Positions 1 to 64,000 of a stretch of 64,000 nucleotides of DNA are shown here, in pieces. The stretch covers positions 1 through 64,000 of IMG/VR virus record IMGVR_UViG_3300021599_001018; one strand, given 5' to 3'. The notes under the pieces were generated by a model. It was given only the letters and a program-made list of their open reading frames with translations, was not told the DNA's origin and searched no databases. Origin of the DNA: a virus. The translations under genes were made by a program, and so were the position numbers. How positions within the stretch are numbered: position 1 is the first letter of the stretch; the number at the start of each line of letters is the position of its first letter.

Positions 1-92
1 TATAGAGAAGGGTATTCATTAACCAACTATAAAAATAATAAATCCTATATGAATAGGATATTTAGAAATAAATATATAATTTTTTTAGAAAA

Positions 93-281
93 CTAAATAA
101 ATTTATTATTTATTTTATTTTTTCTTTTAGCTTCTTCCGAAACTAATCGTTTTTGTACTGAGGGCTTTACATAAGTCTGCCTTCCTCTCAACTCTTCTAT
201 CTGTTTTACGTTTTGTACTTTCTTTTTATACGATTTCAAAGCACCCTCTATGTTGCCGTTCTTAATTTCTATAATCAGCAT
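93..281 (-). CDS. rpsU: Phage-encoded ribosomal protein bS21
   Basis: 62-aa basic protein; MLIIEIKNGNIEGALKSYKKK...ELRGRQTYVKPSVQKR matches the Bacteroidota-type bS21 pattern (IxxALKxYKxK, LRxR, Y/FxKPS). Confidence 0.92.
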   Translation of the reverse strand: MLIIEIKNGNIEGALKSYKKKVQNVKQIEELRGRQTYVKPSVQKRLVSEEAKRKNKINNKFI

Positions 282-284
282 AGT

Positions 285-818
285 TTATACTTTGAAATAG
301 ATTTCTTCGTAGTGTAATATATCTAATAGATTTGTTGGGTCAATTATTTGTGCAGCGTTTAATAGGTCAGAGTATTCTGCTACCGATTTGGTTTGTCCCT
401 GTCTTAATTCTTGTAGAAAATCAAATGTTGCCAAATCATGCTGGAATATTTTTTGAGAAGTTTCGTTGTATTTTTCAAATAGTCCAAACTCTAATGCATA
501 GGCTTTGTTTACAATATCAATAAGTCCAGCGAATTGAATGTTTAGCTTTACTGCTGGCATTGTTGGAGTTATGTTCCAATCTACCATATAGTTTTGTAGT
601 AATTCGGCGTGTGTTAATTCATTTACTGCTTCTTGTGCAAAAAATGCAGCTGCGTTATTATACCCAACACCTTTACAAAAGTTACTTGCGTTTCTGTAAA
701 AAAAGTGTGCGGTATATTCATCGTGTAACCTTTCGTTTAACAATGCTACAGTAGCACTGCCTAATATCTTAGGATTTATTGCTTTTGCCATTGTTAATGC
801 TTTAATGTTCGTTGCCAT
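285..818 (-). CDS. Ferritin-like di-iron protein
   Basis: LNERLHDEYTAHFFY...FFAQEAVNELTHAELL: ferritin helix A/B pattern with ExxH; 177 aa. Confidence 0.85.
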   Translation of the reverse strand: MATNIKALTMAKAINPKILGSATVALLNERLHDEYTAHFFYRNASNFCKGVGYNNAAAFFAQEAVNELTHAELLQNYMVDWNITPTMPAVKLNIQFAGLIDIVNKAYALEFGLFEKYNETSQKIFQHDLATFDFLQELRQGQTKSVAEYSDLLNAAQIIDPTNLLDILHYEEIYFKV

Positions 819-825
819 AACTTAT

Positions 826-1245
826 TTATTTTTTATTTTTTAATCCTAATCTTTCAAACATTTCCTGTTCGGTAATTTCTGCTATTTCAAAATATCTACC
901 GAGAACATGCCCCATATCTTCGTAAAGGGCTTCTAATCTTTGTTCTTGTGCATATGCTAAACCGGCCTCTTTATCAAACTTCTCTTGTAATTTCTTTAAC
1001 TCACCCATATTGCGTTTAACAGTAACTCTATCAAACCAATCACCGGCTTCACGTAAAGTATATTCTTGTGCGGCATCTGCTATTGCTCCAAGCGTTTCTG
1101 AAATCTTACGAATATCAGATTTTCTATTCATTTGCTCTCTGTGTTGTCCGTAAGTAGAAATGATTTCCAAAAAATGCTTTTTAATTTCAGTTGGCATTTT
1201 TTGAAATTCCTCACTCTCTTTTAATATATCTTTTAACTTTATCAT
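826..1245 (-). CDS. Conserved phage protein, head region
   Basis: 139-aa helical ORF, N-terminal MIKLKDILKE leader; tightly packed in operon. Confidence 0.6.
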   Translation of the reverse strand: MIKLKDILKESEEFQKMPTEIKKHFLEIISTYGQHREQMNRKSDIRKISETLGAIADAAQEYTLREAGDWFDRVTVKRNMGELKKLQEKFDKEAGLAYAQEQRLEALYEDMGHVLGRYFEIAEITEQEMFERLGLKNKK

Positions 1246-1249
1246 TTTA

Positions 1250-1759
1250 TTAAAATTCGGTATTATTTAATTTACTAATCATAGAGTTAATATCTTTACC
1301 CATTTTGAATGCCAAATCATATCCTTTACTACGCATTATATCTTTTCTATCCATCTTATCATTCATCTCTCCTCTAATATCATCTAAACATTTATAAGCC
1401 AATTTAAGTTGCTCAATCGCATCATCAAGTTTACTATCTATGTTTAACTTTTTATCACCAATAGCCTCACCCATCCAATCGTGGTCAGCGTTTCCAGTCT
1501 TTTTTCTGGTAACAACATCGTACTTTTTAAGTTTCTGAACGGTTTGTGTTAATTGACTTGGTGTTATACCCAATGAATCAATTACTCTTGCTATTACTGC
1601 CTGCTCTCTTTTCTTTGTAAGATTGTAAGATTTTATCGTACTAATAAGTCTTTCTAAAAATTTTTCAACTCTGGCTGGCAATGCAACTTCCATATCTTCT
1701 AGGGCTTCATTTACCTTCTTTTTATTTCCGTTTGGTATTAAGTTTATAAGTTTTGCCAT
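1250..1759 (-). CDS. Hypothetical protein, possible internal head protein
   Basis: 169-aa ORF in head operon, VNE motif near N-terminus. Confidence 0.55.
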   Translation of the reverse strand: MAKLINLIPNGNKKKVNEALEDMEVALPARVEKFLERLISTIKSYNLTKKREQAVIARVIDSLGITPSQLTQTVQKLKKYDVVTRKKTGNADHDWMGEAIGDKKLNIDSKLDDAIEQLKLAYKCLDDIRGEMNDKMDRKDIMRSKGYDLAFKMGKDINSMISKLNNTEF

Positions 1760-1766
1760 TTTATAT

Positions 1767-2357
1767 TTAGTTTAATTCGATTAGTATTTCTCTCATAAGG
1801 TCTTGTGCTTTACACCATTTTCCACATTCTTCTGCGATTTGCTGCCACTGTTTTGATTCATTTATTGGTGCCATAAATGCTCCATGCGTCGATGGGTTAG
1901 AAACAAAGTCCCAAGCAATAAGGTCAAAATCTTCCTGAACTATTACAGTCCCATCCGACATTTCTTTTACTGAACCTACGCCTCTACTGCTTATTCCAAG
2001 TCTTATATTATTTTTAAGTAATTCCCTTAATATATTTCCAGATGGAGTTGAAAGTATTTCTACTTTACCCATAACATCATCACCTTCCCACCAAATATCA
2101 ACTATATTATGTGATACATTTTTAAGATTAACAACAGGGGAGTCAGGATGGTCTAATTCACCCAAAGCCCTTCTTTCTCTAATTAGTTGTTCGTACTTCA
2201 TACATTCTCTTTTGAGAACATCTTTTGGATAACGTCTTTTATTTTGATTAGGAGCACCGCTTCTTTGTAGGATTCCCTGAACTATAAGAGTCCCATTAGA
2301 CTCTTCTTTAATTTTAGCCTCAAATAAATGTGTTTCTATAAGTAATGCTTTATTCAT
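1767..2357 (-). CDS. Prohead core protein protease (T4 gp21-like)
   Basis: NQNKRRYP, ALGELDHP, NVSH, GISSRGVGS, DFVSNPS motifs. Confidence 0.95.
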   Translation of the reverse strand: MNKALLIETHLFEAKIKEESNGTLIVQGILQRSGAPNQNKRRYPKDVLKRECMKYEQLIRERRALGELDHPDSPVVNLKNVSHNIVDIWWEGDDVMGKVEILSTPSGNILRELLKNNIRLGISSRGVGSVKEMSDGTVIVQEDFDLIAWDFVSNPSTHGAFMAPINESKQWQQIAEECGKWCKAQDLMREILIELN

Positions 2358-2737
2358 TATTTTACATCATTTTTTACTTTTGAAATAACCTGATTCATAG
2401 TAGATGAATCACTCCATGCTTTGAAAAATATATTTTTTAGTTCAGTTTCAATTTCTTTTTTATTACCATCTTTTCCAAGTTGTCTATCTATCGTTGATTG
2501 AACCATTTGCATTTTTACAATTTTACCTGCCGTAGTAGTATCAATTCCACGCTTTGGATCAACCATTTTAGATACATCAGAAATAAATGCCCTATTATTA
2601 GATAATTGTTCTAAAATAGATTCTAAATGTTTTTTATTTTCTGATTTTTGATTTACATATTTTGATATTTTTTCTACCAATGTTGCAAACCAATAAAATA
2701 TAATTTTACCCAATAAGATTGTAGCTATCGTTACCAA
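2357..2737 (-). CDS. Hypothetical protein with N-terminal hydrophobic helix; no ATG start (possible frameshift product)
   Basis: Frame open from 2767; only TTG start at 2737; see findings. Confidence 0.6.
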   Translation of the reverse strand: MVTIATILLGKIIFYWFATLVEKISKYVNQKSENKKHLESILEQLSNNRAFISDVSKMVDPKRGIDTTTAGKIVKMQMVQSTIDRQLGKDGNKKEIETELKNIFFKAWSDSSTMNQVISKVKNDVK

Positions 2738-2754
2738 AAGCCCGGTAATCTCAT

Positions 2755-2979
2755 TTAGAGTTTTTTTTTATCAGCGGATTCGTTATATCCTTTTAATCTA
2801 CCTTCGGTTTTTGCTTTATATGCTTTATCTACTGCGGTGAAGAATTTCTTTTTTTCTTCATCACTCATAGAGTTAATATCTTTTCCACTTTTATCAAGCA
2901 TTGCTTTGAATAGCTTTTGATAATCATTTTCTTCAGCAATTACCTCTTTAATCAATTCTATCAATTCACTTTTTTTCAT
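2755..2979 (-). CDS. Small head-region protein
   Basis: 74 aa; MKKSELIELIKEVIAE leader; ends in an A9 run. Confidence 0.65.
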   Translation of the reverse strand: MKKSELIELIKEVIAEENDYQKLFKAMLDKSGKDINSMSDEEKKKFFTAVDKAYKAKTEGRLKGYNESADKKKL

Positions 2980-3569
2980 TATTCGGATATTTTACGAATT
3001 TTTTGTTCAAGTTTTATTAGTCTCTCTTTTATAGTATATATATTCTTATTTGTGCGTTTCCAAAAATTTTCATTTGTAATTCCGTTTTCCTGCTTTAATC
3101 TACCATACCAATTAAGGAATTTTTCAATTTCAGCAAGCTGTTTATTTATACCGGAAATACCTTTATCTATTTTTAGTTTTGCAGGGGATTCTTCATTTCT
3201 AAGCTCTAACCAACGATTTTCATTTACTACACTATATCCGGTTAATGCTGCTTGCTTTTTACCCTTTTTCTTTTCGTTTGATTTTTTACCAAAAGCGTAT
3301 GGTGTTGCATATCCCTGAACATTGCCCGTAACATTCATTTCTTTTAAGAACTTTTCACGAACTATTTTACGGATTTGTTCTTTAATTCTTGCTATTTCAT
3401 CTTTTTTATCAGGCAATCCTTTGTGCTTTGTAGATGCGAAATCTTCGGTATCTCCTTTACTCATAGATGCTGCCGCTTTAGCAACTTCAGGAGATGCTGG
3501 TCCTTCGCCTTTGTGTGCGGCGTGAACCATTCCCATAAATCTTTGTTGTGCTTTTGATACTGCTGGCAT
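2979..3569 (-). CDS. Head-region protein with DUF3008-like N-terminus
   Basis: MPAVSKAQQRFMG...FASTKHKGLP resembles DUF3008; followed by LKE/VNE-delimited segments. Confidence 0.65.
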   Translation of the reverse strand: MPAVSKAQQRFMGMVHAAHKGEGPASPEVAKAAASMSKGDTEDFASTKHKGLPDKKDEIARIKEQIRKIVREKFLKEMNVTGNVQGYATPYAFGKKSNEKKKGKKQAALTGYSVVNENRWLELRNEESPAKLKIDKGISGINKQLAEIEKFLNWYGRLKQENGITNENFWKRTNKNIYTIKERLIKLEQKIRKISE

Positions 3570-3573
3570 ATTG

Positions 3574-4443
3574 TTATTTTACTTTACCTTTTAATTCTTT
3601 AAGTAATTCATAACTCATCATTAAAGCCGAAAGATGCTCTTCTTTGATTTTTTTAACAGACTTCATTTGTCTGATTTGTGCGATAGTTTCTGCTAATTTT
3701 ATTTTTGTAACTTTATCGGATATTTTTCCGCCAACCTCTTTAAGACCGGTTGTCAATTTTAAGATTTCACCAGAAACATATTCTTTTAATTTTCCGGTAT
3801 CATTGATATTGTTTATATATTCTCTTAAAAGTGATTTTTGTTCTGCAGTTAAGTTCTTATATTTGTTATTAAAACTCTCAATAAGTAGTTTGTATGATAT
3901 TGCTCTTAAGTCAGAATCTTGCTTTCTATATTCTTCTAATACTGCATCTTTGAATTTTTCCTCTTTATTTTGAATTGAGGAATTGATTATTGTTTCGGTA
4001 AGTGTGAAACGTGAATTAACAATATCTGTGGGTTCGTATTGTTCCTCCGATACCGTTACTTCAAAAATTTTATATATTGAAGCCAATAGTTTGTAATTGG
4101 AAACAGAAGATTTTATGAACTCATCTATATTGTAATTTTCTTTTATAGATTTGATTAGATTATATTTTTCTTTTGTAATTTTAGCCTCATCTAATCTTTT
4201 ACGGGCTTCGCATACTGTGTCTAAAAACTTTTCGGCTTTTGCTTCCGAATTGTATTTTTCATTTATTAAATACTGATATAATTTTAATTCTTTTGAGAGC
4301 TCTTTTTTAGAGTTAAAAAACTCCTTTAAGATTTTCTCTGCAACGGATTTATTTGAAGACATGATTTCGGATGTCACCTGTCTTACTAATAGTTCAAATA
4401 TAAACCCTGTATTTTTGAATTTAGAGTGCTTTATTTTTTTCAT
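3574..4443 (-). CDS. Conserved phage protein (IKHSKFKNTG family)
   Basis: ATG at 4443 (MKKIKHSK) preferred over TTG at 4461 because the promoter motif lies at 4464-4471. Confidence 0.75.
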   Translation of the reverse strand: MKKIKHSKFKNTGFIFELLVRQVTSEIMSSNKSVAEKILKEFFNSKKELSKELKLYQYLINEKYNSEAKAEKFLDTVCEARKRLDEAKITKEKYNLIKSIKENYNIDEFIKSSVSNYKLLASIYKIFEVTVSEEQYEPTDIVNSRFTLTETIINSSIQNKEEKFKDAVLEEYRKQDSDLRAISYKLLIESFNNKYKNLTAEQKSLLREYINNINDTGKLKEYVSGEILKLTTGLKEVGGKISDKVTKIKLAETIAQIRQMKSVKKIKEEHLSALMMSYELLKELKGKVK

Positions 4444-4555
4444 TAAACTGCAGTTTGTCAAATATAAATATATATTTCGCTAAGTTTACAATATCATAGT
4501 AATAAATATAGTTTTTTACTCCAATACAATGATTTTTTGTCAGATATTAGGGTAA

Positions 4556-4586
4556 TAAAATAAAAACCCAGCAATAATCTGGGTTT
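4556..4586 (-). terminator. Rho-independent terminator
   Basis: Stem AAACCCAG/CTGGGTTT with 7-nt loop and T-rich tail on the minus strand, after ORF 4609-4890. Confidence 0.75.
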
Positions 4587-4608
4587 ATTATTGAAATAAC
4601 TTACTATA

Positions 4609-4890
4609 TTATTCTACTGTTTTCTTTTTTGTTACTTTTTTTGTTGCTTTTGTTTTTGCAGTTTTCTTTTTTGTTGTTGCTTTCTTTTTAGCCTTTGGGG
4701 TTTCGGCAACAATATCCGGTGCTACTTCGGATTGATTTGCAGGAATTTCTAACACAGATATTTCTTCGGTAACAGTTATATCTGCCACACTTTGAATATC
4801 AACATTAGATTTTTCGGATTTTGGTTTCTTTGTTTTTAATACAACTACAACCGTAGTGATTGCGATTAAAATTAAAATTGCTAGTAACAT
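4609..4890 (-). CDS. Single-pass membrane protein with Lys/Thr-rich tail
   Basis: N-terminal TM helix; C-terminal KAKKKATTKKKTAKTKATKK. Confidence 0.7.
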   Translation of the reverse strand: MLLAILILIAITTVVVVLKTKKPKSEKSNVDIQSVADITVTEEISVLEIPANQSEVAPDIVAETPKAKKKATTKKKTAKTKATKKVTKKKTVE

Positions 4891-4952
4891 TTTTTAGTTT
4901 TTAGTTAAAAATAAAATTCAAATATAAATATAGGAAAATTACTTTTTATATA

Positions 4953-5363
4953 CTAATATAGATTTTGGTATACCATTCCCGATACTATCGCACCAATTAA
5001 ATATACCAATCGTTCTGTCCAAAATCCCCATTTAAGACCCGTTCTTTCTATAAAATCAATCAATGAATTTGTAGTTGTCGAAATGTAATCTATTTCTTTA
5101 TCTCTCAATAAATTTAGAATAACATCGTATAAAGTTGCTCTACTACTTGTATAAAAAATTGAATATGTAAGTATTTCAAAAAAGCCAGGAGTATAGTAAT
5201 AATCGGTGTATATTAAGGACAAACAAATACCAAATAAGATAGCCCCTATTGTAAAGGTGACTACCTTATTGATATTAGATACTTTTCCTAATGAAAGCGT
5301 TATTCTTATCCAATCTATAATTGCGGATATAATAACGGCTAGTATAGTATAAACGATAAACAT
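4953..5363 (-). CDS. Multi-pass membrane protein
   Basis: 136 aa with about 4 hydrophobic segments. Confidence 0.7.
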   Translation of the reverse strand: MFIVYTILAVIISAIIDWIRITLSLGKVSNINKVVTFTIGAILFGICLSLIYTDYYYTPGFFEILTYSIFYTSSRATLYDVILNLLRDKEIDYISTTTNSLIDFIERTGLKWGFWTERLVYLIGAIVSGMVYQNLY

Positions 5364-5364
5364 A

Positions 5365-5688
5365 TTATTTATCTAGTATAAACCATACATCATAATGGTC
5401 AGGCCAAAGTATAGCCCAAAAGAAAATACTACCAAGCAATACCCATACTAGTCCAAATTGGAACATTCCGGTTTTTAAGATAGGTACATTTTCATCGGAT
5501 TTTACCCATTCAGTAACACCCTTTGGTGCACCAGGTTTTTGTACTTGTACCATACTTCCCGATCTAGATGCTCTCCATCCGAAATAAAAGAAAATGAAAG
5601 CTGGTAGGTAACAGAATGCAAGTGCGATAAACATATCGTAACATTCCGCCAATGGAGCCAATGTCCATAGTAAATTAACTAATCCCAT
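5365..5688 (-). CDS. Membrane protein
   Basis: 107 aa, two TM segments flanking a polar loop. Confidence 0.65.
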   Translation of the reverse strand: MGLVNLLWTLAPLAECYDMFIALAFCYLPAFIFFYFGWRASRSGSMVQVQKPGAPKGVTEWVKSDENVPILKTGMFQFGLVWVLLGSIFFWAILWPDHYDVWFILDK

Positions 5689-5745
5689 AATTTTTGTTTT
5701 AGTAAAAAAATGTTGTTATAAAAATATATATTACCCAAATTCATT

Positions 5746-5988
5746 TTAGGCAAAGAAATATAATACTCCACCTAAAGCCGTAACTACCCAATCCCAAACA
5801 TCGAATTTTTCCTTTTGATAAAATTTGTCATAACACTCTTTTGCTAATCCTGCTAATGCGGCAGTTCCGAAACATATCCAACCTAAAACAGGTTGTTCAA
5901 ATAAGTTAAATCCAGCTGAGAGGATTGAGATAAGTAGTGATATTGCAAATCCTACTGTAAAGTGCATTGCTTTGTCTTGTGGTATCAT
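5746..5988 (-). CDS. Small membrane protein, VanZ/YfiM-like
   Basis: DKAMHF...GLAKECYD...FDVWDWVVTALGG pattern. Confidence 0.65.
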   Translation of the reverse strand: MIPQDKAMHFTVGFAISLLISILSAGFNLFEQPVLGWICFGTAALAGLAKECYDKFYQKEKFDVWDWVVTALGGVLYFFA

Positions 5989-5990
5989 AG

Positions 5991-7430
5991 CTATTGTTTT
6001 ATTATTTTGAATGATTTAATTCCATCTACATTTACTACATAAACGCCTGGCGGATATTTACTCAAATCTATTTTATTAACCGAGTGTAAACCGTTTATTG
6101 TTTTATATAATACTCCAGTTATAGTGAAAATTCTAACCTCTCTAAAATTATTACGATTTGGTAAATTAAGAAAATAAATACCCGTATTCATATCACCATA
6201 TATAGTGATAAGATTTATTTGTTCTCGTATGTTAGTTATCCATTCTGTCGGTTGAAAATCAAGAGGTGTCTGACCGTCAAAAACACCGGTTATATTGTAG
6301 CTCCCTAACATTCCGTAATTATAGATGTTAGGGTTCTCTGTGTTACTTACCACCAAATAATATATGCCAGGGTTTAGGATAGTGTCTATTAGTGCGTCTA
6401 CTTTTGTAAGAGAGTTATATTCTCTGATGAGCACATCATTACGATACAGTTGTAATTTAAGGTCTATGTTAGCACCCTGGTTAGGTGTGTTATCTTTAGG
6501 TTCAAAAGCATCAAAAAAGATTTTTGGGCCTGGACTATAAGGTTTTGCATCCGCTCTAAATTGCCCAGTTTTTGTATAATCAAATCGGTAATAGTCCACA
6601 TCATTAGTCGTATTGATTATTCCGTTTATTGCATAATTTTGGTCTAACATTAACCTTGATGTTGAGCGATCATTACCAACATCATCAGTTCTGTATTTTA
6701 CAAAGTTTGCGGTGCTCGCTATTATTGCTAAATCATCTTGAAAACGTGTGCAAGAAGTAGTTCTATCATTATGCCAAAGACTTAAATTTCTAAAATATGA
6801 AACACCCATGATAGGTGACCAACTTGTTTCACTTCTTGGCGTACCTCTTCCAGCATGATATTCTGTAACAAAAGCACAGCTATCTGTATCTACATTTCTA
6901 TATTGTGATTGATGAAAAAGACCTAATGTGTGTCCTACCTCATGCGTAACTGCTTCAGCAACATCTTTGTCATCACCTTTAAGCAGACTTGAAAAAACAA
7001 AACAGGGTATTGTGCCATAACCTAAACCGCCCCACCTCCAAGATTCAAGATAAGCTACTCCCCCCGCGTTGCCGTACCATTGCCAAGATTGCGTAATTAT
7101 GACCCTCGTTCTTCTTGTTATCGGGGTTGCTAAAAATACTGCGGAGTCAGTCGTTACATTGATTGTGAATGGGCGAAAGTCTTCAGCGACAAGATTAAAT
7201 ACTCTTGTCATTTGTGCAGTAGTCATGCTTGTGTCAGGCCCACAAACGAAAGGTTGATTATTTGTAAAAGCTGTCCAGTATGGATCTGTAACCGTTTGAC
7301 CGTCAAAATCGAGTAAGATGGTTGCTGTGTTAGGAGCAATGTAACTATTTAAGCCGTATGGTATCTGCGCCCTTATTCCTAAAAGAAAACATAAAAGCAT
7401 TATTAGTAAAAGTAGTAGTTTTCTTTTCAT
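5991..7430 (-). CDS. Secreted zinc metalloprotease (metzincin) with PPC-like domain and T9SS C-terminal sorting domain
   Basis: Sec signal ending A-Q; HEVGHTLGLFH; Met-turn PIMG; DVDYY PPC-like domain; C-terminus VRIFTITG...IDLSKYPPGVYVVNVDGIKSFKIIKQ. Confidence 0.85.
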   Translation of the reverse strand: MKRKLLLLLIMLLCFLLGIRAQIPYGLNSYIAPNTATILLDFDGQTVTDPYWTAFTNNQPFVCGPDTSMTTAQMTRVFNLVAEDFRPFTINVTTDSAVFLATPITRRTRVIITQSWQWYGNAGGVAYLESWRWGGLGYGTIPCFVFSSLLKGDDKDVAEAVTHEVGHTLGLFHQSQYRNVDTDSCAFVTEYHAGRGTPRSETSWSPIMGVSYFRNLSLWHNDRTTSCTRFQDDLAIIASTANFVKYRTDDVGNDRSTSRLMLDQNYAINGIINTTNDVDYYRFDYTKTGQFRADAKPYSPGPKIFFDAFEPKDNTPNQGANIDLKLQLYRNDVLIREYNSLTKVDALIDTILNPGIYYLVVSNTENPNIYNYGMLGSYNITGVFDGQTPLDFQPTEWITNIREQINLITIYGDMNTGIYFLNLPNRNNFREVRIFTITGVLYKTINGLHSVNKIDLSKYPPGVYVVNVDGIKSFKIIKQ

Positions 7431-7432
7431 AA

Positions 7433-7867
7433 TCAGTCAGGTATTAAGTCAGACATTTCTTTTTTATGCCATTGATTATTTTCTAATATAAGAACATCTT
7501 TATGATTTTTACTCATTAACACTGCTCTATAAATATGTTCACCTGTTTCTAATGTTACATCCGAATATATTAAGATTAGATTATCTATTTCAAGTGAATT
7601 AACCGTTATAGAAATCAATTTATTCGTCTTAATTATTCGTGTAACAATCCCTTCGAATTTTGTATAGTGTGTTATTCTTAAATTAACAATATCGTGTCTT
7701 TCAACATTGGATAGTTGTTCAACAAAAGTCGGTTGCAACTTTGATATAGCAGAATCTTTTATGAATAGATATGGTTTATCTTTATCCTTTTCTTTTCTTG
7801 TCTGAAACTCTTGTGCAAAAGAAAAAGATGATAAAAGAATAAATAAAATTGTTACTATTTTTTTCAT
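7433..7867 (-). CDS. Exported protein, unknown function
   Basis: Signal peptide MKKIVTILFILLSSFSFA-Q; beta-rich mature part. Confidence 0.7.
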   Translation of the reverse strand: MKKIVTILFILLSSFSFAQEFQTRKEKDKDKPYLFIKDSAISKLQPTFVEQLSNVERHDIVNLRITHYTKFEGIVTRIIKTNKLISITVNSLEIDNLILIYSDVTLETGEHIYRAVLMSKNHKDVLILENNQWHKKEMSDLIPD

Positions 7868-7878
7868 ATTTTTGGATT

Positions 7879-8853
7879 TTAATATCCTACTAATTGGCGT
7901 ATTACTAAGCTATCATTCTGAATGTTTGTACAACTAAAAGAAGTGGTCCCAATCCACCAATAACCTATTCTTGCATATGAATTACCCATGATAGGCGCTC
8001 TTGATGTTGATCCTGTGCCGAAACCAGAATTGTATTCAGTTAAAAATACACAAGCATCATTGTAAGATGATTGATGATAAAGGCCTAATGTATGTCCTAC
8101 TTCGTGTGAACTGGCTTCGAATATATTTTTCTGTTTATATCCAAGTGCTTTACTAAAAACAAAACATGGCACATCTAATCCCCATTTGATAGATTCCAAA
8201 TAAGCAACACCTCCTGCACAAGCAGTCGGTCCACAATAAAACTCAAAGTTTTCAGTTATTATCACTCGCTGTCTTCTTACAAGAGAAGCTGCATTGTAAA
8301 CACTTGAATCTGTTGTTACTGCTATTGATGCAAATTGACTAAAATCTTTTCTGACAGAATCTACGATGTTATTGATTTCAACCGTACTAAGGCCTGAAGG
8401 AGTTGCGTAAAAGGGCAACCCTCCGTTTTGAGAAGTCCAATACTGACTTGTAACATATTGGCCATCAAAATCTAAAAATATAACCCAATTCCCAAATGCT
8501 GGAGGTGGAGGAAAAGGCGTAGCGTCACATGCATCACCTATTCCATCTTTATCACTATCTAATTGATCTGGATTAAAAGTTACCGAGCAATTATCTTGTG
8601 AATCAATTATTCCGTCTTTATCAGTGTCTCTTGTTTTTCCGCCACTTCGCCTAAGAGCAACTTGTTGATCTTTAGGCGACATCCTGGCAACGGCATTAAA
8701 TTGGGTTATTCCAAAATCACAAGTTTCAGGAGACTTTTTCTTAAAGGAAATTTGTTTGGTTTCTTCTTTTGTTGGTTCTGTTTGTTTTTTACAGAAGGGT
8801 AATAATAAAATTACCACAGTTGCCCATAGTAAAGTTTTTGTTGTTTTATTCAT
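7879..8853 (-). CDS. Putative lipoprotein zinc metalloprotease with thrombospondin type-3 Ca-binding repeats
   Basis: Likely start MNKTTK (8853); hydrophobic stretch then C-KKQ; DTDKDGIIDSQDNC/DSDKDGIGDACD; HEVGHTLGLYH; PIMG. Paralogue of 5991-7430. Confidence 0.8.
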   Translation of the reverse strand: MNKTTKTLLWATVVILLLPFCKKQTEPTKEETKQISFKKKSPETCDFGITQFNAVARMSPKDQQVALRRSGGKTRDTDKDGIIDSQDNCSVTFNPDQLDSDKDGIGDACDATPFPPPPAFGNWVIFLDFDGQYVTSQYWTSQNGGLPFYATPSGLSTVEINNIVDSVRKDFSQFASIAVTTDSSVYNAASLVRRQRVIITENFEFYCGPTACAGGVAYLESIKWGLDVPCFVFSKALGYKQKNIFEASSHEVGHTLGLYHQSSYNDACVFLTEYNSGFGTGSTSRAPIMGNSYARIGYWWIGTTSFSCTNIQNDSLVIRQLVGY

Positions 8854-8864
8854 AATATATGGTT

Positions 8865-9284
8865 TTACACAATTTTGTGCCACCATAACCAACCTAAGAT
8901 TCTAACAAAAAAGTATCTTAGTTTATTATCGAATTTATTGTCATTAACGATATTTGCCCAAAAAAGCATTTCATCATCAACTTGCTTTCTTGTCATTGAA
9001 TGGTCTCTAATGACATAAAGTCTATCATGAACTAAATATGCGAATAACCCATCATTAAAGGGTCTAACGATTGACCATAACCATTTAGGTACTGTAGACA
9101 TATCATATGTAAAACCTTTCGGAATGTTTATGATTTTTCCGCTACTTAAAATAATGGTTAATGGTTTCTCTATTCTCCAGTATTTAGAGCTCTTGTCTGA
9201 ATAAATATAAGATTGTACGATTAAATCATCGGTAAGTAGTTGCTCTACTATATTATCCTTAGTTATATAGCCTGCCTTTGCCAT
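8865..9284 (-). CDS. DUF1353 family protein
   Basis: IPKGFTYDMSTVPKWLW...AYLVHDRLY...RKQVDDEM. Confidence 0.8.
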   Translation of the reverse strand: MAKAGYITKDNIVEQLLTDDLIVQSYIYSDKSSKYWRIEKPLTIILSSGKIINIPKGFTYDMSTVPKWLWSIVRPFNDGLFAYLVHDRLYVIRDHSMTRKQVDDEMLFWANIVNDNKFDNKLRYFFVRILGWLWWHKIV

Positions 9285-9705
9285 TTGCTATTTGATTGGT
9301 TACAACTTGTAGATTTTCCGTTCTTATCGATGTAACCTGCTCATTTAGACTAATCCATTCGGCATTATTGTTTCCAACACCTGTTGCTATTTGCGTTGTA
9401 AGTAAATCCATCATTTCAGTATTTATATTATTATAGCTACCTTCGGGCTTTTGTGCTAAAATACGAAATACATTTACAAAAGTTTCAACACCAACTGAAA
9501 CCGTTGCTAAATCATCATCATTCAGAGATTGGCATGTCGTTCTTATATCATCTATAACAGGCTGCGATACATTAACAACAAGTCCAATAGATTCTGCTCC
9601 GGCCAAATAATTTTTTACAGCGGAATATCTAGCTATTTCACTTAATAATATATCAGCAATTAAATAAAAATGTTTTGCTTTAAGTTGTATTTCTATCATA
9701 TACAT
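9259..9705 (-). CDS. Hypothetical protein
   Basis: 148-aa ORF directly behind promoter motif at 9714-9721. Confidence 0.6.
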   Translation of the reverse strand: MYMIEIQLKAKHFYLIADILLSEIARYSAVKNYLAGAESIGLVVNVSQPVIDDIRTTCQSLNDDDLATVSVGVETFVNVFRILAQKPEGSYNNINTEMMDLLTTQIATGVGNNNAEWISLNEQVTSIRTENLQVVTNQIANGKGRLYN

Positions 9706-9723
9706 TATTTAATATAAATATAA

Positions 9724-10857
9724 TTATTTTTTATAGTTAAGCATATTTGTATAAACCTCATAATATCTATCTGCTATAATATCCCAATTATATTGTTTAC
9801 AAGTATCATAACCGTTTTCTTTTAATTGAAATTTCTGATTATTTGTAAGTTGTGTAAATTCATAAATTCCATTAGTAATCTCTTGCGGTGTAGAACCACA
9901 ATATAAACTATTTGAATCGGTTAAGAAATCCGATAACCCATCTACTCTAGATGATAGTAGTATCGTCTTTGATGCCAACGCTTCTAAAGCAACAATACCA
10001 AATGGCTCGTGCTTACTTGGCATTATCACAGCATCGGCTGAGTGTATTATATCAATTTTATTTTGGTTGTATACAGGTCCGTAATAATGTATTCCAGATT
10101 TATTTTGTAAAGCTTTTTCTAGTGCATTTATCGCTTCCACATCTCCTCCATTATAAGATCCTACAAAAATTAAATCAACGTCAACTGGTAATTCGGAATC
10201 CAATAATTCTACTATTGATTTCATAATGGCAAATCTACCAATATAAATAATTTTATATTTTCTATTTCCAGGTAATTTAATTTTATTTTGTTGTTTCCAA
10301 TTATTCAAATCAATACCATTTGGAATAATATCAGTCTTATCTATAAATTGTGGAAAATACTTTGCATACCCATTAGATACATTTATGATTTTATCTGCAT
10401 TTTGTAACCCAAACCACTCCATCTCAACGTGTGCTTTATGTAACCACATACCATCTATTGTATTAAAATCGGCGCACATTTTAATACCAACATTAGCCAT
10501 GGCATTTGCGGATAAATTCATTGAAACCAATAGGGGAACATTATGATACTTTGCCAAATACACTCCCGCAAAATATGTAGACCAATCGTAAGAATGAACA
10601 AAATCTGGTTTTGGAAATTTAAGTGCTTCTGCTAAATATACAGTATGCCCTAATAAAGTATTTATTGAACCATGTTGTATTTGTGGAATTGGATGCGATA
10701 CTCCAATATAATTTTTATCTTTGATTGTAGTATCTGGATAGCCGACTATATTAAATTCAACTCTATCCTTCAATCTTTCATAAATGTTTTTGAATTGTAC
10801 ACCAAGTCCACCTGTCGGTTTAGATATACTATCAGGAAATATACATAACACTTTCAT
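9724..10857 (-). CDS. Glycosyltransferase family 4 (GT-B)
   Basis: GGLG near N-terminus, HSYDW, IPNGID, GRF..K, PSKHEPFGIVALEA. Confidence 0.92.
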   Translation of the reverse strand: MKVLCIFPDSISKPTGGLGVQFKNIYERLKDRVEFNIVGYPDTTIKDKNYIGVSHPIPQIQHGSINTLLGHTVYLAEALKFPKPDFVHSYDWSTYFAGVYLAKYHNVPLLVSMNLSANAMANVGIKMCADFNTIDGMWLHKAHVEMEWFGLQNADKIINVSNGYAKYFPQFIDKTDIIPNGIDLNNWKQQNKIKLPGNRKYKIIYIGRFAIMKSIVELLDSELPVDVDLIFVGSYNGGDVEAINALEKALQNKSGIHYYGPVYNQNKIDIIHSADAVIMPSKHEPFGIVALEALASKTILLSSRVDGLSDFLTDSNSLYCGSTPQEITNGIYEFTQLTNNQKFQLKENGYDTCKQYNWDIIADRYYEVYTNMLNYKK

Positions 10858-10899
10858 AACTTACAATTTACAATTTTTTTTTAATAAAAACAAATATAA

Positions 10900-11322
10900 T
10901 TATGTAAGACCACACGCACCATCAGACATAATTATATCAATAACATCGCTTGAATTTATTGTTATAGCCGTAAAATTCATCGTTCCATCTGATGTTCTTG
11001 ATATACATTGCTCCAAAATTGAATTTTTGTACAGCGATACACTAATTTCTTCAAAAAGTGTTGTAGAAACATTTACAGAAATAGAATTAGTTGTTCCAGA
11101 GTGATTACCTGTTAAAAAATCGCCACCGGTTAATGGAAGAGAACCTTGAATGGCTGTAAATGTAATTCCTGATATTGTATTTATAGTACCCCAAATTGAA
11201 TTATTATCTACAATTAGGTTTACTCTTTCCCATACTAAATCACTTCCTAAGTAAATTTTATTAACGGTATTTGATCCCAATCTAAAATCTCCTACACTTA
11301 TTGAGCCTAATGATATTGCCAT
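10900..11322 (-). CDS. Small fibre-tip/receptor-binding-associated protein
   Basis: N-terminal NKIYLGSDLVW motif, a type that follows fibre genes ending in xEYxxxxPDxNTLYxI. Confidence 0.6.
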   Translation of the reverse strand: MAISLGSISVGDFRLGSNTVNKIYLGSDLVWERVNLIVDNNSIWGTINTISGITFTAIQGSLPLTGGDFLTGNHSGTTNSISVNVSTTLFEEISVSLYKNSILEQCISRTSDGTMNFTAITINSSDVIDIIMSDGACGLT

Positions 11323-11324
11323 AA

Positions 11325-14300
11325 TTAAATTATTACATATAAAGTATTACTATCAGGTGTTATACCACTATATTCTGCCGATGATAAAGATACTATTTTC
11401 AATATAGGTGAAGTTCCAGTAAAAGTATCTCCCAGGTTTGTTATGAAAGAACCCGATTGTGAGCCGGATCTAATAAGTGCAGATCCTGACACCGTCAATG
11501 AACTCGAAACCGTCAATGAACCCGAAACCTCTACTCTAGATCCAGATGCGTATACTAAATTAGACCGGTTTGAATTACTTGTACCATTACCAATGATAAA
11601 TGCATAATTTGCTGAGCTTGTTATATTATATGCACCCTGTACATGTTGGTAGCTACCCGCTGCTATTGTAAAAAATCCTTCAGCATGGGATGCCTCTGCG
11701 GATGCGGTTGTTGTATGTCCTTCGGCGTGCGCCCATCTTGCAGATGCCAAAGTTCTATATCCTTCGCTATGAGATCCTGTATTAGAGCTAAATGTTTCTT
11801 GTCCTTCGGAGTGGGAAAACTCACCATTTGCTGTAGTAGAAGATCCTTCGGCGTGTGAACCTTGTCCAAAAGCAATTGTACTACCACCTTCGGCGTGTGA
11901 GTATATTCCTCTTGCTATAGAAAAAATGCCCTCTGCATGCGAATAAGAACCGGTTGTCTGTGTTTGAAAACCTTCGGCGTGTGAATAAGATCCTGATGCC
12001 CATGTTTCTTGACCTTCAGCGTGTGAGTAGCCTCCTATTGCTTGAGTGTTAAACCCTTCTGTGTGTGAAGCTACTCCTATTGCTTGTGTAATCCAACCTT
12101 CTGTGTGTGAATATGCTCCTATTGCTATTGTTGAAATTCCTTCTGCATGCGAGCCTTCTCCTATTGCTTGTGTTGTTCGTCCTTCTGCGTGTGAGTCACT
12201 TCCCATCGCTTTTGTTCGGTCTCCTTCTGCGTGTGAATATGAACCCGATGCTAATGTTTGGTCTCCTTCTGCATGTGAAAAATTGCCTGCAGCCCAAGTG
12301 AGATTACCTTCCGAATGCTGACCGGCATTTCTAAATGAGTTTGCGCTAAATAGAGAATATATAAAACCATACCCACTTAGGCCGGGTGCACCAATAGTTG
12401 TAGTAGATCCATTGGTTGTTACACTGGTTACAACCCCACGTTGCCAATTAGTAGTTGGACCACGATCTGATCCGGCGGTATAAATAAATCCAGAGCCAAC
12501 AGGAAAAATACCTACGAAATTGCCAGTTATTGTTACCGAATTTGATGTATATCCCGATATAGCGTAAGATTCTGGATTAGCTGCCCACGTTCCAAATCCT
12601 TCAGCGTGAGCATAACCAATACTAGCTACTAAGTTGTAATAACCTTCGGCGTGCGAATATCCATTTTCACTGCCAGAGCTATATATTATGTTTTGCCTAC
12701 CTTCTGCATGCGAATATGCAGCAATTACTTCATTATTCCAGCCTTCCGCATGAGAAAAACTGCCAGATGCTATTGAACCACTACCTTCGGTGTGTGAAGC
12801 AAGTCCTATTGCAACGGTATACACTCCCTCAGCGTGCGAATATGAACCCGTTGTTCTTGTACCAGCACCCTCTGCGTGTGAACCTTCTCCTGATGCTTCT
12901 GTGAAGCCACCTTCTGAATGCGACCAGTCTCCTGCTGCTAGCGTATCTACACCTTCGGAATGAGCTGCTCTTCCAACAGCATTCCATAACGGACCAGCTG
13001 CTTCGGTTTGTTCACCTTCGGCATGTGAATACGCACCCGATGCCCATGTTTCTCTACCTTCAGCGTGCGAACCTTCTCCGGATGCAAGTGTTATTCCACC
13101 CTCTGCATGCGACCCAAGTCCACTCGCGACAACATAGGCTGATTCAATCCCTACACCCTCTGCATGTGCGTAGTGTCCGCTTGCTAATGTATAAACTCCT
13201 TCAGCGTGTGAATAGTTTCCTGATGCGTTTGTGGATGCACCCTGTGCATGTGAGTACAATCCATTGGCACCTACATCTAGTCCTTGCTGAAAACTCTGAC
13301 TAGTATGTATAAATCTAAATGAACCAGTTCCAGCAAATGTACTATTCCTATTGAATTGTATTTGAGTATCTGAACCACCAACTGTACTTCCACCGCCTCC
13401 GGCCGATGATGTATAACTTACTAACCCCGTAGTTGTATTATAAGTTAATACGAAACCGGTATTGTTTACAGCTACGCCACTTACAAACAATGAACCGGAA
13501 ACAGTAGTAGATCCAGTTACTATTAATGATCCTGTAATTTGTGTATTACTATTTATAGATACGATTGTACCCGTATCACTTATACTCGAACTTGTAATAT
13601 GTTCGTTGCCTGTTCCTTTTAATAATCTATTTTGAGGAATATATATTTCACTACCAAGATTACCATATGTTTCGGGCCCCATAAGCAAAACAGATGAAGT
13701 TACAGTAACACCATCCCCTCTATGAACAAATAGCCATTCATCTTGCACAGAATCATATAACAATGATCCAGAACCCGGAGATGAACCTGAATCTATAACT
13801 GCCAATCCGCCATATCTAATTGTTGGTGAAGATACATTTGTCGTAATCAGATTTGTTCCTATGTTTAATACCGATGAACTTATATATTGTATTGAAGAAC
13901 TACCTAACACTGTAAGATTACCACTTATAATCAATGAACCACTTATTGATTGATTTGCCGTAAATATATTACTTCCGGTTGTAGCAAAAGATGCGGTTTG
14001 ATTATTTCTAACAAATGAGCTAGTCTGTGAATTTATTACAAAACTACTTGTCTGCGAATTAGTTACGAAAGAGCTAGTCTGCGAATTTAATACATAAGGC
14101 GAAAGCATTGAAGCCGTTTGTGCATTAGCTACAAAGCTTGAAGTTTGTGAATTAGTTACGAAAGAGCTTGTTTGTGTATTTCTAACAAAGCTTGAAGTTT
14201 GAGAATTGGTTACAAATTGAGTCGTATCTACTGAACCAGCTCCAACAGCAGATGATGCTGTATAAGTTATTCTGCCAGTAGTTGTATCATATGTTAATAC

Positions 14301-17300
14301 ATGCCCCGATCCGGCCGATAATGCTGCTCCACTTACAAACACCGTTCCGCTTATATTTAAGGCGCCATTTATTGTATGAGAATCAGTTGTTGTATTTCCT
14401 ATTGTTACGGCGTTTTGATTAACAATAAATTCTCCACCAAAAACGGAAAGTGATGATGTTATCGTTACAGATCCTGATACTATCATAGATCCGCTTCTTA
14501 TTGTCAATCCATTCTCATCAAATCTTGCTCTTTCAATTCCCTTAAAATAAAATCTTGTTGCAAAATTATTAGCTCCACCTAAATCAGATCTTGGTTGTAT
14601 AATCAGATCACCAGCTAAGGTTGCGGGATTACCATTTGTTCCGGTATTACTTCCAGCTACTACTATTAGAGATTGTGTAAATGATGAAGATATATTAGTA
14701 TTGGATGCTAAAACATCTCCTATTCTTAAACCAAGACCATCGGTACTACCTCCAAAATGTGCACCACCTGCTACCCATAATTTACTATTTTGTATAGAAC
14801 CTACAGTACCTGCCCCAATACCAATACCTGATTGCGTTTGGTATAGAATACTTGAACCTAATGTAGTTGTTGTATTCCATATTGGTATAAAGTTTGTAGT
14901 TCCTACTAATTGCGAATTTGTAGTAAAGCTTGAAGTTTGTGAGTTTAATACAAATGAGCTCGTTTGAGTATTAGTTACGAAACTACTAGTCTGTGAGCTT
15001 ATTACAAATGATGAAGTCTGTGTATTTGTTACAAAGCTTGAAGTTTGAGTATTTCTTACAAAACTACTAGTCTGCGAATTAGTTACAAACTGTGTAGTAT
15101 CTACTGAACCAGCTCCAACAGCGGATGATGCTGTATAAGTTATCTGACCCGTTGTAGTATTGTAAGTTAATACATGGCCTGTTCCTGATGAAAGCGCTGC
15201 TCCGCTAACAAAAACAGTTCCACTAACAAATTGGTCGCCACGGAAAGTATTAGAACCAGTCGTAGCAAATGATGCAGTTTGAGTACTTCTAACAAAACTA
15301 CTTGTCTGTGAATTAAGTACGAATGAGCTGGTTTGTGAATTTGTCACAAAACTGCTAGTCTGCGAATTTAATACAAAACTACTTGTCTGCGAATTAGTTA
15401 CGAATGAGCTAGTTTGTGAGTTTGTTACAAATTGAGTCGTATCTACTGAACCCGCTCCAACAGCAGATGATGCTGTATAAGTTATCTGACCTGTCGTTGT
15501 ATTATATGTAAGAACGTGGCCGGTTCCAGATGAAAGCGCTGCTCCACTAACAAATACAGTTCCACTAATAAATTGACTTCCTCTAAAAGTATTAGAACCG
15601 GTCGTTGCAAATGATCCTGTTTCAGAATCCAATACATATGGAGAAAGCATTGAAGCGGTTTGTGCATTTAGCACAAAACTACTTGTTTGTGAGTTTACTA
15701 CGAAAGAGCTAGTCTGTGAGTTTGTTACAAAGCTTGAAGTTTGTGTATTTCTTACAAAGCTACTTGTCTGATTATTCAGTACATATGGAGAAAGCATTGA
15801 ACTTGTCTGTGAGTTCAATACAAATTGAGTCGTATCTACAGATCCAGCTCCGACAGCTGCTGAAGCTGTATAAGTTATTTGTCCTGTTGTAGTATTGTAA
15901 GTTAATACATGTCCCGATCCGGCCGATAATGCTGCCCCACTTACAAAGATTGTACCGCTAATAAACTGGTCACCACGAAATGTATTGGAGCCTGTAGTAG
16001 CAAATGAGCCAGTTTGAGTACTTCTAACAAAGCTACTCGTCTGTGAATTGGTTACAAATGAGCTAGTCTGCGAATTAGTTACAAATGAGCTTGTTTGTGA
16101 GTTTAGTACATACGGAGATAGCATTGAAGCAGTTTGTGCGTTTAGTACAAAGCTACTAGTCTGCGAATTGGTTACAAATTGTGAAACATCCACACTACCA
16201 GCTCCAACGGCCGAGGATGCGGTATAAGTTATCTGACCTGTTGTTGTGTTATAAGTTAATACATTACCGTTGCCCGAAGATGCTGCTGCTCCACTAATAA
16301 ATACCGTACCGCTAATAAACTGGTCACCACGAAATGTATTGGAGCCTGTCGTAGCAAATGAACCGGTTTGTGTACTCCTAATAAAACTGCTAGTCTGTGA
16401 ATTAGTTACGAAAGAGCTAGTCTGCGAATTTACTACAAAGCTTGAAGTTTGTGAATTAGTTACGAAAGAGCTAGTCTGCGAATTTCTTACAAAACTACTT
16501 GTCTGTGAGTTTGTTACAAATTGTGAAACATCTACAGATCCAGCTCCGACAGCTGATGAAGCTGTGTATGTGATTTGACCTGTAGATGTATTATACGTCA
16601 ATACATGGCCAGTTCCAGATGATAATGCTGCTCCACTTACAAAGACCGTTCCACTTATATTTAGTGCCCCATTTATTGTATGTATATCGGTTAATGTGTT
16701 TCCTATTGTTACGGCGTTTTGATTAACAATAAATTCTCCACCAAAAACTGATAGGGAAGAAGTTATATTAACCGTTCCGCTTATTATTTGATTACCTCTA
16801 AAAGTATTAGAGCCAGTTGTAGCGAATGATGCTGTTTGTGAGTTTAATGTGAAGCTACTAGTCTGACTATTAGTTACAAAGCTTGAAGTTTGTGCATTTA
16901 CTACAAATGAGCTAGTCTGCGTATTAGTTACGAAAGAACTTGTTTGTGAGTTTAATACAAACGAGCTAGTCTGCGTATTAGTTACGAAAGAGCTCGTTTG
17001 AGTGTTTCTAACAAAGCTACTTGTCTGTGAGTTAGTTACGAATTGACTGGTATCAACAGATCCTCCGCCTATAGCAGAAGACGCTGTGTATGTTATTTGC
17101 CCTGTTGTACTGTTGTAAGTCAATACATTACCGTTGCCCGATGATAGTGCTGCTCCACTAATAAACACCGTTCCACTAATAAACTGGTCACCACGGAAAG
17201 TATTACTACCAGTTGTGGAAAAAGATGAAGTTTGGGTATTTCTAACAAAACTACTTGTTTGTGAGTTTACAACAAAAGAGCTAGTCTGTGAGTTTGTTAC

Positions 17301-17600
17301 AAAGCTTGAAGTTTGCGAATTAGTTACAAAACTACTAGTCTGATTATTTAATATAAATGACCCTGTCTGCGTATTAGTTACGAAAGAGCTTGTTTGTGTA
17401 TTTCTAACAAAACTACTTGTCTGCGAATTGGTTACAAATTGAGAAACATCTACACTGCCAGCTCCTACTGCCGCAGACGATGTATAACCCACCTTTCCAC
17501 TAACGGAATCATATGTAAGTACATTTCCATCGCCAGCTGATTGCTGTGCTCCTATTCTTAAGTCTGCGATACTACCTGAGTCTGTGTAAAATATTGGCAT
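11325..17600 (-). CDS. Long fibre/adhesin protein: nonad-repeat stalk plus YadA-head-like SHAEG repeats
   Basis: 2091 aa; many (T/L/R/V)NSQTSSFV repeats, nine VLTY neck modules, 14-aa SHAEG repeats near the C-terminus. Confidence 0.85.
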   Translation of the reverse strand: MPIFYTDSGSIADLRIGAQQSAGDGNVLTYDSVSGKVGYTSSAAVGAGSVDVSQFVTNSQTSSFVRNTQTSSFVTNTQTGSFILNNQTSSFVTNSQTSSFVTNSQTSSFVVNSQTSSFVRNTQTSSFSTTGSNTFRGDQFISGTVFISGAALSSGNGNVLTYNSTTGQITYTASSAIGGGSVDTSQFVTNSQTSSFVRNTQTSSFVTNTQTSSFVLNSQTSSFVTNTQTSSFVVNAQTSSFVTNSQTSSFTLNSQTASFATTGSNTFRGNQIISGTVNITSSLSVFGGEFIVNQNAVTIGNTLTDIHTINGALNISGTVFVSGAALSSGTGHVLTYNTSTGQITYTASSAVGAGSVDVSQFVTNSQTSSFVRNSQTSSFVTNSQTSSFVVNSQTSSFVTNSQTSSFIRSTQTGSFATTGSNTFRGDQFISGTVFISGAAASSGNGNVLTYNTTTGQITYTASSAVGAGSVDVSQFVTNSQTSSFVLNAQTASMLSPYVLNSQTSSFVTNSQTSSFVTNSQTSSFVRSTQTGSFATTGSNTFRGDQFISGTIFVSGAALSAGSGHVLTYNTTTGQITYTASAAVGAGSVDTTQFVLNSQTSSMLSPYVLNNQTSSFVRNTQTSSFVTNSQTSSFVVNSQTSSFVLNAQTASMLSPYVLDSETGSFATTGSNTFRGSQFISGTVFVSGAALSSGTGHVLTYNTTTGQITYTASSAVGAGSVDTTQFVTNSQTSSFVTNSQTSSFVLNSQTSSFVTNSQTSSFVLNSQTSSFVRSTQTASFATTGSNTFRGDQFVSGTVFVSGAALSSGTGHVLTYNTTTGQITYTASSAVGAGSVDTTQFVTNSQTSSFVRNTQTSSFVTNTQTSSFVISSQTSSFVTNTQTSSFVLNSQTSSFTTNSQLVGTTNFIPIWNTTTTLGSSILYQTQSGIGIGAGTVGSIQNSKLWVAGGAHFGGSTDGLGLRIGDVLASNTNISSSFTQSLIVVAGSNTGTNGNPATLAGDLIIQPRSDLGGANNFATRFYFKGIERARFDENGLTIRSGSMIVSGSVTITSSLSVFGGEFIVNQNAVTIGNTTTDSHTINGALNISGTVFVSGAALSAGSGHVLTYDTTTGRITYTASSAVGAGSVDTTQFVTNSQTSSFVRNTQTSSFVTNSQTSSFVANAQTASMLSPYVLNSQTSSFVTNSQTSSFVINSQTSSFVRNNQTASFATTGSNIFTANQSISGSLIISGNLTVLGSSSIQYISSSVLNIGTNLITTNVSSPTIRYGGLAVIDSGSSPGSGSLLYDSVQDEWLFVHRGDGVTVTSSVLLMGPETYGNLGSEIYIPQNRLLKGTGNEHITSSSISDTGTIVSINSNTQITGSLIVTGSTTVSGSLFVSGVAVNNTGFVLTYNTTTGLVSYTSSAGGGGSTVGGSDTQIQFNRNSTFAGTGSFRFIHTSQSFQQGLDVGANGLYSHAQGASTNASGNYSHAEGVYTLASGHYAHAEGVGIESAYVVASGLGSHAEGGITLASGEGSHAEGRETWASGAYSHAEGEQTEAAGPLWNAVGRAAHSEGVDTLAAGDWSHSEGGFTEASGEGSHAEGAGTRTTGSYSHAEGVYTVAIGLASHTEGSGSIASGSFSHAEGWNNEVIAAYSHAEGRQNIIYSSGSENGYSHAEGYYNLVASIGYAHAEGFGTWAANPESYAISGYTSNSVTITGNFVGIFPVGSGFIYTAGSDRGPTTNWQRGVVTSVTTNGSTTTIGAPGLSGYGFIYSLFSANSFRNAGQHSEGNLTWAAGNFSHAEGDQTLASGSYSHAEGDRTKAMGSDSHAEGRTTQAIGEGSHAEGISTIAIGAYSHTEGWITQAIGVASHTEGFNTQAIGGYSHAEGQETWASGSYSHAEGFQTQTTGSYSHAEGIFSIARGIYSHAEGGSTIAFGQGSHAEGSSTTANGEFSHSEGQETFSSNTGSHSEGYRTLASARWAHAEGHTTTASAEASHAEGFFTIAAGSYQHVQGAYNITSSANYAFIIGNGTSNSNRSNLVYASGSRVEVSGSLTVSSSLTVSGSALIRSGSQSGSFITNLGDTFTGTSPILKIVSLSSAEYSGITPDSNTLYVII
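11640..13260 (-). repeat. ~42-nt period coding repeat (xSHAEGxxTxAxG beta-roll)
   Basis: Recurrent ccttc(g/t/a)gc(g/a)tg(t/c)ga on the + strand; boundaries approximate. Confidence 0.85.
13980..17460 (-). repeat. 27-nt period coding repeat arrays (NSQTSSFV) alternating with neck modules
   Basis: Directly visible in DNA and protein; boundaries approximate. Confidence 0.9.
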
Positions 17601-17603
17601 TTG

Positions 17604-18008
17604 TTATATTGATATTAAACTACTACTAATAAATATATTGTCGATTTGAGTTTCTGTTAGTCCTACTATACTTCCTATTGCGCCAACAGTTGGTGAAATA
17701 CGTGATATAGTATTTGCGCTAACCCAAGCCTCTTCGGTTATGATTTTTTGAGAACCGGTCATTTGTGTAATAATATAATCAACCTGGTCTTTCAAAGTTG
17801 TAAAGTTATTATCCGTTGCCGACTCTAATGCTAATTGTGCTTTGAATTGCCAACGCATTACTCTAATAGGGCAGTTAGTAATCAAATCTACATATGAGGA
17901 TGGTATTTCATCCGCATCCCCATTGAATGCTGCTTTTGTTTCTTCATTACCTTGCATATCGTAGTATGTTACCGCATTACCATTGATACTATATTTTCCT
18001 TTTTGCAT
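17604..18008 (-). CDS. Putative tail-fibre assembly/chaperone-like protein
   Basis: RWQFK...AWVSANTISRISP...GLTETQIDNIF resembles small proteins found beside fibre genes. Confidence 0.55.
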   Translation of the reverse strand: MQKGKYSINGNAVTYYDMQGNEETKAAFNGDADEIPSSYVDLITNCPIRVMRWQFKAQLALESATDNNFTTLKDQVDYIITQMTGSQKIITEEAWVSANTISRISPTVGAIGSIVGLTETQIDNIFISSSLISI

Positions 18009-18020
18009 ATATTTTTATTT

Positions 18021-20966
18021 TTAATTTATCAATACTTGTGCTACTTGTCTTACTGCTTCCGGATTTGTACCCCAGTTTGGCGTTGTCCATCTCATTTCCA
18101 ATGAATCACCTTTTGTAATTTGTAAAGGTGTTGCCAATGTGAAAGTCAATAGTTGTGCAGCGGTATTATGCTCCAATGTGGTTGTTATCGTTGTAGTTTG
18201 TCCCGTAGTTACATTTGCTAATACCAATGTACTATCTTCGGATGTACCTACTACACCCGCTACTGATACCATAAGTGTAACATATGTTGCCCAACCGGAT
18301 GCCATTGCTATAACTCTACGTGTGGCAGCTGCAGTAGAGCTTGGGTTTTGGGCCATAAAATTACCAATATAATAAGTTGTTGAATCTAATGGAGTTCCCG
18401 TTGTCCAATCATGAGCAAATTGACAAACATATTGATTTTTATTCAACAATGTCCAATCGGAAACCCCATCGGATTGTAGTAGTAAAGATTCGGCTGCACC
18501 CAATCTTCTTGTCAATCTACCATCTATTGTTTCAGTAGTATTAGCATCTACAGTTACTATACCCGTTCCTCCATTTTTTATGTAAAGTTGTCTACCACGA
18601 TTACCAACTACAGTATACAAGCTAGCCGTAACATTTCCAGTTAAATCTATTGTAGAATCTGCTATTGAAGCCGTATAAGTAGCTGATGCTGTTACAAATC
18701 TCAAAGCCAATGAGCCGGAAACGGATAATGAGCCCGTTACTTCGGTATTACTATTTATTGAAACAATCGTACCCGTGTCGGTTATGTTACTATCATTTAG
18801 ATGTTCATTCCCTTTACTCTTTGGAATACGATTGGCCGTTAAATATATTTCACTACCTAAATTATCTATCGTTTCAGGTCCTTGTAAAAATAAAGATGAT
18901 GTTATATTTGTGCCATTTCCTTTATGAACAAATACGAACTCATCTTGTACGGAGTCGTATAATATAGAACCCGAAACAAGCGGTGAACTACCCGAATCAA
19001 TAATTGCTAATCCACCAAAACGATTAGTAGGATTAAATGTATTTACGGTTATGAGATTAGTTCCTATATTAAGTGTTGAAGAAGTTACATATTGAACCGA
19101 TGCACTACCTAAAACCGTTAAATCATTTGTAATAGTGAGAGAACCCGATATTATTTGATTATTTGTAAATGTATTTGAACCTGTAGTTGCAAATCTTGTA
19201 CTATCTATTCCATCAAGTAAGTCCGAATTACTTGCATAAGATGCTGTTCCCTGTAAGGTGCCGGTAGCAACTAATGATGTTGCTATTACATTGGAACCAT
19301 TGTAAGTTAGTGCAGGAACTCCACCAAATACTCCTGCGTTGTTATATTGTATTTCTCCAGAGTTTCCGCCAGGTGTAGTAGAACCACCCCCACCTCCGCC
19401 ACCACTTGTACCACTACCAGATTGTATTGCTATCCAATAAACTGGACCTGTAAGTGCAATACTACTATTTGAATTTATTGTAAATCCACTTGTCGTTTTA
19501 CTTTGTACAGTCCACGTTCTACTATCATCTCCCTCAATACTAATTGCGTAATTGTTATCCGTAAATGGTGTTGTGAATGTTACACTTGCAGTTAATGGCG
19601 TTCCGTTGAATGATGTATTTGATATTTGACTTGCGTATGTTACCAATCCTGTCGAACTACCACCCAATCCAGCCGATGAAGTATATCCAATTTGACCTGT
19701 AGTGGTATTATAGGTTAAAACAAATCCGGTATTGCTTACAGCAGCTCCGCTTAAGAATAGTGAACCACTTATAGTTTGATTTCCACGGAATGTGTTTGAG
19801 CCTGTAGTTGCGAATGATGCAGTCTGATTATTTAATACAAATGAGCTAGTCTGTGAGTTTGTTACAAATGATGAAGTCTGGCTATTAGTTACAAAGCTTG
19901 AAGTCTGTGAATTAGTTACAAATGAGCTTGTCTGTGAATTTGTAACAAAACTACTTGTTTGTGTATTAGTTACGAAAGAACTCGTCTGGCTATTTAGTAC
20001 AAAGCTTGAAGTTTGTGTATTAGTTACGAAACTACTAGTCTGCGAATTTGTTACAAATGAACCGGTCTGACTATTAGGTACGAATTGTGAAACATCTACG
20101 CTACCAGCTCCAACAGCCGAAGATGCTGTATAAGTTATTTTACCCGTTGTAGTATCGTAAGTCAATACATTACCGTTGCCTGAAGATGCCGCTGCTCCAC
20201 TAATAAACACAGTTCCACTAATAAACTGGTCACCACGAAATGTATTGGAGCCTGTCGTAGCAAATGAACCGGTTTGTGCATTTAGCACAAAGCTTGAAGT
20301 TTGTGAGTTTGTTACAAATGATGAAGTCTGATTATTAGTTACAAAACTACTTGTCTGATTATTAGTTACAAAGCTACTTGTCTGATTATTAGTTACAAAG
20401 CTACTTGTTTGTGAGTTTGGTACATAGCCCGGCACAAATGAAGCAGTGCTTGCGAAACTACTGCTTAAAACAGTCATTGAGCTTGTTTGCGAATTTAATA
20501 CAAAGCTTGAAGTTTGAGAATTTGTAACAAAACTACTTGTTTGTGAGTTAGTTACGAAACTACTAGTCTGCGAATTTAATACAAAGCTTGAAGTTTGTGA
20601 GTTAGTAACAAATGATGCAGTCTGATTGTTAGTTACAAAAGAGCTTGTTTGCGAATTTGTTACGAAGCTTGAAGTTTGTGTATTTCTAACGAATGAGCTA
20701 GTTTGTGAATTTGGTACAAATTGTGAAACGTCTACGCTACCAGCTCCTACTGCTGAAGATGCTGTAAAGAATACTTGACCTGTTGTTGTATCATATGTTA
20801 GTACATTGCCATTACCAGCCGATTGCGTAGTTCCACTTATGAATAATGAGCCAGATACATTAAGATTATTTCTAAATCTACCCGAACCCGATACATCTAA
20901 TGAGCCGGATATTGTACTATTATCAAGAGATATAAACCCATTACGGGTTACAAATTCATTTGCCAT
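18021..20966 (-). CDS. Fibre protein with nonad-repeat stalk
   Basis: 981 aa; MANEFVTRNG start; same repeat and neck modules; H-type-lectin-like segment (VTFTTPFTDNNY). Confidence 0.8.
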   Translation of the reverse strand: MANEFVTRNGFISLDNSTISGSLDVSGSGRFRNNLNVSGSLFISGTTQSAGNGNVLTYDTTTGQVFFTASSAVGAGSVDVSQFVPNSQTSSFVRNTQTSSFVTNSQTSSFVTNNQTASFVTNSQTSSFVLNSQTSSFVTNSQTSSFVTNSQTSSFVLNSQTSSMTVLSSSFASTASFVPGYVPNSQTSSFVTNNQTSSFVTNNQTSSFVTNNQTSSFVTNSQTSSFVLNAQTGSFATTGSNTFRGDQFISGTVFISGAAASSGNGNVLTYDTTTGKITYTASSAVGAGSVDVSQFVPNSQTGSFVTNSQTSSFVTNTQTSSFVLNSQTSSFVTNTQTSSFVTNSQTSSFVTNSQTSSFVTNSQTSSFVTNSQTSSFVLNNQTASFATTGSNTFRGNQTISGSLFLSGAAVSNTGFVLTYNTTTGQIGYTSSAGLGGSSTGLVTYASQISNTSFNGTPLTASVTFTTPFTDNNYAISIEGDDSRTWTVQSKTTSGFTINSNSSIALTGPVYWIAIQSGSGTSGGGGGGGSTTPGGNSGEIQYNNAGVFGGVPALTYNGSNVIATSLVATGTLQGTASYASNSDLLDGIDSTRFATTGSNTFTNNQIISGSLTITNDLTVLGSASVQYVTSSTLNIGTNLITVNTFNPTNRFGGLAIIDSGSSPLVSGSILYDSVQDEFVFVHKGNGTNITSSLFLQGPETIDNLGSEIYLTANRIPKSKGNEHLNDSNITDTGTIVSINSNTEVTGSLSVSGSLALRFVTASATYTASIADSTIDLTGNVTASLYTVVGNRGRQLYIKNGGTGIVTVDANTTETIDGRLTRRLGAAESLLLQSDGVSDWTLLNKNQYVCQFAHDWTTGTPLDSTTYYIGNFMAQNPSSTAAATRRVIAMASGWATYVTLMVSVAGVVGTSEDSTLVLANVTTGQTTTITTTLEHNTAAQLLTFTLATPLQITKGDSLEMRWTTPNWGTNPEAVRQVAQVLIN

Positions 20967-20975
20967 TTACATTGT

Positions 20976-20999
20976 GCTCTAGTTCACTATCCCTAAAGC
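20976..20999 (-). promoter_or_regulatory. 5' leader hairpin
   Basis: GCTTTAG-GGATAGTGAA-CTAGAGC between promoter motif and ATG. Confidence 0.5.
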
Positions 21000-21042
21000 C
21001 GGGGTTTTGTATAAATATCTAAAATTATATAAAATAAAATCG

Positions 21043-24000
21043 TTAGATAAAACGAATTATTGATTTTACCGTCCAAATTCCAGCGCCCGTTTGATTCCCT
21101 TGTATCAATAAGTTTCCGCCAGATATAGAACCACTAAATGTTAATGCTGTTGTATTTCCGAAGTCGGTTGTAGAATTATCCGTATAATTAACGCTACCTT
21201 CGTTCCATATTCCCATAAATTGTCCTGCTCTTGCATTTGCTCCGGATTTTGCAGAGTATTCCATAAATACAGCATCGTATGAAGCAGTTGGTACACTATA
21301 TATTTGGAAAGTACCTGCTCCAGCGGTTACAGTTCGACGTGTATCGTTTAGAGATATTGCGGAGCTAGTACCAAATGATAGAGATCCGGTAATAATTTGG
21401 TCACCACGGAATGTGTTACTTCCGGTTGTAGCGAAAGATGCAGTCTGATTATTGATTACAAAACTACCCGTCTGTGAGTTTAGTACAAATGAACTTGTCT
21501 GGCTATTAGTTACAAAACTACTTGTCTGTGAGTTAGTTACAAAGCTTGAAGTTTGAGAGTTTGTAACAAACGAACCGGTTTGCGTATTTGTAATAAATGA
21601 CCCAGTCTGACTATTAGTTACAAAAGAGCCAGTCTGCGAATTAGTTACAAAGCTTGAAGTTTGTGAGTTTAATACAAAAGAGCTAGTCTGCGAATTAGTT
21701 ACAAATTGAGAAGTATCAATAGAACTACCGCCAAGTCCGGCAGATGATGTGTAACTTACTAACCCACTTGCCGTATCATATGTTAATACAAATCCCGTAT
21801 TATTTATAGAAGCTCCACTTAAATATAAAGTAGATGATACTATCAATCCAGTCGAACCACTTATCGTTAATCCATCTGCTTTTAATGTAGTTCCATCGTA
21901 AGTTAGTTTTGAAACACCCGCAAAAGCACCTGCGTTATTATATTGTATTTGTCCCGTAGTTCCACCAGGCATAGCAGAACCACCACCCAATGCTGCCGAT
22001 GATGTATATGTAACCAAACCGGTTGTATTATCATAAGTCAATACATGCCCAGTACCATTTGATATATTTGCTCCGCTTAAATACAATGAGCCCGATATTT
22101 GGAATTGCGAACCTGATGCAAATAATAAATTACTTCTGTTTGAGTTATTTAGACCATTACCTATAATAAATGCCCCAATACCAGTAGTCGCTCTATTAAA
22201 TTGCCCAATTACTGATTGATAATCGCCTATTGCTACCGTCTGTCTACCGGCAGTATGTGAGTATGTTCCGGATGCTATTGTAAAATATCCTTCCGCGTGT
22301 GAATAATCTCCATACGCAATACTAGCTAATCCTTCAGCATGCGAAGCTTCTCCGATTGCTTCCGTATTATCCCCTTCAGCATGCGATGATGACCCAATTG
22401 CTTTTGCACCAAATCCTTCTACATGTGAGTAATTTCCAGATGATATTGTATCACGACCTTCTGCATGTGAATATATCCCACTTGCTGTTACAGCGAGTCC
22501 TTGCTGAAAACTTTGACTTGTATATATAAATCTAAAGGAATCAGTTGCTCCAAATTGGCTTCCACTATTGTATTGAATGAATGTGTCCGATGGTGACGGA
22601 GTTCCTACACCACCCCCACCAAATCCAGCCGAAGAAGTATAACTAACTAAACCACTTGCAGTATTATATGTTAATACGAAACCGGTATTGTTTACGACTG
22701 CTCCGCTCAAATATAAAGATGCGGATATAATTTGTTCACCCCTGAAAGTATTACTTCCTGTTGTTGCAAATGAACCCGTTTGATTATTCGTTACGAAACT
22801 ACTCGTCTGTGAGTTTAATACAAAAGAGCTAGTCTGCGAATTGGTTACGAAGCTCGAAGTTTGTGAGTTAGTTACAAATGATGATGTATCTATATTACTT
22901 CCGGTGGGTATTGTAATATTACCGGAACTATCCGCTGCTACACCATTTACTCTTAAAACGAATGTTCCATTTGCATTTGGTAGGTAATGATATTTTAAGC
23001 CGCCCCCTAATTGCGAACCATCTATTACAGATCCAGTACTAGATAATCCTCCTCCACCAATACGAATTGCTGCTGTATTATTACCATTTTCATATACATA
23101 AAAATACGGATTTGGGTTTGATGAATTTTGAAATGTAATTCCAGAATCAGTTGTTCTAATTTGTGCATATGAAGTATTTGCTCCATCAAATATATCAATC
23201 CCTTTATCACTTCCACTAATAACTATCGTATTAACAGATGAACTTCCAACATTTGTTACTTGCTCTAATGATGGTATCGGTGCCCAGCTTGCTGATGTTG
23301 CGAAAGATGCACTATTTGCAAATGAAGCGGATATTGCTACCGATGCCGATTGTGCCCAACTTGCAGTTCCAAATAAAGAACCCGTTATACCATTTGAAAC
23401 TGATAGTGTTCCTGATATTGTAGTAGATCCTGTGACTTGTAAACTACCGGTCGCAACGGTCGTTCCTATAAGTCTCTGAATATCATCCGGTGTATTTCCA
23501 AAAGTATTTGAGCCAGTAGATACCGCATTTACTACTTGTATATTTTCATAAATTATATTAGTAAACGATGCAGTACCTAATACATTCAAAGATCCAGTTA
23601 TGGTTACTCCGCTACCGCTTACAACCAAAGAGCCGGTTATTACGGCATTACCATTAAACGGAAATGTACTGCCACCACTACCCAATGATGCCGTTGAAAT
23701 ATAACTTAGTTGGCCGGAAGATGAATCGTATGCAACAATATGTGATGCGGATTGGCTAACTAAACTTCTTAATCTAACCGACCCGCTTACATCAAAATTA
23801 CTTTGAGGATTTACTACATTTATACCTATTTTACCATCGGTTGAACCGCTTGATATTGTTGTTGTAGAAAAATATGATCCAGTTCCAAATATAATTCCAC
23901 CTATGTTTATAGAATCACGTCTATTCGGTTCCAATGTTACAGCAGTACCAATAATTATGTTATTTCTACCTACACTGCCGGCAGTAGAAACACCATCAGT

Positions 24001-24954
24001 ACCCGAATTATGTCCTATTATTGTTGAATAGCTTGCGCTTATGGCAAATCTACCCGCCCTAAGCCCAATAAATGTTGAACCAATTAAATTTCCGCTTGAA
24101 TTACCAGCATTAAATCCTATAAAATGACTATAAGATGCGCTACTATTTACGCCCACACTTTCACCTATAAAAATAGATCTAAAAGTTCCATCTGCATATT
24201 GACCGGCTTGTTTTCCTATAAAAATAGTTGAAATACTAGTTGGTGTGTTTATATTTAATCCCGCTTGTGAACCAAGCATTATGTTATCATTAGGATTAAC
24301 ATTATAAGCCGTACTACCCAATATATTTGAACCATAACTATATAAAGTAGATCCCGTAAGCGCTATCGGATATGATGATGTTAAAGCTGTAATTGCATTT
24401 GTAATAGACCCACTAAAAAATGATGCAGTTAATGCATTTGTGGCCCAACTTGCTGTACCTATTAAATTACCATTAAATGATCCAGAAAATGCACCTGAAT
24501 TTAATAAAAATGAACTACTAGTAGAATTTCCTCTAAATAATTGTAAATTTCCATTATCGTATGATGCCGATACATATGCATTTGGAGTAAATGATGCGGT
24601 TTGAACCGATCCGGTTATGCCTTGTTGAATCGTTAATGAACCCGAAATTATTTGCGTACTTCCTACGCTACCGGTTGTAATATAGCTACCAAGTTCTGAT
24701 TCAAATGCTAATTCTTTCCAATTTCCCGTATTATTCCAATTAGCGCTTGACGTGGTAGCGCCATAAAACGCATAATACTTTTGCGTGCTACTAACAAATA
24801 TAATAGTGCCTGTTTTTCTTTTTGGTTCAGGTATACTACTGCCAGTTTGAGATAAATTTGTAAGTGTAATAGCATTACCCCGTATATCACTTATATCGGC
24901 AATAGGATAATTTGGATTATTGTTTTCTAGTCTATCTGGAAAATATAGTGGCAT
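21043..24954 (-). CDS. Fibre protein with FIGxxAG, SHAEG and nonad repeats
   Basis: 1303 aa, Ser/Thr/Gly-rich, shares modules with the two downstream fibres. Confidence 0.8.
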   Translation of the reverse strand: MPLYFPDRLENNNPNYPIADISDIRGNAITLTNLSQTGSSIPEPKRKTGTIIFVSSTQKYYAFYGATTSSANWNNTGNWKELAFESELGSYITTGSVGSTQIISGSLTIQQGITGSVQTASFTPNAYVSASYDNGNLQLFRGNSTSSSFLLNSGAFSGSFNGNLIGTASWATNALTASFFSGSITNAITALTSSYPIALTGSTLYSYGSNILGSTAYNVNPNDNIMLGSQAGLNINTPTSISTIFIGKQAGQYADGTFRSIFIGESVGVNSSASYSHFIGFNAGNSSGNLIGSTFIGLRAGRFAISASYSTIIGHNSGTDGVSTAGSVGRNNIIIGTAVTLEPNRRDSINIGGIIFGTGSYFSTTTISSGSTDGKIGINVVNPQSNFDVSGSVRLRSLVSQSASHIVAYDSSSGQLSYISTASLGSGGSTFPFNGNAVITGSLVVSGSGVTITGSLNVLGTASFTNIIYENIQVVNAVSTGSNTFGNTPDDIQRLIGTTVATGSLQVTGSTTISGTLSVSNGITGSLFGTASWAQSASVAISASFANSASFATSASWAPIPSLEQVTNVGSSSVNTIVISGSDKGIDIFDGANTSYAQIRTTDSGITFQNSSNPNPYFYVYENGNNTAAIRIGGGGLSSTGSVIDGSQLGGGLKYHYLPNANGTFVLRVNGVAADSSGNITIPTGSNIDTSSFVTNSQTSSFVTNSQTSSFVLNSQTSSFVTNNQTGSFATTGSNTFRGEQIISASLYLSGAVVNNTGFVLTYNTASGLVSYTSSAGFGGGGVGTPSPSDTFIQYNSGSQFGATDSFRFIYTSQSFQQGLAVTASGIYSHAEGRDTISSGNYSHVEGFGAKAIGSSSHAEGDNTEAIGEASHAEGLASIAYGDYSHAEGYFTIASGTYSHTAGRQTVAIGDYQSVIGQFNRATTGIGAFIIGNGLNNSNRSNLLFASGSQFQISGSLYLSGANISNGTGHVLTYDNTTGLVTYTSSAALGGGSAMPGGTTGQIQYNNAGAFAGVSKLTYDGTTLKADGLTISGSTGLIVSSTLYLSGASINNTGFVLTYDTASGLVSYTSSAGLGGSSIDTSQFVTNSQTSSFVLNSQTSSFVTNSQTGSFVTNSQTGSFITNTQTGSFVTNSQTSSFVTNSQTSSFVTNSQTSSFVLNSQTGSFVINNQTASFATTGSNTFRGDQIITGSLSFGTSSAISLNDTRRTVTAGAGTFQIYSVPTASYDAVFMEYSAKSGANARAGQFMGIWNEGSVNYTDNSTTDFGNTTALTFSGSISGGNLLIQGNQTGAGIWTVKSIIRFI

Positions 24955-24955
24955 A

Positions 24956-25960
24956 TTATGAAATAGTTAGTATATCACCAAGTCTAAAAGCCCCTGGCTG
25001 TGTTGATTTATATATTTTGTATGTTGTAGATACAGAACTACCATTAGTTATAGTATATGTTCCTATATTTGTAAATGCTGTTCTAACATCGCTCAATCCT
25101 TTAGAAATAGTTGTTAAATCAGCATAAGTAGATGGATATATAATGTAAGTATATTTGCTTGTATCAGCATTATCATTTGAGCAAACCGCTGTCCAACTAA
25201 CCGAGTCTGTTAATTCGGAATCAACCAATTCATTATAAACCGTTTGAGCAGTTGTATTATTCGTTACATCAGTTGTACTAGCTGCTAATACATTTCTGAA
25301 TTTGAACGCATAGTTTAATACCAAAGGTGTAATGTTTTTAGTATTATCTGGTGTTCTTGCATTAACCGTAAATGTTATGTTACCAACTGTGTTTCGTGAT
25401 GGTGTTACCGAACCTATTATAGATGTTTTTGTTGCAGATAATGTTCCTATACTATCTGTACGATTAGTACCATTTGTTGCTCCACTCATAGTTACAGATG
25501 CGTTGATAGCATATGCGCTATTTGAATCGGTTGTAGAATTTAATTCATATGTATTAAAACTAAAAGATGAGCCAACTTCTCTATCTGTACTTGATATATT
25601 AGTTAATCCATTTTTAAGAATTAGATTACTCATCGATGATGAAACATATGGTGCTAGTAAATCTTGCCACAATGTTGTAAAATCTGTTCCTGAGCCAAAT
25701 GTTTGGCCGGATTCAATACCACCAACTGTTCCAGTGGCTGTTATTCCAGAACCAAGAGCGCCAGATCCTGTTAAATTATTAGCGAATACATTTCCATTAA
25801 GAATTATATCTCCATTTATAGATTTATTTAATGGTAATAATGTAATTATAGAAGATCCACTACCTATTTGTACAGCATTTATACCCCCATTTAAGTAAAA
25901 TTCGCCATCGGCCAAACTTATAACGCTTGAACCACGCCTAATTTCTAAAATACCTGCCAT
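24956..25960 (-). CDS. Structural protein with fibre-anchor-like N-terminus
   Basis: ILEIRRG...LADGEF N-terminal motif; Thr/Ser-rich Ig-like remainder. Confidence 0.6.
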   Translation of the reverse strand: MAGILEIRRGSSVISLADGEFYLNGGINAVQIGSGSSIITLLPLNKSINGDIILNGNVFANNLTGSGALGSGITATGTVGGIESGQTFGSGTDFTTLWQDLLAPYVSSSMSNLILKNGLTNISSTDREVGSSFSFNTYELNSTTDSNSAYAINASVTMSGATNGTNRTDSIGTLSATKTSIIGSVTPSRNTVGNITFTVNARTPDNTKNITPLVLNYAFKFRNVLAASTTDVTNNTTAQTVYNELVDSELTDSVSWTAVCSNDNADTSKYTYIIYPSTYADLTTISKGLSDVRTAFTNIGTYTITNGSSVSTTYKIYKSTQPGAFRLGDILTIS

Positions 25961-26018
25961 TATTGATTATTGGTTTCATATAAATATAAAAGGAAACCAA
26001 TTTAATAACAATAGGGTA

Positions 26019-27740
26019 TTAGTCGTTTATTATTTTCTTCTTATTTCCATCCATATCTTTGAATATCTCCTGATACGGTTTTCTTGGTTTGTATTTTACA
26101 GAATCCTCTTTTTGTTTAAGAGTTTTAATTCCGAGTGGGTCTCTACCAAGTGGATGGTCATCTTTGCCATATCTTACGGGGTCTTTTGGGCGTCCTACTT
26201 TACCTTCCTCTTCCAATTCTTCTTTTATTTTTTGGATTTCTTCTTCTACATTAGTTGGTTGTTCGGGTTGTTGTGCCGGGTCTACACCTTGCGTTTCTAT
26301 TGATTGAAGTCGGAATGCCTGCTTTGTATCTTCTAATATAGCAAGTGTTTGTTCATCTTGCTCATCTTTTGCCATTCCAAGAATTGCTTCATACATCCAT
26401 TCTTTTGATAACATTTTAGTTCTTTGCATTGATTCAATCAAAGATATTTTAGATGTATATAGTTCAACCTTCTCTTGTTCATATATTTTAGATGGTAGAG
26501 TCAGTTCAAGACTGAAATCGGTTAAACGGTCATCATTTATTCCCTGTGAATATAAGTGAACAATTGCTATTTTTGTTAGCTCAGAAATAATTACCCTTTG
26601 TACTCTTTCAATAGTTTTTGCAAAACGAGAATCAAGAGCCGCAAGAGTTGCTTTACCATTTGTATCTTCGGAATATCCTAACCATGCTTTTGGCATTTTA
26701 AGTGATGCCATTAATTTGTTTTTAAGGTAATCAATATCCTCAATCATTGTATATTCCATACCTTTTAGTGTATCAATAGCTGTACCATTATCCGAGCCAC
26801 GAACAGGCATATAATAGTCTTCCATTAAATTTTGGATATTATATTTTAAGTTGTAATCGCCCGTTCTCTCATCAACAAATGGAGTCTTTTTAGAATTATT
26901 TATGATTTTTTGCATGTAGTTATCCACTTCGTTTGGTGGTATATTACCTACATCTATTTTGAATATACGCTTTTCAGGTGCTCTAATTATTCTATGAATT
27001 AACATAGCATCTTCCATTAGAGATAATTGCTTCCAAATACGACGTCCACCCTCAATCATTGATTTTCCATATGGTAGAAAGTTTGAATCATTATTTAATC
27101 TGAAGTGTGCAACCTCAAAATTTTCAAATTCTTTTTTAGAACTCATACCATAAGCTCCCAATGGATTTTGGTATGGAGCATATACAAATTTTACTCTTTG
27201 TGGGTTTTCAGGGTCAAAATTTTCTACACGGGTTACTTCATATGGTGAGTATGGAAATACATTAACTATACCAGTATTTTCTGCTATTTCTAATTGTAAA
27301 AATAAATCACCATATTTAACAAGATTTCTTGTCCAAGGCCAAAGATTAAATTCTACATTAAGAATATCGTAAAAAAGATTTTCAAGTATTTGTTTTACAT
27401 TATCATCTGGGTGATGAATTTTTAATACATTACCAAATTCATTTCTTGCGGTAGTTTCATCAGCGTAAATATCCAAAGCAGAACTAATAATTGGGTCCTG
27501 ATCCATTGAATCGTAATCACGGAAAAGGTCTATACGAACTTGCTGATATGCCAATGAGGAGTCGATTTGACCCGAAGCATAGTTAGTAACCTTTAATTTC
27601 ATAAACCTGTCTACCAGGTTTGTTGTCATATTTTGATATTCATCGGTATCAATTATCTTCGTACCTTTACTCGTCTTACGGACTATTGTATTGGTTGAAA
27701 ATAATTTTTGTAACCTACTAAAAAATGTTTTATCTGCCAT
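26019..27740 (-). CDS. Portal protein (T4 gp20-like)
   Basis: EDAMLIHRIIRAPEKRIFKIDVGNIP, EDYYMPVRG motifs. Confidence 0.95.
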   Translation of the reverse strand: MADKTFFSRLQKLFSTNTIVRKTSKGTKIIDTDEYQNMTTNLVDRFMKLKVTNYASGQIDSSLAYQQVRIDLFRDYDSMDQDPIISSALDIYADETTARNEFGNVLKIHHPDDNVKQILENLFYDILNVEFNLWPWTRNLVKYGDLFLQLEIAENTGIVNVFPYSPYEVTRVENFDPENPQRVKFVYAPYQNPLGAYGMSSKKEFENFEVAHFRLNNDSNFLPYGKSMIEGGRRIWKQLSLMEDAMLIHRIIRAPEKRIFKIDVGNIPPNEVDNYMQKIINNSKKTPFVDERTGDYNLKYNIQNLMEDYYMPVRGSDNGTAIDTLKGMEYTMIEDIDYLKNKLMASLKMPKAWLGYSEDTNGKATLAALDSRFAKTIERVQRVIISELTKIAIVHLYSQGINDDRLTDFSLELTLPSKIYEQEKVELYTSKISLIESMQRTKMLSKEWMYEAILGMAKDEQDEQTLAILEDTKQAFRLQSIETQGVDPAQQPEQPTNVEEEIQKIKEELEEEGKVGRPKDPVRYGKDDHPLGRDPLGIKTLKQKEDSVKYKPRKPYQEIFKDMDGNKKKIIND

Positions 27741-27749
27741 TTGAAAATT

Positions 27750-27788
27750 TTAACTACTAATATATGTATAATTTTTGGAATCGCCAAA
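27750..27788 (-). promoter_or_regulatory. Bacteroidota-type sigma70-like promoter upstream of portal
   Basis: TTTGG...TATATTAG, a near match to TTTG/TAnnTTTG. Confidence 0.4.
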
Positions 27789-28367
27789 TTACCATTTACG
27801 GCAAGACCAATAGCGAGCTTTCCAACGTGGTCCGGGACTATCACAATTATGTCTAGCTCTAAATGATTTACGTCTTTCTGGATTTGATTTTTTAATTCTC
27901 ATATTAGGGTCACCAAAATTAACCTTAACCACATTACCCTTATCGTTACGAACATACACTTTGAATTTCTTAACATCGCCTTGCATTGGTTTACCTAACT
28001 TTACAGTACGTCCCTGATACTCTGCTTCTAACAAACACGGGCAAGTTGCTTCGGAAAGTAATTGATTATACTCTCTCATAAACTTTATAAAATCCTTTTC
28101 CTCTTCTATGGTTTCAACATCATATTCATCTATTTCTTCTTCCTCATTCATTTCTCTATATCCCATAGATGTACTTTGATATCGTGGTGGTTCTGCTTCC
28201 CAACAATTTCCGTTTTCATCGCAATTTAGTTCTTGCGTTTCTTCTTTTACAGGTACGCAGTTTGGTACTTCTTTACCATTTTTATTTTTTGTTCCTACTT
28301 GCTCATATCCTTTCCAACAAGGATTTTCTAATTCTTTTATTATTTCGTTTAGTGTACTTATTTTCAT
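27789..28367 (-). CDS. Conserved phage protein (PCWKGY motif; C-terminal SFRARHxC...YWSC domain)
   Basis: Motifs recalled from T4-like environmental phages; function unknown. Confidence 0.7.
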   Translation of the reverse strand: MKISTLNEIIKELENPCWKGYEQVGTKNKNGKEVPNCVPVKEETQELNCDENGNCWEAEPPRYQSTSMGYREMNEEEEIDEYDVETIEEEKDFIKFMREYNQLLSEATCPCLLEAEYQGRTVKLGKPMQGDVKKFKVYVRNDKGNVVKVNFGDPNMRIKKSNPERRKSFRARHNCDSPGPRWKARYWSCRKW

Positions 28368-28401
28368 ATGTTAAAGGTTTCAATCTATAAATATAAATAA
28401 A

Positions 28402-30303
28402 TTAGCGAAGTAACCAAGTTAAATTTTCTTTTTCTTTATTACCTATATCCATTTCATATGGATTTTGTTTCATACTATTTATTGTATATACTCCGTTGTA
28501 ATTACTTATTTGAGTTGAATTTAACATACTCTTTGTCAAATCAATTCCCTCTTGTTTTAATCGTAATGCTGTGTTTCTTACCCAAAGTCCAATTCCCATA
28601 GACATTGTAAGGTCATCGTTATATCCTTTCATAGCTTCTGCTCTTCCACCATTCCAAATAAATGTAAATAGTTCATCTATTAAACGAACAGAACGAATTA
28701 GAATATCTTTGTTTTGAATATACGAATCAAGCGATGAGATAATAAGCGGACGTGTTTTTGCAGTAGTTGAAAAACCAGCCACCATTTGCCTTTCTTCTCT
28801 ATAATATCTATTCGTCATTTGCCTCTCAACATCTATATATTTAAGGTCATTACTCATATAAAATAGGTTTGCATATCCTCTATCTATTACCTGTTGAATA
28901 CATGCCCAACCCACATTTGCGTTTTCAATTACAAGTAGTGCGTTATTATATTCGGTTGCTAAACTTACTAAAAAATTTCCAAAATCTTTTGTTTCTATTT
29001 TCCCACGATATTCTGCTACTTGAGAACAATCTTCAATATCAATTACTTGAGCTGCCGAATAATCTGAACTATCGCCACGCGCAACGTCGGCTACTACCAT
29101 ATATTGACGGTTGTAATTAGGGTGTTCCCATATCCAAAGGTTTCCATCAAATCCACGTTTTTGAATAGGGTCTACTACATATGTATCTTTGTACCACATA
29201 AGTAATTGTGGGTCTATTACAGTATCACCAGAACTTACAAAGTCGCAATCACATTCTTGTGCTGCTCCTTTAATTCCTAAAATACGAGTCTGCTCATCTC
29301 TCCAATCTTGATTTCTTTCAGGATGAACTGTCCAGTGTAATCTTATATTATGAAATCCGTTTGCTCCACTTTCACCATCTACCCACATTTTATGAAACCA
29401 GTTACCGACACCGTTTGGTGTAGATAGGACAATTGCGGCACCACCCGTAGATAGTGTTGATTGTGCTGATAACCATATTTCATCAATATCACGAATAAAT
29501 GCCGCCTCATCCACAACAAGTAGTGATAGGGCTTCCGAACGTCCGGCATCAGGCGAAGATGCTATTGCTTTACATTGAGAACCATTTTTAAGTTTGAGTG
29601 ATAGTTTATTATCTTCAACTGAACTATTACCACCATCTCTTAACCAAACTGGTAATAGGTCATGCATAACACGGACTTTCTCAACCAAGTTTTTTGCTAC
29701 CGTTACTTTTGTTGCAATAACAAGTGCATTAAAGTCCTGATTAAACAACATTTTCCAAAGAATATATCCTGCGGAAAGTGTTGAAAGACCTAACTGGCGA
29801 GATTTTAGAATAATGTTAAACCTATTATCTTTGAAATCGGTTAAACATTCCTCTTGAAATGGATATAAATGAAATGGAATTTTACCTCGTGTCGGATGTT
29901 GTATAACGCAGTATTTTTTCATAAAGTAAATTGGGTCTTGCCCACATTTACGATACTCTTCTGCTATAACTAAAATTTTGTTTTTCTTTTCAATTTTGTT
30001 TGTATAACTTTGTAAAGTTCCAAATTTTTCACGTTCAATCTTAATTATAGAATTAAAGTTTTCTTCTTTTTGCTTATAAGTTCCTATAATGGAGTCTTGA
30101 ATATATGTTTTGCGAATAGTAGAATCTAATTGCTGTTCTGTTAATTTTAATAATGCTTTTGCCGAATCCCCACTTAATAAATCCTTTGTTATCAATCTTA
30201 CAATCGGAACCGGAAAACATTTATTTGTTGGGATAGTATCTTTCTGTGAAAAAGCTATCAAGCTGACGAACATCAAAATTGTCAACATTATTGATTTTTT
30301 CAT
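28402..30303 (-). CDS. Terminase large subunit (gp17-like), in frame with an N-terminal exported coiled-coil domain
   Basis: LKSRQLGLST Walker A, LLVVDEAAF Walker B, STPNG, ADVARG, DDL; first ~110 aa are signal peptide plus coiled coil. Confidence 0.93.
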   Translation of the reverse strand: MKKSIMLTILMFVSLIAFSQKDTIPTNKCFPVPIVRLITKDLLSGDSAKALLKLTEQQLDSTIRKTYIQDSIIGTYKQKEENFNSIIKIEREKFGTLQSYTNKIEKKNKILVIAEEYRKCGQDPIYFMKKYCVIQHPTRGKIPFHLYPFQEECLTDFKDNRFNIILKSRQLGLSTLSAGYILWKMLFNQDFNALVIATKVTVAKNLVEKVRVMHDLLPVWLRDGGNSSVEDNKLSLKLKNGSQCKAIASSPDAGRSEALSLLVVDEAAFIRDIDEIWLSAQSTLSTGGAAIVLSTPNGVGNWFHKMWVDGESGANGFHNIRLHWTVHPERNQDWRDEQTRILGIKGAAQECDCDFVSSGDTVIDPQLLMWYKDTYVVDPIQKRGFDGNLWIWEHPNYNRQYMVVADVARGDSSDYSAAQVIDIEDCSQVAEYRGKIETKDFGNFLVSLATEYNNALLVIENANVGWACIQQVIDRGYANLFYMSNDLKYIDVERQMTNRYYREERQMVAGFSTTAKTRPLIISSLDSYIQNKDILIRSVRLIDELFTFIWNGGRAEAMKGYNDDLTMSMGIGLWVRNTALRLKQEGIDLTKSMLNSTQISNYNGVYTINSMKQNPYEMDIGNKEKENLTWLLR

Positions 30304-30565
30304 GGTATATTTCTTTTATTGTTATTTTTTCATTTTTAATCCTGTCTATACTTTTGTCGATTTCAGTAATTTGAGTATTATATATTACTAATTGACTATC
30401 TAATTTATGGTTTATAGTTTCCAAAGAATCTACATGATTGTTTAGTGAATCAATCTTATTATAAGTTTGTTCTGCTAACTTTGAGCTTGGTATTAGTATA
30501 AAAAACATACAATACAAAATTATCAATAAGACCCCAATAGTTACTATATCTTTTGCGTACTTCAT
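30221..30565 (-). CDS. Spanin-like membrane-anchored coiled-coil protein
   Basis: N-terminal TM plus coiled coil; overlaps next ORF by 83 nt in another frame. Confidence 0.55.
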   Translation of the reverse strand: MKYAKDIVTIGVLLIILYCMFFILIPSSKLAEQTYNKIDSLNNHVDSLETINHKLDSQLVIYNTQITEIDKSIDRIKNEKITIKEIYHEKINNVDNFDVRQLDSFFTERYYPNK

Positions 30566-30566
30566 A

Positions 30567-31232
30567 TTATTTAATTAGTTCTGGGTGATTTAGTTCTATA
30601 AATTTTTCTTCAAGCAATCTTATTCTTTCCAATAGTAATTCTATTGCCGTTTGTGCCCCATCAATATCTGTAAGTATATCTTTTTTTACCTGCTCAACAT
30701 CAATATCCCATTTCCATTGGCTTATTGTGCCATCCTCATTAACCATATCTATTTGAGTTTTGATACCTGCTAATGCTTCTTCGTATTTTACTTTTAGGTC
30801 ACGAACCGTTGCTAATTTATTTTTACTTATTTTGTAATCTTCATAATAAGGATAAGTACCATCGGCTCTTAACTTTGCTTCATATTCGTTTAAGCAATCT
30901 ATACAAAATCCGGTTTTAGCACAAAGTTTTTTATCGGTTCTAGTATATTCTATAGTCTTACATTCGGGGTTTGTACAAGTCGTAAGTTTTTTTAGATATT
31001 CTCTAACATCATCGAATTGTGTAACGGATGCTACATATCCCTCTTTTTGTTCCCACTCTTTACCATCTTTATCGGTCCATCTATCGCCAACTTTTCTTTT
31101 TTCTTTTACTTCACCTTCATATCCAAAAACTCTTTGTGTATTATCCTCTCTACCGAATACGGTATCAATGATAACCTTACGAGATTTGTGCATTCCTTTG
31201 GATTTCTCATCCCAATTTTTTCTTTTTGCCAT
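30567..31232 (-). CDS. Conserved hypothetical protein with Cys motifs
   Basis: CTNPEC, CAKTGFCIDC; 221 aa. Confidence 0.7.
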   Translation of the reverse strand: MAKRKNWDEKSKGMHKSRKVIIDTVFGREDNTQRVFGYEGEVKEKRKVGDRWTDKDGKEWEQKEGYVASVTQFDDVREYLKKLTTCTNPECKTIEYTRTDKKLCAKTGFCIDCLNEYEAKLRADGTYPYYEDYKISKNKLATVRDLKVKYEEALAGIKTQIDMVNEDGTISQWKWDIDVEQVKKDILTDIDGAQTAIELLLERIRLLEEKFIELNHPELIK

Positions 31233-31268
31233 AGTATAAGTTTATAACTGTTTAGTATATATATAGAA

Positions 31269-34200
31269 TTATTCGTAGAAAATTCCAAGTATCTGATTTA
31301 GAGGTGCGAATGTGCCTGTAAGTTTAAATTCAAGAACATCAGCACCAACTCCTAAAAAGATTTCTTCAAATGGTTTTACATTATCTTTTTGTTGTTTTAT
31401 TACATTTACTTTATCATTATCATCTGCCCACTTTTTTAATTCAGGGTTTGATATGGTGTTAATCTTAAATGATTTATCACCAAATGCCCAACGTCTAACT
31501 AAAGCCTCTTTTGTTATTTTATCAACTTTAACCGGTGCTTTAGTATCTATGAAATTTTCCCACCAACTTTGATGATATACTGAAACGGTATCACTATCAG
31601 ATAAACCAAACTTGCTTTGTAATTTAGATAGTTTAGAAAGATATTTGCCCTTTTTAGAACTTAACTCTTTACTTTTTGGAATTTCAGTTACGGGTGGTCC
31701 TTGAATTGTATATTTTGATTGAACATCTGCATTTACTTGCTTAATCATTCCGGCTAAGGTTCTAGCTGCCGTTTGGTCAGCTGCTATTGCTTTACCCGTT
31801 TCATCATAGCAAGTCGTATTATGGAATATAAGTAACGATTGACCATACGGAATTACATTTACAGATGTAGGCCATATAACTTCAAGGTTCATAAAACATT
31901 TACCATTTTGGAATATTTTTTCTTTTTGTTTTTCGGATAATCCACCGATTGCTACTGTCAAATCACGCATTGCGAAATTGTATGCATCGGTAAGTCCGCC
32001 TCTATTTGCGAATTTAGTTGCAACATCTTCTATTCCCATTGCGCTTGCTCCGGCATTTGCAAGATGTCCTTTGTTACGAGCTGCAATCAATCTTCCATTT
32101 TTCCAGCTTATTGCCAATGCCTGCCCATCCGTTTTCTCTCTAACTATACCAAGTTCACCATCTAATGCTTTACCAATAATATCTTTAAGGTCGCCAAAAG
32201 TTAAATTCATATCATCGAATGGATGCGACATGTGTCCATATGCACCACCTTCCATAATTAGTTGCTTTGTTTCCTCCATATTTTCTTTTATCATATTCGG
32301 CGCAGTATAATTGAATATATTAACTTGCGTACCGACTGCTGGGGGCGGTTTATATGCTTGTGGACGTGAATTAAATGGGTACATTTCCCATTTAATTTTT
32401 TTATCAATCTCATATTCAATACCTTTAACAGGATGAATCCATCTTTTACCTGGTCCGTTTTCTTCAGAAGGGTTTCTTGATGGCATTACGACACCATTCT
32501 TTTTTTGTGGATAATGATCTGATGTGTGGCTGTGTACTGTGAATCCTACTATTTCTGCGTGCGTTTTTGCCCTATCATCAAATCTTTCCCATTTATCCGT
32601 ATATGGTGAACGAAAACTTTGGTCATTTTGCATACTACCCACTATATAGTTTCCTTCGTTTATAGTACGAAATGTAGTTGCTTGCTTACCATTTATAGTT
32701 GGCATTCCATGTTTATCACTACCTATATCCTTTACCGTTACACGTTTGTTTTTGAACTTACCCATTAGAACTTCATCGCCTGGATTTACTGGAACATTTA
32801 TATCTTCTGCCGTTTCATCATCTACCCAAGGGCCTGCGTTTGGTCCTACCCAACCACCCGCTTCGGAATGTTCATTGAATGGGCTTATTTTCAATTCATC
32901 TTCTAATTCTTTAATCTCATCATAATCAAGCTCCATTAGGGCTTTAACTATTTCTTTTGATTTTGCGAATTTGTTACCGGTAACTACATATGCTATTTTT
33001 TGTTTTTCTTTTGCACTCCCATCTCTCCAATACTGAAATATATTTTTGAAATGAATATCATTTCTACTCATTTCGTTTATTATTTTGGTTTTTTCAGGGT
33101 TTTTGGTGAATTTAGTCGGCTCACCGGTCATTCTAGGTACATTTTTAGTAACATACTTAACGATAATTTGGTTAGCATCATCATCTCCTAAAATTTGGTC
33201 CGCTTCGGGAAACTCTAATTGAATATATCCCCCATTATGAAACCAATGGTCTGAAAGATTAACACCATCATTTGCGCCCAATTTTCTTTTTGCGCCTTTT
33301 GGTAAATATGCACCATCTGGTCTATCACTATCGGAAACGGATAATCTACTCACCTCTGATATTATTGCTCCTTCTGCGTAAATTTGTTTATTCTTTTTAC
33401 CATAATCACGAAGTAATATACCGGCAACTGCGTTAGCTTGGTTTTCAACGGGTGAGCCAGTTTTACCGGCCTCAGCTGAGTTTCCTACTAATCCCATTTC
33501 ATCTTGCTTTCTATGTACTAACTCATGTGCTATTGTACGGCAAATATCAGCAGTCATTCGTTTAGGAACAACAACCACTATATCCTTTGTTTCAGGACTA
33601 TATCCACCAAGAGATGAATTTTGTTCAGCATATTGTCTTCCTAATAATAATTTTACTTTTGGTTTATTTTTTAGTTTAAGTCTTTCCGTTGAATACTTTA
33701 CAAAATCTGCTATGTTTTCAACTTTTGATTTTGATATAGCTTCTTCTTTTAATAAATCAGAAGCGTTAGAAGTTGCTTTTAATTTTGGTTCTTCTTTTTT
33801 GTATCTTTTTATAGCATCAATTATTTGTTTATCGGATAACTTATAATTTTTAATAGTCTCAATAGTTTTTGCTATATAATTTTGCATAAACTTTTTACTA
33901 TCAATTTTATCATTTCCGGTTATTTCAAATATACCAGCTGCTCCCAGTGCAATTCCACCAGCAGAGGCTTGTAATCCGCTAGCTCCTAAACTTTCAAACG
34001 CGGAATGTTTTACTATATCTTTTGCAAGATAACTGCCAAAATGTCCTCCTCCAAATTTATAAGCAATTTTTGCTCCAGCTCCTTTTAATACACCACCAAC
34101 TCCAGCGCCTTTAGCTGCTGCGGAAGCTCCACCCATTATACCACCTGTTACTGCGATTGAACCAACTAACAGTGCCGTTTCTTTTGCTAATCCAACTAAT

Positions 34201-35924
34201 CCTTTCTTTTGTTTTTTACTTGCTTCCCAAGATTTTTCAAAAAGCTTTTTTTCTTCGTGTGGTAGTGCACCTGTATCTGAAAATACGGGTTTTTTCTCTG
34301 TTTTTGGTCTACCTTTTTTATCCGTATCTTGTACAGGATTTCCCTTATCATCTTTAACCGTATGGCCGTGCTTATCTTTTTTGAAAACCGGCACATCTTC
34401 CATAACAGCTTTTCCTTTTGAATCTTTTTTAGCAAAATCAGACCAATGAGCATCTCTACCCTTTTCATCTTTAACAGATCCAATTTTACCAGTTGTAGCT
34501 AAAGATTTAACAGCGCTAAAACTATCACCAATCATTTCTTTCTTATGGTGTAACATATGTTTAACTCCGTTTCCAAGTGCTTTAGCTCCGCTTTTTAATT
34601 TATCCATCAATCCCTTTCTTTCGGGAGATTTTGGATTATTTAATGAATCAATTGCCTTACTATCTTCGCTACTCAAATTAGACTTTTCTTTATCTAATTG
34701 TTGCTTTATATCCGATTCGTGCTTTTCTTGAGGCGTTTGTTCGGCCGCTGATTTTAATTCAGATCCGCTTAATTTATTTGGTTCAGGTTTATTAGCGCCG
34801 GCTTCGGGTTCTTTACCACCTTTTTCCGTTTCACCTTTTTCATCGCCTTCTTTACTTTTTTCTCCTTCGGGCTTTTCTTTTTTTGCCGTTGGTTCAGGTT
34901 TTTCCTGGCCAATCATTTTTTTAGCTTCTATATGAGCTGGGTGGTCTTTTTTTAATCTTAATGCATCTCTAACTTTTATTTTACCATCACTACCATCGGC
35001 TTTTTTATAACTTATTTCCTTATCCATTACAGGATTTTCTGCTTCGCCAAAATAGCTTTCTATAAATTCATTAAATACCTCTTCGGTTACTATATTTGAT
35101 ATAATTTCTGCAATAGGATTGTAAACATATTTTTTATGAGAATCTTCATCATCCTTTTTATGTAACTTTTTACTTAATTTAGATACATCTTTTGGGTCGG
35201 GTGCTCCACCTATATATCCTTGAGGCGAAACCAATCCTACAAATGCTCCACCTGGCAATCCTTCTTCAACTTCTTCATCATCGGATTTTTTAACAGGTGA
35301 TGGACCGAAATCGCCGGCCATACCTGTTCCTCTTAATGCGCCATATTCATTAAGTCCTTTTATCTTTTTTGTTATCATGTCAAATATCTTCTGATTAAAT
35401 TTTGGATAAGCAACTAAAAAGAATTTCTTAGCTTTTTCAATATCATCACTTCCTAAATTATTACGAACATCTGTACCGCTTATCGGGTTTGGTTCCGGTG
35501 GTACTGCATACACATATCCAATTTCGTCATACCCGTACCCCGATTTACCCTTGTACGGCTTAAAGTATTTTCCTTGAAGCCTATCCGAATCCTTCTCACC
35601 AACAGCTGCGATATATTGTGTTGTTTGTCCATCGAATTTTTTAAGTATTTCGGTTGGTTGATATGGGTTACGAATTTGTACAAACTTATCATCAGGTATA
35701 CCAAACATTGTGGTTACAATCTTCTTCTTTTCGGAAAAGTTAAAGGGAGACTTAGTTCCACTTGTATCATTTGAAGTTCCTATATAAACATTGCCAGCAC
35801 CAAACTTACTTACAAGTTTTTTATAAGATGCATAATGTCCTCTATGAAATGGTTGAAAGCGACCAGAATATACTACTACTGTTTTTGTCACTTTGGGTTT
35901 ATCTACTTCGTTTAATAAATTCAT
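31269..35924 (-). CDS. Multidomain protein: HxGH nucleotidyltransferase + HExxH domain + KxDG ligase-like domain
   Basis: GRFQPFHRGH...ISGT; IAHELVHRKQ; GHMSHPFD...EKTDG. Confidence 0.75.
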   Translation of the reverse strand: MNLLNEVDKPKVTKTVVVYSGRFQPFHRGHYASYKKLVSKFGAGNVYIGTSNDTSGTKSPFNFSEKKKIVTTMFGIPDDKFVQIRNPYQPTEILKKFDGQTTQYIAAVGEKDSDRLQGKYFKPYKGKSGYGYDEIGYVYAVPPEPNPISGTDVRNNLGSDDIEKAKKFFLVAYPKFNQKIFDMITKKIKGLNEYGALRGTGMAGDFGPSPVKKSDDEEVEEGLPGGAFVGLVSPQGYIGGAPDPKDVSKLSKKLHKKDDEDSHKKYVYNPIAEIISNIVTEEVFNEFIESYFGEAENPVMDKEISYKKADGSDGKIKVRDALRLKKDHPAHIEAKKMIGQEKPEPTAKKEKPEGEKSKEGDEKGETEKGGKEPEAGANKPEPNKLSGSELKSAAEQTPQEKHESDIKQQLDKEKSNLSSEDSKAIDSLNNPKSPERKGLMDKLKSGAKALGNGVKHMLHHKKEMIGDSFSAVKSLATTGKIGSVKDEKGRDAHWSDFAKKDSKGKAVMEDVPVFKKDKHGHTVKDDKGNPVQDTDKKGRPKTEKKPVFSDTGALPHEEKKLFEKSWEASKKQKKGLVGLAKETALLVGSIAVTGGIMGGASAAAKGAGVGGVLKGAGAKIAYKFGGGHFGSYLAKDIVKHSAFESLGASGLQASAGGIALGAAGIFEITGNDKIDSKKFMQNYIAKTIETIKNYKLSDKQIIDAIKRYKKEEPKLKATSNASDLLKEEAISKSKVENIADFVKYSTERLKLKNKPKVKLLLGRQYAEQNSSLGGYSPETKDIVVVVPKRMTADICRTIAHELVHRKQDEMGLVGNSAEAGKTGSPVENQANAVAGILLRDYGKKNKQIYAEGAIISEVSRLSVSDSDRPDGAYLPKGAKRKLGANDGVNLSDHWFHNGGYIQLEFPEADQILGDDDANQIIVKYVTKNVPRMTGEPTKFTKNPEKTKIINEMSRNDIHFKNIFQYWRDGSAKEKQKIAYVVTGNKFAKSKEIVKALMELDYDEIKELEDELKISPFNEHSEAGGWVGPNAGPWVDDETAEDINVPVNPGDEVLMGKFKNKRVTVKDIGSDKHGMPTINGKQATTFRTINEGNYIVGSMQNDQSFRSPYTDKWERFDDRAKTHAEIVGFTVHSHTSDHYPQKKNGVVMPSRNPSEENGPGKRWIHPVKGIEYEIDKKIKWEMYPFNSRPQAYKPPPAVGTQVNIFNYTAPNMIKENMEETKQLIMEGGAYGHMSHPFDDMNLTFGDLKDIIGKALDGELGIVREKTDGQALAISWKNGRLIAARNKGHLANAGASAMGIEDVATKFANRGGLTDAYNFAMRDLTVAIGGLSEKQKEKIFQNGKCFMNLEVIWPTSVNVIPYGQSLLIFHNTTCYDETGKAIAADQTAARTLAGMIKQVNADVQSKYTIQGPPVTEIPKSKELSSKKGKYLSKLSKLQSKFGLSDSDTVSVYHQSWWENFIDTKAPVKVDKITKEALVRRWAFGDKSFKINTISNPELKKWADDNDKVNVIKQQKDNVKPFEEIFLGVGADVLEFKLTGTFAPLNQILGIFYE

Positions 35925-35978
35925 ACTAATAAATATATTTCAGTAATAAATATCTAATCTAAACACAAAAACGGGCAT

Positions 35979-36043
35979 AGTGCTGTCAGTGCTTTTAGTT
36001 TTTACAGTTTATTTTATTTTTAACTTACAGTGCTTTAAGTGCT
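35979..36043. repeat. Four AGTGCT direct repeats in two 9-bp-period pairs
   Basis: AGTGCT at 35979, 35988, 36029, 36038 with an AT-rich spacer. Confidence 0.75.
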
Positions 36044-36067
36044 GATCATTGTCGTTGATTAAAAACT

Positions 36068-36099
36068 CAAACATAAGTAAAATTTTTTGATTTACCAAA
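36068..36099 (-). promoter_or_regulatory. Bacteroidota-type housekeeping promoter
   Basis: Minus strand TTTGGTAAATCAAAAAATTTTACTTATGTTTG = TTTG(-33)...TAnnTTTG(-7). Confidence 0.65.
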
Positions 36100-36102
36100 T
36101 TA

Positions 36103-39100
36103 TTAGTTACACGCTGGTAAAATACCTGCTAGAGTTGGGTCAGTAAATCCTGATCGGCCGCATTGGGTTGGCGCATATCCCCAAATACCAGAAATAGTTA
36201 TAACTTCACTACCAGCTGGCGAAGGATTTGATAGAGTTTCTAATGGATGATTACTCGTATCCTGAGAGCATACTTGAATACCTTCCGGCCCAATTACTCC
36301 AACTGGTAAAATTACACCAGGATCGTATGTTTCTCCTTGACAAGCCGATGGATTACTTAAATCATTTGAAATTACGCTAGAATAAGCTACAAGAGCTGAA
36401 GAAGGGATAGTTGCCGTTCCCGCATTTCCAACCAATTCAAGTCTATAACTACCAATCCATCCTTGCGGAACATCGTGTGAATAAATAGGAGAAACCGTAG
36501 TAGTACCCAATGCATACCAAGTTGGATAACTATATCTTATACTTCCATCGGAATTATACAATACAACTCTATATCCCCATCTATTTCCACCCGAAACACC
36601 ACCTATATCATCATAATACTGAACATTTATTGTAGTTAAAGGATTGGCTACTGTACCCGATAGAGTTTGATTTACAGTAGTCGCTCCGTAAGTTGTTGCA
36701 TTTGTTGTAGTCAATGTTGTATTATAACTTCCTACATCCAGTCCATCTTTTAACCTATAATAAAAAATACCAGAACTTAACCCACCTATTATTCTACCAA
36801 AATCACTAAATGATAAATTAACTGAATTACTCCACGGGCCGCCGCTTGTTGGTGCCACTTCAAAATCGGTTGGATTACTTAAAGTTAATGTCAATATACC
36901 TGTTTCGCTTGTTAAGTTACCGGCTGTTATTGATGAACTTCTTCTGTTTGTCGATGCGCTAAACCCACCTTGATTGTAAGTAACCGATGGAATAATTGCA
37001 CTAAATAATATAAATGGTACAGTAAAATATCTAAATTCATTATGTTCTGTTGTTACAACGCCACCAAAACATTTTTTTATTATTCTAAAATCAATAAAAT
37101 CATAGTCTAGCCCATTTTGAACTTGTACATACCAACCTCCTCCGTAATTGGAAGCTGGTTGATATTGATATTGTGGACAAATTCCACTTATACTTGAGCT
37201 TACGCAATTAAGAGCATATGGTGCACCAAAATACCAATCATTAGAACCATCTGGTTTGAAATCTAATAACCATTCGGTATCAGGAGATATATTTGATATA
37301 TCAACATAATATCTATCCACATCGATGACTCTGCCTATATAACTAACAGATAGTATTATAGGCTGTGCACAACCTAAATAATTTGTATAATCGGATCCAA
37401 TTACAAATCTAGCATTTTGTGGTCTGTTTGTATTACTAGATTGGTGTACTCTATAAGTTATATAACCAACCCTCCTTTCTCCGGGTGGGCTTGTATTTGG
37501 TTTTATTTTACTTGCAAAATTAGCATAAGAAAGTTTTGCAAACACATCCGGTCCGCTATTAGCATCGTTATTTATTATTTCAATCAATTTTCCAGGATAT
37601 TGGAAACCATCTGCAACATCGGTTTCTTCAATTTTAATACCATCTCTATCATATGCGGTTGCAGAAGAACTATCAAATGTTAATGGTAATTGTATAAGAT
37701 TTACACTTGATGTAATACTGATTGCCGCTGGAGAGGATGATACAGCAGTTGGCGATATATCAAAATATGCGTTATACAATAAAGATGGTGTGACTTGTAG
37801 AGATGTAGCAGGAATAATACCAGAACTTCCACTTGCATTAAATGTAAACCTTATTCCAGGTATAATATCGTTACCTCCACCAAATCTTATTGTTTTTTCT
37901 AATGTTATAGGAACATATGTATAGTTTATATCAAATAATTCAAAACGAAAATCAAATGATTCACTTGGAATCTGAATGTTTGGCTTTGTTAAAAATGTTA
38001 ATTCATTTGGATTAAATGCTGTTTGAGCCGCAGCTTTTAATGATATATCTGCTAGCTCCCAATTACCATTTCTAACAATAAATGAAACTCTACCATTACC
38101 ATCGTTATCTGCCTTAAAATTTATAGATTGCTTTTCATACCTTTGAAATTCTGTTCCAGATAATGTACCTATTTTTTTACCATAAGGGATTTCAGTAATT
38201 GTGTTATTAAATGCAGATCCGGTTATATATACATCTAAAAGTCCTTTATTTGAAAAATTGTTGTTTTTACTAAATACAGTATTATAATTAAGTATATACT
38301 CCGTATCTTTTGTAAATGCTATATCATTTTTACTTAAAAATGCAAAAATACCATTTGAACCTTCTATTTCATTCAATGGCTCTAAAAAAACGGCATTAAC
38401 TAAATTATCTGTGGTACTTAATGTAGCATTACCATTACCATCAAGTGATGCTGATGACCAAAATTCGGTTATAACATTGGCAATGGTAAATTCTCCTGTT
38501 TTTTTATTTATTTGACCTTCAGGCGCAAAAAAATCAGTTTGTAATAATTCATTTTCTTCTAAAACAATATCTTCAAGTACAGAAAATCCCTTTAATTCAT
38601 TACGACTTTTTGCAAAAACTTTTAATCGGTAAATATCTCCACTAAAAGTTTCTAAATCTTTTACATTGATAGATGCGTATGATGAACTCAAGTTTGATAC
38701 ACTGGTTGTAGAAGTTTCATATGTTGTATCAAATTCACCCAAAGCGATATTTTTAATTTGACTACGCTCTGTTGCTGTTCTTAATGAAACAAATGGAATA
38801 TCTACTATTGCTCTAAAACGATCAACTAGTTCTGTAATTACAGGTGTGTATGATGATGAATTTGAAAAAAGCTCACCATTTACGGAATATATGTTAGCTA
38901 CATTTATAGGCCGTCCAACTGACCTTTTATCAAATGGAGTTGCTGCAATATCTAACAAAGTAGGCGTATTACTTATGAAACTAGCCGATGTGGGATTTAT
39001 ACTAACGATTTCATACCTTATAGGGCCGTTGTATGGATATTCTGTATTTGCTGGAGGAAATATAGCAACTCCTCTAAAATAGCCGGATGAAATATCTTGA

Positions 39101-39627
39101 GCATTCGTCCTAGTATATATTGGTAATAATCTTTCTTGAATATCAATTTTAGGTCTACGATATAACCTTATTGGAGTTGTATTGGCAATGAATGGATTTA
39201 CATTTACCGTCTTTTGCCATTTAACATTTATTTTACCACGCCATTCATCGGGTATAGGTCTAATAATTCCGTTATCATCCCATTCCTTTAATTCCCCAAC
39301 TATTGTTATTGTTGCAGGACCAAAAAGCGTGTCATCGTATACATGAATTGACACAGGCTTAGCTACACCTTCATAATAATCTGTTGGATTACCTCCAGCC
39401 GGCTCACTATAAATTATGTTTCCATTAGAGTCTTTAACCTCAATAAACAAATAAGAACCTTCTCTTAATTCAAGAGAACCCTGTATAAGAAATGCATTCT
39501 TACCACCCGTTAATGTATCTTGCAGTTGAGTTACCTTAAAATATCGGCTTGTTGGGTTTGTATCATTTATTAGTACCTTAAATACATCTAAATGTAACGG
39601 AAAAGATGACTTCTTAATTATAGACAT
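36103..39627 (-). CDS. Large virion structural protein (tail/baseplate-associated)
   Basis: 1174 aa, beta-rich, Ig-like and S/T/G-rich C-terminal part; promoter motif upstream. Confidence 0.6.
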   Translation of the reverse strand: MSIIKKSSFPLHLDVFKVLINDTNPTSRYFKVTQLQDTLTGGKNAFLIQGSLELREGSYLFIEVKDSNGNIIYSEPAGGNPTDYYEGVAKPVSIHVYDDTLFGPATITIVGELKEWDDNGIIRPIPDEWRGKINVKWQKTVNVNPFIANTTPIRLYRRPKIDIQERLLPIYTRTNAQDISSGYFRGVAIFPPANTEYPYNGPIRYEIVSINPTSASFISNTPTLLDIAATPFDKRSVGRPINVANIYSVNGELFSNSSSYTPVITELVDRFRAIVDIPFVSLRTATERSQIKNIALGEFDTTYETSTTSVSNLSSSYASINVKDLETFSGDIYRLKVFAKSRNELKGFSVLEDIVLEENELLQTDFFAPEGQINKKTGEFTIANVITEFWSSASLDGNGNATLSTTDNLVNAVFLEPLNEIEGSNGIFAFLSKNDIAFTKDTEYILNYNTVFSKNNNFSNKGLLDVYITGSAFNNTITEIPYGKKIGTLSGTEFQRYEKQSINFKADNDGNGRVSFIVRNGNWELADISLKAAAQTAFNPNELTFLTKPNIQIPSESFDFRFELFDINYTYVPITLEKTIRFGGGNDIIPGIRFTFNASGSSGIIPATSLQVTPSLLYNAYFDISPTAVSSSPAAISITSSVNLIQLPLTFDSSSATAYDRDGIKIEETDVADGFQYPGKLIEIINNDANSGPDVFAKLSYANFASKIKPNTSPPGERRVGYITYRVHQSSNTNRPQNARFVIGSDYTNYLGCAQPIILSVSYIGRVIDVDRYYVDISNISPDTEWLLDFKPDGSNDWYFGAPYALNCVSSSISGICPQYQYQPASNYGGGWYVQVQNGLDYDFIDFRIIKKCFGGVVTTEHNEFRYFTVPFILFSAIIPSVTYNQGGFSASTNRRSSSITAGNLTSETGILTLTLSNPTDFEVAPTSGGPWSNSVNLSFSDFGRIIGGLSSGIFYYRLKDGLDVGSYNTTLTTTNATTYGATTVNQTLSGTVANPLTTINVQYYDDIGGVSGGNRWGYRVVLYNSDGSIRYSYPTWYALGTTTVSPIYSHDVPQGWIGSYRLELVGNAGTATIPSSALVAYSSVISNDLSNPSACQGETYDPGVILPVGVIGPEGIQVCSQDTSNHPLETLSNPSPAGSEVITISGIWGYAPTQCGRSGFTDPTLAGILPACN

Positions 39628-39724
39628 TCAGTATTTCTTTTTGAATAAATATCGTAAAAAAAATAATACAAATACTTATATATGTATAGAAAACTAAAAA
39701 ATACTAAAATAAAATAAAATAGTT

Positions 39725-39901
39725 ATGGCTTACGCAATGTTACAAATTAAAAAAGAAACTCACGAAATTCTTAAAAAGTATTGTGAAGAACATGGGTTCA
39801 AAATGGGTAGTCTTGTCGAAAACCTAATTCGTAAGCATGTTGGCATTGAAAAGCCAAAACCGATAAAATCGGAAAGTAAGATTAAAAATCAATCTTACTA
39901 A
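39725..39901 (+). CDS. Small ribbon-helix-helix-like DNA-binding protein (not in ORF track)
   Basis: Hand translation: MAYAMLQIKKETHEILKKYCEEHGFKMGSLVENLIRKHVGIEKPKPIKSESKIKNQSY, 58 aa; beta-strand plus two helices. Confidence 0.75.
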   Translation: MAYAMLQIKKETHEILKKYCEEHGFKMGSLVENLIRKHVGIEKPKPIKSESKIKNQSY

Positions 39902-42900
39902 ATCCCTCTACTCTTTTTATTTCAATAAGCCCATCTACAATATCACGCATTTGTTCCAAGTGAGAAATTACCCAAATGAAATCAAATTGGGTTTTAAGAT
40001 ATTGCATCATCATAAATAACGAAGAAAGATTATCAGAATCTAATGTACCAAATCCCTCATCTATAACAAGGAAATTAGGACGAGGTAGATTACATATATT
40101 GATTAGTGCAACTCTAATAGCAAGTCCGCTAATAAATTTCTCCATACCACTACACATTTCAAGAGGCCATTCCTGGTCATCATAAACAATCTTTGCGTTT
40201 ATATTTTTACCATCAACATCCATAACAATACCAAAATCTACAACCTGAGCAAGTATATTATTTACTTCGGTTTCTATAACTGGTAGAGCTTTACTAATCA
40301 ATTCATACGGAATACCATCACGCTTAACTGAATCCAAATAATAGGTGTATAGGCGGTTCTTCTCCTCCAAATCCTTAACTTCTATCATCCTAGCCTTTAT
40401 ACCCTCTATAAACGAATTTAATGAACCAATAGAGCCATTTAAGCCCGTTATATTGGAGTTTATTTCTTTAATCTTTTTATCCGTATCGGTTTTTAAGATT
40501 TCTAATTTATCAATTTTTTCTTGAATTGATTTATTCCGTTTTATCAAGTCCTCATTATCGTTATACCTCTTAATATCCGCCTCTACATTTTGTAATTGTG
40601 TTTCATACAATTGCTTTTTAGTTTCTAAACCTTTGTATTCGGCTTCTGCTTTCTCTTTGATTACTATTCCCTTTTGGTATTTGGCTTTCAATTCAACCAA
40701 CTCATCCCATTGTTCATCTACATCGGAAATATAGCTTGCCTGTTGGATAATTGATTGTTGCTTATTACCTAACATACTCAATTCTTCCTCTTGCTCTTTA
40801 ACTTTCTCTTTGGTAGAAATAGCATCTTTTACAAAAACATTACTTGTACAAAACCGGCAATTAGGGTCGTACTCATGCTTTTCAAGGTGAGATAATTTTT
40901 CTTTATTTGCTTTAATTGATTGTTCAAGTAATTCTATTTTGTGTTCGGTATCTGATAGTTCCGATTTGTAATCATCCCATTCACGCTTCGCATCTTCTAT
41001 TGGTTTATCGTTAATAGTTTTATTCCTCTCAATAGATTCGGATATTTCTGTTAATAAGTTTTTGTATTCCGTTATCTTATTTCCTTTGTTTGTCTTTTCA
41101 ATTTCAATACCCAATACATTTTCCTCTATTTCTTTTTTAGACTTGTTAAGATTATCTATATCCAAACTAGAATCTATTGGTGCAAGTTCTTTTGTTAAAT
41201 CGAGTATATCTTCTAACACTTGATTTTTACTATCCGAAACATCATCTAATAATTCTTGCTGTATTTTTAACTCACCCTTTTTGGTTTTTAATTCTTTAAG
41301 CTTTTCGGAAAGTTCTGTTGTGAAATCCGTTTTCTTAAAGTTCTTAATCAATACTGAAACCTCTTTAATATCCTCACTGGCCGTTTCATATAGTTTATCA
41401 AATATATTCAATCCCATAAATTGAGCCAGTAACTCTTTTCTTTCAGATTGAGATTTATCAATGAATAGAGCATTGTTACCCTGTAATGAAAGGGCAGTTA
41501 ATACAAAATCTTCGTAAGTACCAACATATTGTTCAATTATCGTATTAGTATCACGTCTTTCCGTACCATTCAAAGATACCGCTTGACCATTTTCATTTCT
41601 CCAAAATTGGACATCAACTTTTACATTCTTACCTTTATTGATTGTACGAGCTTCTCTACGAATGTGGTAATCAATTCCATTTATTTGAAAATGTAATTGG
41701 CAATCAAATGTTGTTTTACGATTATTCAAAATGTATTGTGCTTTGAATGCTCTACTACATTTATCGTAAAGGCAGAAAGATATAGCATCAAATAAAGATG
41801 ATTTGCCGGAAGCGTTTGGAGCAAATAACCCCATTAAACCACTAACCTTTGTAAAATCAATCTTATTATCCTCACCATAGCTAAACATATTTGAAAATGT
41901 AAAGCTTATGGGTTTCCAATGTATATTTCTTTGTATTTCATCGTGTACAATACGACTATTTATATCTGTATTTATCTTTTCAATTCCTGCCAAATCTTCA
42001 TTCGTAACAAACGGCATCATTCGACTAACATAATCATTTAGTAATGAGTTTTGATAGTTAATATCCGTAATATCTTCAAAATCTAATTTGTTATTCCTAT
42101 CGCCGGTCTTTAATTTGGAAAGAGAGTCGGTACGAATAATTGTAAAATCATCTACACCATAACGCATTTTGATTTCGGTCATAACACGTTTCGTATCTGC
42201 GGTATCTGTGTTTGAAAGTCTAACACGAAGTCTTGGATATTTCGGCATATCCGATACAACCGGTACTACACCACTATTAACATCCAATGTATAATATCCA
42301 TAATCATTTTCTATATCCACTGCTTCAAATGTTTGTGTATCTAAATCCCAAACAAGAAAGCCGTGACTATGTAAGGTTTCACCAAAGTTCTGTTGTACCA
42401 ATGAGCCGGCATAAACCACTTTACAACCTTTCGGACTAATCAATTCCTGACGTTTATGAATATCACCCAATAGAGCCATATCATAACCATCGAAAATATC
42501 CGTTGTAAAATGGCGACTACTAACGACATAACCAATATCAGTTTGTGAGTTATCAACTGGTCCGTGGAATAAAGCAATTTTAGTTTTACCCGTAAGAGTA
42601 TCTGCTTTAGGCCAATTATCTTTATTATCAAAAATACTGAATACAGCAAAATCGACATCATCTATTGTATGGACTTGTGTATCTCTTAAATAATGAAAGT
42701 TTGGTAGGTCTAATGCATCCACAATAGGAGTAAGAACATCAAGCCTATCTGAGTTATTCATATTACAATCGTGATTACCGGCTATTAGTATTGTTGGGCA
42801 ATGTTTTGCACACTCTTTGAATAACCAACTTATTTCATTAACTAACTCCGGTGACATTTCTAATTTAGCATGGGCAATATCACCCGCCAAATAAATGATT

Positions 42901-43025
42901 GAATCTTCTGTTCCACTTTTACGAATTTCCGCAAACATTTTTTCAAACACCTGTCTATATTCTTTGTGCCTCTTTACATTACGAATATGTACATCTGCAA
43001 TATGGTAAATCTTTTTTAATTTCAT
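39882..43025 (-). CDS. Fused Mre11/SbcD nuclease-Rad50/SbcC ATPase (gp47-gp46-like)
   Basis: ADVH, GD, GNHD, GDIH; Walker A APNASGKSS; zinc hook CRFC; CSGME signature; IDEG; SH. Confidence 0.93.
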   Translation of the reverse strand: MKLKKIYHIADVHIRNVKRHKEYRQVFEKMFAEIRKSGTEDSIIYLAGDIAHAKLEMSPELVNEISWLFKECAKHCPTILIAGNHDCNMNNSDRLDVLTPIVDALDLPNFHYLRDTQVHTIDDVDFAVFSIFDNKDNWPKADTLTGKTKIALFHGPVDNSQTDIGYVVSSRHFTTDIFDGYDMALLGDIHKRQELISPKGCKVVYAGSLVQQNFGETLHSHGFLVWDLDTQTFEAVDIENDYGYYTLDVNSGVVPVVSDMPKYPRLRVRLSNTDTADTKRVMTEIKMRYGVDDFTIIRTDSLSKLKTGDRNNKLDFEDITDINYQNSLLNDYVSRMMPFVTNEDLAGIEKINTDINSRIVHDEIQRNIHWKPISFTFSNMFSYGEDNKIDFTKVSGLMGLFAPNASGKSSLFDAISFCLYDKCSRAFKAQYILNNRKTTFDCQLHFQINGIDYHIRREARTINKGKNVKVDVQFWRNENGQAVSLNGTERRDTNTIIEQYVGTYEDFVLTALSLQGNNALFIDKSQSERKELLAQFMGLNIFDKLYETASEDIKEVSVLIKNFKKTDFTTELSEKLKELKTKKGELKIQQELLDDVSDSKNQVLEDILDLTKELAPIDSSLDIDNLNKSKKEIEENVLGIEIEKTNKGNKITEYKNLLTEISESIERNKTINDKPIEDAKREWDDYKSELSDTEHKIELLEQSIKANKEKLSHLEKHEYDPNCRFCTSNVFVKDAISTKEKVKEQEEELSMLGNKQQSIIQQASYISDVDEQWDELVELKAKYQKGIVIKEKAEAEYKGLETKKQLYETQLQNVEADIKRYNDNEDLIKRNKSIQEKIDKLEILKTDTDKKIKEINSNITGLNGSIGSLNSFIEGIKARMIEVKDLEEKNRLYTYYLDSVKRDGIPYELISKALPVIETEVNNILAQVVDFGIVMDVDGKNINAKIVYDDQEWPLEMCSGMEKFISGLAIRVALINICNLPRPNFLVIDEGFGTLDSDNLSSLFMMMQYLKTQFDFIWVISHLEQMRDIVDGLIEIKRVEGFSKIDF

Positions 43026-43960
43026 ATAGAATTTATTTTTGATAATAGTAATTCCTCACTATTAAATTCTTTAGTTTTATTTAGTTTATTATAGAAGTTA
43101 TCATAACCCATTTCCGAAGCATCTTTATCATCTGCTTTCATTAAGCGAACATTTATACCTTGCTTTCTGAAGTACTCTGATATTTTTAATGCCTCACTCA
43201 TAGCATCGTTATCTAATGATATAACAATTTCTTTAACATCATTTAGGAATATCTTTTCCATTAAATTTTTCGATGGGAATTTGCCTAAAAGTGGAATTGC
43301 ATTTCTACGAATTGTTATCGCATCAAAAACACCCTCACAAAGTATTAGAGTTTCTTTCCAATTTATTTGTGAATCAAAGCATATAACATTTTTTGATATA
43401 GGTGGGTTTTTATATTTCATTCCGTTCTCTTCATAATAAGAGCGAGATACAAAATAATTTAGAGAACCATCGTAATTATATGATGGAACTATAACACGTC
43501 TTGCATATAATCCCTCAACGCAATATCCAATGTTATATTTTACAATCTCTTTTATTCCTATTCCACGTTTAGAAAGATAATGAATAGCATGTTTATATTC
43601 AGGATTAAATCCCTTTGGCTCTTCTGCTAATGAAATATATTCTTTTGGTAAGGATATAAATACTTTGTCACTTTCCTCTTTTGCTGGTTGATATGTAGAA
43701 TCACCATAGATTTCTCTTATCGCAGATATTGTTTTTTTATCAATATCTAATTTACGAAGAAGAGATGTTATTTTCTGTCCACCACTATTACAAGTCCAAC
43801 AATGCCATTTTTGAGTTTCTAAATTAACCTGTAACTTTTGTTTATGGTGATGACAAAACGGGCAGTAAAACGCCAGTTCGTTTCCTTTTAGGTTTGAGTA
43901 TTGACCTAATGAGTTATATAATGTTGTAGTAACTGTATTTTTTTGAATAGAACTTAACAT
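43022..43960 (-). CDS. DNA primase (Zn finger + TOPRIM)
   Basis: CPFCHH...CWTC, KYKN, CEGVFD, LDND. Confidence 0.88.
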   Translation of the reverse strand: MLSSIQKNTVTTTLYNSLGQYSNLKGNELAFYCPFCHHHKQKLQVNLETQKWHCWTCNSGGQKITSLLRKLDIDKKTISAIREIYGDSTYQPAKEESDKVFISLPKEYISLAEEPKGFNPEYKHAIHYLSKRGIGIKEIVKYNIGYCVEGLYARRVIVPSYNYDGSLNYFVSRSYYEENGMKYKNPPISKNVICFDSQINWKETLILCEGVFDAITIRRNAIPLLGKFPSKNLMEKIFLNDVKEIVISLDNDAMSEALKISEYFRKQGINVRLMKADDKDASEMGYDNFYNKLNKTKEFNSEELLLSKINSI

Positions 43961-43964
43961 ATTC

Positions 43965-43996
43965 CAATATACGAAAAATACCTCATTTTACCAAAT
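43965..43996 (-). promoter_or_regulatory. Bacteroidota-type promoter upstream of primase
   Basis: TTTGG...CGTATATTG; similar layout to 36068-36099. Confidence 0.5.
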
Positions 43997-44021
43997 AAAA
44001 TAGGAAGAATTTTACTTCTTC

Positions 44022-44435
44022 CTACTCACTAAACCATTCATCTGGTATTGATTTATCTGCGTATTTGAACCCATTTTTAATACACCAATCGGCGTATGTG
44101 GTTTTAGATTTCTTACTTATTTTATTTTTTGAATTAGTAAATACAAATCGTATATCTAATTCGGGGTGTTGTGATTTTATTAGAAGGTGCTTTTTCCTAT
44201 CTGCTATCACAAATCTACCCTTACTCTCAACGATTATTCCATTTGGTAATTTGAAATCGGGATGGTATTTGTGTTCGGAAGCAGGTATAAGATAACCTAT
44301 GGTTTCGGATTCGTATTTGACTTCAATTCCTTTATCGGATATTTGAGTCGCAATAGTTTCTTCGAGACCCGACTTGAATCCATACACTCTTGCTACCCAT
44401 TTAGAGCTTTTCTTTTTTGTAACCTTTTTAGCCAT
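44022..44435 (-). CDS. Endonuclease I-like Holliday junction resolvase (T7 gp3 family)
   Basis: FKSGLE, YHPDF, VESKGRF, QHPELDIRFVF, TTYADWC. Confidence 0.92.
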   Translation of the reverse strand: MAKKVTKKKSSKWVARVYGFKSGLEETIATQISDKGIEVKYESETIGYLIPASEHKYHPDFKLPNGIIVESKGRFVIADRKKHLLIKSQHPELDIRFVFTNSKNKISKKSKTTYADWCIKNGFKYADKSIPDEWFSE

Positions 44436-44442
44436 AATAGGA

Positions 44443-44661
44443 TTAACGCTGAACGGTCTCAGAGTATTTTACAGAGTTCACTTGACCACCTCTACCAACT
44501 TTGAATTTCTCAGCTGTTAATACTTGTTCATCTATTTCTTTTGTAGCATCAATACTGAAAGGTGTATTACGGGCCAATCCAACATCAAATGTGATTTTAT
44601 CCGTACCAAGTAAAGATTGATTTTCTTCGTATAATCTTAATAATAATTCTTTATCTGCCAT
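44443..44661 (-). CDS. Hypothetical protein
   Basis: 72-aa ORF behind promoter motif at 44676-44683. Confidence 0.6.
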   Translation of the reverse strand: MADKELLLRLYEENQSLLGTDKITFDVGLARNTPFSIDATKEIDEQVLTAEKFKVGRGGQVNSVKYSETVQR

Positions 44662-44696
44662 AGTTGTAATTTTATATAAATATAAAAAAAAATGTT

Positions 44697-45923
44697 TTAA
44701 GTATCAAATCTTACAATAAAGTTTATTGGCAAATCGTGTAAAGATTTAATTGGAGTTGGAAGTTTTGCTACCGCAACTAAATTACAATCATCATCATATA
44801 ACCCAATAGTTGTAATAAATGGTGCTAAAAATGAACCAGTACGATCTGTTGAACCACTAATTTCCCAATGTTCAAAGCCAGCATAAAGCCAATCATTAGT
44901 TACGGAAGATGATATTGAACCTGTATAGCGAAAATCCATTACCGTTCCATTATCTAATACGTGTTTTTTTCTTATATATTTGGGGCCTGGATTTGAATTT
45001 ACTTTAATATATTTACCTCTAGTATCTAAAAATGTTTCATAAACATCATCGGTAGCTATTATTGCGGTTGGATTTGTAGAAACATTAAATTCATCTTCAT
45101 TTACAACTAATAAAAATTCATGCTCATAGTTAGTTTGACTTGATTTATATGTTAGTTCCCAATTTTTATTAAGAAGATTATCGTATGCTCTTGTTATACT
45201 TATTATACCTTGTCCATAAAAAACATTACCACCATACAAAAGTCCAAATTGCCCTTCTAAAAATGCTAAATTTTTTACATACATTAAAGATGGTGTTGCA
45301 TTTGCATCCCAACTATACAAAACGGTATCATAATCAATACCACCCGATGTTATTCTAATTGCACCACTATTTAAGTCCCAAGTATTACTATCTACCGATG
45401 TTGAATACGGTGTACCGGTTTTGTAATTTGTAAAATTAAATTGACCGGTTTGAAAATCCAAAAGGCTCACTTCCAATACATCCGATTGTCCAACCAACAA
45501 GTTACTATAACCATCATCGGTTAGCTCCCAAAGCTCATCATTATCAGCTGTTATCCTAAGTGATACCGATCCTGGCTTAATACCATCTCCAATATATCTT
45601 TGTGGTATTGATAATATCTTAGCACCGTTTTCTAAATATCTTTCTTTTTCTATTGGGTTATCTGTGTATATGTTTGTTTTTCTACCAATTCGTTTTAATG
45701 GATTATCAACTTCACTATTATAAAATTGTGCACGTAACTGACCATAAAGGGAATGTTTATTAAAACTAAACCCATTTGAGTCGGTAGTTGTCGTATTTGT
45801 ATAATCGGATAGTTCGGCCTCAAATATAGAAATTGGTGATACTGATGCCGATTGAAAATGCCATTCCTTATACGCTTTGAATGGTCTAATTGAAATATCT
45901 GATTTTGGAATCCTTTTTAACAT
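44697..45923 (-). CDS. Baseplate/tail structural protein
   Basis: C-terminal ITTIGLYD...LVAVAKL...RFD, paralogous to next ORF. Confidence 0.65.
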   Translation of the reverse strand: MLKRIPKSDISIRPFKAYKEWHFQSASVSPISIFEAELSDYTNTTTTDSNGFSFNKHSLYGQLRAQFYNSEVDNPLKRIGRKTNIYTDNPIEKERYLENGAKILSIPQRYIGDGIKPGSVSLRITADNDELWELTDDGYSNLLVGQSDVLEVSLLDFQTGQFNFTNYKTGTPYSTSVDSNTWDLNSGAIRITSGGIDYDTVLYSWDANATPSLMYVKNLAFLEGQFGLLYGGNVFYGQGIISITRAYDNLLNKNWELTYKSSQTNYEHEFLLVVNEDEFNVSTNPTAIIATDDVYETFLDTRGKYIKVNSNPGPKYIRKKHVLDNGTVMDFRYTGSISSSVTNDWLYAGFEHWEISGSTDRTGSFLAPFITTIGLYDDDCNLVAVAKLPTPIKSLHDLPINFIVRFDT

Positions 45924-45946
45924 ATCAAATATAAATATCCTCTTAA

Positions 45947-45973
45947 CTAAAAACCCACCAATATAGGTGGGTT
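45947..45973 (-). terminator. Rho-independent terminator
   Basis: AACCCACC-TATATT-GGTGGGTT followed by TTTAGTT on the minus strand. Confidence 0.8.
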
Positions 45974-45994
45974 GGTAGTAGATTTAGTTCTATA

Positions 45995-47236
45995 TTAAAA
46001 ATCCAATTTAACTTTAATTGCTATTTCTTTATCAAATGTTTTTTCTACCGGCGTACTTACTTTAGCTACTGCTAATAATTCATTTGCATCATCGTAAAGC
46101 CCAACGGATGTAACATATACATGTGGGTCTTTTTCAAATGCACCAACAACGAATTGTCCTGCAGATCCGGTCACAAATGCTGGATTATTTGAGAAATTAA
46201 ATTCTCTATTGTTAGCTCTTACAAAATAATGTGAAGTAGAAACATTTTCGGTTCTACGAGCTTGGAAATCGGCACCTGTGGATATACAATCAATAAGTTT
46301 TCTAGATCCAGATAGTGAAGATGAATTGTTAAAATATGTGCCCGCAGCTGTGGTACTTACCGATGCACCTAACCCAGTATCTACAGTAACTGCTAATGCT
46401 TGTGGGTTTAATAAAATAACTCCCATATCAGGATAAAATAATCCAAATCCCTGGCCATTGGATGCTGTGATTGATTGTATTGTGGATGTTAGTGAAGTAC
46501 CTATATTTAACGAACCACTAACTATATTGTAAACTCTACCAGATGTTGTTACATTTTCATCAGTACCACCACTATCATCTATAAGCGTTATTCTACCAAC
46601 ATTACCATCTAAAATTATAGATATATTTCCTGGATCTAATCTTTCTTTATATCTTGCTCTGTTTATATTGATTGCATAAAATGCTGAAAGGTTGTGTCCC
46701 GCCGATGTAGAACCACTATAAACACTAAAAAATTGGTCGGTTGGATTTAGTAATATATTTTTGAATTGCCCATATATCGCTCTAGTAGATAATAAACTTG
46801 TATCATCAACTGCTAATGATGGTGCACCAAAACCACGCACATCGCCATATGCAACCGAAAATTGTACTTCCGCTGCTGTATTGGTAGCTGGGTCTTTATC
46901 ATATGCATCTATATAATATCTACCTGCTATTGAAGCAGTTTGTGAATTTTTCATATATAAAGTTCCCAAAGAACCAGTATCACCACTCCATATACCAGAT
47001 GTAACAATTTGAGTTCTGTTTGTAACTTTATCGTTAGAACCAAACTTTTTGTAAATACCATTGGTGATTGCCGTTGCTCTTGATTCTACTTGCTCACCTT
47101 CTGGTAAGAATTGATTAAGAATACGAGTAATCTCCATAGTATCTAATGGAGTTCCGGCTGTATTTGCTGCACCTGCCAAATAGGTGGATAGATTGCTTGC
47201 TAAAAGGGCTCCTCTATTATCTCTAATAATTGCCAT
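45995..47236 (-). CDS. Baseplate/tail structural protein
   Basis: YVTSVGLYD...LLAVAK...KLDF C-terminus. Confidence 0.65.
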   Translation of the reverse strand: MAIIRDNRGALLASNLSTYLAGAANTAGTPLDTMEITRILNQFLPEGEQVESRATAITNGIYKKFGSNDKVTNRTQIVTSGIWSGDTGSLGTLYMKNSQTASIAGRYYIDAYDKDPATNTAAEVQFSVAYGDVRGFGAPSLAVDDTSLLSTRAIYGQFKNILLNPTDQFFSVYSGSTSAGHNLSAFYAININRARYKERLDPGNISIILDGNVGRITLIDDSGGTDENVTTSGRVYNIVSGSLNIGTSLTSTIQSITASNGQGFGLFYPDMGVILLNPQALAVTVDTGLGASVSTTAAGTYFNNSSSLSGSRKLIDCISTGADFQARRTENVSTSHYFVRANNREFNFSNNPAFVTGSAGQFVVGAFEKDPHVYVTSVGLYDDANELLAVAKVSTPVEKTFDKEIAIKVKLDF

Positions 47237-47250
47237 TTGATTGTTTTATT

Positions 47251-47883
47251 TTATCTTGTGTAATTTATATATGTTACAGTTACGGGGATTGTTTGAGACC
47301 CTCCCGTTTCATTACCATAAACAGTAATAGTTGTTCTAATTGTCGATGTTAATGATGGGTTAGGAATAAATTTGAATGACAATCCTTTAGCGATTGCGGC
47401 AGTTGCAGATACATCATCTCCTATAAATACAGGAATAGTTCCAATATCAGCACTAACACCTTCACCAATAATATCTCCTGCGTTTTTATTTGCTAATATC
47501 ACCGTATATCCTAAGCTTCTGTTTCCTGCAGGAGAAGTAGTTGGCGATAATGCAACTTCACCACTTCTTTGATTAACAGATATATTTGGAATACCAAATT
47601 CCACAACAGGAATACGAGTCGTATTTTTTGGTAGAGTTACTAATTTATACTTCATTACTTGAGTTTCATCGGGAGATGCTTCAAGAACAGGCATATTTTT
47701 AATTGCCACATCATAATACGCACTACCTAGTGGGTGTGCTGGCTCATAAAGAGAATAATCAATTTCATCATCGGCTAAAGCAAATTGAGTAATGTTTAAT
47801 CCCTGCCCTGCGGCTAGTTTTTCTCTACCTTTTTTTGTTAGAATTGCATCTACAGTTAATGTAGTATTATCTAAATATCCCAT
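47251..47883 (-). CDS. Baseplate/tail structural protein
   Basis: AILTKKGREKLA...ITQFALADDEIDY, resembling tail-collar/wedge N-terminal domains. Confidence 0.65.
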   Translation of the reverse strand: MGYLDNTTLTVDAILTKKGREKLAAGQGLNITQFALADDEIDYSLYEPAHPLGSAYYDVAIKNMPVLEASPDETQVMKYKLVTLPKNTTRIPVVEFGIPNISVNQRSGEVALSPTTSPAGNRSLGYTVILANKNAGDIIGEGVSADIGTIPVFIGDDVSATAAIAKGLSFKFIPNPSLTSTIRTTITVYGNETGGSQTIPVTVTYINYTR

Positions 47884-47926
47884 ATAGCTTAATTGTTTTA
47901 ATAATAAATATAGTTTTTATAAAATT

Positions 47927-50900
47927 TTATCCATCACTTTCAATAATTGGTTCTGTACTTGTTCTGCCTGGAAGAACCTTAATACTATTAGGATTACTGA
48001 TAAACGATTCAATAGGAGAAGAACCATCTAATGTAGTTGCTGCTGTGTTTTTTGAACCTTTGTAATATGAATTTTGCAAACCAGTTGTTAAATCTCCAAC
48101 ATATTTATAATGCGTTGGTAAATATCCATCGGGAGCACGCTCAACAGCTATAACACTACCTGAAATTGGTGGCGGTGGAGAGATTATACCACCTAAAAAT
48201 GAACTTGTTAGTGGTTGTATTACTAGTTTTTTATTTATCCAACTACGCTGTGCTTCTACTAGTTGACTTCTAATATCCTCTACTGAAGTTTGATACGATT
48301 CCCCACCATATGTACCCGTAACCCCTACAGCTTCGGCATATTTTAAGTAAGTTTCAACCTCAGCCTCATACACAAGCCATACATTTATTCTTTCTTTTTT
48401 TACAGTTCCATCGGTTGAGAAATAAGTTCTTATTGCACTACCACTTTGTATATAAATACTAAATCCTATATCTTGATATGGGTCAAAATCTAATAGTTTA
48501 TTAGTTTCATAATTAACTATTTGCTTAGTAGTTGTTGGAAAATTTAATCCAGCATCAATAATGGTTTCATATTGATTATTTTGGCCCGTTGCTTCTATTT
48601 CGGAATTTGTATCAATGCTTGAATTAAGTTGATTATTTTCACCTATTGGTGTAATTAAATTTACATCAATAATTGATTCAAATTGATTATTTTCACCAGA
48701 TGGTTCTATATTATCTATATCCAATACCTTTTCAAATTGATTATTTTCGGCAATTAAAGTTGAATCAGATTTTATTTCGGTTTCATTATAATACTCATCG
48801 CCTGTCGGTTTTGAGTGTTTATATTTACTTCTTTCTAAAAAGTGGGGTTCAACTAACAATCCGGTAGTGGCCTTTGTTCTAGCTGGCAACATTTGTTTAA
48901 TATCATCAAACATAGCTTTTTCATATGATTTAATGATATTGATGTATTCGTAAATATCTTTATTCTTTGTACGCTCAAAGTAATAATTTTTGAGTGTATT
49001 TAGTTCACTATAAGAATCTTCATATAAATCCCACGGATTACCAACATAATCATCTAAATTGTTAGAACCCAATGATTTTGCAATATCAAAATTTAATTCT
49101 TTGGTTGGCGATACAAACACACCAACTCTATTGGAATCTATTGGTGCATACTCATATGACTTTAATGTAGACCTAGTATTAACGGATAGGTCTGATACCA
49201 ATGATTGCGAAGAAAATCTAACTTTATTTGTAGAATATCGAGATGCTCCCAGGCTTGGAATTTCTAAAACTGAATTTCTATCTATTAACTCAAATTGATA
49301 TGGATAAGATACTACTGATGTGAATCCAGATAATGATGCTGAAAATGATGCGGACGGATTTGTTGAACGCATTGATGATATTGAAACGATACCATCTTCA
49401 TAATCGTTTCTTCTAAATGATGCCGAATAATAATTAGTCGGAGCAACATTTATTAGTTTATTTGTAGTAGTAACATTTTTAGGATATTCAAAATCAAGTC
49501 GGAAATGTAAATCGGTAGTAGAAGAAGATATATGATTACCATTTATCATTTCTGGATAATAACAATGTTCTTCAAATCTACTACGGCTTAGAGGTGTAGA
49601 CCATACACGGATTTCATCAATACTACCAGAAAATCCATATCCAATGGCCTCATTTGCACTATTTCCAAAAAACATATCATCGCTTAGATTCCAATAACTA
49701 CTTCCGGTTGTATATATTTTTGAACTATATGAAGAAAATATTTCTCTATCTTTTTCGGTTTGTAAAACATTTAATTCCGTTATTTGATTAGAACCCGTAA
49801 GTGTTCTTGAAACTTCTATACCAAAATATCTATCATTGAAAATTGGTAATAAAGATGAGCTAATTACATTTGCGGTATTATCTGTAAGAATAACTTTACC
49901 ATACTTACTATTAACAGATCCGCTTATTTCAAGAAAAAATCTAGTACCATCACTAAAAATACCCCATTGCCCACTATAAGCCGGCTTTACAAATAATTCT
50001 ATTGTATCTGGCTTTCTGTTTTGATTTGTATTTGACCAAGGTATAGCTATATAACCAGTTGTATCAAATTTTAGTGCATAACTAATATCTTCAACTAATA
50101 ATTTACTAATAGTTTCTTCGGTTTGTTCAGGTCCCCCAAATTCTATTATTGAAAGATTTGATGATGGAATACCATAACATGCCATTAAAGCATGAATACC
50201 ACGTCTTGTACCTTTATGTTTTAGTAGATATGGCAGATTATTTACAATTCTTCTCCAAACTTCATTAGTTCTTTCCTTAACAGGAGATGTAACTTTTTGA
50301 TTACCATTACTATCTTCACCATATACATAGTCCCAAATTTGAGCACCTGAACCTAAATTTTTTGCATCCCAATTAAATGATTTTAAGAAATCATATAATA
50401 GTTTATCAGATGCTCCACTTCTGTTTTTATAACCCAACCCTCTATTTCTCTCTATAGCTTTTGTGTAAAAATATAGTATATCAAAGTGATGTCCAATCAT
50501 TGAAAAGAACAATAAGAAATTGGTATTTTCCGTATTAGTAGAAATATATTGCGGTATGTTTGCAATTATGTAATTTGGATTCTGAGAATCATATGCTATT
50601 GTTTCATCTATTATTTTTTCATACCATTTAATTGATTGTTGGTTTGTTGTTTTTAACCTAACAGATGAACTATATGGCCAAGTTATAGATGAACTTGTCT
50701 CTGTTGTATATAAAGATGATGATGTATATAAAAATGTTTCAAACCCATCAAACCCCTGTATTAAAGCAGATTTTTTAGATTGTTGTCTTTCAACTTCTTT
50801 TTGTGAAGCAAAAGATCCAGTCCAAGTGGCATTACCACCACCAGTAAAATCGGTTGATGCACTAACTATTAGGTCTTCATAATGCTCTATTAACTGTAAT

Positions 50901-53317
50901 TTATATACGAAATTTTTTACTCTTTCTTCTGCGGAACTAAAATGTACAAAATTTTCCCATTGATAATCGGCAGTTCCTTCTGATATAGAACCATTTGCAT
51001 ATTCTATATTCAAATCTTCAAGCGTTATATTTGAACCACTTAAAAATTGTTGAACTAATTTTGTAGAACTAGATGAACTTAATATAAGATTATCTAATGA
51101 TTCATAATTTGTAGATTGTCCTTTTACAAAATCAATATCTACATCAAAATTGGGCCCTTTTATAAATGGAGATTCTTTATCATCTTGCTCATTTAATACA
51201 ACCGTTTCTATTAACGGATTTGTTACTAATCTTGTAATCCAAATTGTGTCCCTAGCAGATACTGTAGCTGGTAATGGTGAATATAGTTTAAGAATTACAG
51301 ATTTTACTTCTTTTGTAACTTTTTGATTACCTAATTCATCTTCTGTTTTTTCCGATAAAGTCCAATTATCTTCTTCATACGAAGATATTAAAACTCTTTC
51401 ACCATTATCTAAATTTAATAAATGAGTAAGATATTTACTTTCTTTTTCGGGTTCATCTATTTTTAGATTTTCAGCAAAAGCATCATAAACTGCTTTTGTT
51501 ATTATAGTTTCATCTAATCTAACAGATGGATATTTAATTAAGGTTTTGATTACATATTCATTACCTATTAGTTCTTGTGAACCGCCACGATTGTAGGGCT
51601 TAATTATTAAGGTAACATTATCGCTACCATTCCATTGAGGATAATTTTTAGGTAATTCCTTTAAGTTTATTTTAATCTTATTATCAGTAGGAGCATTTTT
51701 GTATAAAGTTACTCTTGTTTTATCTTTAAGTAATAAATCAATATCAACGGATGTAGCTGCCGTTGCTTTATACATTACCTCATATTCTATATTCGAGTCT
51801 GAAAAAGATGGTATATCAATTTCTCTCGGAGCGGTTGTTTGAACAATGCTTGGAAAATCATCTATTGATTGGAAATTGATTAAAGCATTTAGAGTGTTAC
51901 TAATAGTTTTATCAGCATTATTGTTTGCCGTAAACCTAACATTTCTAACTCCAAATTTAGAATCAAAATCTTTTCTAAATCTTAATGTTATGGATTTATT
52001 TGATGCGTTTAGTGTAAATTTTTTACCATTATCTAAAAATACATCAACTGAATCCGCATCTGTTGTATTAAATGGTATTGTAACGGTTTTATCTTCATCG
52101 GAATCCTTAACCTCAACAGTAAATACATTATTTGATAACGATACTGTTGGTATAATCTTTTGTATTTCTTTATCAAATACAACATACACCGTCAATTCGC
52201 TTGATAGTAAACTAGCCGGCATATCAAATGACGGAGCTACTTTAGTCCATTTTGAAAAATCTACTTCTTCAAATTTATCTACATTTACAGGTCTGTTTGT
52301 ATAATATATTCCGTTAATTGTATAATTTCCTGGTATATTACCATCTACTCTAAATTTGAAAATAGAATTGTTTAGTAAATCACTTGAAAATTCCTCAGTT
52401 GGGTCATTTCCGCCAAAATCAAGATTTGTTTTGCCTTGCTTTATTAAAAAACCATCTTTATCAACTAGATCATACGATAGTGCGACTTTATTTCCTAAAT
52501 CCGAAGCATAATTACTATCAAAATTTATTTTACAAGCCGTTTTTTTAGTTGGAGGTAAATCTACCCTTACATCATCTTTTGGTTTGAATGAAAAATCTAA
52601 GTTTAGAACAACAGTCTGATAACCCGTCCACAGCCCCAATCCAGTACGTCTTCTTAAATCATAACTTTTTTCGCCTTTTAATTTATATACATTATTTACA
52701 TCAAGCTCATATTCTTTAACTAAAACAACCTCAGAAAATCTTGTTTGTAATGCATTATCATTATTTCCTCCAAACTTTAATTGAAAATTATTCGTATTTT
52801 TAATAGATTCATTTCTTTGATTTCTTATATCTTCTGGTCTAGATATATTTCCACCCCTATCATCTTCATCAGCAACTTCTCTAATGTTTTTTACAGTTCT
52901 ATGTTTTTTTTGAATACTTACTTCGTAGTAGTTTTTAGCCGTTTTACCGTTAGTTGTTACTTTATAAATCTTTGTTTGGCCAAAACTTTGCCTACCATAA
53001 CTCTTTACAGCAGTTTGTCCATATGATAAAATTGTATCATCTTCTAAAAAAGAAACGGGTTCCGAAGTGGAAAGAGATATTTTGATAATTCCATTTCCAA
53101 AAAAACTTGGTGGAACATATGTTGGATTTGGTGGAACGGGTGCTACATATCCGCCGCCTCCCGATCCTCCTGAAAATTTACCATCATCTACCGAAAGATA
53201 AGTAGTAGACCCTTGTGGGCCTGGAAAGGGATTATATGTACCCTGACCTCCCCAACTACTAAAGTTTTCGGCCTGATTGTCTTGCCGTGCGCTATCGCTA
53301 TTTATCCCTCTACTCAT
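47927..53317 (-). CDS. Large baseplate wedge-like protein with LamG-like domain
   Basis: NLPYLLKHKGTRRGI (tail protein I/gp7-like), FSGSIDEIRVW (LamG). Confidence 0.7.
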   Translation of the reverse strand: MSRGINSDSARQDNQAENFSSWGGQGTYNPFPGPQGSTTYLSVDDGKFSGGSGGGGYVAPVPPNPTYVPPSFFGNGIIKISLSTSEPVSFLEDDTILSYGQTAVKSYGRQSFGQTKIYKVTTNGKTAKNYYEVSIQKKHRTVKNIREVADEDDRGGNISRPEDIRNQRNESIKNTNNFQLKFGGNNDNALQTRFSEVVLVKEYELDVNNVYKLKGEKSYDLRRRTGLGLWTGYQTVVLNLDFSFKPKDDVRVDLPPTKKTACKINFDSNYASDLGNKVALSYDLVDKDGFLIKQGKTNLDFGGNDPTEEFSSDLLNNSIFKFRVDGNIPGNYTINGIYYTNRPVNVDKFEEVDFSKWTKVAPSFDMPASLLSSELTVYVVFDKEIQKIIPTVSLSNNVFTVEVKDSDEDKTVTIPFNTTDADSVDVFLDNGKKFTLNASNKSITLRFRKDFDSKFGVRNVRFTANNNADKTISNTLNALINFQSIDDFPSIVQTTAPREIDIPSFSDSNIEYEVMYKATAATSVDIDLLLKDKTRVTLYKNAPTDNKIKINLKELPKNYPQWNGSDNVTLIIKPYNRGGSQELIGNEYVIKTLIKYPSVRLDETIITKAVYDAFAENLKIDEPEKESKYLTHLLNLDNGERVLISSYEEDNWTLSEKTEDELGNQKVTKEVKSVILKLYSPLPATVSARDTIWITRLVTNPLIETVVLNEQDDKESPFIKGPNFDVDIDFVKGQSTNYESLDNLILSSSSSTKLVQQFLSGSNITLEDLNIEYANGSISEGTADYQWENFVHFSSAEERVKNFVYKLQLIEHYEDLIVSASTDFTGGGNATWTGSFASQKEVERQQSKKSALIQGFDGFETFLYTSSSLYTTETSSSITWPYSSSVRLKTTNQQSIKWYEKIIDETIAYDSQNPNYIIANIPQYISTNTENTNFLLFFSMIGHHFDILYFYTKAIERNRGLGYKNRSGASDKLLYDFLKSFNWDAKNLGSGAQIWDYVYGEDSNGNQKVTSPVKERTNEVWRRIVNNLPYLLKHKGTRRGIHALMACYGIPSSNLSIIEFGGPEQTEETISKLLVEDISYALKFDTTGYIAIPWSNTNQNRKPDTIELFVKPAYSGQWGIFSDGTRFFLEISGSVNSKYGKVILTDNTANVISSSLLPIFNDRYFGIEVSRTLTGSNQITELNVLQTEKDREIFSSYSSKIYTTGSSYWNLSDDMFFGNSANEAIGYGFSGSIDEIRVWSTPLSRSRFEEHCYYPEMINGNHISSSTTDLHFRLDFEYPKNVTTTNKLINVAPTNYYSASFRRNDYEDGIVSISSMRSTNPSASFSASLSGFTSVVSYPYQFELIDRNSVLEIPSLGASRYSTNKVRFSSQSLVSDLSVNTRSTLKSYEYAPIDSNRVGVFVSPTKELNFDIAKSLGSNNLDDYVGNPWDLYEDSYSELNTLKNYYFERTKNKDIYEYINIIKSYEKAMFDDIKQMLPARTKATTGLLVEPHFLERSKYKHSKPTGDEYYNETEIKSDSTLIAENNQFEKVLDIDNIEPSGENNQFESIIDVNLITPIGENNQLNSSIDTNSEIEATGQNNQYETIIDAGLNFPTTTKQIVNYETNKLLDFDPYQDIGFSIYIQSGSAIRTYFSTDGTVKKERINVWLVYEAEVETYLKYAEAVGVTGTYGGESYQTSVEDIRSQLVEAQRSWINKKLVIQPLTSSFLGGIISPPPPISGSVIAVERAPDGYLPTHYKYVGDLTTGLQNSYYKGSKNTAATTLDGSSPIESFISNPNSIKVLPGRTSTEPIIESDG

Positions 53318-53360
53318 TAAATTCTTTTATATAAATATATTACCAAATAAATTAGTTTTA

Positions 53361-55076
53361 TTATCTACTATAACCACCTATACCAACTGTACCCGTATTA
53401 TTTATACTATATCCTCCGATAAAAGTTGTACCGCCAACACTGTTGCTACCGGCTCCACCACCCCTATCTTGAGCGGTTATAGTTTGATTGATTGTTTGAG
53501 TTGGTTGTGGGTTTATAGTTGTTGTCGGTCTAGTTGTTGAATATCCGGAAACTGGAGTACTCGCATACCCCCCTACATATCCAGATGTTGGTGTTGGCGC
53601 CGTAGATCCTACTTGTAGTTTACTACATGGTTGTTCTTTTTTAATAATAAAATTCATCATATCATCTCCTTCAAAAAGTCTATCTATAGCCGTTCTTGAA
53701 AGTGGATTGGTATTGTTACCAGATGGTCTTGGTAAAGATGTGAATGGAAATCTATTTTTTATCGTATTTGGTTTTCTTTTTTCTCTATATGTTGCGGCCG
53801 ACACCGTATTTTCTTTTGCACATATTTTAGTACTTGAACCGGGTGCTAGTATTTTTTCAACAGATGCACCAGTTGCATCAAAGAATGTAAATACAGCAGA
53901 ACTTCTACTATCTTTGTTTTGAATATGATAAGTAAATGTATTTGTTGTAATAACCGGAACCTCATCTATTATTATAGGCGGTTGAATATCTTTTGGTTTT
54001 TCGGGAAATACACGTACAATTTGTTTATCTGAATTTATAGGCTTTTCTATTTTGAATTTGGTTGTATCGTAAACAACTGTAATTTCATCTTTTGGTGGTG
54101 CAACCTTTGATATATTTTCTAAATCAGGTGTTAAATCTATTGCTTTGAATTCCTGTGGTATGTTTCTAACATCCAAATCACGTCTCTTTAAGAATTGTAA
54201 ATTATATCTTACACAATTATTTAATATATTTTGTATCTCTGCTGTAATTGGTCCAAATTCATATTGTTCACAATCTATAAATCTTATTTTTGTAGAAAGT
54301 CCAAAATTTGATTGAGAAATATCATATGCACGATTTGATAAGTAATTTACAACGGAATCTCTAAAATTATTATATATGGATTTTTTAATTTCACTAAACC
54401 CCATAAGTCCAAAATCTTTTCTAGCTAAATCAAAAAACTCTTGTCCGTATTTTGTTTTAATAATATCATCTATTTTTTCTAAAAAGGTATTTTCAAATTT
54501 ATTTATCGAATCTAATATGGATTTTTTATAATACTTAAAATCTTTATTTAGATTTTTTAAGCTTTCCAATTCTTTGGCATTTATATCATCAAAATACTTA
54601 TTATTCGTTTTTAATGGAACTATTCTAACTTCTTGTCTTGATGGTGAAATTTCTTGAATCCAAACTCTCCTTACCTTATCTTCCGTACCGACTTTTGTTC
54701 TTACAAAATTTATATTTAATCGTAATATACCATTTTCAAATCCTATATCATTTAACAATCTTTCCGCATCAATTGCTATTTCTACTTGAGCTTTCCCATT
54801 TGCTAATGCCTTATTGGGTCTTGAAATTTTGTACAAATAGTTTTTAATATCACCCGACCTAATGTATGTAGTTGTTTGTCCGTTTAATTGTGGTAGCAGA
54901 TTATTATTTATATCATACACAGATACTTCCATAACATCAGTCCCACACTCACCGAAATCAACATCTTCAAATTGATTTTTTGAAATGACGGTAAAATCCT
55001 TTTCAGTAATATATTTACCTTCGTTTTCTTTTCTTTTATCTATATTTTCAAAATTAGTATATCTTCTAATACTCAT
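53361..55076 (-). CDS. Structural-region protein
   Basis: 571 aa; IQEISPSRQEVRI; low-complexity tail. Confidence 0.6.
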   Translation of the reverse strand: MSIRRYTNFENIDKRKENEGKYITEKDFTVISKNQFEDVDFGECGTDVMEVSVYDINNNLLPQLNGQTTTYIRSGDIKNYLYKISRPNKALANGKAQVEIAIDAERLLNDIGFENGILRLNINFVRTKVGTEDKVRRVWIQEISPSRQEVRIVPLKTNNKYFDDINAKELESLKNLNKDFKYYKKSILDSINKFENTFLEKIDDIIKTKYGQEFFDLARKDFGLMGFSEIKKSIYNNFRDSVVNYLSNRAYDISQSNFGLSTKIRFIDCEQYEFGPITAEIQNILNNCVRYNLQFLKRRDLDVRNIPQEFKAIDLTPDLENISKVAPPKDEITVVYDTTKFKIEKPINSDKQIVRVFPEKPKDIQPPIIIDEVPVITTNTFTYHIQNKDSRSSAVFTFFDATGASVEKILAPGSSTKICAKENTVSAATYREKRKPNTIKNRFPFTSLPRPSGNNTNPLSRTAIDRLFEGDDMMNFIIKKEQPCSKLQVGSTAPTPTSGYVGGYASTPVSGYSTTRPTTTINPQPTQTINQTITAQDRGGGAGSNSVGGTTFIGGYSINNTGTVGIGGYSR

Positions 55077-55086
55077 AAATTAACTT

Positions 55087-56184
55087 TTAATAAGATTTTG
55101 GATGCATTATGTTAATTGTTGTACTATAATCTTTGCTTTTTGATGACCCATCTTCTCTATTAACTGTTATTTTTAAGCTACCTCCAACTCCTCTACTTTT
55201 ATCTCTTTTACCATAGCTACAACCACCAACATTTATCCAAAATTCAATTCTTTTTTGTTCTTGTGGTTTCAATACAATGGCTTCTTTGGGTCCTTGTAGC
55301 CAATTTTGTCCGCCCGGATTGTTGTAAGTAAAAAGTACAGTTACAGGCTTAATATCGTTATTAGTTAAATCGGCAGCGTTTCCTCTTTCCCATTTTGCAT
55401 TACCATTTTTATTATTTATTCTACCAACTATACCATCTTTAATACCAGTTACTATAACAGCATCGTTAATAGCATCTCCTTTTGCAGCTGCGGCAACATT
55501 TGCTGTAGATTGTTGTATGGTTTGCTGTTGTTGTACTGCCCCTAATTGAGATTGTAAACCCTCAATCATAGCATTAAGAGAATCTATTTGTTTTATTAAG
55601 GCTTCTATTTGCGCACGAAATCCTGTGTTTTGAGCTTGTAAAGAGCCTCTTAATATAGATTCCTCAACGGATTTTTGTACAGAATTTTGTATTTGATTTG
55701 TAAAATCAGTTACAGTACCACTCAATGTTTGAGTTTGATTTGTTAAAGCATCGTTTGATTGTTCTACAGTTAATCTGTTATTTACTTCTGTTTCAATTTG
55801 CGCTCTCAAATTTGAAACTTGTCCATTCAAATCATTAACTTGTCCATTTAATTTTTCTACTTCTTTTTTTAAGTCTTCATTTGCTTTAACCTGGTCATCA
55901 TATAATGGTTTGGGAACTAAATCTCTGACTGTTGGCGGTATATCGGGCTTTAATTCGCTTATTTTAACATCAAGTGCTTTAGCTATTTCGTTGTTATCAA
56001 GCTTAGCTCTATTTAATGGTTTGAACACAAGACTTGATGCTACATTATCATCTGAAACCGTTGTTATACCATTTTCAGTCTTTGCCATAGCATTAGAACC
56101 AGACACGCTCAATATCTCTTCTAGCTTTTGCTTTTTAGCTTCGGCAAGTTTTTCCGCAATACTTTCTAAACTAGATACAGCCAT
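55087..56184 (-). CDS. Coiled-coil structural protein
   Basis: Long heptad region plus C-terminal Ig-like domain. Confidence 0.6.
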   Translation of the reverse strand: MAVSSLESIAEKLAEAKKQKLEEILSVSGSNAMAKTENGITTVSDDNVASSLVFKPLNRAKLDNNEIAKALDVKISELKPDIPPTVRDLVPKPLYDDQVKANEDLKKEVEKLNGQVNDLNGQVSNLRAQIETEVNNRLTVEQSNDALTNQTQTLSGTVTDFTNQIQNSVQKSVEESILRGSLQAQNTGFRAQIEALIKQIDSLNAMIEGLQSQLGAVQQQQTIQQSTANVAAAAKGDAINDAVIVTGIKDGIVGRINNKNGNAKWERGNAADLTNNDIKPVTVLFTYNNPGGQNWLQGPKEAIVLKPQEQKRIEFWINVGGCSYGKRDKSRGVGGSLKITVNREDGSSKSKDYSTTINIMHPKSY

Positions 56185-56185
56185 T

Positions 56186-57268
56186 TTATACTATTTCAAA
56201 AATTAGTTTATCATCTATAATAGTAGATATACCATTTTCTACAATTTTCAATTTTATTCTATAAGTTCTGTATACAGGTAGTGTACTCAAATCTAAATCA
56301 AAATAGTTACTTGTAGAATCACAACTTACTTTTGTATATTCACCGAAAGGACAAATAATATCTTCTGTAACATAATCTTCTAATTGATAATATGTAGTTT
56401 GGGGCAAATACTTTGATTGGTCATACGCAAAAGTATTTCCAAAGCTTTTAGATGGGTATTTATCTCTACCTTTAACTCTTATACGAATTTTGGAATCGTT
56501 TTCATATTTTGATTTTAAGTTTGTAACAATCACTTTATAATCGTCTAATGCAGTACCTTCAACGGGTAATAAACTGCCAGTATTGAATGTGGTATCATCC
56601 CAAACAAATTCCAATTTTGGTTCGTATATCGTTCCCGTTTCTTTTGAGAAAAATCTTAATATACCATAATCAATAGTATCTGCTTCGTTTTCCAATCCAT
56701 GTCTTAATATAAGTCCATTATTTTCAATCGTACCACTTACCCATAGTTTTACGAGTTCGGTTATATCCATATGAATATCATCGGGTTCATATGAATACGA
56801 TTGTTGGCATTGCGATGCTGTGTACCAAACTCCACCCTCTGCATTTTCTGAACCGGTTACACCGGCTGCATATATTGCTGTACCACCTGTTGCATTTTCT
56901 TGCCATTTATTTATTCCATCACGGTATCTCCAACTTACACCCTCTATTGTGTTATCATCGAATCTTACGCCTAACCCCATATCCCAACTCTGTGATAATG
57001 CGTTGGCATATATTGTATATTCAGCTGGAATTTCTAATGCATTGGCCGATTTTAAGTTAAGATACGATTTCCAACCTATACCAATTTCTCCATTACTTAT
57101 TGAAGCCGATATAGTGTTAATATCAACCTTTATTAAAGTACGGTTAATATCTTTCAACCCATCATAATAAGTTTTAGATATATCTAAAATAGGATCCCGT
57201 CCAGCATTTTGAGTAGGCTGTTGTAGATAAACCGATGAGTCATATGTGATTGTATAAAATTTATGCAT
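56186..57268 (-). CDS. Baseplate-region protein (DNRLRE-like fold possible)
   Basis: SWDMG...NNGLIL...FFSKET...PKLEF pattern. Confidence 0.6.
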   Translation of the reverse strand: MHKFYTITYDSSVYLQQPTQNAGRDPILDISKTYYDGLKDINRTLIKVDINTISASISNGEIGIGWKSYLNLKSANALEIPAEYTIYANALSQSWDMGLGVRFDDNTIEGVSWRYRDGINKWQENATGGTAIYAAGVTGSENAEGGVWYTASQCQQSYSYEPDDIHMDITELVKLWVSGTIENNGLILRHGLENEADTIDYGILRFFSKETGTIYEPKLEFVWDDTTFNTGSLLPVEGTALDDYKVIVTNLKSKYENDSKIRIRVKGRDKYPSKSFGNTFAYDQSKYLPQTTYYQLEDYVTEDIICPFGEYTKVSCDSTSNYFDLDLSTLPVYRTYRIKLKIVENGISTIIDDKLIFEIV

Positions 57269-59289
57269 TATAGTGCCCTCCCTTTTATGTCTTTGTTAGG
57301 ATATTTTATTTCAAATACGGCTGGATCTAAAGATGGATAAATAACCTTACCAACTGTGGCTTGAGGTATATTATATCTATTATTAGAATAGCCAAAATCT
57401 TCACCAAATAAATTATGAATTTCAACTTTTGGTACACTCATAACACCTTCTACATTTGCTAAAATCAATTCTATTTCAGAAAGATTGATTGATTTATTAA
57501 ATGTCCATTTATCTATATTAAAATAATTACCAACTTCTGTTAAACATTTTGTTAGAACTTCGGTTTTATTGTAGTTTGAATATACTATTATTTCAAAGTC
57601 TACACCAATGTTTATAATATATCCATCTATAAAATTAACAACATCGGTTAGCATTCTATATTCAGAAAGATAGGTTTTAAGATTTTGCTTTACTGCCGCA
57701 TTTGCTGTTGTCAACTTACCATTTAAGTCATATCCTAAAAGGTACATATTGATAGCAAACGGATTATTATTTTGAACCACATTGGTTTTTCTTTTAGATA
57801 TAAATTGTAGAATTTCTTTTTGTGTCTGGCCACGATCCATATCCTTTACTCTATCTATAAGATTTGTAAATTCTGCCAAATCTTTTGGATTTGCTAATAT
57901 AGAATCAACAGAACCATTATCAATCTCTGCATCAGGAGACACATAAACTTTTGCTACACTTCCATATCTTTCGGGCATACTTAATGCACGAACAACATAA
58001 TCTTGTCTCGTTACCGCACGATTTTGAGAACCATAGGCAGCCAATGCATTTTGTCTTATTTCCTCAACCGTATCACCACCACGTCCGCCAGCCGCAGGTT
58101 CAAAATTTTCAACAGCTATTGATTCTTTGACTAATTGATATAAAGCTTGATTACTAATTGCTAGTAAATCCTCTTCGTACTCTACACGCCTTAGTGTTGT
58201 TAAATCGCCTACATTAACATTAGATTCTACGCCACCTCCAACTAGGTATTTTATAGTTAAAGTTTTACCCGCGGGTGATACTCCAAATGTACTAGTTCTT
58301 AAAAAATTAGAAGGGTCTATTGGTGTTCCAAGTCTACTTATTGAATTTGTAGTACCTATACCTATATTTTTTGAATTTGGAAGTATTATTTCATCAAAAT
58401 AATTAGTGTTACCCGCACCAAATTGAATATCAATAGTATTATCCGAATTGACTCTAGTACTAAATCTTTTTGGAACTTTTTGAACTTCTAAAATATATGG
58501 AACGGTATTGTTGTACTGACTTAGTAATCCATTCGGTACAGTATTTGGTATTTCTGCGAAAATACTTTCTTGACCTAAATAAGGAACTTCATACCACCTA
58601 TCGTTAGTTCCTTGTTCGGTTATTGAAACTATTTGTATTATATTATTATCAAATAAAGATATTGTTGGATATTCCGTATCGGATAGGGGAACGCTAACCG
58701 TAGTATCAAGCAACCTCGCTGATATAGCCTTTGTTTTTTTAGTAATTAAATAAAATTCCGGTTCTCCTGTTATATCATTTCTGCTATATACTGTTATATC
58801 CCTATCTGTAGGCGATTCAAAATCAATAGCATCTATTGTTCTAAAAATGATAGAAGAATTTGTTGTTGCTTCTACTTCCATACCCTCTTTAATCTTCAAA
58901 TAATATGTAGAATCCGGTTGATTATTTACACCGACTCCAGTTGCTGGTACTAATTGATATACAGTTAAGGTTGTAACCGCAGGTGTAGTTATTTTTGGTT
59001 TATAACCCATAGTTTGAGCCAAAGCAACTATATTCTTACGCTCAGTTGCATGCTGCAGCATTGATTCCTTTAATTGTGCGTCTTGATAAAATGAAAGTAC
59101 ATCTCCAATGTAAGATGCCATTTCAATAAAAACCATACCAGGAGATGCTTCATTAAAATCGGAATACGAATCTGGAAAATAAACTTTAGTAAAATCAATG
59201 AGATTTTGTCTAAACGCACCAAAGTCCTTATTTACATAGTTTACAGACCTATTATTACCAAAATCTTTTTTTGAACTTTTTATAGCCAT
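57268..59289 (-). CDS. Baseplate wedge subunit (T4 gp6/J-like)
   Basis: DFNEASPG, IQFG, GGGVESN, QNRAVTRQDY. Confidence 0.88.
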   Translation of the reverse strand: MAIKSSKKDFGNNRSVNYVNKDFGAFRQNLIDFTKVYFPDSYSDFNEASPGMVFIEMASYIGDVLSFYQDAQLKESMLQHATERKNIVALAQTMGYKPKITTPAVTTLTVYQLVPATGVGVNNQPDSTYYLKIKEGMEVEATTNSSIIFRTIDAIDFESPTDRDITVYSRNDITGEPEFYLITKKTKAISARLLDTTVSVPLSDTEYPTISLFDNNIIQIVSITEQGTNDRWYEVPYLGQESIFAEIPNTVPNGLLSQYNNTVPYILEVQKVPKRFSTRVNSDNTIDIQFGAGNTNYFDEIILPNSKNIGIGTTNSISRLGTPIDPSNFLRTSTFGVSPAGKTLTIKYLVGGGVESNVNVGDLTTLRRVEYEEDLLAISNQALYQLVKESIAVENFEPAAGGRGGDTVEEIRQNALAAYGSQNRAVTRQDYVVRALSMPERYGSVAKVYVSPDAEIDNGSVDSILANPKDLAEFTNLIDRVKDMDRGQTQKEILQFISKRKTNVVQNNNPFAINMYLLGYDLNGKLTTANAAVKQNLKTYLSEYRMLTDVVNFIDGYIINIGVDFEIIVYSNYNKTEVLTKCLTEVGNYFNIDKWTFNKSINLSEIELILANVEGVMSVPKVEIHNLFGEDFGYSNNRYNIPQATVGKVIYPSLDPAVFEIKYPNKDIKGRAL

Positions 59290-59290
59290 T

Positions 59291-59728
59291 TTATTGAGTT
59301 ATATTTACTGTTACGGTATCTGTTATATTTGGATTTGAGACTAGACTGAATAGAATTTCCACATTAACATTGTGATTATCAATATCGTTATCTGTAAAGT
59401 CTACAATTATTTCATCTATTGCTATATATGGAAGCCACTCAGCAACTGCATCGACTATTGTTGACTCTATTTTTGTATCAATATCACCATCTATCATTGG
59501 TTCAAATAGGACTTTCCAAACATCACAACCAAAATCAGGCTGGCCCACTCTTTCACCTTTTTTTGTTAAAACCAAATTAACAAGATTATTACGTGCCTGT
59601 TGTATGGTTGTAAAATTGACAGCAAACGGACCACCTCTATTTGAGGATGTATTTATACCTATACCAAGAACTCTATAATCATTCTGCTTTAGGTCGGTTA
59701 CATTTACTTTACCAATATCACGAGCCAT
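59291..59728 (-). CDS. Baseplate wedge protein, gp25-like
   Basis: NLVLTKKGERVGQPDFGC...WLPYI. Confidence 0.9.
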   Translation of the reverse strand: MARDIGKVNVTDLKQNDYRVLGIGINTSSNRGGPFAVNFTTIQQARNNLVNLVLTKKGERVGQPDFGCDVWKVLFEPMIDGDIDTKIESTIVDAVAEWLPYIAIDEIIVDFTDNDIDNHNVNVEILFSLVSNPNITDTVTVNITQ

Positions 59729-59734
59729 AGTTTA

Positions 59735-60223
59735 TTAAAATCTTTTAACAAGTTCTCTATAATCTCTTTGTAGTGCTCGAGTCAAAGCATCTACACCGGG
59801 GTTATCAGAATCAGCTACAGGCATTTGCTGTTGAGGCATATTAACTGTTCTGTAATCCATTGTTTCCCAATCATCCTCCATAGATACCGATGGTTGAATG
59901 GCATCTAAAATGCTACCGCCTGTTGCTCCCATTGCTGGTCCGCCCTCTGCTTTTTGTGCTGCGGTAAATGGAGTTGTTTGGTTAAGTATTTCATTTAACA
60001 TACTATTATTAGTATATTGCTTTTCTACCTTTGGTTTAGCAACTACATTCGGTTTCACTCTTGGTTTAACCGACTCACTTAAAGTTGGTGTAGCCGATTG
60101 TTTCTTTGAGTTTAATGTAACCGCACCAGATTTGACCAATTTAACTAATTCTTCTTTAACTTGGTTTTTTACTTCATTTTTAACTATTTCCTTAATTAAG
60201 GACACTAAAATATCTGATTTCAT
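59735..60223 (-). CDS. Hypothetical protein
   Basis: 162 aa behind promoter motif at 60240-60247. Confidence 0.6.
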   Translation of the reverse strand: MKSDILVSLIKEIVKNEVKNQVKEELVKLVKSGAVTLNSKKQSATPTLSESVKPRVKPNVVAKPKVEKQYTNNSMLNEILNQTTPFTAAQKAEGGPAMGATGGSILDAIQPSVSMEDDWETMDYRTVNMPQQQMPVADSDNPGVDALTRALQRDYRELVKRF

Positions 60224-60265
60224 AATAAAATACTTTTTAATAAATATCGAAAGATAAAATTTAAT

Positions 60266-60814
60266 TTAGCCCGCAGTATATCCAGTCCAAGGTAAAACGC
60301 CCGGCGCAACTGGCGGAGGTGAACCTGGATATATACAAATACAATTATGTAGTCCGGAAACCGTTGTCAAATGTATTGTTGCAGTGGCACAAAATGCATT
60401 TATAAAAATTTGAGGATTATTATTCGCAGGAACCGATAAAGGCGTCCATACACCAGGACTTAAAACAGGTGCACCGGTGACTGATATGTTTTGGATTGCT
60501 CCCGGACATGGAATGGCCGGAGGTATTGGTAGAATGGTAGCACCTGTCCAATATGCTATAACCGCTGGACCAACTATTGTTAGAAAGTCTGGAGCATTTG
60601 TTTTTTGTGTTGTTGATAATAAAGATACTAGTTGCGATTGCATAGCACCTTTATTCCCTTGTAAGCAAGGTATACTTGTAATGGTTGTTCTACCTGTTTT
60701 TATTGATAAATCATACGCACTAGCAAATGTTGCAGCAAATGTTTCCAAGCTATTACCAAATGTATGACTTTGCATAGCGGGCAACAATGTTGATTTGAAT
60801 GTTCCCCAACTCAT
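60266..60814 (-). CDS. Pro-rich protein, possibly spike-associated
   Basis: 182 aa, directly after the putative hub/spike gene. Confidence 0.55.
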   Translation of the reverse strand: MSWGTFKSTLLPAMQSHTFGNSLETFAATFASAYDLSIKTGRTTITSIPCLQGNKGAMQSQLVSLLSTTQKTNAPDFLTIVGPAVIAYWTGATILPIPPAIPCPGAIQNISVTGAPVLSPGVWTPLSVPANNNPQIFINAFCATATIHLTTVSGLHNCICIYPGSPPPVAPGVLPWTGYTAG

Positions 60815-62052
60815 TATTTTGCGCTTAAAAAGTTATTTTTTGAAAGTATTTTATTCAACTGACCCTTTATTTGAGCAAGCTTTGATTTATCTCCCGGTTG
60901 TGGGCCAGGAGGAGTTGGGCCGGACGGTGTAAAGAATACTTGATTTTCTAATACTGTAATTAAATCTTTAAGTATTTTAACTAACTCACCACCCAAAACC
61001 ATTTGTTGAACATCCGCACCATCTTGACCGGCGCCTTTATCTTTTCCTAAATAAATTTTACCACTATCTGAATTTAAGAATATATTATTACTACCCTTTG
61101 AATGTAGTGTTATATTCTTTTCGTTGTGCATATAAATTTCATCTTTGGCATCAACTGTAAATTTAGCATCAGTTATTATTCCCGCCGTTTTTGTAGAAAA
61201 TAATATAAATTCTTCTTTTTTAGCAGATATTAAAATCCTGTCTGAATTTATGTATATTTGATGTCCTTCTAATGTGCTTGGGTAATCCTTAAATGCAACC
61301 TTTTCTTTTTTTGTAGTTTCTTTGAAAGGAATTTTTACCTTATTTGAGGTTATATAAACAGATGATCCATCTTTATTTATATCTTCTTTGACCATTGTAC
61401 CTATGGGCTTATCATCTAATGTTGGGTCTTGAAAATTACGAATAAAAATAGATGGCGATGATGTTTTACCATCTGGAGTTAAAAAAAACTCCGAAAATCT
61501 AATCGTATTACCAACTCTACCACTTAGTATAGTGTCGCCTTCTGTTGGTTCTAAAAATTTAACTTTTTCGTTTACTTTATATTTTTTACTTTTATCTTCT
61601 TCTTTTTTACTAGGAGAGTTACTTGTTGTTCCTGTACTATTAACTTCATTATAATCTTTTTGTTTTGATTTGTCATCGCCTTTTTTTATTGGCTTTTTAT
61701 CACCAACCACACTTGTTTTATAATCTTCCCTATAATTTGGATATTGTGTTACCGTATATGGTATATAAAAGTATTCATCGCTAGATTTTATTATTAGTAC
61801 CGTTTCTCCCGCTATCGGAAATGTAAAATTATTTTTATCAAGAGGAAATGCATAGTTTTCTAATTTGTAGCCCTCATCTCTATCAAATTCAATCGCACCC
61901 AGAAAACGAGCATCTTTGGAATCAAATGACTTGTTTCCGTTATATACTCTAACAAAATCCTCATCAGTTTTTAGGTCCTTAAAATCATCTTTGGTTATAT
62001 AAGTTTTTCTTACTCTAGCTAAAAATGTTTCAAATTCCGATTGCTTACTCAT
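60814..62052 (-). CDS. Baseplate hub/central-spike-like protein
   Basis: FPIAGETV OB-fold-like motif; GDTILSGRVGNTIRF; beta-repeat C-terminus; TPSGPT. Confidence 0.65.
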   Translation of the reverse strand: MSKQSEFETFLARVRKTYITKDDFKDLKTDEDFVRVYNGNKSFDSKDARFLGAIEFDRDEGYKLENYAFPLDKNNFTFPIAGETVLIIKSSDEYFYIPYTVTQYPNYREDYKTSVVGDKKPIKKGDDKSKQKDYNEVNSTGTTSNSPSKKEEDKSKKYKVNEKVKFLEPTEGDTILSGRVGNTIRFSEFFLTPDGKTSSPSIFIRNFQDPTLDDKPIGTMVKEDINKDGSSVYITSNKVKIPFKETTKKEKVAFKDYPSTLEGHQIYINSDRILISAKKEEFILFSTKTAGIITDAKFTVDAKDEIYMHNEKNITLHSKGSNNIFLNSDSGKIYLGKDKGAGQDGADVQQMVLGGELVKILKDLITVLENQVFFTPSGPTPPGPQPGDKSKLAQIKGQLNKILSKNNFLSAK

Positions 62053-62457
62053 TTATAGTTTCTTTTTTAAGTCTTCTATTTCAATTTCTATATCAGTCAA
62101 TTTTTCTCTATTCTTTTCCTCAACTTCGTTTATAGTATCTTCCATATCTGCGAGTAATTGCGCCTTTTCACTTTCACTTAACCAACCATCTTCACCAATA
62201 CCTTTGGCTTCGGCAGCGGCGAGACGTTGAGCAATAGTAGCAAGTTTAACAAGATGCTCATCGTTCTTTACCGATACTTCTATAAGGTCTTTGATTATAG
62301 GAGCAATTACAGTTGCCTCGCCTACATTACGAATAAGTTTGCGTAAAGACTCTATTAAGTCTGATATATTCTTTTTTTTGTTTTGCTGATTATCGTAAAT
62401 ATCCTTAAATAATGACGATAGGTTTTTACCATCAAACAGTTGAAATTCTGAACCCAT
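62053..62457 (-). CDS. Conserved helical phage protein
   Basis: 134 aa; VKNDEHLVKLATIAQR. Confidence 0.6.
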   Translation of the reverse strand: MGSEFQLFDGKNLSSLFKDIYDNQQNKKKNISDLIESLRKLIRNVGEATVIAPIIKDLIEVSVKNDEHLVKLATIAQRLAAAEAKGIGEDGWLSESEKAQLLADMEDTINEVEEKNREKLTDIEIEIEDLKKKL

Positions 62458-62499
62458 AAAATTATTTTTATATACTAATAACTATAAATCAAAGGAATT

Positions 62500-63192
62500 T
62501 TATATTTTTATATCACCCGTTTTATCATATTCCTCATATAATTCCATTTGCTTTTCTTTCATTTTATTTACTATCTTTGTAATATAGTGAGTAGGGTAGC
62601 CGGTCATTTCTCTAACTAAAAGATAAAGACCTTTTTTATTAAAGTTTTCAATATATTCTGCTCTACGGAATAATTCTAAAAGAGCATCTGCAATTTGTAA
62701 ATCACGTTTTTTAGTAAAGAAATTTTCAAGGTGTATATCCCAATAGGCAAGCATTCTGTTATTGAATGTTTTGAAATCATCATTTTTTACATCTTCTCTA
62801 AATGAATTTTCTTTATCCCAAGATTCGGGCATATTTGAAATAATATCTGTATCTTTGAATCTTTTGTAATTTGCATTATTATTTAGAATAAGATAATTTC
62901 TTGCTACGATTGTAAAATAAGAAAAGGCTTTACCTTTACTCTGGTCAGAATACATATGCATTTTTTCTACCATAAAGGCAACAACCTCAGCCATTACATC
63001 TTGTGGGTCATCATCGAAATATGTAAATTTCCATTTGTTATATACAATTTCTGCAAGTTTAGCAAAGGCAGATTGAATATGGTCTTTATATATCCTGTCT
63101 TTTAATAATTTATCTGTTGCTTTATTATACGCTATAATAGCATCTTCGGTTTCTTGGGTAAAGTACCTTTTTTGATTCTTTTTTCTTGGCAT
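62500..63192 (-). CDS. Putative late-transcription sigma factor (gp55-like)
   Basis: RYFT near N-terminus and KAFSYFTIVARNYLI, resembling sigma region 2 of gp55-type factors; no region 4. Confidence 0.7.
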   Translation of the reverse strand: MPRKKNQKRYFTQETEDAIIAYNKATDKLLKDRIYKDHIQSAFAKLAEIVYNKWKFTYFDDDPQDVMAEVVAFMVEKMHMYSDQSKGKAFSYFTIVARNYLILNNNANYKRFKDTDIISNMPESWDKENSFREDVKNDDFKTFNNRMLAYWDIHLENFFTKKRDLQIADALLELFRRAEYIENFNKKGLYLLVREMTGYPTHYITKIVNKMKEKQMELYEEYDKTGDIKI

Positions 63193-63193
63193 A

Positions 63194-63454
63194 TTATTTG
63201 TTTTTGAATCTTTCGATAGTTTCTTTTATTTGCTTAAATATAGAACCTACATCATCATCTTTCTCAAACATTTGACTTCTATCTATTTGTCGTAATGCCT
63301 CCAGTAATGCTTCGTTTCTTTTTAATTCGTCTTGAATAAATGTTTCATTACTATCTATCAAATCTTCATATTTTTCTAATTTTCTTAATAAATTAAAAGT
63401 TGAAAACCCTAGTAATAAATTTAATGCTATTGATATTATTATTGCTGTAATCAT
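63194..63454 (-). CDS. Small membrane-anchored coiled-coil protein
   Basis: N-terminal TM; FEKDDDVG motif. Confidence 0.6.
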   Translation of the reverse strand: MITAIIISIALNLLLGFSTFNLLRKLEKYEDLIDSNETFIQDELKRNEALLEALRQIDRSQMFEKDDDVGSIFKQIKETIERFKNK

Positions 63455-63456
63455 AA

Positions 63457-64000
63457 TTAAACTATTTCATATCCTTTTAGAAAAAACTCATTTGCTTTTT
63501 TGTATTTCACTTCAACTAATTCGCCATTCGGAGCTTTCATAATAATTTTCTCATTTCTACCATATTTTTGTTTATTTCTAATTGTGGTAGAATATACTCT
63601 ATCTTTAATTGTAAAACCATCCAAATGATCAATTTCGTGTTGAACTATTATCGTTTGTAAGGTTTCTTTTGAAACTTCATCTTTATCTCCTTCTTTATTT
63701 ACCTCAAATACTAATTCGCCCAAATTATCAGTTTGAACTGTAACTTTTGTGGAACGCAAAGTTTGTACCGGAGTATCTAATGTTTTTGGAATTGAAAGAC
63801 ATCCTTCATAAAAAACCATACCTTCTTCTCCACGTTTTGTAATAAACGGATTGATTAAAACTAGTGGTTCATCGTCCACATTGATAATACATGCACGTTT
63901 TTTAATTCCTAATTGAGTAGCTGCCAATCCAAGACCAGGATATTTTTGTAATCCCTCTTTTAATTGAAGAGTTATTTCATCAACCTCAGCTGTTGTAAAA
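63457..64000 (-). CDS. def: Peptide deformylase (5' end outside window)
   Basis: Frame open to window edge; GLGLAATQ, EGCLS, QHEIDHLDG motifs. Confidence 0.95.
   Translation of the reverse strand, partial: FTTAEVDEITLQLKEGLQKYPGLGLAATQLGIKKRACIINVDDEPLVLINPFITKRGEEGMVFYEGCLSIPKTLDTPVQTLRSTKVTVQTDNLGELVFEVNKEGDKDEVSKETLQTIIVQHEIDHLDGFTIKDRVYSTTIRNKQKYGRNEKIIMKAPNGELVEVKYKKANEFFLKGYEIV

Follow-up and report, generated by a model that had tools for sequence, protein, structure and literature searches.

A secreted metzincin with a dedicated partner encoded beside it is known from Acinetobacter, and this CpaA-CpaB pair was reportedly studied by Urusova et al. in 2019. The metzincin CpaA has CpaB, the product of the neighbouring gene, as its chaperone, and CpaB blocks the catalytic site of CpaA with a C-terminal tail (PMC7542363). 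In the Bacteroidota, the KLIKK-peptidase/potempin system of Tannerella forsythia consists of peptidases, metallopeptidases included, that are secreted by a type IX secretion system (T9SS); the potempin gene lies immediately upstream and codes for a beta-barrel inhibitor of 98-132 aa that binds stably to the peptidase encoded downstream (PMC9890683). Cargo that bears T9SS type A sorting domains and presumably hijacks the host's system has also been described in viral contigs of Bacteroidota phages, namely 'Cryophage' (PMC7468147) and crAss-like cluster 2 (PMC6949934), and the portions of those two reports drawn on here name an endoglucanase, a GH39 protein, a PA14 protein and BACON proteins. 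Since such cargo was in print in 2019 and 2020, the concept of a phage-encoded T9SS substrate is not new, and the evidence for hijacking has so far been purely bioinformatic.

The locus described here lies in a window of 64,000 nt, the whole stretch of DNA that was analysed, which comprises bases 1-64000 of a 72874-base virus record rated 39% complete by CheckV. Among the window's genes are those for a baseplate wedge protein and for a prohead protease of the T4 gp21 type, and we read the record as a T4-like virus, an uncultured freshwater phage of Bacteroidota; its host, judged via homologues only, would belong to the Chitinophagaceae or at least to the Bacteroidota. The three-gene cassette of the original prediction is confirmed, with three ORFs on the minus strand that we call P3, MID and P1:

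7879..8853, minus strand: P3, lipoprotein-type metzincin, 324 aa from the ATG at 8853
8791-8853, minus strand: P3 signal and Cys21
about 8521-8640, minus strand: P3 TSP3 repeats, followed by a PPPP linker
about 7882-8487, minus strand: P3 catalytic domain, zinc motif at 8074-8106
7433..7867, minus strand: MID, a secreted (as predicted) small beta-rich protein of 144 aa
5991..7430, minus strand: P1, 479 aa, with putative Sec signal, metzincin, PPC and putative T9SS type A C-terminal domain (CTD)
P1 aa 1-21, minus strand: Sec signal, as read by eye
6696-7343 (aa 30-245), minus strand: P1 metzincin domain, zinc motif at 6912-6944
6246-6695 (aa 246-395), minus strand: P1 PPC domain
5994-6206 (aa 409-479), minus strand: P1 T9SS type A CTD, as predicted

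P3 has an alternative start, a TTG at 8892, that would give 337 aa. The gaps in the cassette are 11, 2 and 2 nt, with MID-P1 and P1-TM80 (the next gene) each separated by 2 nt, and a diverged copy of the cassette is found in the same context in the viral contig L003.

Both P1 and P3 carry the HEVGHTLGLxH sequence, which conforms to the HEXXHXXGXXH pattern of metzincin zinc endopeptidases, together with a PIMG Met-turn. In P1 the zinc motif spans residues 163-173, and H163, E164, H167, H173 and M208 (SPIMG) are invariant in a 44-row family alignment; the corresponding residues of P3 (motif at 250-260; H250, E251, H254, H260 and M289, APIMG) are invariant in a 24-row alignment. The AF2 model of P1 has low confidence at 195-217, the region of the Met-turn. 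A Gln directly follows the third His, which is unusual for a metzincin zinc motif. No curated metzincin subfamily (M10, M12, M43, M57 and others) could be assigned, as all Pfam and NCBIfam protease scores were below their cut-offs, the best being 19.4 bits for Peptidase_M57 against a cut-off of 21. The invariant zinc motifs and Met-turns bear out the prediction that the cassette codes for metzincins, and their export is predicted. P1 and P3 are 49% identical across P1 residues 37-242 (E 1.2e-48). The two metzincins that had been proposed as paralogues are not a simple pair of this kind, and their histories differ: from the distribution of homologues described below, P1 and MID represent a captured Chitinophagaceae operon, and P3 belongs to a separate, mainly viral clade.

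P3 combines the lipoprotein-like Cys and the TSP3 repeats that had been ascribed to one of the two proteases. Cys21 is invariant in 24/24 family members, as is the Lys at +2; the lipobox read by eye (..LLPF/C) has an atypical Phe at -1, a position occupied by S, A or G in 12/24 members. The repeats matched Pfam TSP_3 in two stretches (27.3 bits, GA 25), and the D-x-D-x-D-G and Cys columns are invariant in the 24-row alignment. Full-length members of the P3 family were found in 36 viral contigs; across 201 genomes of the Chitinophagaceae family, the N-terminal part of P3 turned up at just 2 sites. This family of lipoprotein-type metzincins is widespread in uncultured large freshwater phages, where it occupies an envelope- or lysis-proximal cluster coupled to a small membrane protein.

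Among 50,697 GenBank phage records, the only homologue of P1 was gp42 of Synechococcus phage S-CRM01, annotated as a pre-peptidase C-terminal domain protein (28.8% identity over P1 35-382). The best BFVD fold match of P1, F5B3R2 (E 1.7e-24), is presumably the same protein, judging from its length of 636 aa. Gp42 shares the metzincin and PPC core of P1, but it is encoded in the head module, between gp21 and gp22, and has no CTD, MID or TSP3. Homologous forms in the cyanophage-like contigs L016 and L017 showed no signal peptide visible by eye.

MID has a putative signal (..SFA/Q, by eye) and ends in ...DLIPD. It belongs to no Pfam family, and 17 clusters at 50% identity were found among 1.84 billion representatives. 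The AF2 model of MID (pLDDT 91.7) gave CpaB chains of 6o38 as its six best PDB fold matches in Foldseek; the similarity is moderate (E 7.5e-4 to 3.1e-3, TM 0.46-0.60, only one match at E <= 0.001), and a sequence search of MID against CpaB and PDB chains found no similarity. The original prediction had suggested that the middle protein could be a trans-acting inhibitor or prodomain and had proposed modelling it with the proteases. The MID-P1 complex prediction gave an ipSAE of 0.87, and the best control, in which MID was kept and P1 replaced, reached 0.43. The mark used for a positive prediction, which the MID-P1 pair passed, is reached by 58/80 solved complexes and 2/110 mismatched pairs, a calibration set up differently from the MID-P1 run, which had custom alignments and a zinc ion as input. 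The runs had at least 98% of contacts in common, with partner pLDDT of at least 91, and placed MID residues 140-144 against P1 residues 121-128, E164, H167 and 172-173. The C-terminal residue of MID is Asp in 19/19 close members; in bacterial members it is D or E in 59/78 and another residue in 19/78, 7 of which end in D-Y. Together with a conserved adjacency of the two genes, these models agree with the suggested role, and MID likely serves P1 as a dedicated chaperone or latency factor.

The MID-P1 pair resembles CpaA-CpaB (PDB 6O38) in comprising a secreted metzincin, an adjacent gene for a dedicated chaperone and a tail in the catalytic site, the chaperone role and the tail being predicted for MID, the latter from the complex model (ipSAE 0.87), and CpaB ranks first among the fold matches of MID. 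It differs in that CpaA is exported by the T2SS and P1, as predicted, by the T9SS, in that CpaB has an N-terminal transmembrane anchor and is enclosed by CpaA, which has four additional domains for this, as described in the portion of the CpaA-CpaB work used here, and in the lack of sequence similarity between CpaB and MID. The potempins, as far as the report drawn on here describes them, share with MID their occurrence in Bacteroidota and a small gene of the inhibitor type, as predicted for MID, directly upstream of a T9SS peptidase gene. Unlike MID, which is predicted to use its C-terminal tail, the potempins are lipoproteins of the outer membrane and reach into the peptidase cleft with loops; a lipobox Cys was absent in all 19 aligned MID members (..SFAQ or ..FSQ), and potempin structures were not among the top 50 PDB fold matches of MID. 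The potempins are described from Tannerella forsythia, and MID+P1 from genes and models of Chitinophagaceae and phages. MID+P1 would be a second case of an inhibitor-coupled T9SS protease after the potempins, with a CpaB-like mode in which the tail lies in the cleft. The Cryophage and crAss-like cargo has type A sorting domains, as predicted for P1, but the reports, in the portions drawn on here, describe no metzincin, no cognate chaperone or inhibitor gene and no paralogous lipoprotein protease.

On the basis of the genes, motifs, domains, synteny and distribution reported here, and of predicted folds that include the MID-P1 interface and the CTD, we hold with moderate confidence that a captured host operon (MID+P1) for a T9SS-exported latent protease and a viral lipoprotein protease (P3) have been joined in a late-type, envelope-directed cluster. 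The export routes, the timing and the targets are what we infer from these data, as follows. In an uncultured T4-like phage infecting freshwater Chitinophagaceae, the cassette would probably be expressed late, from the ATATTTATAT motif at 9720. Sec would carry both MID and P1 across the inner membrane, and in the periplasm MID would bind the catalytic domain of P1, its acidic C-terminal tail (..LIPD) following the edge strand and covering the zinc site, and so keep P1 folded and latent, as CpaB does with CpaA and the potempins with the KLIKK peptidases. The host T9SS would then recognise the type A CTD and deliver P1 onto the cell surface or into the medium, to become active there once MID stays behind. 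P3, which has calcium-binding TSP3 repeats but lacks a partner of the MID type, would be lipid-anchored in the outer membrane, and the small membrane protein TM80/96 would be translationally coupled to both protease types. The targets are the least certain step; most likely they would be envelope or surface proteins of the host, cut shortly before and during lysis, which could aid egress and destroy receptors on cells and debris.

The surroundings of the cassette bear on this last step. They contain the following features:

9713..9720, minus strand: promoter-like motif TATTTATA, extended form ATATTTATAT, 15 nt before the orf148 start
9259..9705, minus strand: orf148, without family assignment, opening the putative transcription unit
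8865..9284, minus strand: DUF1353 protein (PF07087, E 2.2e-12; phrog_1158, E 8.3e-19, PHROG label tail assembly chaperone)
5746..5988, minus strand: TM80, small membrane protein beginning 2 nt past the P1 stop
5365-5688, minus strand: TM107, small membrane protein of the same cluster
4953-5363, minus strand: TM136, small membrane protein of the same cluster
4564..4586, minus strand: terminator-like hairpin (8-bp stem, T-run), the first strong one downstream of the cassette

The promoter motif that had been placed near 9714 is real and recurrent (9720-9713). TATTTATA has 16 matches on the minus strand, of which 10, that at 9720-9713 among them, fall into short spaces between genes, 14-51 nt ahead of a start codon, and 27 matches on both strands, compared with 17.3 +/- 4.5 in shuffles; its assignment to a late class is putative and rests on its sharing with structural genes. 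A terminator scan agreed with the earlier reading in that no strong terminator was detected inside the cassette. In related viral contigs orf148 is co-conserved with DUF1353, and TM107 and TM136 show a link to P3 in further viral contigs. Of the 36 viral loci with P3, 17 have DUF1353 and 6 an M15 endolysin no more than 5 kb away from it; TM80/96 occurred in 16 of these loci and TM107 and/or TM136 in 10. In 19/40 loci, with both protease types, TM80/96 begins between -4 and +11 nt relative to the stop codon of the metzincin. This neighbourhood favours a lysis or envelope cluster at least as much as the purposes proposed originally (receptor shaving, biofilm release and peptide scavenging).

One could envisage that a metzincin and its coupled TM80/96 carry out the outer-envelope step of lysis in Bacteroidota phages in place of spanins, cutting tethers between outer membrane and peptidoglycan, or surface layers, after the endolysin has acted, with P1 and P3 as alternative fillers of one slot. 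We consider this fairly unlikely. The association of P3 with M15 endolysin, TM80/96, TM107/TM136 and DUF1353 genes and the close spacing of TM80/96 speak for it, as do contig L003, where an M15_4 endolysin (Pfam E 6.4e-15) directly precedes P3, and L009/L010, where a P1-type protease lies between endolysin and TM96 and P3 is absent. P3 is a predicted lipoprotein of the outer-membrane type, reminiscent of o-spanins, which are outer-membrane lipoproteins, and its TSP3 repeats are similar, by NCBIfam matches, to those of OmpA-like proteins that act as tethers. However, we know of no metzincin in phage lysis, a T9SS protease exported to the surface would be separated by the outer membrane from periplasmic tethers that it should cut, and linkage to tail-fibre accessory genes is equally strong. 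TM80/96 does not have, by eye, the charged C-terminus typical of holins, and the only leads for it are VanZ/DUF2279-like. Furthermore, three queries against the 72.9-kb record of the phage itself found no endolysin, and the lysis-cluster context therefore comes from relatives only. The wider idea that metzincin and TM80/96 form an unrecognised proteolytic egress device of large Bacteroidota phages, acting on the outer envelope either instead of spanins or alongside them, with the slot filled by P3 or by captured MID+P1 and the chaperone silencing the enzyme until the right moment, is a speculation that we think unlikely as it stands; the protease slot does hint at a proteolytic step, in egress or in remodelling of the surface, for which model phages offer no precedent.

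The distribution of MID and P1 supports the capture of a host operon. Pattern searches of bacterial genomes yielded 600 stretches, 487 of which encode relatives; 80 loci were kept, almost all titled Chitinophagaceae or Chitinophagales and the remainder Bacteroidota. In 78/80 of these loci the next ORF upstream of the protease, on its strand, is a member of the MID family (median gap 70 nt), the other two being cut by contig ends so that the upstream DNA is missing. The pair, adjacent as the genes of CpaA and CpaB are, was also seen in the viral contigs L003, L009/L010 and L011; in L012, which has a short-form protease, no upstream DNA is visible. The operon is present in 67/201 sampled Chitinophagaceae-family genomes, in a conserved housekeeping synteny with MarR, CoA-binding, RNase H-like and DEAD helicase genes. 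In a quick tree the phage copies of the pair fall into separate clades, at least three in number. MID+P1 is thus a two-gene Chitinophagaceae operon that was captured by phages and is carried by several phage lineages, a recognition that is new here. MID itself represents an unnamed family, which likely assists, as its dedicated chaperone or latency factor, a T9SS metzincin common in Chitinophagaceae.

A captured operon might be a mere passenger, an auxiliary-metabolism moron for nutrient scavenging that brings more peptide or no benefit and plays no phage-specific role at the envelope. The housekeeping synteny speaks for this, the frequency of 67/201 genomes is what one would expect of an ordinary secreted degradative enzyme, and the Cryophage T9SS cargo consists of glycoside hydrolases that were seen, in the part of the report used here, as added enzymatic capability (PMC7468147). 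We nevertheless regard a passenger as improbable: the pair recurs in at least three phage clades, its GC has been ameliorated to phage values, its insertion into the metzincin/TM96 slot is precise, and the late-type promoter context would leave little time for nutritional gain. In addition, the phage short forms have lost a domain of about 90 aa, yet their CTD is highly conserved.

The CTD is also the part of P1 on which the proposed export depends. P1 has a putative signal MKRKLLLLLIMLLCFLLGIRA/Q (..GIRA/Q, by eye) in which Q22 is nearly invariant, and its C-terminus scored 25.6 bits against TIGR04183 (cut-off 23, E 8.6e-6). The HMM search proposed earlier therefore succeeded with the NCBIfam model but not with Pfam PF18962, for which the score was 23.0 bits, under the GA of 27. 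TIGR04183 was matched by 11/11 short-form relatives (E <= 0.01); the P1 CTD is its only match in its own record and in the relative G001, and 0/14 control genomes passed the cut-off. The CTD is the best-conserved domain of the short forms, with a mean pairwise identity of 64.5%, compared with 58.1% for the catalytic domain and 50.8% for PPC. The C-terminus of the family profile matched solved T9SS CTDs (7pzj at 6.2e-5, 8glk_D, mirolase 8qb1 and RgpB 5hfs). A T9SS type A CTD is a seven-strand Ig-like beta-sandwich, and AF2 predicted seven strands within P1 residues 409-478 (block pLDDT 82-92). These data support the claim that P1 carries a T9SS type A tail, and SprA was above cut-off in 3/3 Chitinophagaceae genomes with a homologous operon.

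The same domain could be a mere Ig-like fold and not a working T9SS signal, in which case P1 would remain periplasmic or be freed only at lysis, with MID as a permanent partner. Such folds are common on phage proteins, PF18962 is below its gathering score, and the short-form CTD aligns poorly to bacterial CTDs (BLAST coverage is 77-81% for long forms). This looks quite improbable, given the TIGR04183 scores above cut-off in P1 and all 11 short forms but in no control genome, the strong constraint on the domain and its strictly C-terminal position ending in KxxKQ as in the bacterial homologues, which NCBI names T9SS type A sorting proteins. In our preferred reading of a T9SS-exported latent protease, P1, being compact and easy to assay for activity, is a good cargo for an experimental demonstration of T9SS hijacking.

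The closest named relatives of P1 and MID are in bacterial genomes, but a mis-joining of host and phage DNA during assembly is scarcely credible, as a second viral contig, independent and diverged (proteins 79-92% identical), shows the identical gene order between the same phage genes, the GC of the cassette (0.26-0.36) fits the phage (window 0.335; median of bacterial operons 0.406), the spacing of 2-11 nt runs on into the flanking phage genes, and near-identical words occur in 19 DNA runs. Each of these runs contained at least 86% of the words sampled from the stretch, and 8 of the 19, from 7 studies, are not possible sources of the record.

The record that contains the window is linear, 72,874 bases long and 39% complete by CheckV. 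A prohead protease of the T4 gp21 type (Pfam S77, E 1.8e-31), a baseplate wedge protein (phrog_219) and a 2091-aa fibre indicate that the window comes from a large, T4-like myovirus, of which it is one piece. A ferritin-like protein encoded at 285-818 on the minus strand (Pfam Ferritin, E 2.2e-18) adjoins the phage head genes. Every gene surrounding the cassette is on the minus strand, in this order:

11325-17600, minus strand: fibre, 2091 aa, made up of numerous SQTSSFV(x)N repeats together with an extended run of SYSHAEG-type ones
Between the fibre and the glycosyltransferase, minus strand: 140-aa ORF
9724-10857, minus strand: glycosyltransferase, located after the fibre genes and before the cassette
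9259-9705, minus strand: orf148
8865-9284, minus strand: DUF1353 protein
7879-8853, minus strand: P3, lipoprotein-type metzincin
7433-7867, minus strand: MID, 144-aa secreted protein
5991-7430, minus strand: P1, metzincin with PPC domain and putative C-terminal domain (CTD) of the type A that serves type IX secretion (T9SS)
5746-5988, minus strand: TM80, small membrane protein
5365-5688, minus strand: TM107, small membrane protein
4953-5363, minus strand: TM136, small membrane protein
4609-4890, minus strand: 93-aa ORF (K93), preceded by a separate ATATTTATAT motif at 4930, with the terminator-like hairpin at 4586-4564 after it

Intergenic spacing within the cassette is 2-11 nt, and the hairpin at 4586-4564 is the first strong terminator-like one on the minus strand, in agreement with the original prediction that no obvious terminator comes between the late-promoter motif and the cassette. 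P1, MID, P3, TM107, TM136 and the 93-aa ORF were all without a family in PHROGs, and 5000-10000 had no megablast match in 50,697 phage records. The 93-aa ORF, for which no family was matched, has a hydrophobic segment at its N-terminus, turns acidic in the middle and ends in a tail very rich in Lys (..KAKKKATTKKKTAKTKATKKVTKKKTVE); a homologue was found near P3 in another locus (L112).

MID and P1 together are a host operon. Of the 8000 candidates scored, at least 2689 were relatives of P1 at E <= 0.001; those with names (530-545 aa, 45-54% identity) go by "T9SS type A sorting domain" protein or zinc metalloprotease and come from Chitinophagaceae, Lacibacter and other Bacteroidota MAGs, and 487 of the 600 pattern stretches in bacterial genomes encoded relatives. 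When a MID-family HMM was run on the six-frame ORFs of the 80 bacterial loci kept, a MID-family ORF was detected directly 5' of the protease on the same strand in 78 (median gap, 70 nt), and the two loci without it start at a contig end. The bacterial operon neighbours genes of housekeeping type (MarR, CoA-binding, RNase H-like and DEAD helicase), and SprA was encoded in all three operon-bearing genomes examined.

This synteny, the fold of MID and a predicted MID-P1 complex all favor the earlier proposal that the middle protein is a trans-acting inhibitor or prodomain. MID matched no Pfam, NCBIfam or PHROG family, gave chance-level matches only when compared by sequence with the PDB, and was represented by merely 17 clusters at 50% identity in 1.84 billion representatives, its place in the Atlas being among unnamed Bacteroidota clusters. 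The top six PDB fold matches of its AF2 model (pLDDT 91.7) were the CpaB chains of 6o38 (E 7.5e-4 to 3.1e-3, TM 0.46-0.60). According to the published work, CpaB is the chaperone of the Acinetobacter metzincin CpaA, the two genes are adjacent, the stability and secretion of CpaA depend on CpaB, and the C-terminal tail of CpaB obstructs the CpaA catalytic site in a zymogen-like manner (PMC7542363).

The complex was predicted from P1 22-250 with zinc and MID 20-144, using a separate alignment for each chain. It reached an ipSAE of 0.87 against 0.43 for the best control, the one in which MID was retained. Among solved complexes 58 of 80 attained that mark, and among mismatched pairs 2 of 110; the set-up was unlike that of the calibration. 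At least 98% of the contacts were common to the runs, and partner pLDDT was 91 or higher. MID 140-144 are predicted to touch the edge strand of P1 (121-128), E164, H167 and residues 172-173. All 19 close relatives of MID end in Asp, and among 78 bacterial members the C-terminal residue is D or E in 59, with a D-Y ending in 7 more. MID likely serves P1 as a dedicated chaperone or latency factor in the periplasm. Within the phylum of the P1/MID hosts, the nearest published system is that of the KLIKK peptidases and potempins, in which genes for small beta-barrel inhibitors lie directly 5' of T9SS peptidase genes (PMC9890683). Measured against that account, MID differs from the potempins in being no lipoprotein and in its predicted tail-in-cleft mode.

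The minus strand of the window has 16 copies of the motif TATTTATA (extended, ATATTTATAT), and 10 of them are found in short gaps between genes, 14-51 nt 5' of starts. The intergenic sites of the extended form are as follows:

53337, 45937, 44682, 28399/28393, 25986, 21017, 9720, 4930 and 4470, minus strand: ATATTTATAT

The genes behind the motif are structural genes, orf148 (9720) and the 93-aa ORF (4930), and ATATTTATAT is probably the (late) promoter element of this phage; it resembles, but is not identical to, the T4 element TATAAATA. The T4 TATAAATA itself at 9713-9720 was rejected as a candidate, as it is on the plus strand and the coding strand there reads TATTTATA. Scans for sigma-70 promoters (45 vs 40.1 +/- 6.9) and for TATATTAAATA (12 vs 15.2) showed no enrichment. 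The placement of the motif supports a single transcription unit running from 9720 through P3, MID, P1 and the TM genes. The late-promoter motif originally predicted near 9714 is recurrent and located at 9720, and the unit is probably late, by comparison with the structural genes carrying this motif. The single RNA run, with a share of 0.06 for 4400-10000, does not count as evidence of expression.

Given the established properties of the signals concerned, together with the predictions, the cassette proteins would most probably be exported by Sec, P3 would be lipidated, and MID would hold P1 latent until P1 is exported via T9SS. We somewhat favor the view that the enzymes would act late in infection on host envelope or surface proteins; of the two purposes it covers, destruction of receptors or of the surface is the more probable, though overall short of an even chance, and help with egress the less probable. 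That the role of the cassette is instead nutritional, or that the cassette is a passenger, seems improbable.

A further alternative, that the P1 CTD is not a working signal, is quite unlikely. The original prediction of a type A CTD was borne out by TIGR04183, which matched the last 62 residues of P1 above its cut-off (25.6 vs 23 bits), but not by Pfam PF18962, which scored 23.0 bits, under the gathering score of 27. P1 was the sole TIGR04183 match in its own record, a related record (G001) likewise had only one, and none of 14 control genomes reached the cut-off. The AF2 model of P1 (pLDDT 81, pTM 0.70) has seven strands across 409-478. Phage short forms of the protease (448-479 aa) lack a domain of ~90 aa that is present between PPC and CTD in the bacterial proteins, yet TIGR04183 matched 11 of 11 of them, and their CTDs share the distinctive ending KSFKI(I/V)KQ. 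Mean conservation among the short forms was higher in the CTD (64.5%) than in the catalytic (58.1%) or PPC (50.8%) domain, which argues for a functional tail. The HEVGHTLGLxH motif and PIMG Met-turn, invariant in the family alignments, are present in both P1 and P3 (49% identity across ~206 residues), so the two metzincins first noticed by eye stand, with signal peptides judged by eye only. P1 had no match to the PDB by sequence at E <= 1; with Foldseek, full-length P1 retrieved only PPC- and collagen-binding-like domains, the best matches of its middle domain being collagenase PPC and collagen-binding domains, and this search of the PDB therefore does not classify the catalytic domain.

A related viral contig (L003), from a record of 127,871 bases, has all three genes in unchanged order, with protein identities to the window of 79% (P1), ~82% (MID) and 83% (P3). 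After the cassette, L003 has at 8023-13435 at least six ORFs that look by eye like glycosyltransferases or methyltransferases, with no counterpart at that place in the window. In L009 and L010 the order is M15 endolysin, 199-aa ORF, MID, 544-aa long-form protease and TM96 (of one family with TM80); L011 carries MID with a 537-aa long-form protease, and in L012 TM96 comes after a short form of 448 aa. The 199-aa ORF (L009 3825-4424; L010 928-1527) has a GIY-type motif (..SGIYKITSP..) and may be a homing endonuclease; two further GIY-type ORFs, of 218 and 236 aa, are downstream. In a quick ML tree, supported by SH-aLRT alone and with its backbone unresolved, phage copies were scattered in separate clades amid bacterial ones (window/L003 group, 99%; L011 with P0026, 95%; P0005 group adjoining a Lacibacter protein, 80%), which suggests, short of proof, that capture happened more than once. 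The GC content of the cassette (0.26-0.36) is like that of the phage (0.335) and unlike that of the bacterial operons (median 0.406), and at least 86% of sampled words of 4400-10000 were present in 19 DNA runs, 8 of which are not possible sources; an assembly chimera of host and phage DNA is therefore very unlikely.

P3 differs in its history from P1 and MID. Full-length P3 was found in 36 IMG/VR contigs, from records of up to 286,785 bases, and the best 120 relatives (45-92% identity) are nearly all unnamed metagenome proteins. Among 201 Chitinophagaceae-family genomes, P3 matched in 67, nearly always through the catalytic part only and in P1-type ORFs; its N-terminal part was covered at only two places, one of them in an ordinary chromosomal context. 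The rare bacterial chromosomal relatives are at L166 (G198:C31) 7783-9006 on the minus strand and L165 (G129:C2) 8039-8968 on the plus strand; of the two, a lipoprotein metzincin of 309 aa has prfA-like and gcvH-like genes nearby, and the other, a 407-aa lipoprotein with metzincin and PPC, is intermediate in architecture between P3 and P1. The TSP3 repeats and lipoprotein-like Cys attributed to P3 were both upheld: TSP_3 scored 27.3 bits against 25, and all 24 relatives have Cys21 and the Lys at +2, although in the window an atypical Phe precedes Cys21 and the lipoprotein signal was judged by eye. A conserved segment of the P3 family, PExCDFxxGxYNxVARMSP (residues 40-60, ~8674-8736), sits between the putative lipid anchor and the repeats; in it Cys45-Asp46 is invariant and may form an intramolecular cysteine or aspartate latency switch.

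In the 36 viral P3 loci, which include near-duplicates from different samples, P3 was surrounded by DUF1353 in 17, TM80/96 in 16, TM107 and/or TM136 in 10, M15 endolysin in 6 and MID with P1 in 1. In 19 of 40 loci (5 P1-type, 14 P3-type) the TM80/96 start lies within -4 to +11 nt of the metzincin stop; as it directly follows either type, the conserved unit is a metzincin and then TM80/96. Clusters with this unit tend to include an endolysin. A search of the 72,874-base record with the L003 M15 protein, PF00959 or PF01510 found none, which, at 39% completeness, says nothing about the phage itself. TM80/96 was rejected as a holin: it lacks a charged C-terminus, and Atlas leads were VanZ/DUF2279-like only.

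T9SS sorting-domain proteins on phage contigs were already in print in 2019 (PMC6949934) and again in 2020 (PMC7468147), and the name "T9SS type A sorting domain" is already on UniProt viral entries. Searches of the literature, supplements (which may hold gene lists) aside, found no captured protease-plus-chaperone operon in a phage, no MID family and no report of a lipoprotein metzincin that is widespread among phages and coupled to TM80/96; nothing of relevance turned up on chaperones dedicated to T9SS metalloproteases, nor in phrase searches on T9SS type A sorting in phages.

The only relative of P1 or P3 in the 50,697 GenBank phage records was a protein of Synechococcus phage S-CRM01, encoded at 46147-48057 (L167 3797-5707) between gp21 and gp22. 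Two high-GC cyanophage-type loci, L016 (2980-4107) and L017 (5914-7077), encode the same metzincin-PPC core. All three forms are without a visible signal peptide and lie among tail-fibre or head genes; the cyanophage enzyme may be virion-associated instead of exported.

Follow-up and report, generated by a model that had tools for sequence, protein, structure and literature searches.

The peptide deformylase (PDF) of Escherichia coli is anchored on the ribosome by its C-terminal helix, which lies between uL22 and bL32 (cited section of PMC12690207). Deformylase genes of phages rank with the most abundant auxiliary genes of marine viromes, and a ribosome-binding C-terminal region is presented as missing from the viral PDFs known so far (both from the cited sections of PMC5591237). 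The C-terminal tail of E. coli SecA, as described in the cited sections of PMC6620043, is composed of a flexible linker plus the metal-binding domain (MBD): (i) SecB and 70S ribosomes are partners of the MBD, and crosslinks to uL23 form with a SUMO-CTT fusion in E. coli; (ii) the conserved residues of the E. coli MBD are basic and exposed; (iii) the isolated E. coli MBD displays weak ribosome binding and also serves SecB binding and SecA autoinhibition, so that ribosome docking is one among its known roles; and (iv) the MBD is kept in 52 species without SecB.

The window analysed here was a 64,000-nt stretch, bases 1-64000 of a linear virus record of 72,874 nt that was estimated to be 39% complete. 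Its PDF gene (209 aa) was located at 1958..2587 of the whole record (L001, minus strand), corresponding to window positions 63457..64086; the PDF ORF was accordingly open at the window edge and extended 86 nt beyond the window end. The C-terminal sequence in this ORF was ...RNKQKYGRNEKIIMKAPNGELVEVKYKKANEFFLKGYEIV, and the PDF ending read in an earlier note on this DNA was identical to it, giving an exact match in the minus-strand ORF ending at 63457. The genes around PDF were those of a T4-like myovirus, namely portal, large terminase, head protease, baseplate wedge, primase, and SbcCD-like nuclease, and no tRNA genes were found within the 64,000-nt window. The parts of the PDF gene and its downstream neighbours are given in Table 1.

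Table 1. Window coordinates of the PDF gene parts and of the two genes downstream
Feature	Position in window	Strand	Basis
TAA stop codon of the PDF gene	63457..63459	-	ORF reading
C-terminal mini-domain, residues 175-209 (YGRNEKIIMKAPNGELVEVKYKKANEFFLKGYEIV), Cys-free, SEC-C-derived, and SecA-type	63460..63564	-	AF2, hhalign
Linker, residues 167-174 (TTIRNKQK)	63565..63588	-	low conservation, low pLDDT
Catalytic deformylase domain, residues 30-166 within the window	63589..64000	-	PF01327, motifs GLAATQ/EGCLS/QHEIDH, Foldseek
Small protein, 86 aa, hydrophobic segment at N-terminus	63194..63454	-	conserved downstream neighbour of PDF
230-aa protein, next gene of the conserved block	62500..63192	-	gene order in related loci

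PF01327 (Pep_deformylase) spanned PDF residues 28-166 (E 4.5e-24, 85.3 bits versus a cut-off of 22.8), the PHROGs family phrog_2890 'peptide deformylase' matched at E 2.8e-22, and TIGR00079 from NCBIfam scored 86.8 bits, under its equivalog cut-off of 103.95. All three deformylase motifs were complete: (i) motif 1, G51-L-G-L-A-A-T-Q58 (family GxGxAAxQ), with G51, G53, and Q58 invariant among 27 relatives; (ii) motif 2, E94-G-C-L-S98, with Cys96 at the metal ligand position and the motif invariant among the 27 relatives; and (iii) motif 3, Q149-H-E-I-D-H154 (family QHExDH, containing two His metal ligands), likewise invariant. The whole-protein AF2 model, made from the 27-sequence alignment A1 (whose first row differed from the PDF of the window at one residue), had a mean pLDDT of 87, and its best Foldseek matches were solved PDFs (E 2.7e-10, target-normalised TM 0.78); the best PDB sequence match was 3UWA, the PDF of cyanophage S-SSM7 (E 2.5e-19). 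By motifs, profile, and fold, the phage gene is predicted to encode a catalytically intact peptide deformylase.

PDF relatives numbered 7166 at E<=0.001 among the 8000 candidates scored. The best 120 of these 7166 were 209-215 aa in length and 61-100% identical to the query, and each of them covered 100% of it; the tail of this PDF was thus not a chance extension, since full query coverage was seen in all of the best 120 relatives listed. Among cultured-phage records, 138 matched the PDF, every one at <60% identity, and no record reached >=60%.

PDF residues 167-209 contained no Cys or His and matched no model of Pfam, PHROG, or NCBIfam, even at E<=10, and the net charge of the tail, as read from the sequence, was strongly positive. 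In the 27-sequence alignment (61-85% identical), the mean majority fraction reached 0.88 in the tail, compared with 0.79 in the catalytic core and 0.58 in the linker, and 15 tail columns were invariant (G176, R177, N178, K180, M183, K184, P186, K194, K196, A198, N199, G205, Y206, E207, and I208). Profile matches of the phage PDF to E. coli PDF stopped at query residue ~159. In the whole-protein AF2 model, the helix at 160-163 was followed by coil, two strands (180-184 and 190-194), and an 8-residue helix only (195-202), with a short strand at 207-208; the pLDDT was 72-86 over these tail elements and <50 over linker residues 168-171. The same elements were found when a 46-residue tail was modelled alone, at pLDDT 72, a model of moderate confidence made from a shallow alignment (12-27 sequences, >=61% identical). 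The tail is predicted to be a portable, autonomously folding 35-residue beta-beta-alpha module placed after a flexible linker.

Tail profile A2, built from 12 PDF tails, was searched against 1.84 billion cluster-representative proteins. It matched 62 proteins at E<=1e-3, in 60 of which the matched stretch was the protein C-terminus; the other two, P0146 and P0175, were internally repetitive and unrelated. The matches fell into four groups: (i) deformylases with intact motifs; (ii) deformylase-like proteins with degenerate motifs; (iii) SecA C-terminal fragments; and (iv) CobW_C/DUF2334 proteins, a few matches in which the domain ended a protein carrying CobW_C or DUF2334. The SecA-type fragments matched A2 with E down to 7e-8 (1.84e9 proteins); PF07516 was present in 4 of the 6 fragments tested, P0169 carried SecA_SW (E 1.2e-68), and 13 fragments aligned to Marinimicrobia SecA beyond the tail, over 54-299 residues at 46-99% identity. 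Three of the database entries (P0124, P0142, and P0170) were obvious chimeras.

Profile-profile comparison by hhalign of the PDF tails (A2) with 12 SecA-type tails (A3) gave a probability of 99.0%, E 6.8e-18, and 43% identity over 40 ungapped columns. With the PDF alone as query, the C-termini of SecA were matched at 45-52% identity and a per-genome E of 3e-8 to 8e-7, and the tail of the window was 41-62% identical (median 47%) to 80 SecA tails, ungapped over 34 residues. An ESM-Atlas structure search with residues 170-209 returned clusters of SecA_SW fragments and one of CobW at TM 0.74-0.81. These alignments demonstrate, at the sequence level, homology of the PDF tail to the Cys-free C-terminal domain of SecA from a Marinimicrobia (SAR406) clade, and the description of the tail as SecA-tail-like in the earlier note was borne out by the hhalign result and by the matches of the PDF query to SecA C-termini. 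The same note had named Flavobacteriia SecA as the carrier of a similar end; this attribution found no support, every named SecA with the tail being labelled Marinimicrobia, Neomarinimicrobiota, or Fidelibacterota. One ESM-Atlas SecA-fragment cluster with a similar end was labelled 'commonest Bacteroidota', the phylum being known for 8 of its 127 members.

The PDB sequence search with the tail profile gave no SecA, its top match being uL6 (E 0.28). With the 46-residue tail model, too small a domain for such comparisons to be informative, Foldseek versus PDB gave 3anw_B as the best match (E 0.5, none at E<=1e-3), and VIA-align reached Z 3.5 at best, BRK domains, GINS, and small ribosomal proteins scoring Z 2-3; SecA was unlisted in both. 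A word-index tail search among longer proteins (367-2000 aa) gave three candidates, none of which scored, and it says little because the index misses SecAs sharing GRNEK/VKYKK. Species-representative genomes scanned with PDF-type tail patterns gave nine pattern matches and no relatives: at the level of the patterns used, the phage-type tail was absent from all species-representative cellular genomes and from any prophages in them.

The SecA-type tail pattern was scanned over one genome per species (185,579 species). Of the 96 relatives found, 80 were kept, and their titles were almost all Candidatus Marinimicrobia or Neomarinimicrobiota, the remaining ones being 'bacterium' MAGs, one 'FCB group', and one 'Gammaproteobacteria' MAG. 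The tail ended a SecA-sized ORF in 80/80 genome loci (about 1004-1136 aa where complete), and it was present in 51 of the 201 sampled genomes of the Marinimicrobia phylum, nearly always on an ORF of 1007-1060 aa. A database search with the SecA tail region yielded 279 proteins; all organism-named ones were SecA of Marinimicrobia or Fidelibacterota, and a PF02810 annotation was listed for none of the 279.

The SecAs of all five tail-less genomes checked in this phylum ended with the zinc motif K[IV]GRNDPC[HWP]CGSG[KR]KYK[KRH]C[HC]G. Both SecA end types followed the same H-x-E-S/T-x-G-M-G-F linker, and the Cys-free-tail and zinc-motif SecAs were orthologous (53-59% identical over ~350 aa). MAFFT brought the two forms into column-by-column register, in which the S-x-G turn was kept together with GRN[DE] and K[YF]KK, while the four metal-ligand positions were occupied by I/L/L/Q in Cys-free SecA and by I181, M183, A198, and N199 in PDF, the CxCx8C[HC] metal ligands being absent from the PDF tail. 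Compared to the zinc form, the Cys-free form had a hairpin extended by 2 + 4 residues and acquired ~10-12 residues (helix and strand) at its end. The hhalign comparison of the Cys-free SecA tails with nine canonical motifs of the same phylum gave 80% and E 1.4e-5 over the first 16 columns only, that of the PDF tail with nine canonical SEC-C motifs gave a probability of 5.5%, and PF02810 (Pfam SEC-C) had no match to the tail, the whole PDF, or the whole virus record at E<=10. The designation of the PDF tail as a Cys-free SEC-C is thus based on the positional orthology within SecA together with the strong link between PDF tail and SecA tail, and not on a direct profile match. On these alignment-based grounds, the tail is best described as a metal-free descendant of SEC-C common to Marinimicrobia SecA and phage PDF.

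Two further proposals of the earlier note were confirmed within SecA orthologues of one phylum: that GRN...KYKK frames the SEC-C motif, this frame being placed on the zinc motif by MAFFT, and that the tail is a Cys-free derivative of SEC-C, the zinc and Cys-free forms sharing one position. The profile or structural similarity to SecA/SEC-C tails that it had set as a test was found at the profile level and transitively, through the Marinimicrobia SecA tail, but not directly, given the lack of a PF02810 match and the 5.5% obtained with the canonical motifs. Canonical SEC-C persisted on other small proteins in 4/5 genomes with the Cys-free SecA tail, and the zinc motif was therefore not lost genome-wide. 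In the literature, no description of a cysteine-free or metal-free SecA tail was found, and neither was a phage deformylase with a SecA-type domain; the cited sections of PMC6620043 mention 'alternative CTTs' in general terms only, and the published SecA alignment (PMC6620043 Figure 1 source data) may include Marinimicrobia.

Two forms of tail-bearing deformylase were distinguished. Among 16 aligned tail-bearing sequences, 10 were without the motif-2 Cys and without the two His and the Glu of motif 3, QHEIDH being changed to QRLIDS, QRLIDA, or QRAIDA. In IMG/VR, the scan for the active form yielded at least 574 relatives, with 80 loci kept, and that for the degenerate form yielded 73 loci. A single ORF combined the tail with the Cys motif and HExxH in 74/80 active-form loci, the other six having no tail ORF by the pattern used; in 72/73 degenerate-form loci, an ORF carried the tail and neither the Cys motif nor HExxH. 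The tail was more conserved than the rest of the protein in both sets: 0.75 versus 0.71 in the active set (67 sequences), and 0.78 versus 0.70 in the degenerate set (49 unique sequences).

The gene order of the conserved block was a 227-aa protein, a next gene, PDF, and the 86-aa, 230-aa, and 134-aa proteins; the gene between the 227-aa protein and PDF is one that we take to be UvdE/UvsE-like. In the window, the 86-aa gene started 2 nt after the PDF stop. It adjoined PDF downstream on the same strand in 77/80 active-form loci and 65/73 degenerate-form loci, and the 230-aa gene lay near and downstream of PDF in 76/80 and 70/73 loci, respectively; the 230-aa protein had no significant family match in the searches made, PHROG among them. 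The degenerate proteins were recognized as positional orthologues because the same gene block was present in both sets. In the degenerate clade, selection has apparently kept the tail after catalysis was lost.

All cellular proteins in which the domain was found are those of Marinimicrobia, and this makes SAR406 (Marinimicrobia) the leading candidate for the host of this phage. Judged by the large terminase, its closest cultured relatives are phages of Flavobacterium (55%) and Microcystis (52%). Among 401 genomes of the Marinimicrobia phylum, no convincing relative of a phage of this kind was found; the large terminase matched in eight of these genomes, mostly at 25-41% identity. Contig G371:C3 was considered as host evidence and rejected: its similarity was a 78-residue stretch (68%) at the contig edge in an ORF otherwise UmuD-like, and none of its other ORFs matched the window. 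No cultured SAR406 phage was found in the searches made. The deformylases of the phylum itself were about 160-220 aa in length, were <=42% identical to the phage PDF, matched it to about residue 165-190, and had no tail. Evolution of the tail in place within SecA, followed by its capture by the phage, would be the simpler reading of its origin.

The mechanism proposed here has four steps: (i) the phage lineage would have taken the tail module from a host protein; (ii) the usual C-terminal ribosome-anchoring helix of PDF is replaced by a flexible linker plus the 35-residue beta-beta-alpha domain; (iii) the tail would tether the deformylase to the site of SecA MBD binding, for which the ribosome near the exit port is the most likely place; and (iv) so tethered, the phage enzyme or its catalytically dead orthologues would have privileged access to nascent chains and might exclude host factors. 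The binding surface is probably unchanged, because the residues kept through all three forms are the exposed ones and not the ligands. On this view, the tail points to a docking module copied from the host, with which the phage would position its deformylase, probably at the ribosome. We regard it as reasonably probable that the protein is an intact PDF whose anchor helix was replaced by a SecA-derived tail acquired from the host, and that this tail places it at the SecA MBD site, likely on the ribosome. When the PDF tail was modelled in complex with uL23 of Marinimicrobia, the score was 0.00 in a run without controls, a result with no bearing on whether the two bind.

That the tail has some partner besides the ribosome as its target is unlikely but deserves weighing: it might bind a chaperone or receptor of the Marinimicrobia SecA tail, or anionic membrane lipids, and so direct the protein, in its active or its dead form, to the membrane or to the secretion machinery instead of the exit tunnel. 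The E. coli MBD has several partners, namely SecB, the SecA core, and the ribosome (cited sections of PMC6620043), and the presence of this Cys-free domain at the end of CobW_C and DUF2334 proteins as well points to a general adaptor; the hydrophobic N-terminus of the conserved small protein downstream and the strongly positive charge of the tail would also suit a membrane or partner role. SecB, however, was found in 3/201 genomes of the phylum and in 0/51 genomes with the tail, which makes it an unlikely partner, and no other candidate partner was identified; moreover, PDF acts on nascent chains that are bound to the ribosome, and the simplest target is therefore a ribosomal site. Less probable still is that the tail folds back on the catalytic domain as an intramolecular element that stabilises or regulates it and has no docking role. 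Such a cap would act like the C-terminal strand of type 2 PDF or the last residue of Vp16 PDF; in known PDFs, locking of the active conformation by the C-terminal region is described (cited sections of PMC5591237), and the pLDDT of the tail rose from 72 alone to as much as 86 in the whole protein; against it, the linker was poorly conserved with pLDDT <50, the tail alone folded in the same way, it also ended SecA, CobW_C, and DUF2334 proteins, and it was conserved in orthologues without catalytic residues to stabilise. A chance or convergent resemblance of a short lysine-rich peptide to SecA tails and SEC-C, or a gene-calling or assembly artefact, would fit a domain of only 35 residues that neither PF02810 nor the canonical-motif profile matches, and a database holding a few chimeric entries (P0124, P0142, and P0170), but this explanation has practically no standing, being refuted by the ungapped hhalign alignment (E 6.8e-18) and the matches at E to 7e-8 versus 1.84e9 proteins and about 3e-8 per genome with a single sequence, by the continuous ORF in 74/80 and 72/73 independent viral loci, and by the column-by-column alignment to the zinc form within orthologous SecAs.

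The PDF family of the window is the opposite of the phage PDFs described so far, in that it adds a domain of the SecA-tail type, SecA being another ribosome-exit factor. The GRND...KYKK surface of the SecA MBD may be a portable docking signal that works without zinc, and the dead orthologues that keep the tail suggest a possible competition between phages and host factors for the exit port. The tail could also serve as a host marker linking abundant uncultured large phages to SAR406. More speculatively, and with real doubt on our part, a large lineage of uncultured T4-like phages may have taken the SecA docking tail of a SAR406 host and may use it to park the deformylase, or its dead form in the sister clade, at the nascent-chain exit. 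If that were true, the dead forms would be a new kind of takeover factor acting by occupancy, which would keep host SecA, or some other factor of the exit site, off translating ribosomes and redirect co-translational processing towards phage proteins, and no metal-independent version of the SecA MBD would have been known before the Cys-free domain. What appears to be new is a PDF with a new C-terminal module together with a metal-free SEC-C.

The tail was finally compared with the SecA MBD (PF02810; E. coli SecA 878-901). Both are located at the extreme C-terminus after a flexible linker, both have GRN[DE], K[YF]KK, and a central S/P-x-G turn, and within one phylum they occupy the orthologous SecA position; SEC-C, like the tail, is also appended to other proteins, with canonical examples in the same genomes. 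The PDF tail differs from the SecA MBD in that (i) it is without Cys or His, (ii) its hairpin is 6 residues longer, (iii) it has ~10-12 residues more, and (iv) its carrier is a deformylase. The Cys-free SecA tail of Marinimicrobia and the PDF tail have the same length, align without gaps, and share the terminal position, but the former is carried by a translocase ATPase of ~1010-1060 aa and the latter by a phage enzyme of 209 aa, and their helices read KKLQxYLxxGY and KKANxFFLKGYEIV, respectively.

Type 1B PDF (E. coli Def) and the phage PDF share the catalytic fold and motifs, and in both of them an appendage may serve ribosome association; type 1B PDF binds the ribosome next to uL22 through its C-terminal alpha3 helix, whereas no long C-terminal helix is predicted for the phage PDF. 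The PDFs of Vibrio phage Vp16 and cyanophage S-SSM7 (3UWA) are phage-encoded deformylases like that of the window; unlike the phage PDFs described so far, the PDF family of the window has a length of 209-215 aa and an added domain.

The phage peptide deformylase (PDF) was located inside a conserved gene block, which was found in 153 related viral loci and was made up of genes for a coiled-coil/TM protein of 227 aa, a UV-endonuclease-like protein, PDF, and three proteins of 86, 230, and 134 aa that each gave no match to a known family. In the virus record, part of the UV-endonuclease-like ORF was masked by a run of X.

PDF positional orthologues in the sister phage clade (viral contigs L204-L276) no longer carried the catalytic Cys or an HExxH motif (QRLIDS, QRLIDA, or QRAIDA stood in its place) and had kept the SecA-type tail; these orthologues, represented among database proteins by P0127, P0141, P0145, P0149, P0152, P0153, P0159, P0160, and P0172, were likely pseudo-deformylases. 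Four further database proteins (P0124, P0134, P0142, and P0170) had unrelated N-terminal parts (across the four: N-terminus of the 230-aa neighbour, RNase B OB domain, cupin, and impB/IMS domain) fused to the C-terminus of PDF or pseudo-PDF together with the tail; they probably reflect chimeric assembly or frameshifts in gene calling rather than novel architectures.

Coordinates of the gene block and other ORFs
Feature	Coordinates	Length
Conserved gene block around PDF	window 62053-63454; virus record (L001) 2617-3899	
Very large ORF	window 11325-17600	2091 aa
Very large ORF	window 21043-24954	1303 aa
Very large ORF	window 31269-35924	1551 aa
Very large ORF	window 47927-53317	1796 aa
ORF joining UmuD/LexA-like and terminase-like parts, L198 (G371:C3:1-20000)	3..665, minus	
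Stretch in a non-SecA tail-carrying ORF	G047:C2:57585-57698	463 aa (whole ORF)

Two of the four very large ORFs shared phrog_25468 repeats; the 1551-aa protein began with a cytidylyltransferase-like domain, and the 1796-aa protein had no PHROG match.

The L198 ORF, at the edge of a 20.9-kb contig (25-29% GC) from a ~1-Mb Marinimicrobia genome, joined a UmuD/LexA-like domain to 77 terminase-like residues with 69% identity to the large terminase of the window's phage; none of the remaining ORFs of this contig matched the window, and the joined ORF was possibly an assembly chimera.

Proteins of 121-193 aa in Marinimicrobia genomes G001, G002, and G004 (loci L082, L084, and L085) carried a canonical SEC-C motif at the N-terminus together with a hydrophobic segment and repeats of the motif KVWSxEHGH[YW]HD; they looked like membrane-anchored, histidine-rich metal-binding proteins. 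The Cys-free tail also ended non-SecA cellular proteins with CobW_C (described as GTPase metallochaperone-like) and DUF2334 domains; the non-SecA carriers were P0164 (233 aa; cluster member P0316, 442 aa), P0148 (113 aa), and the tabulated G047 ORF. Tail identity between the CobW_C/DUF2334 proteins and the SecAs of the small-genome Marinimicrobia group (L063-L078) was ~70%.
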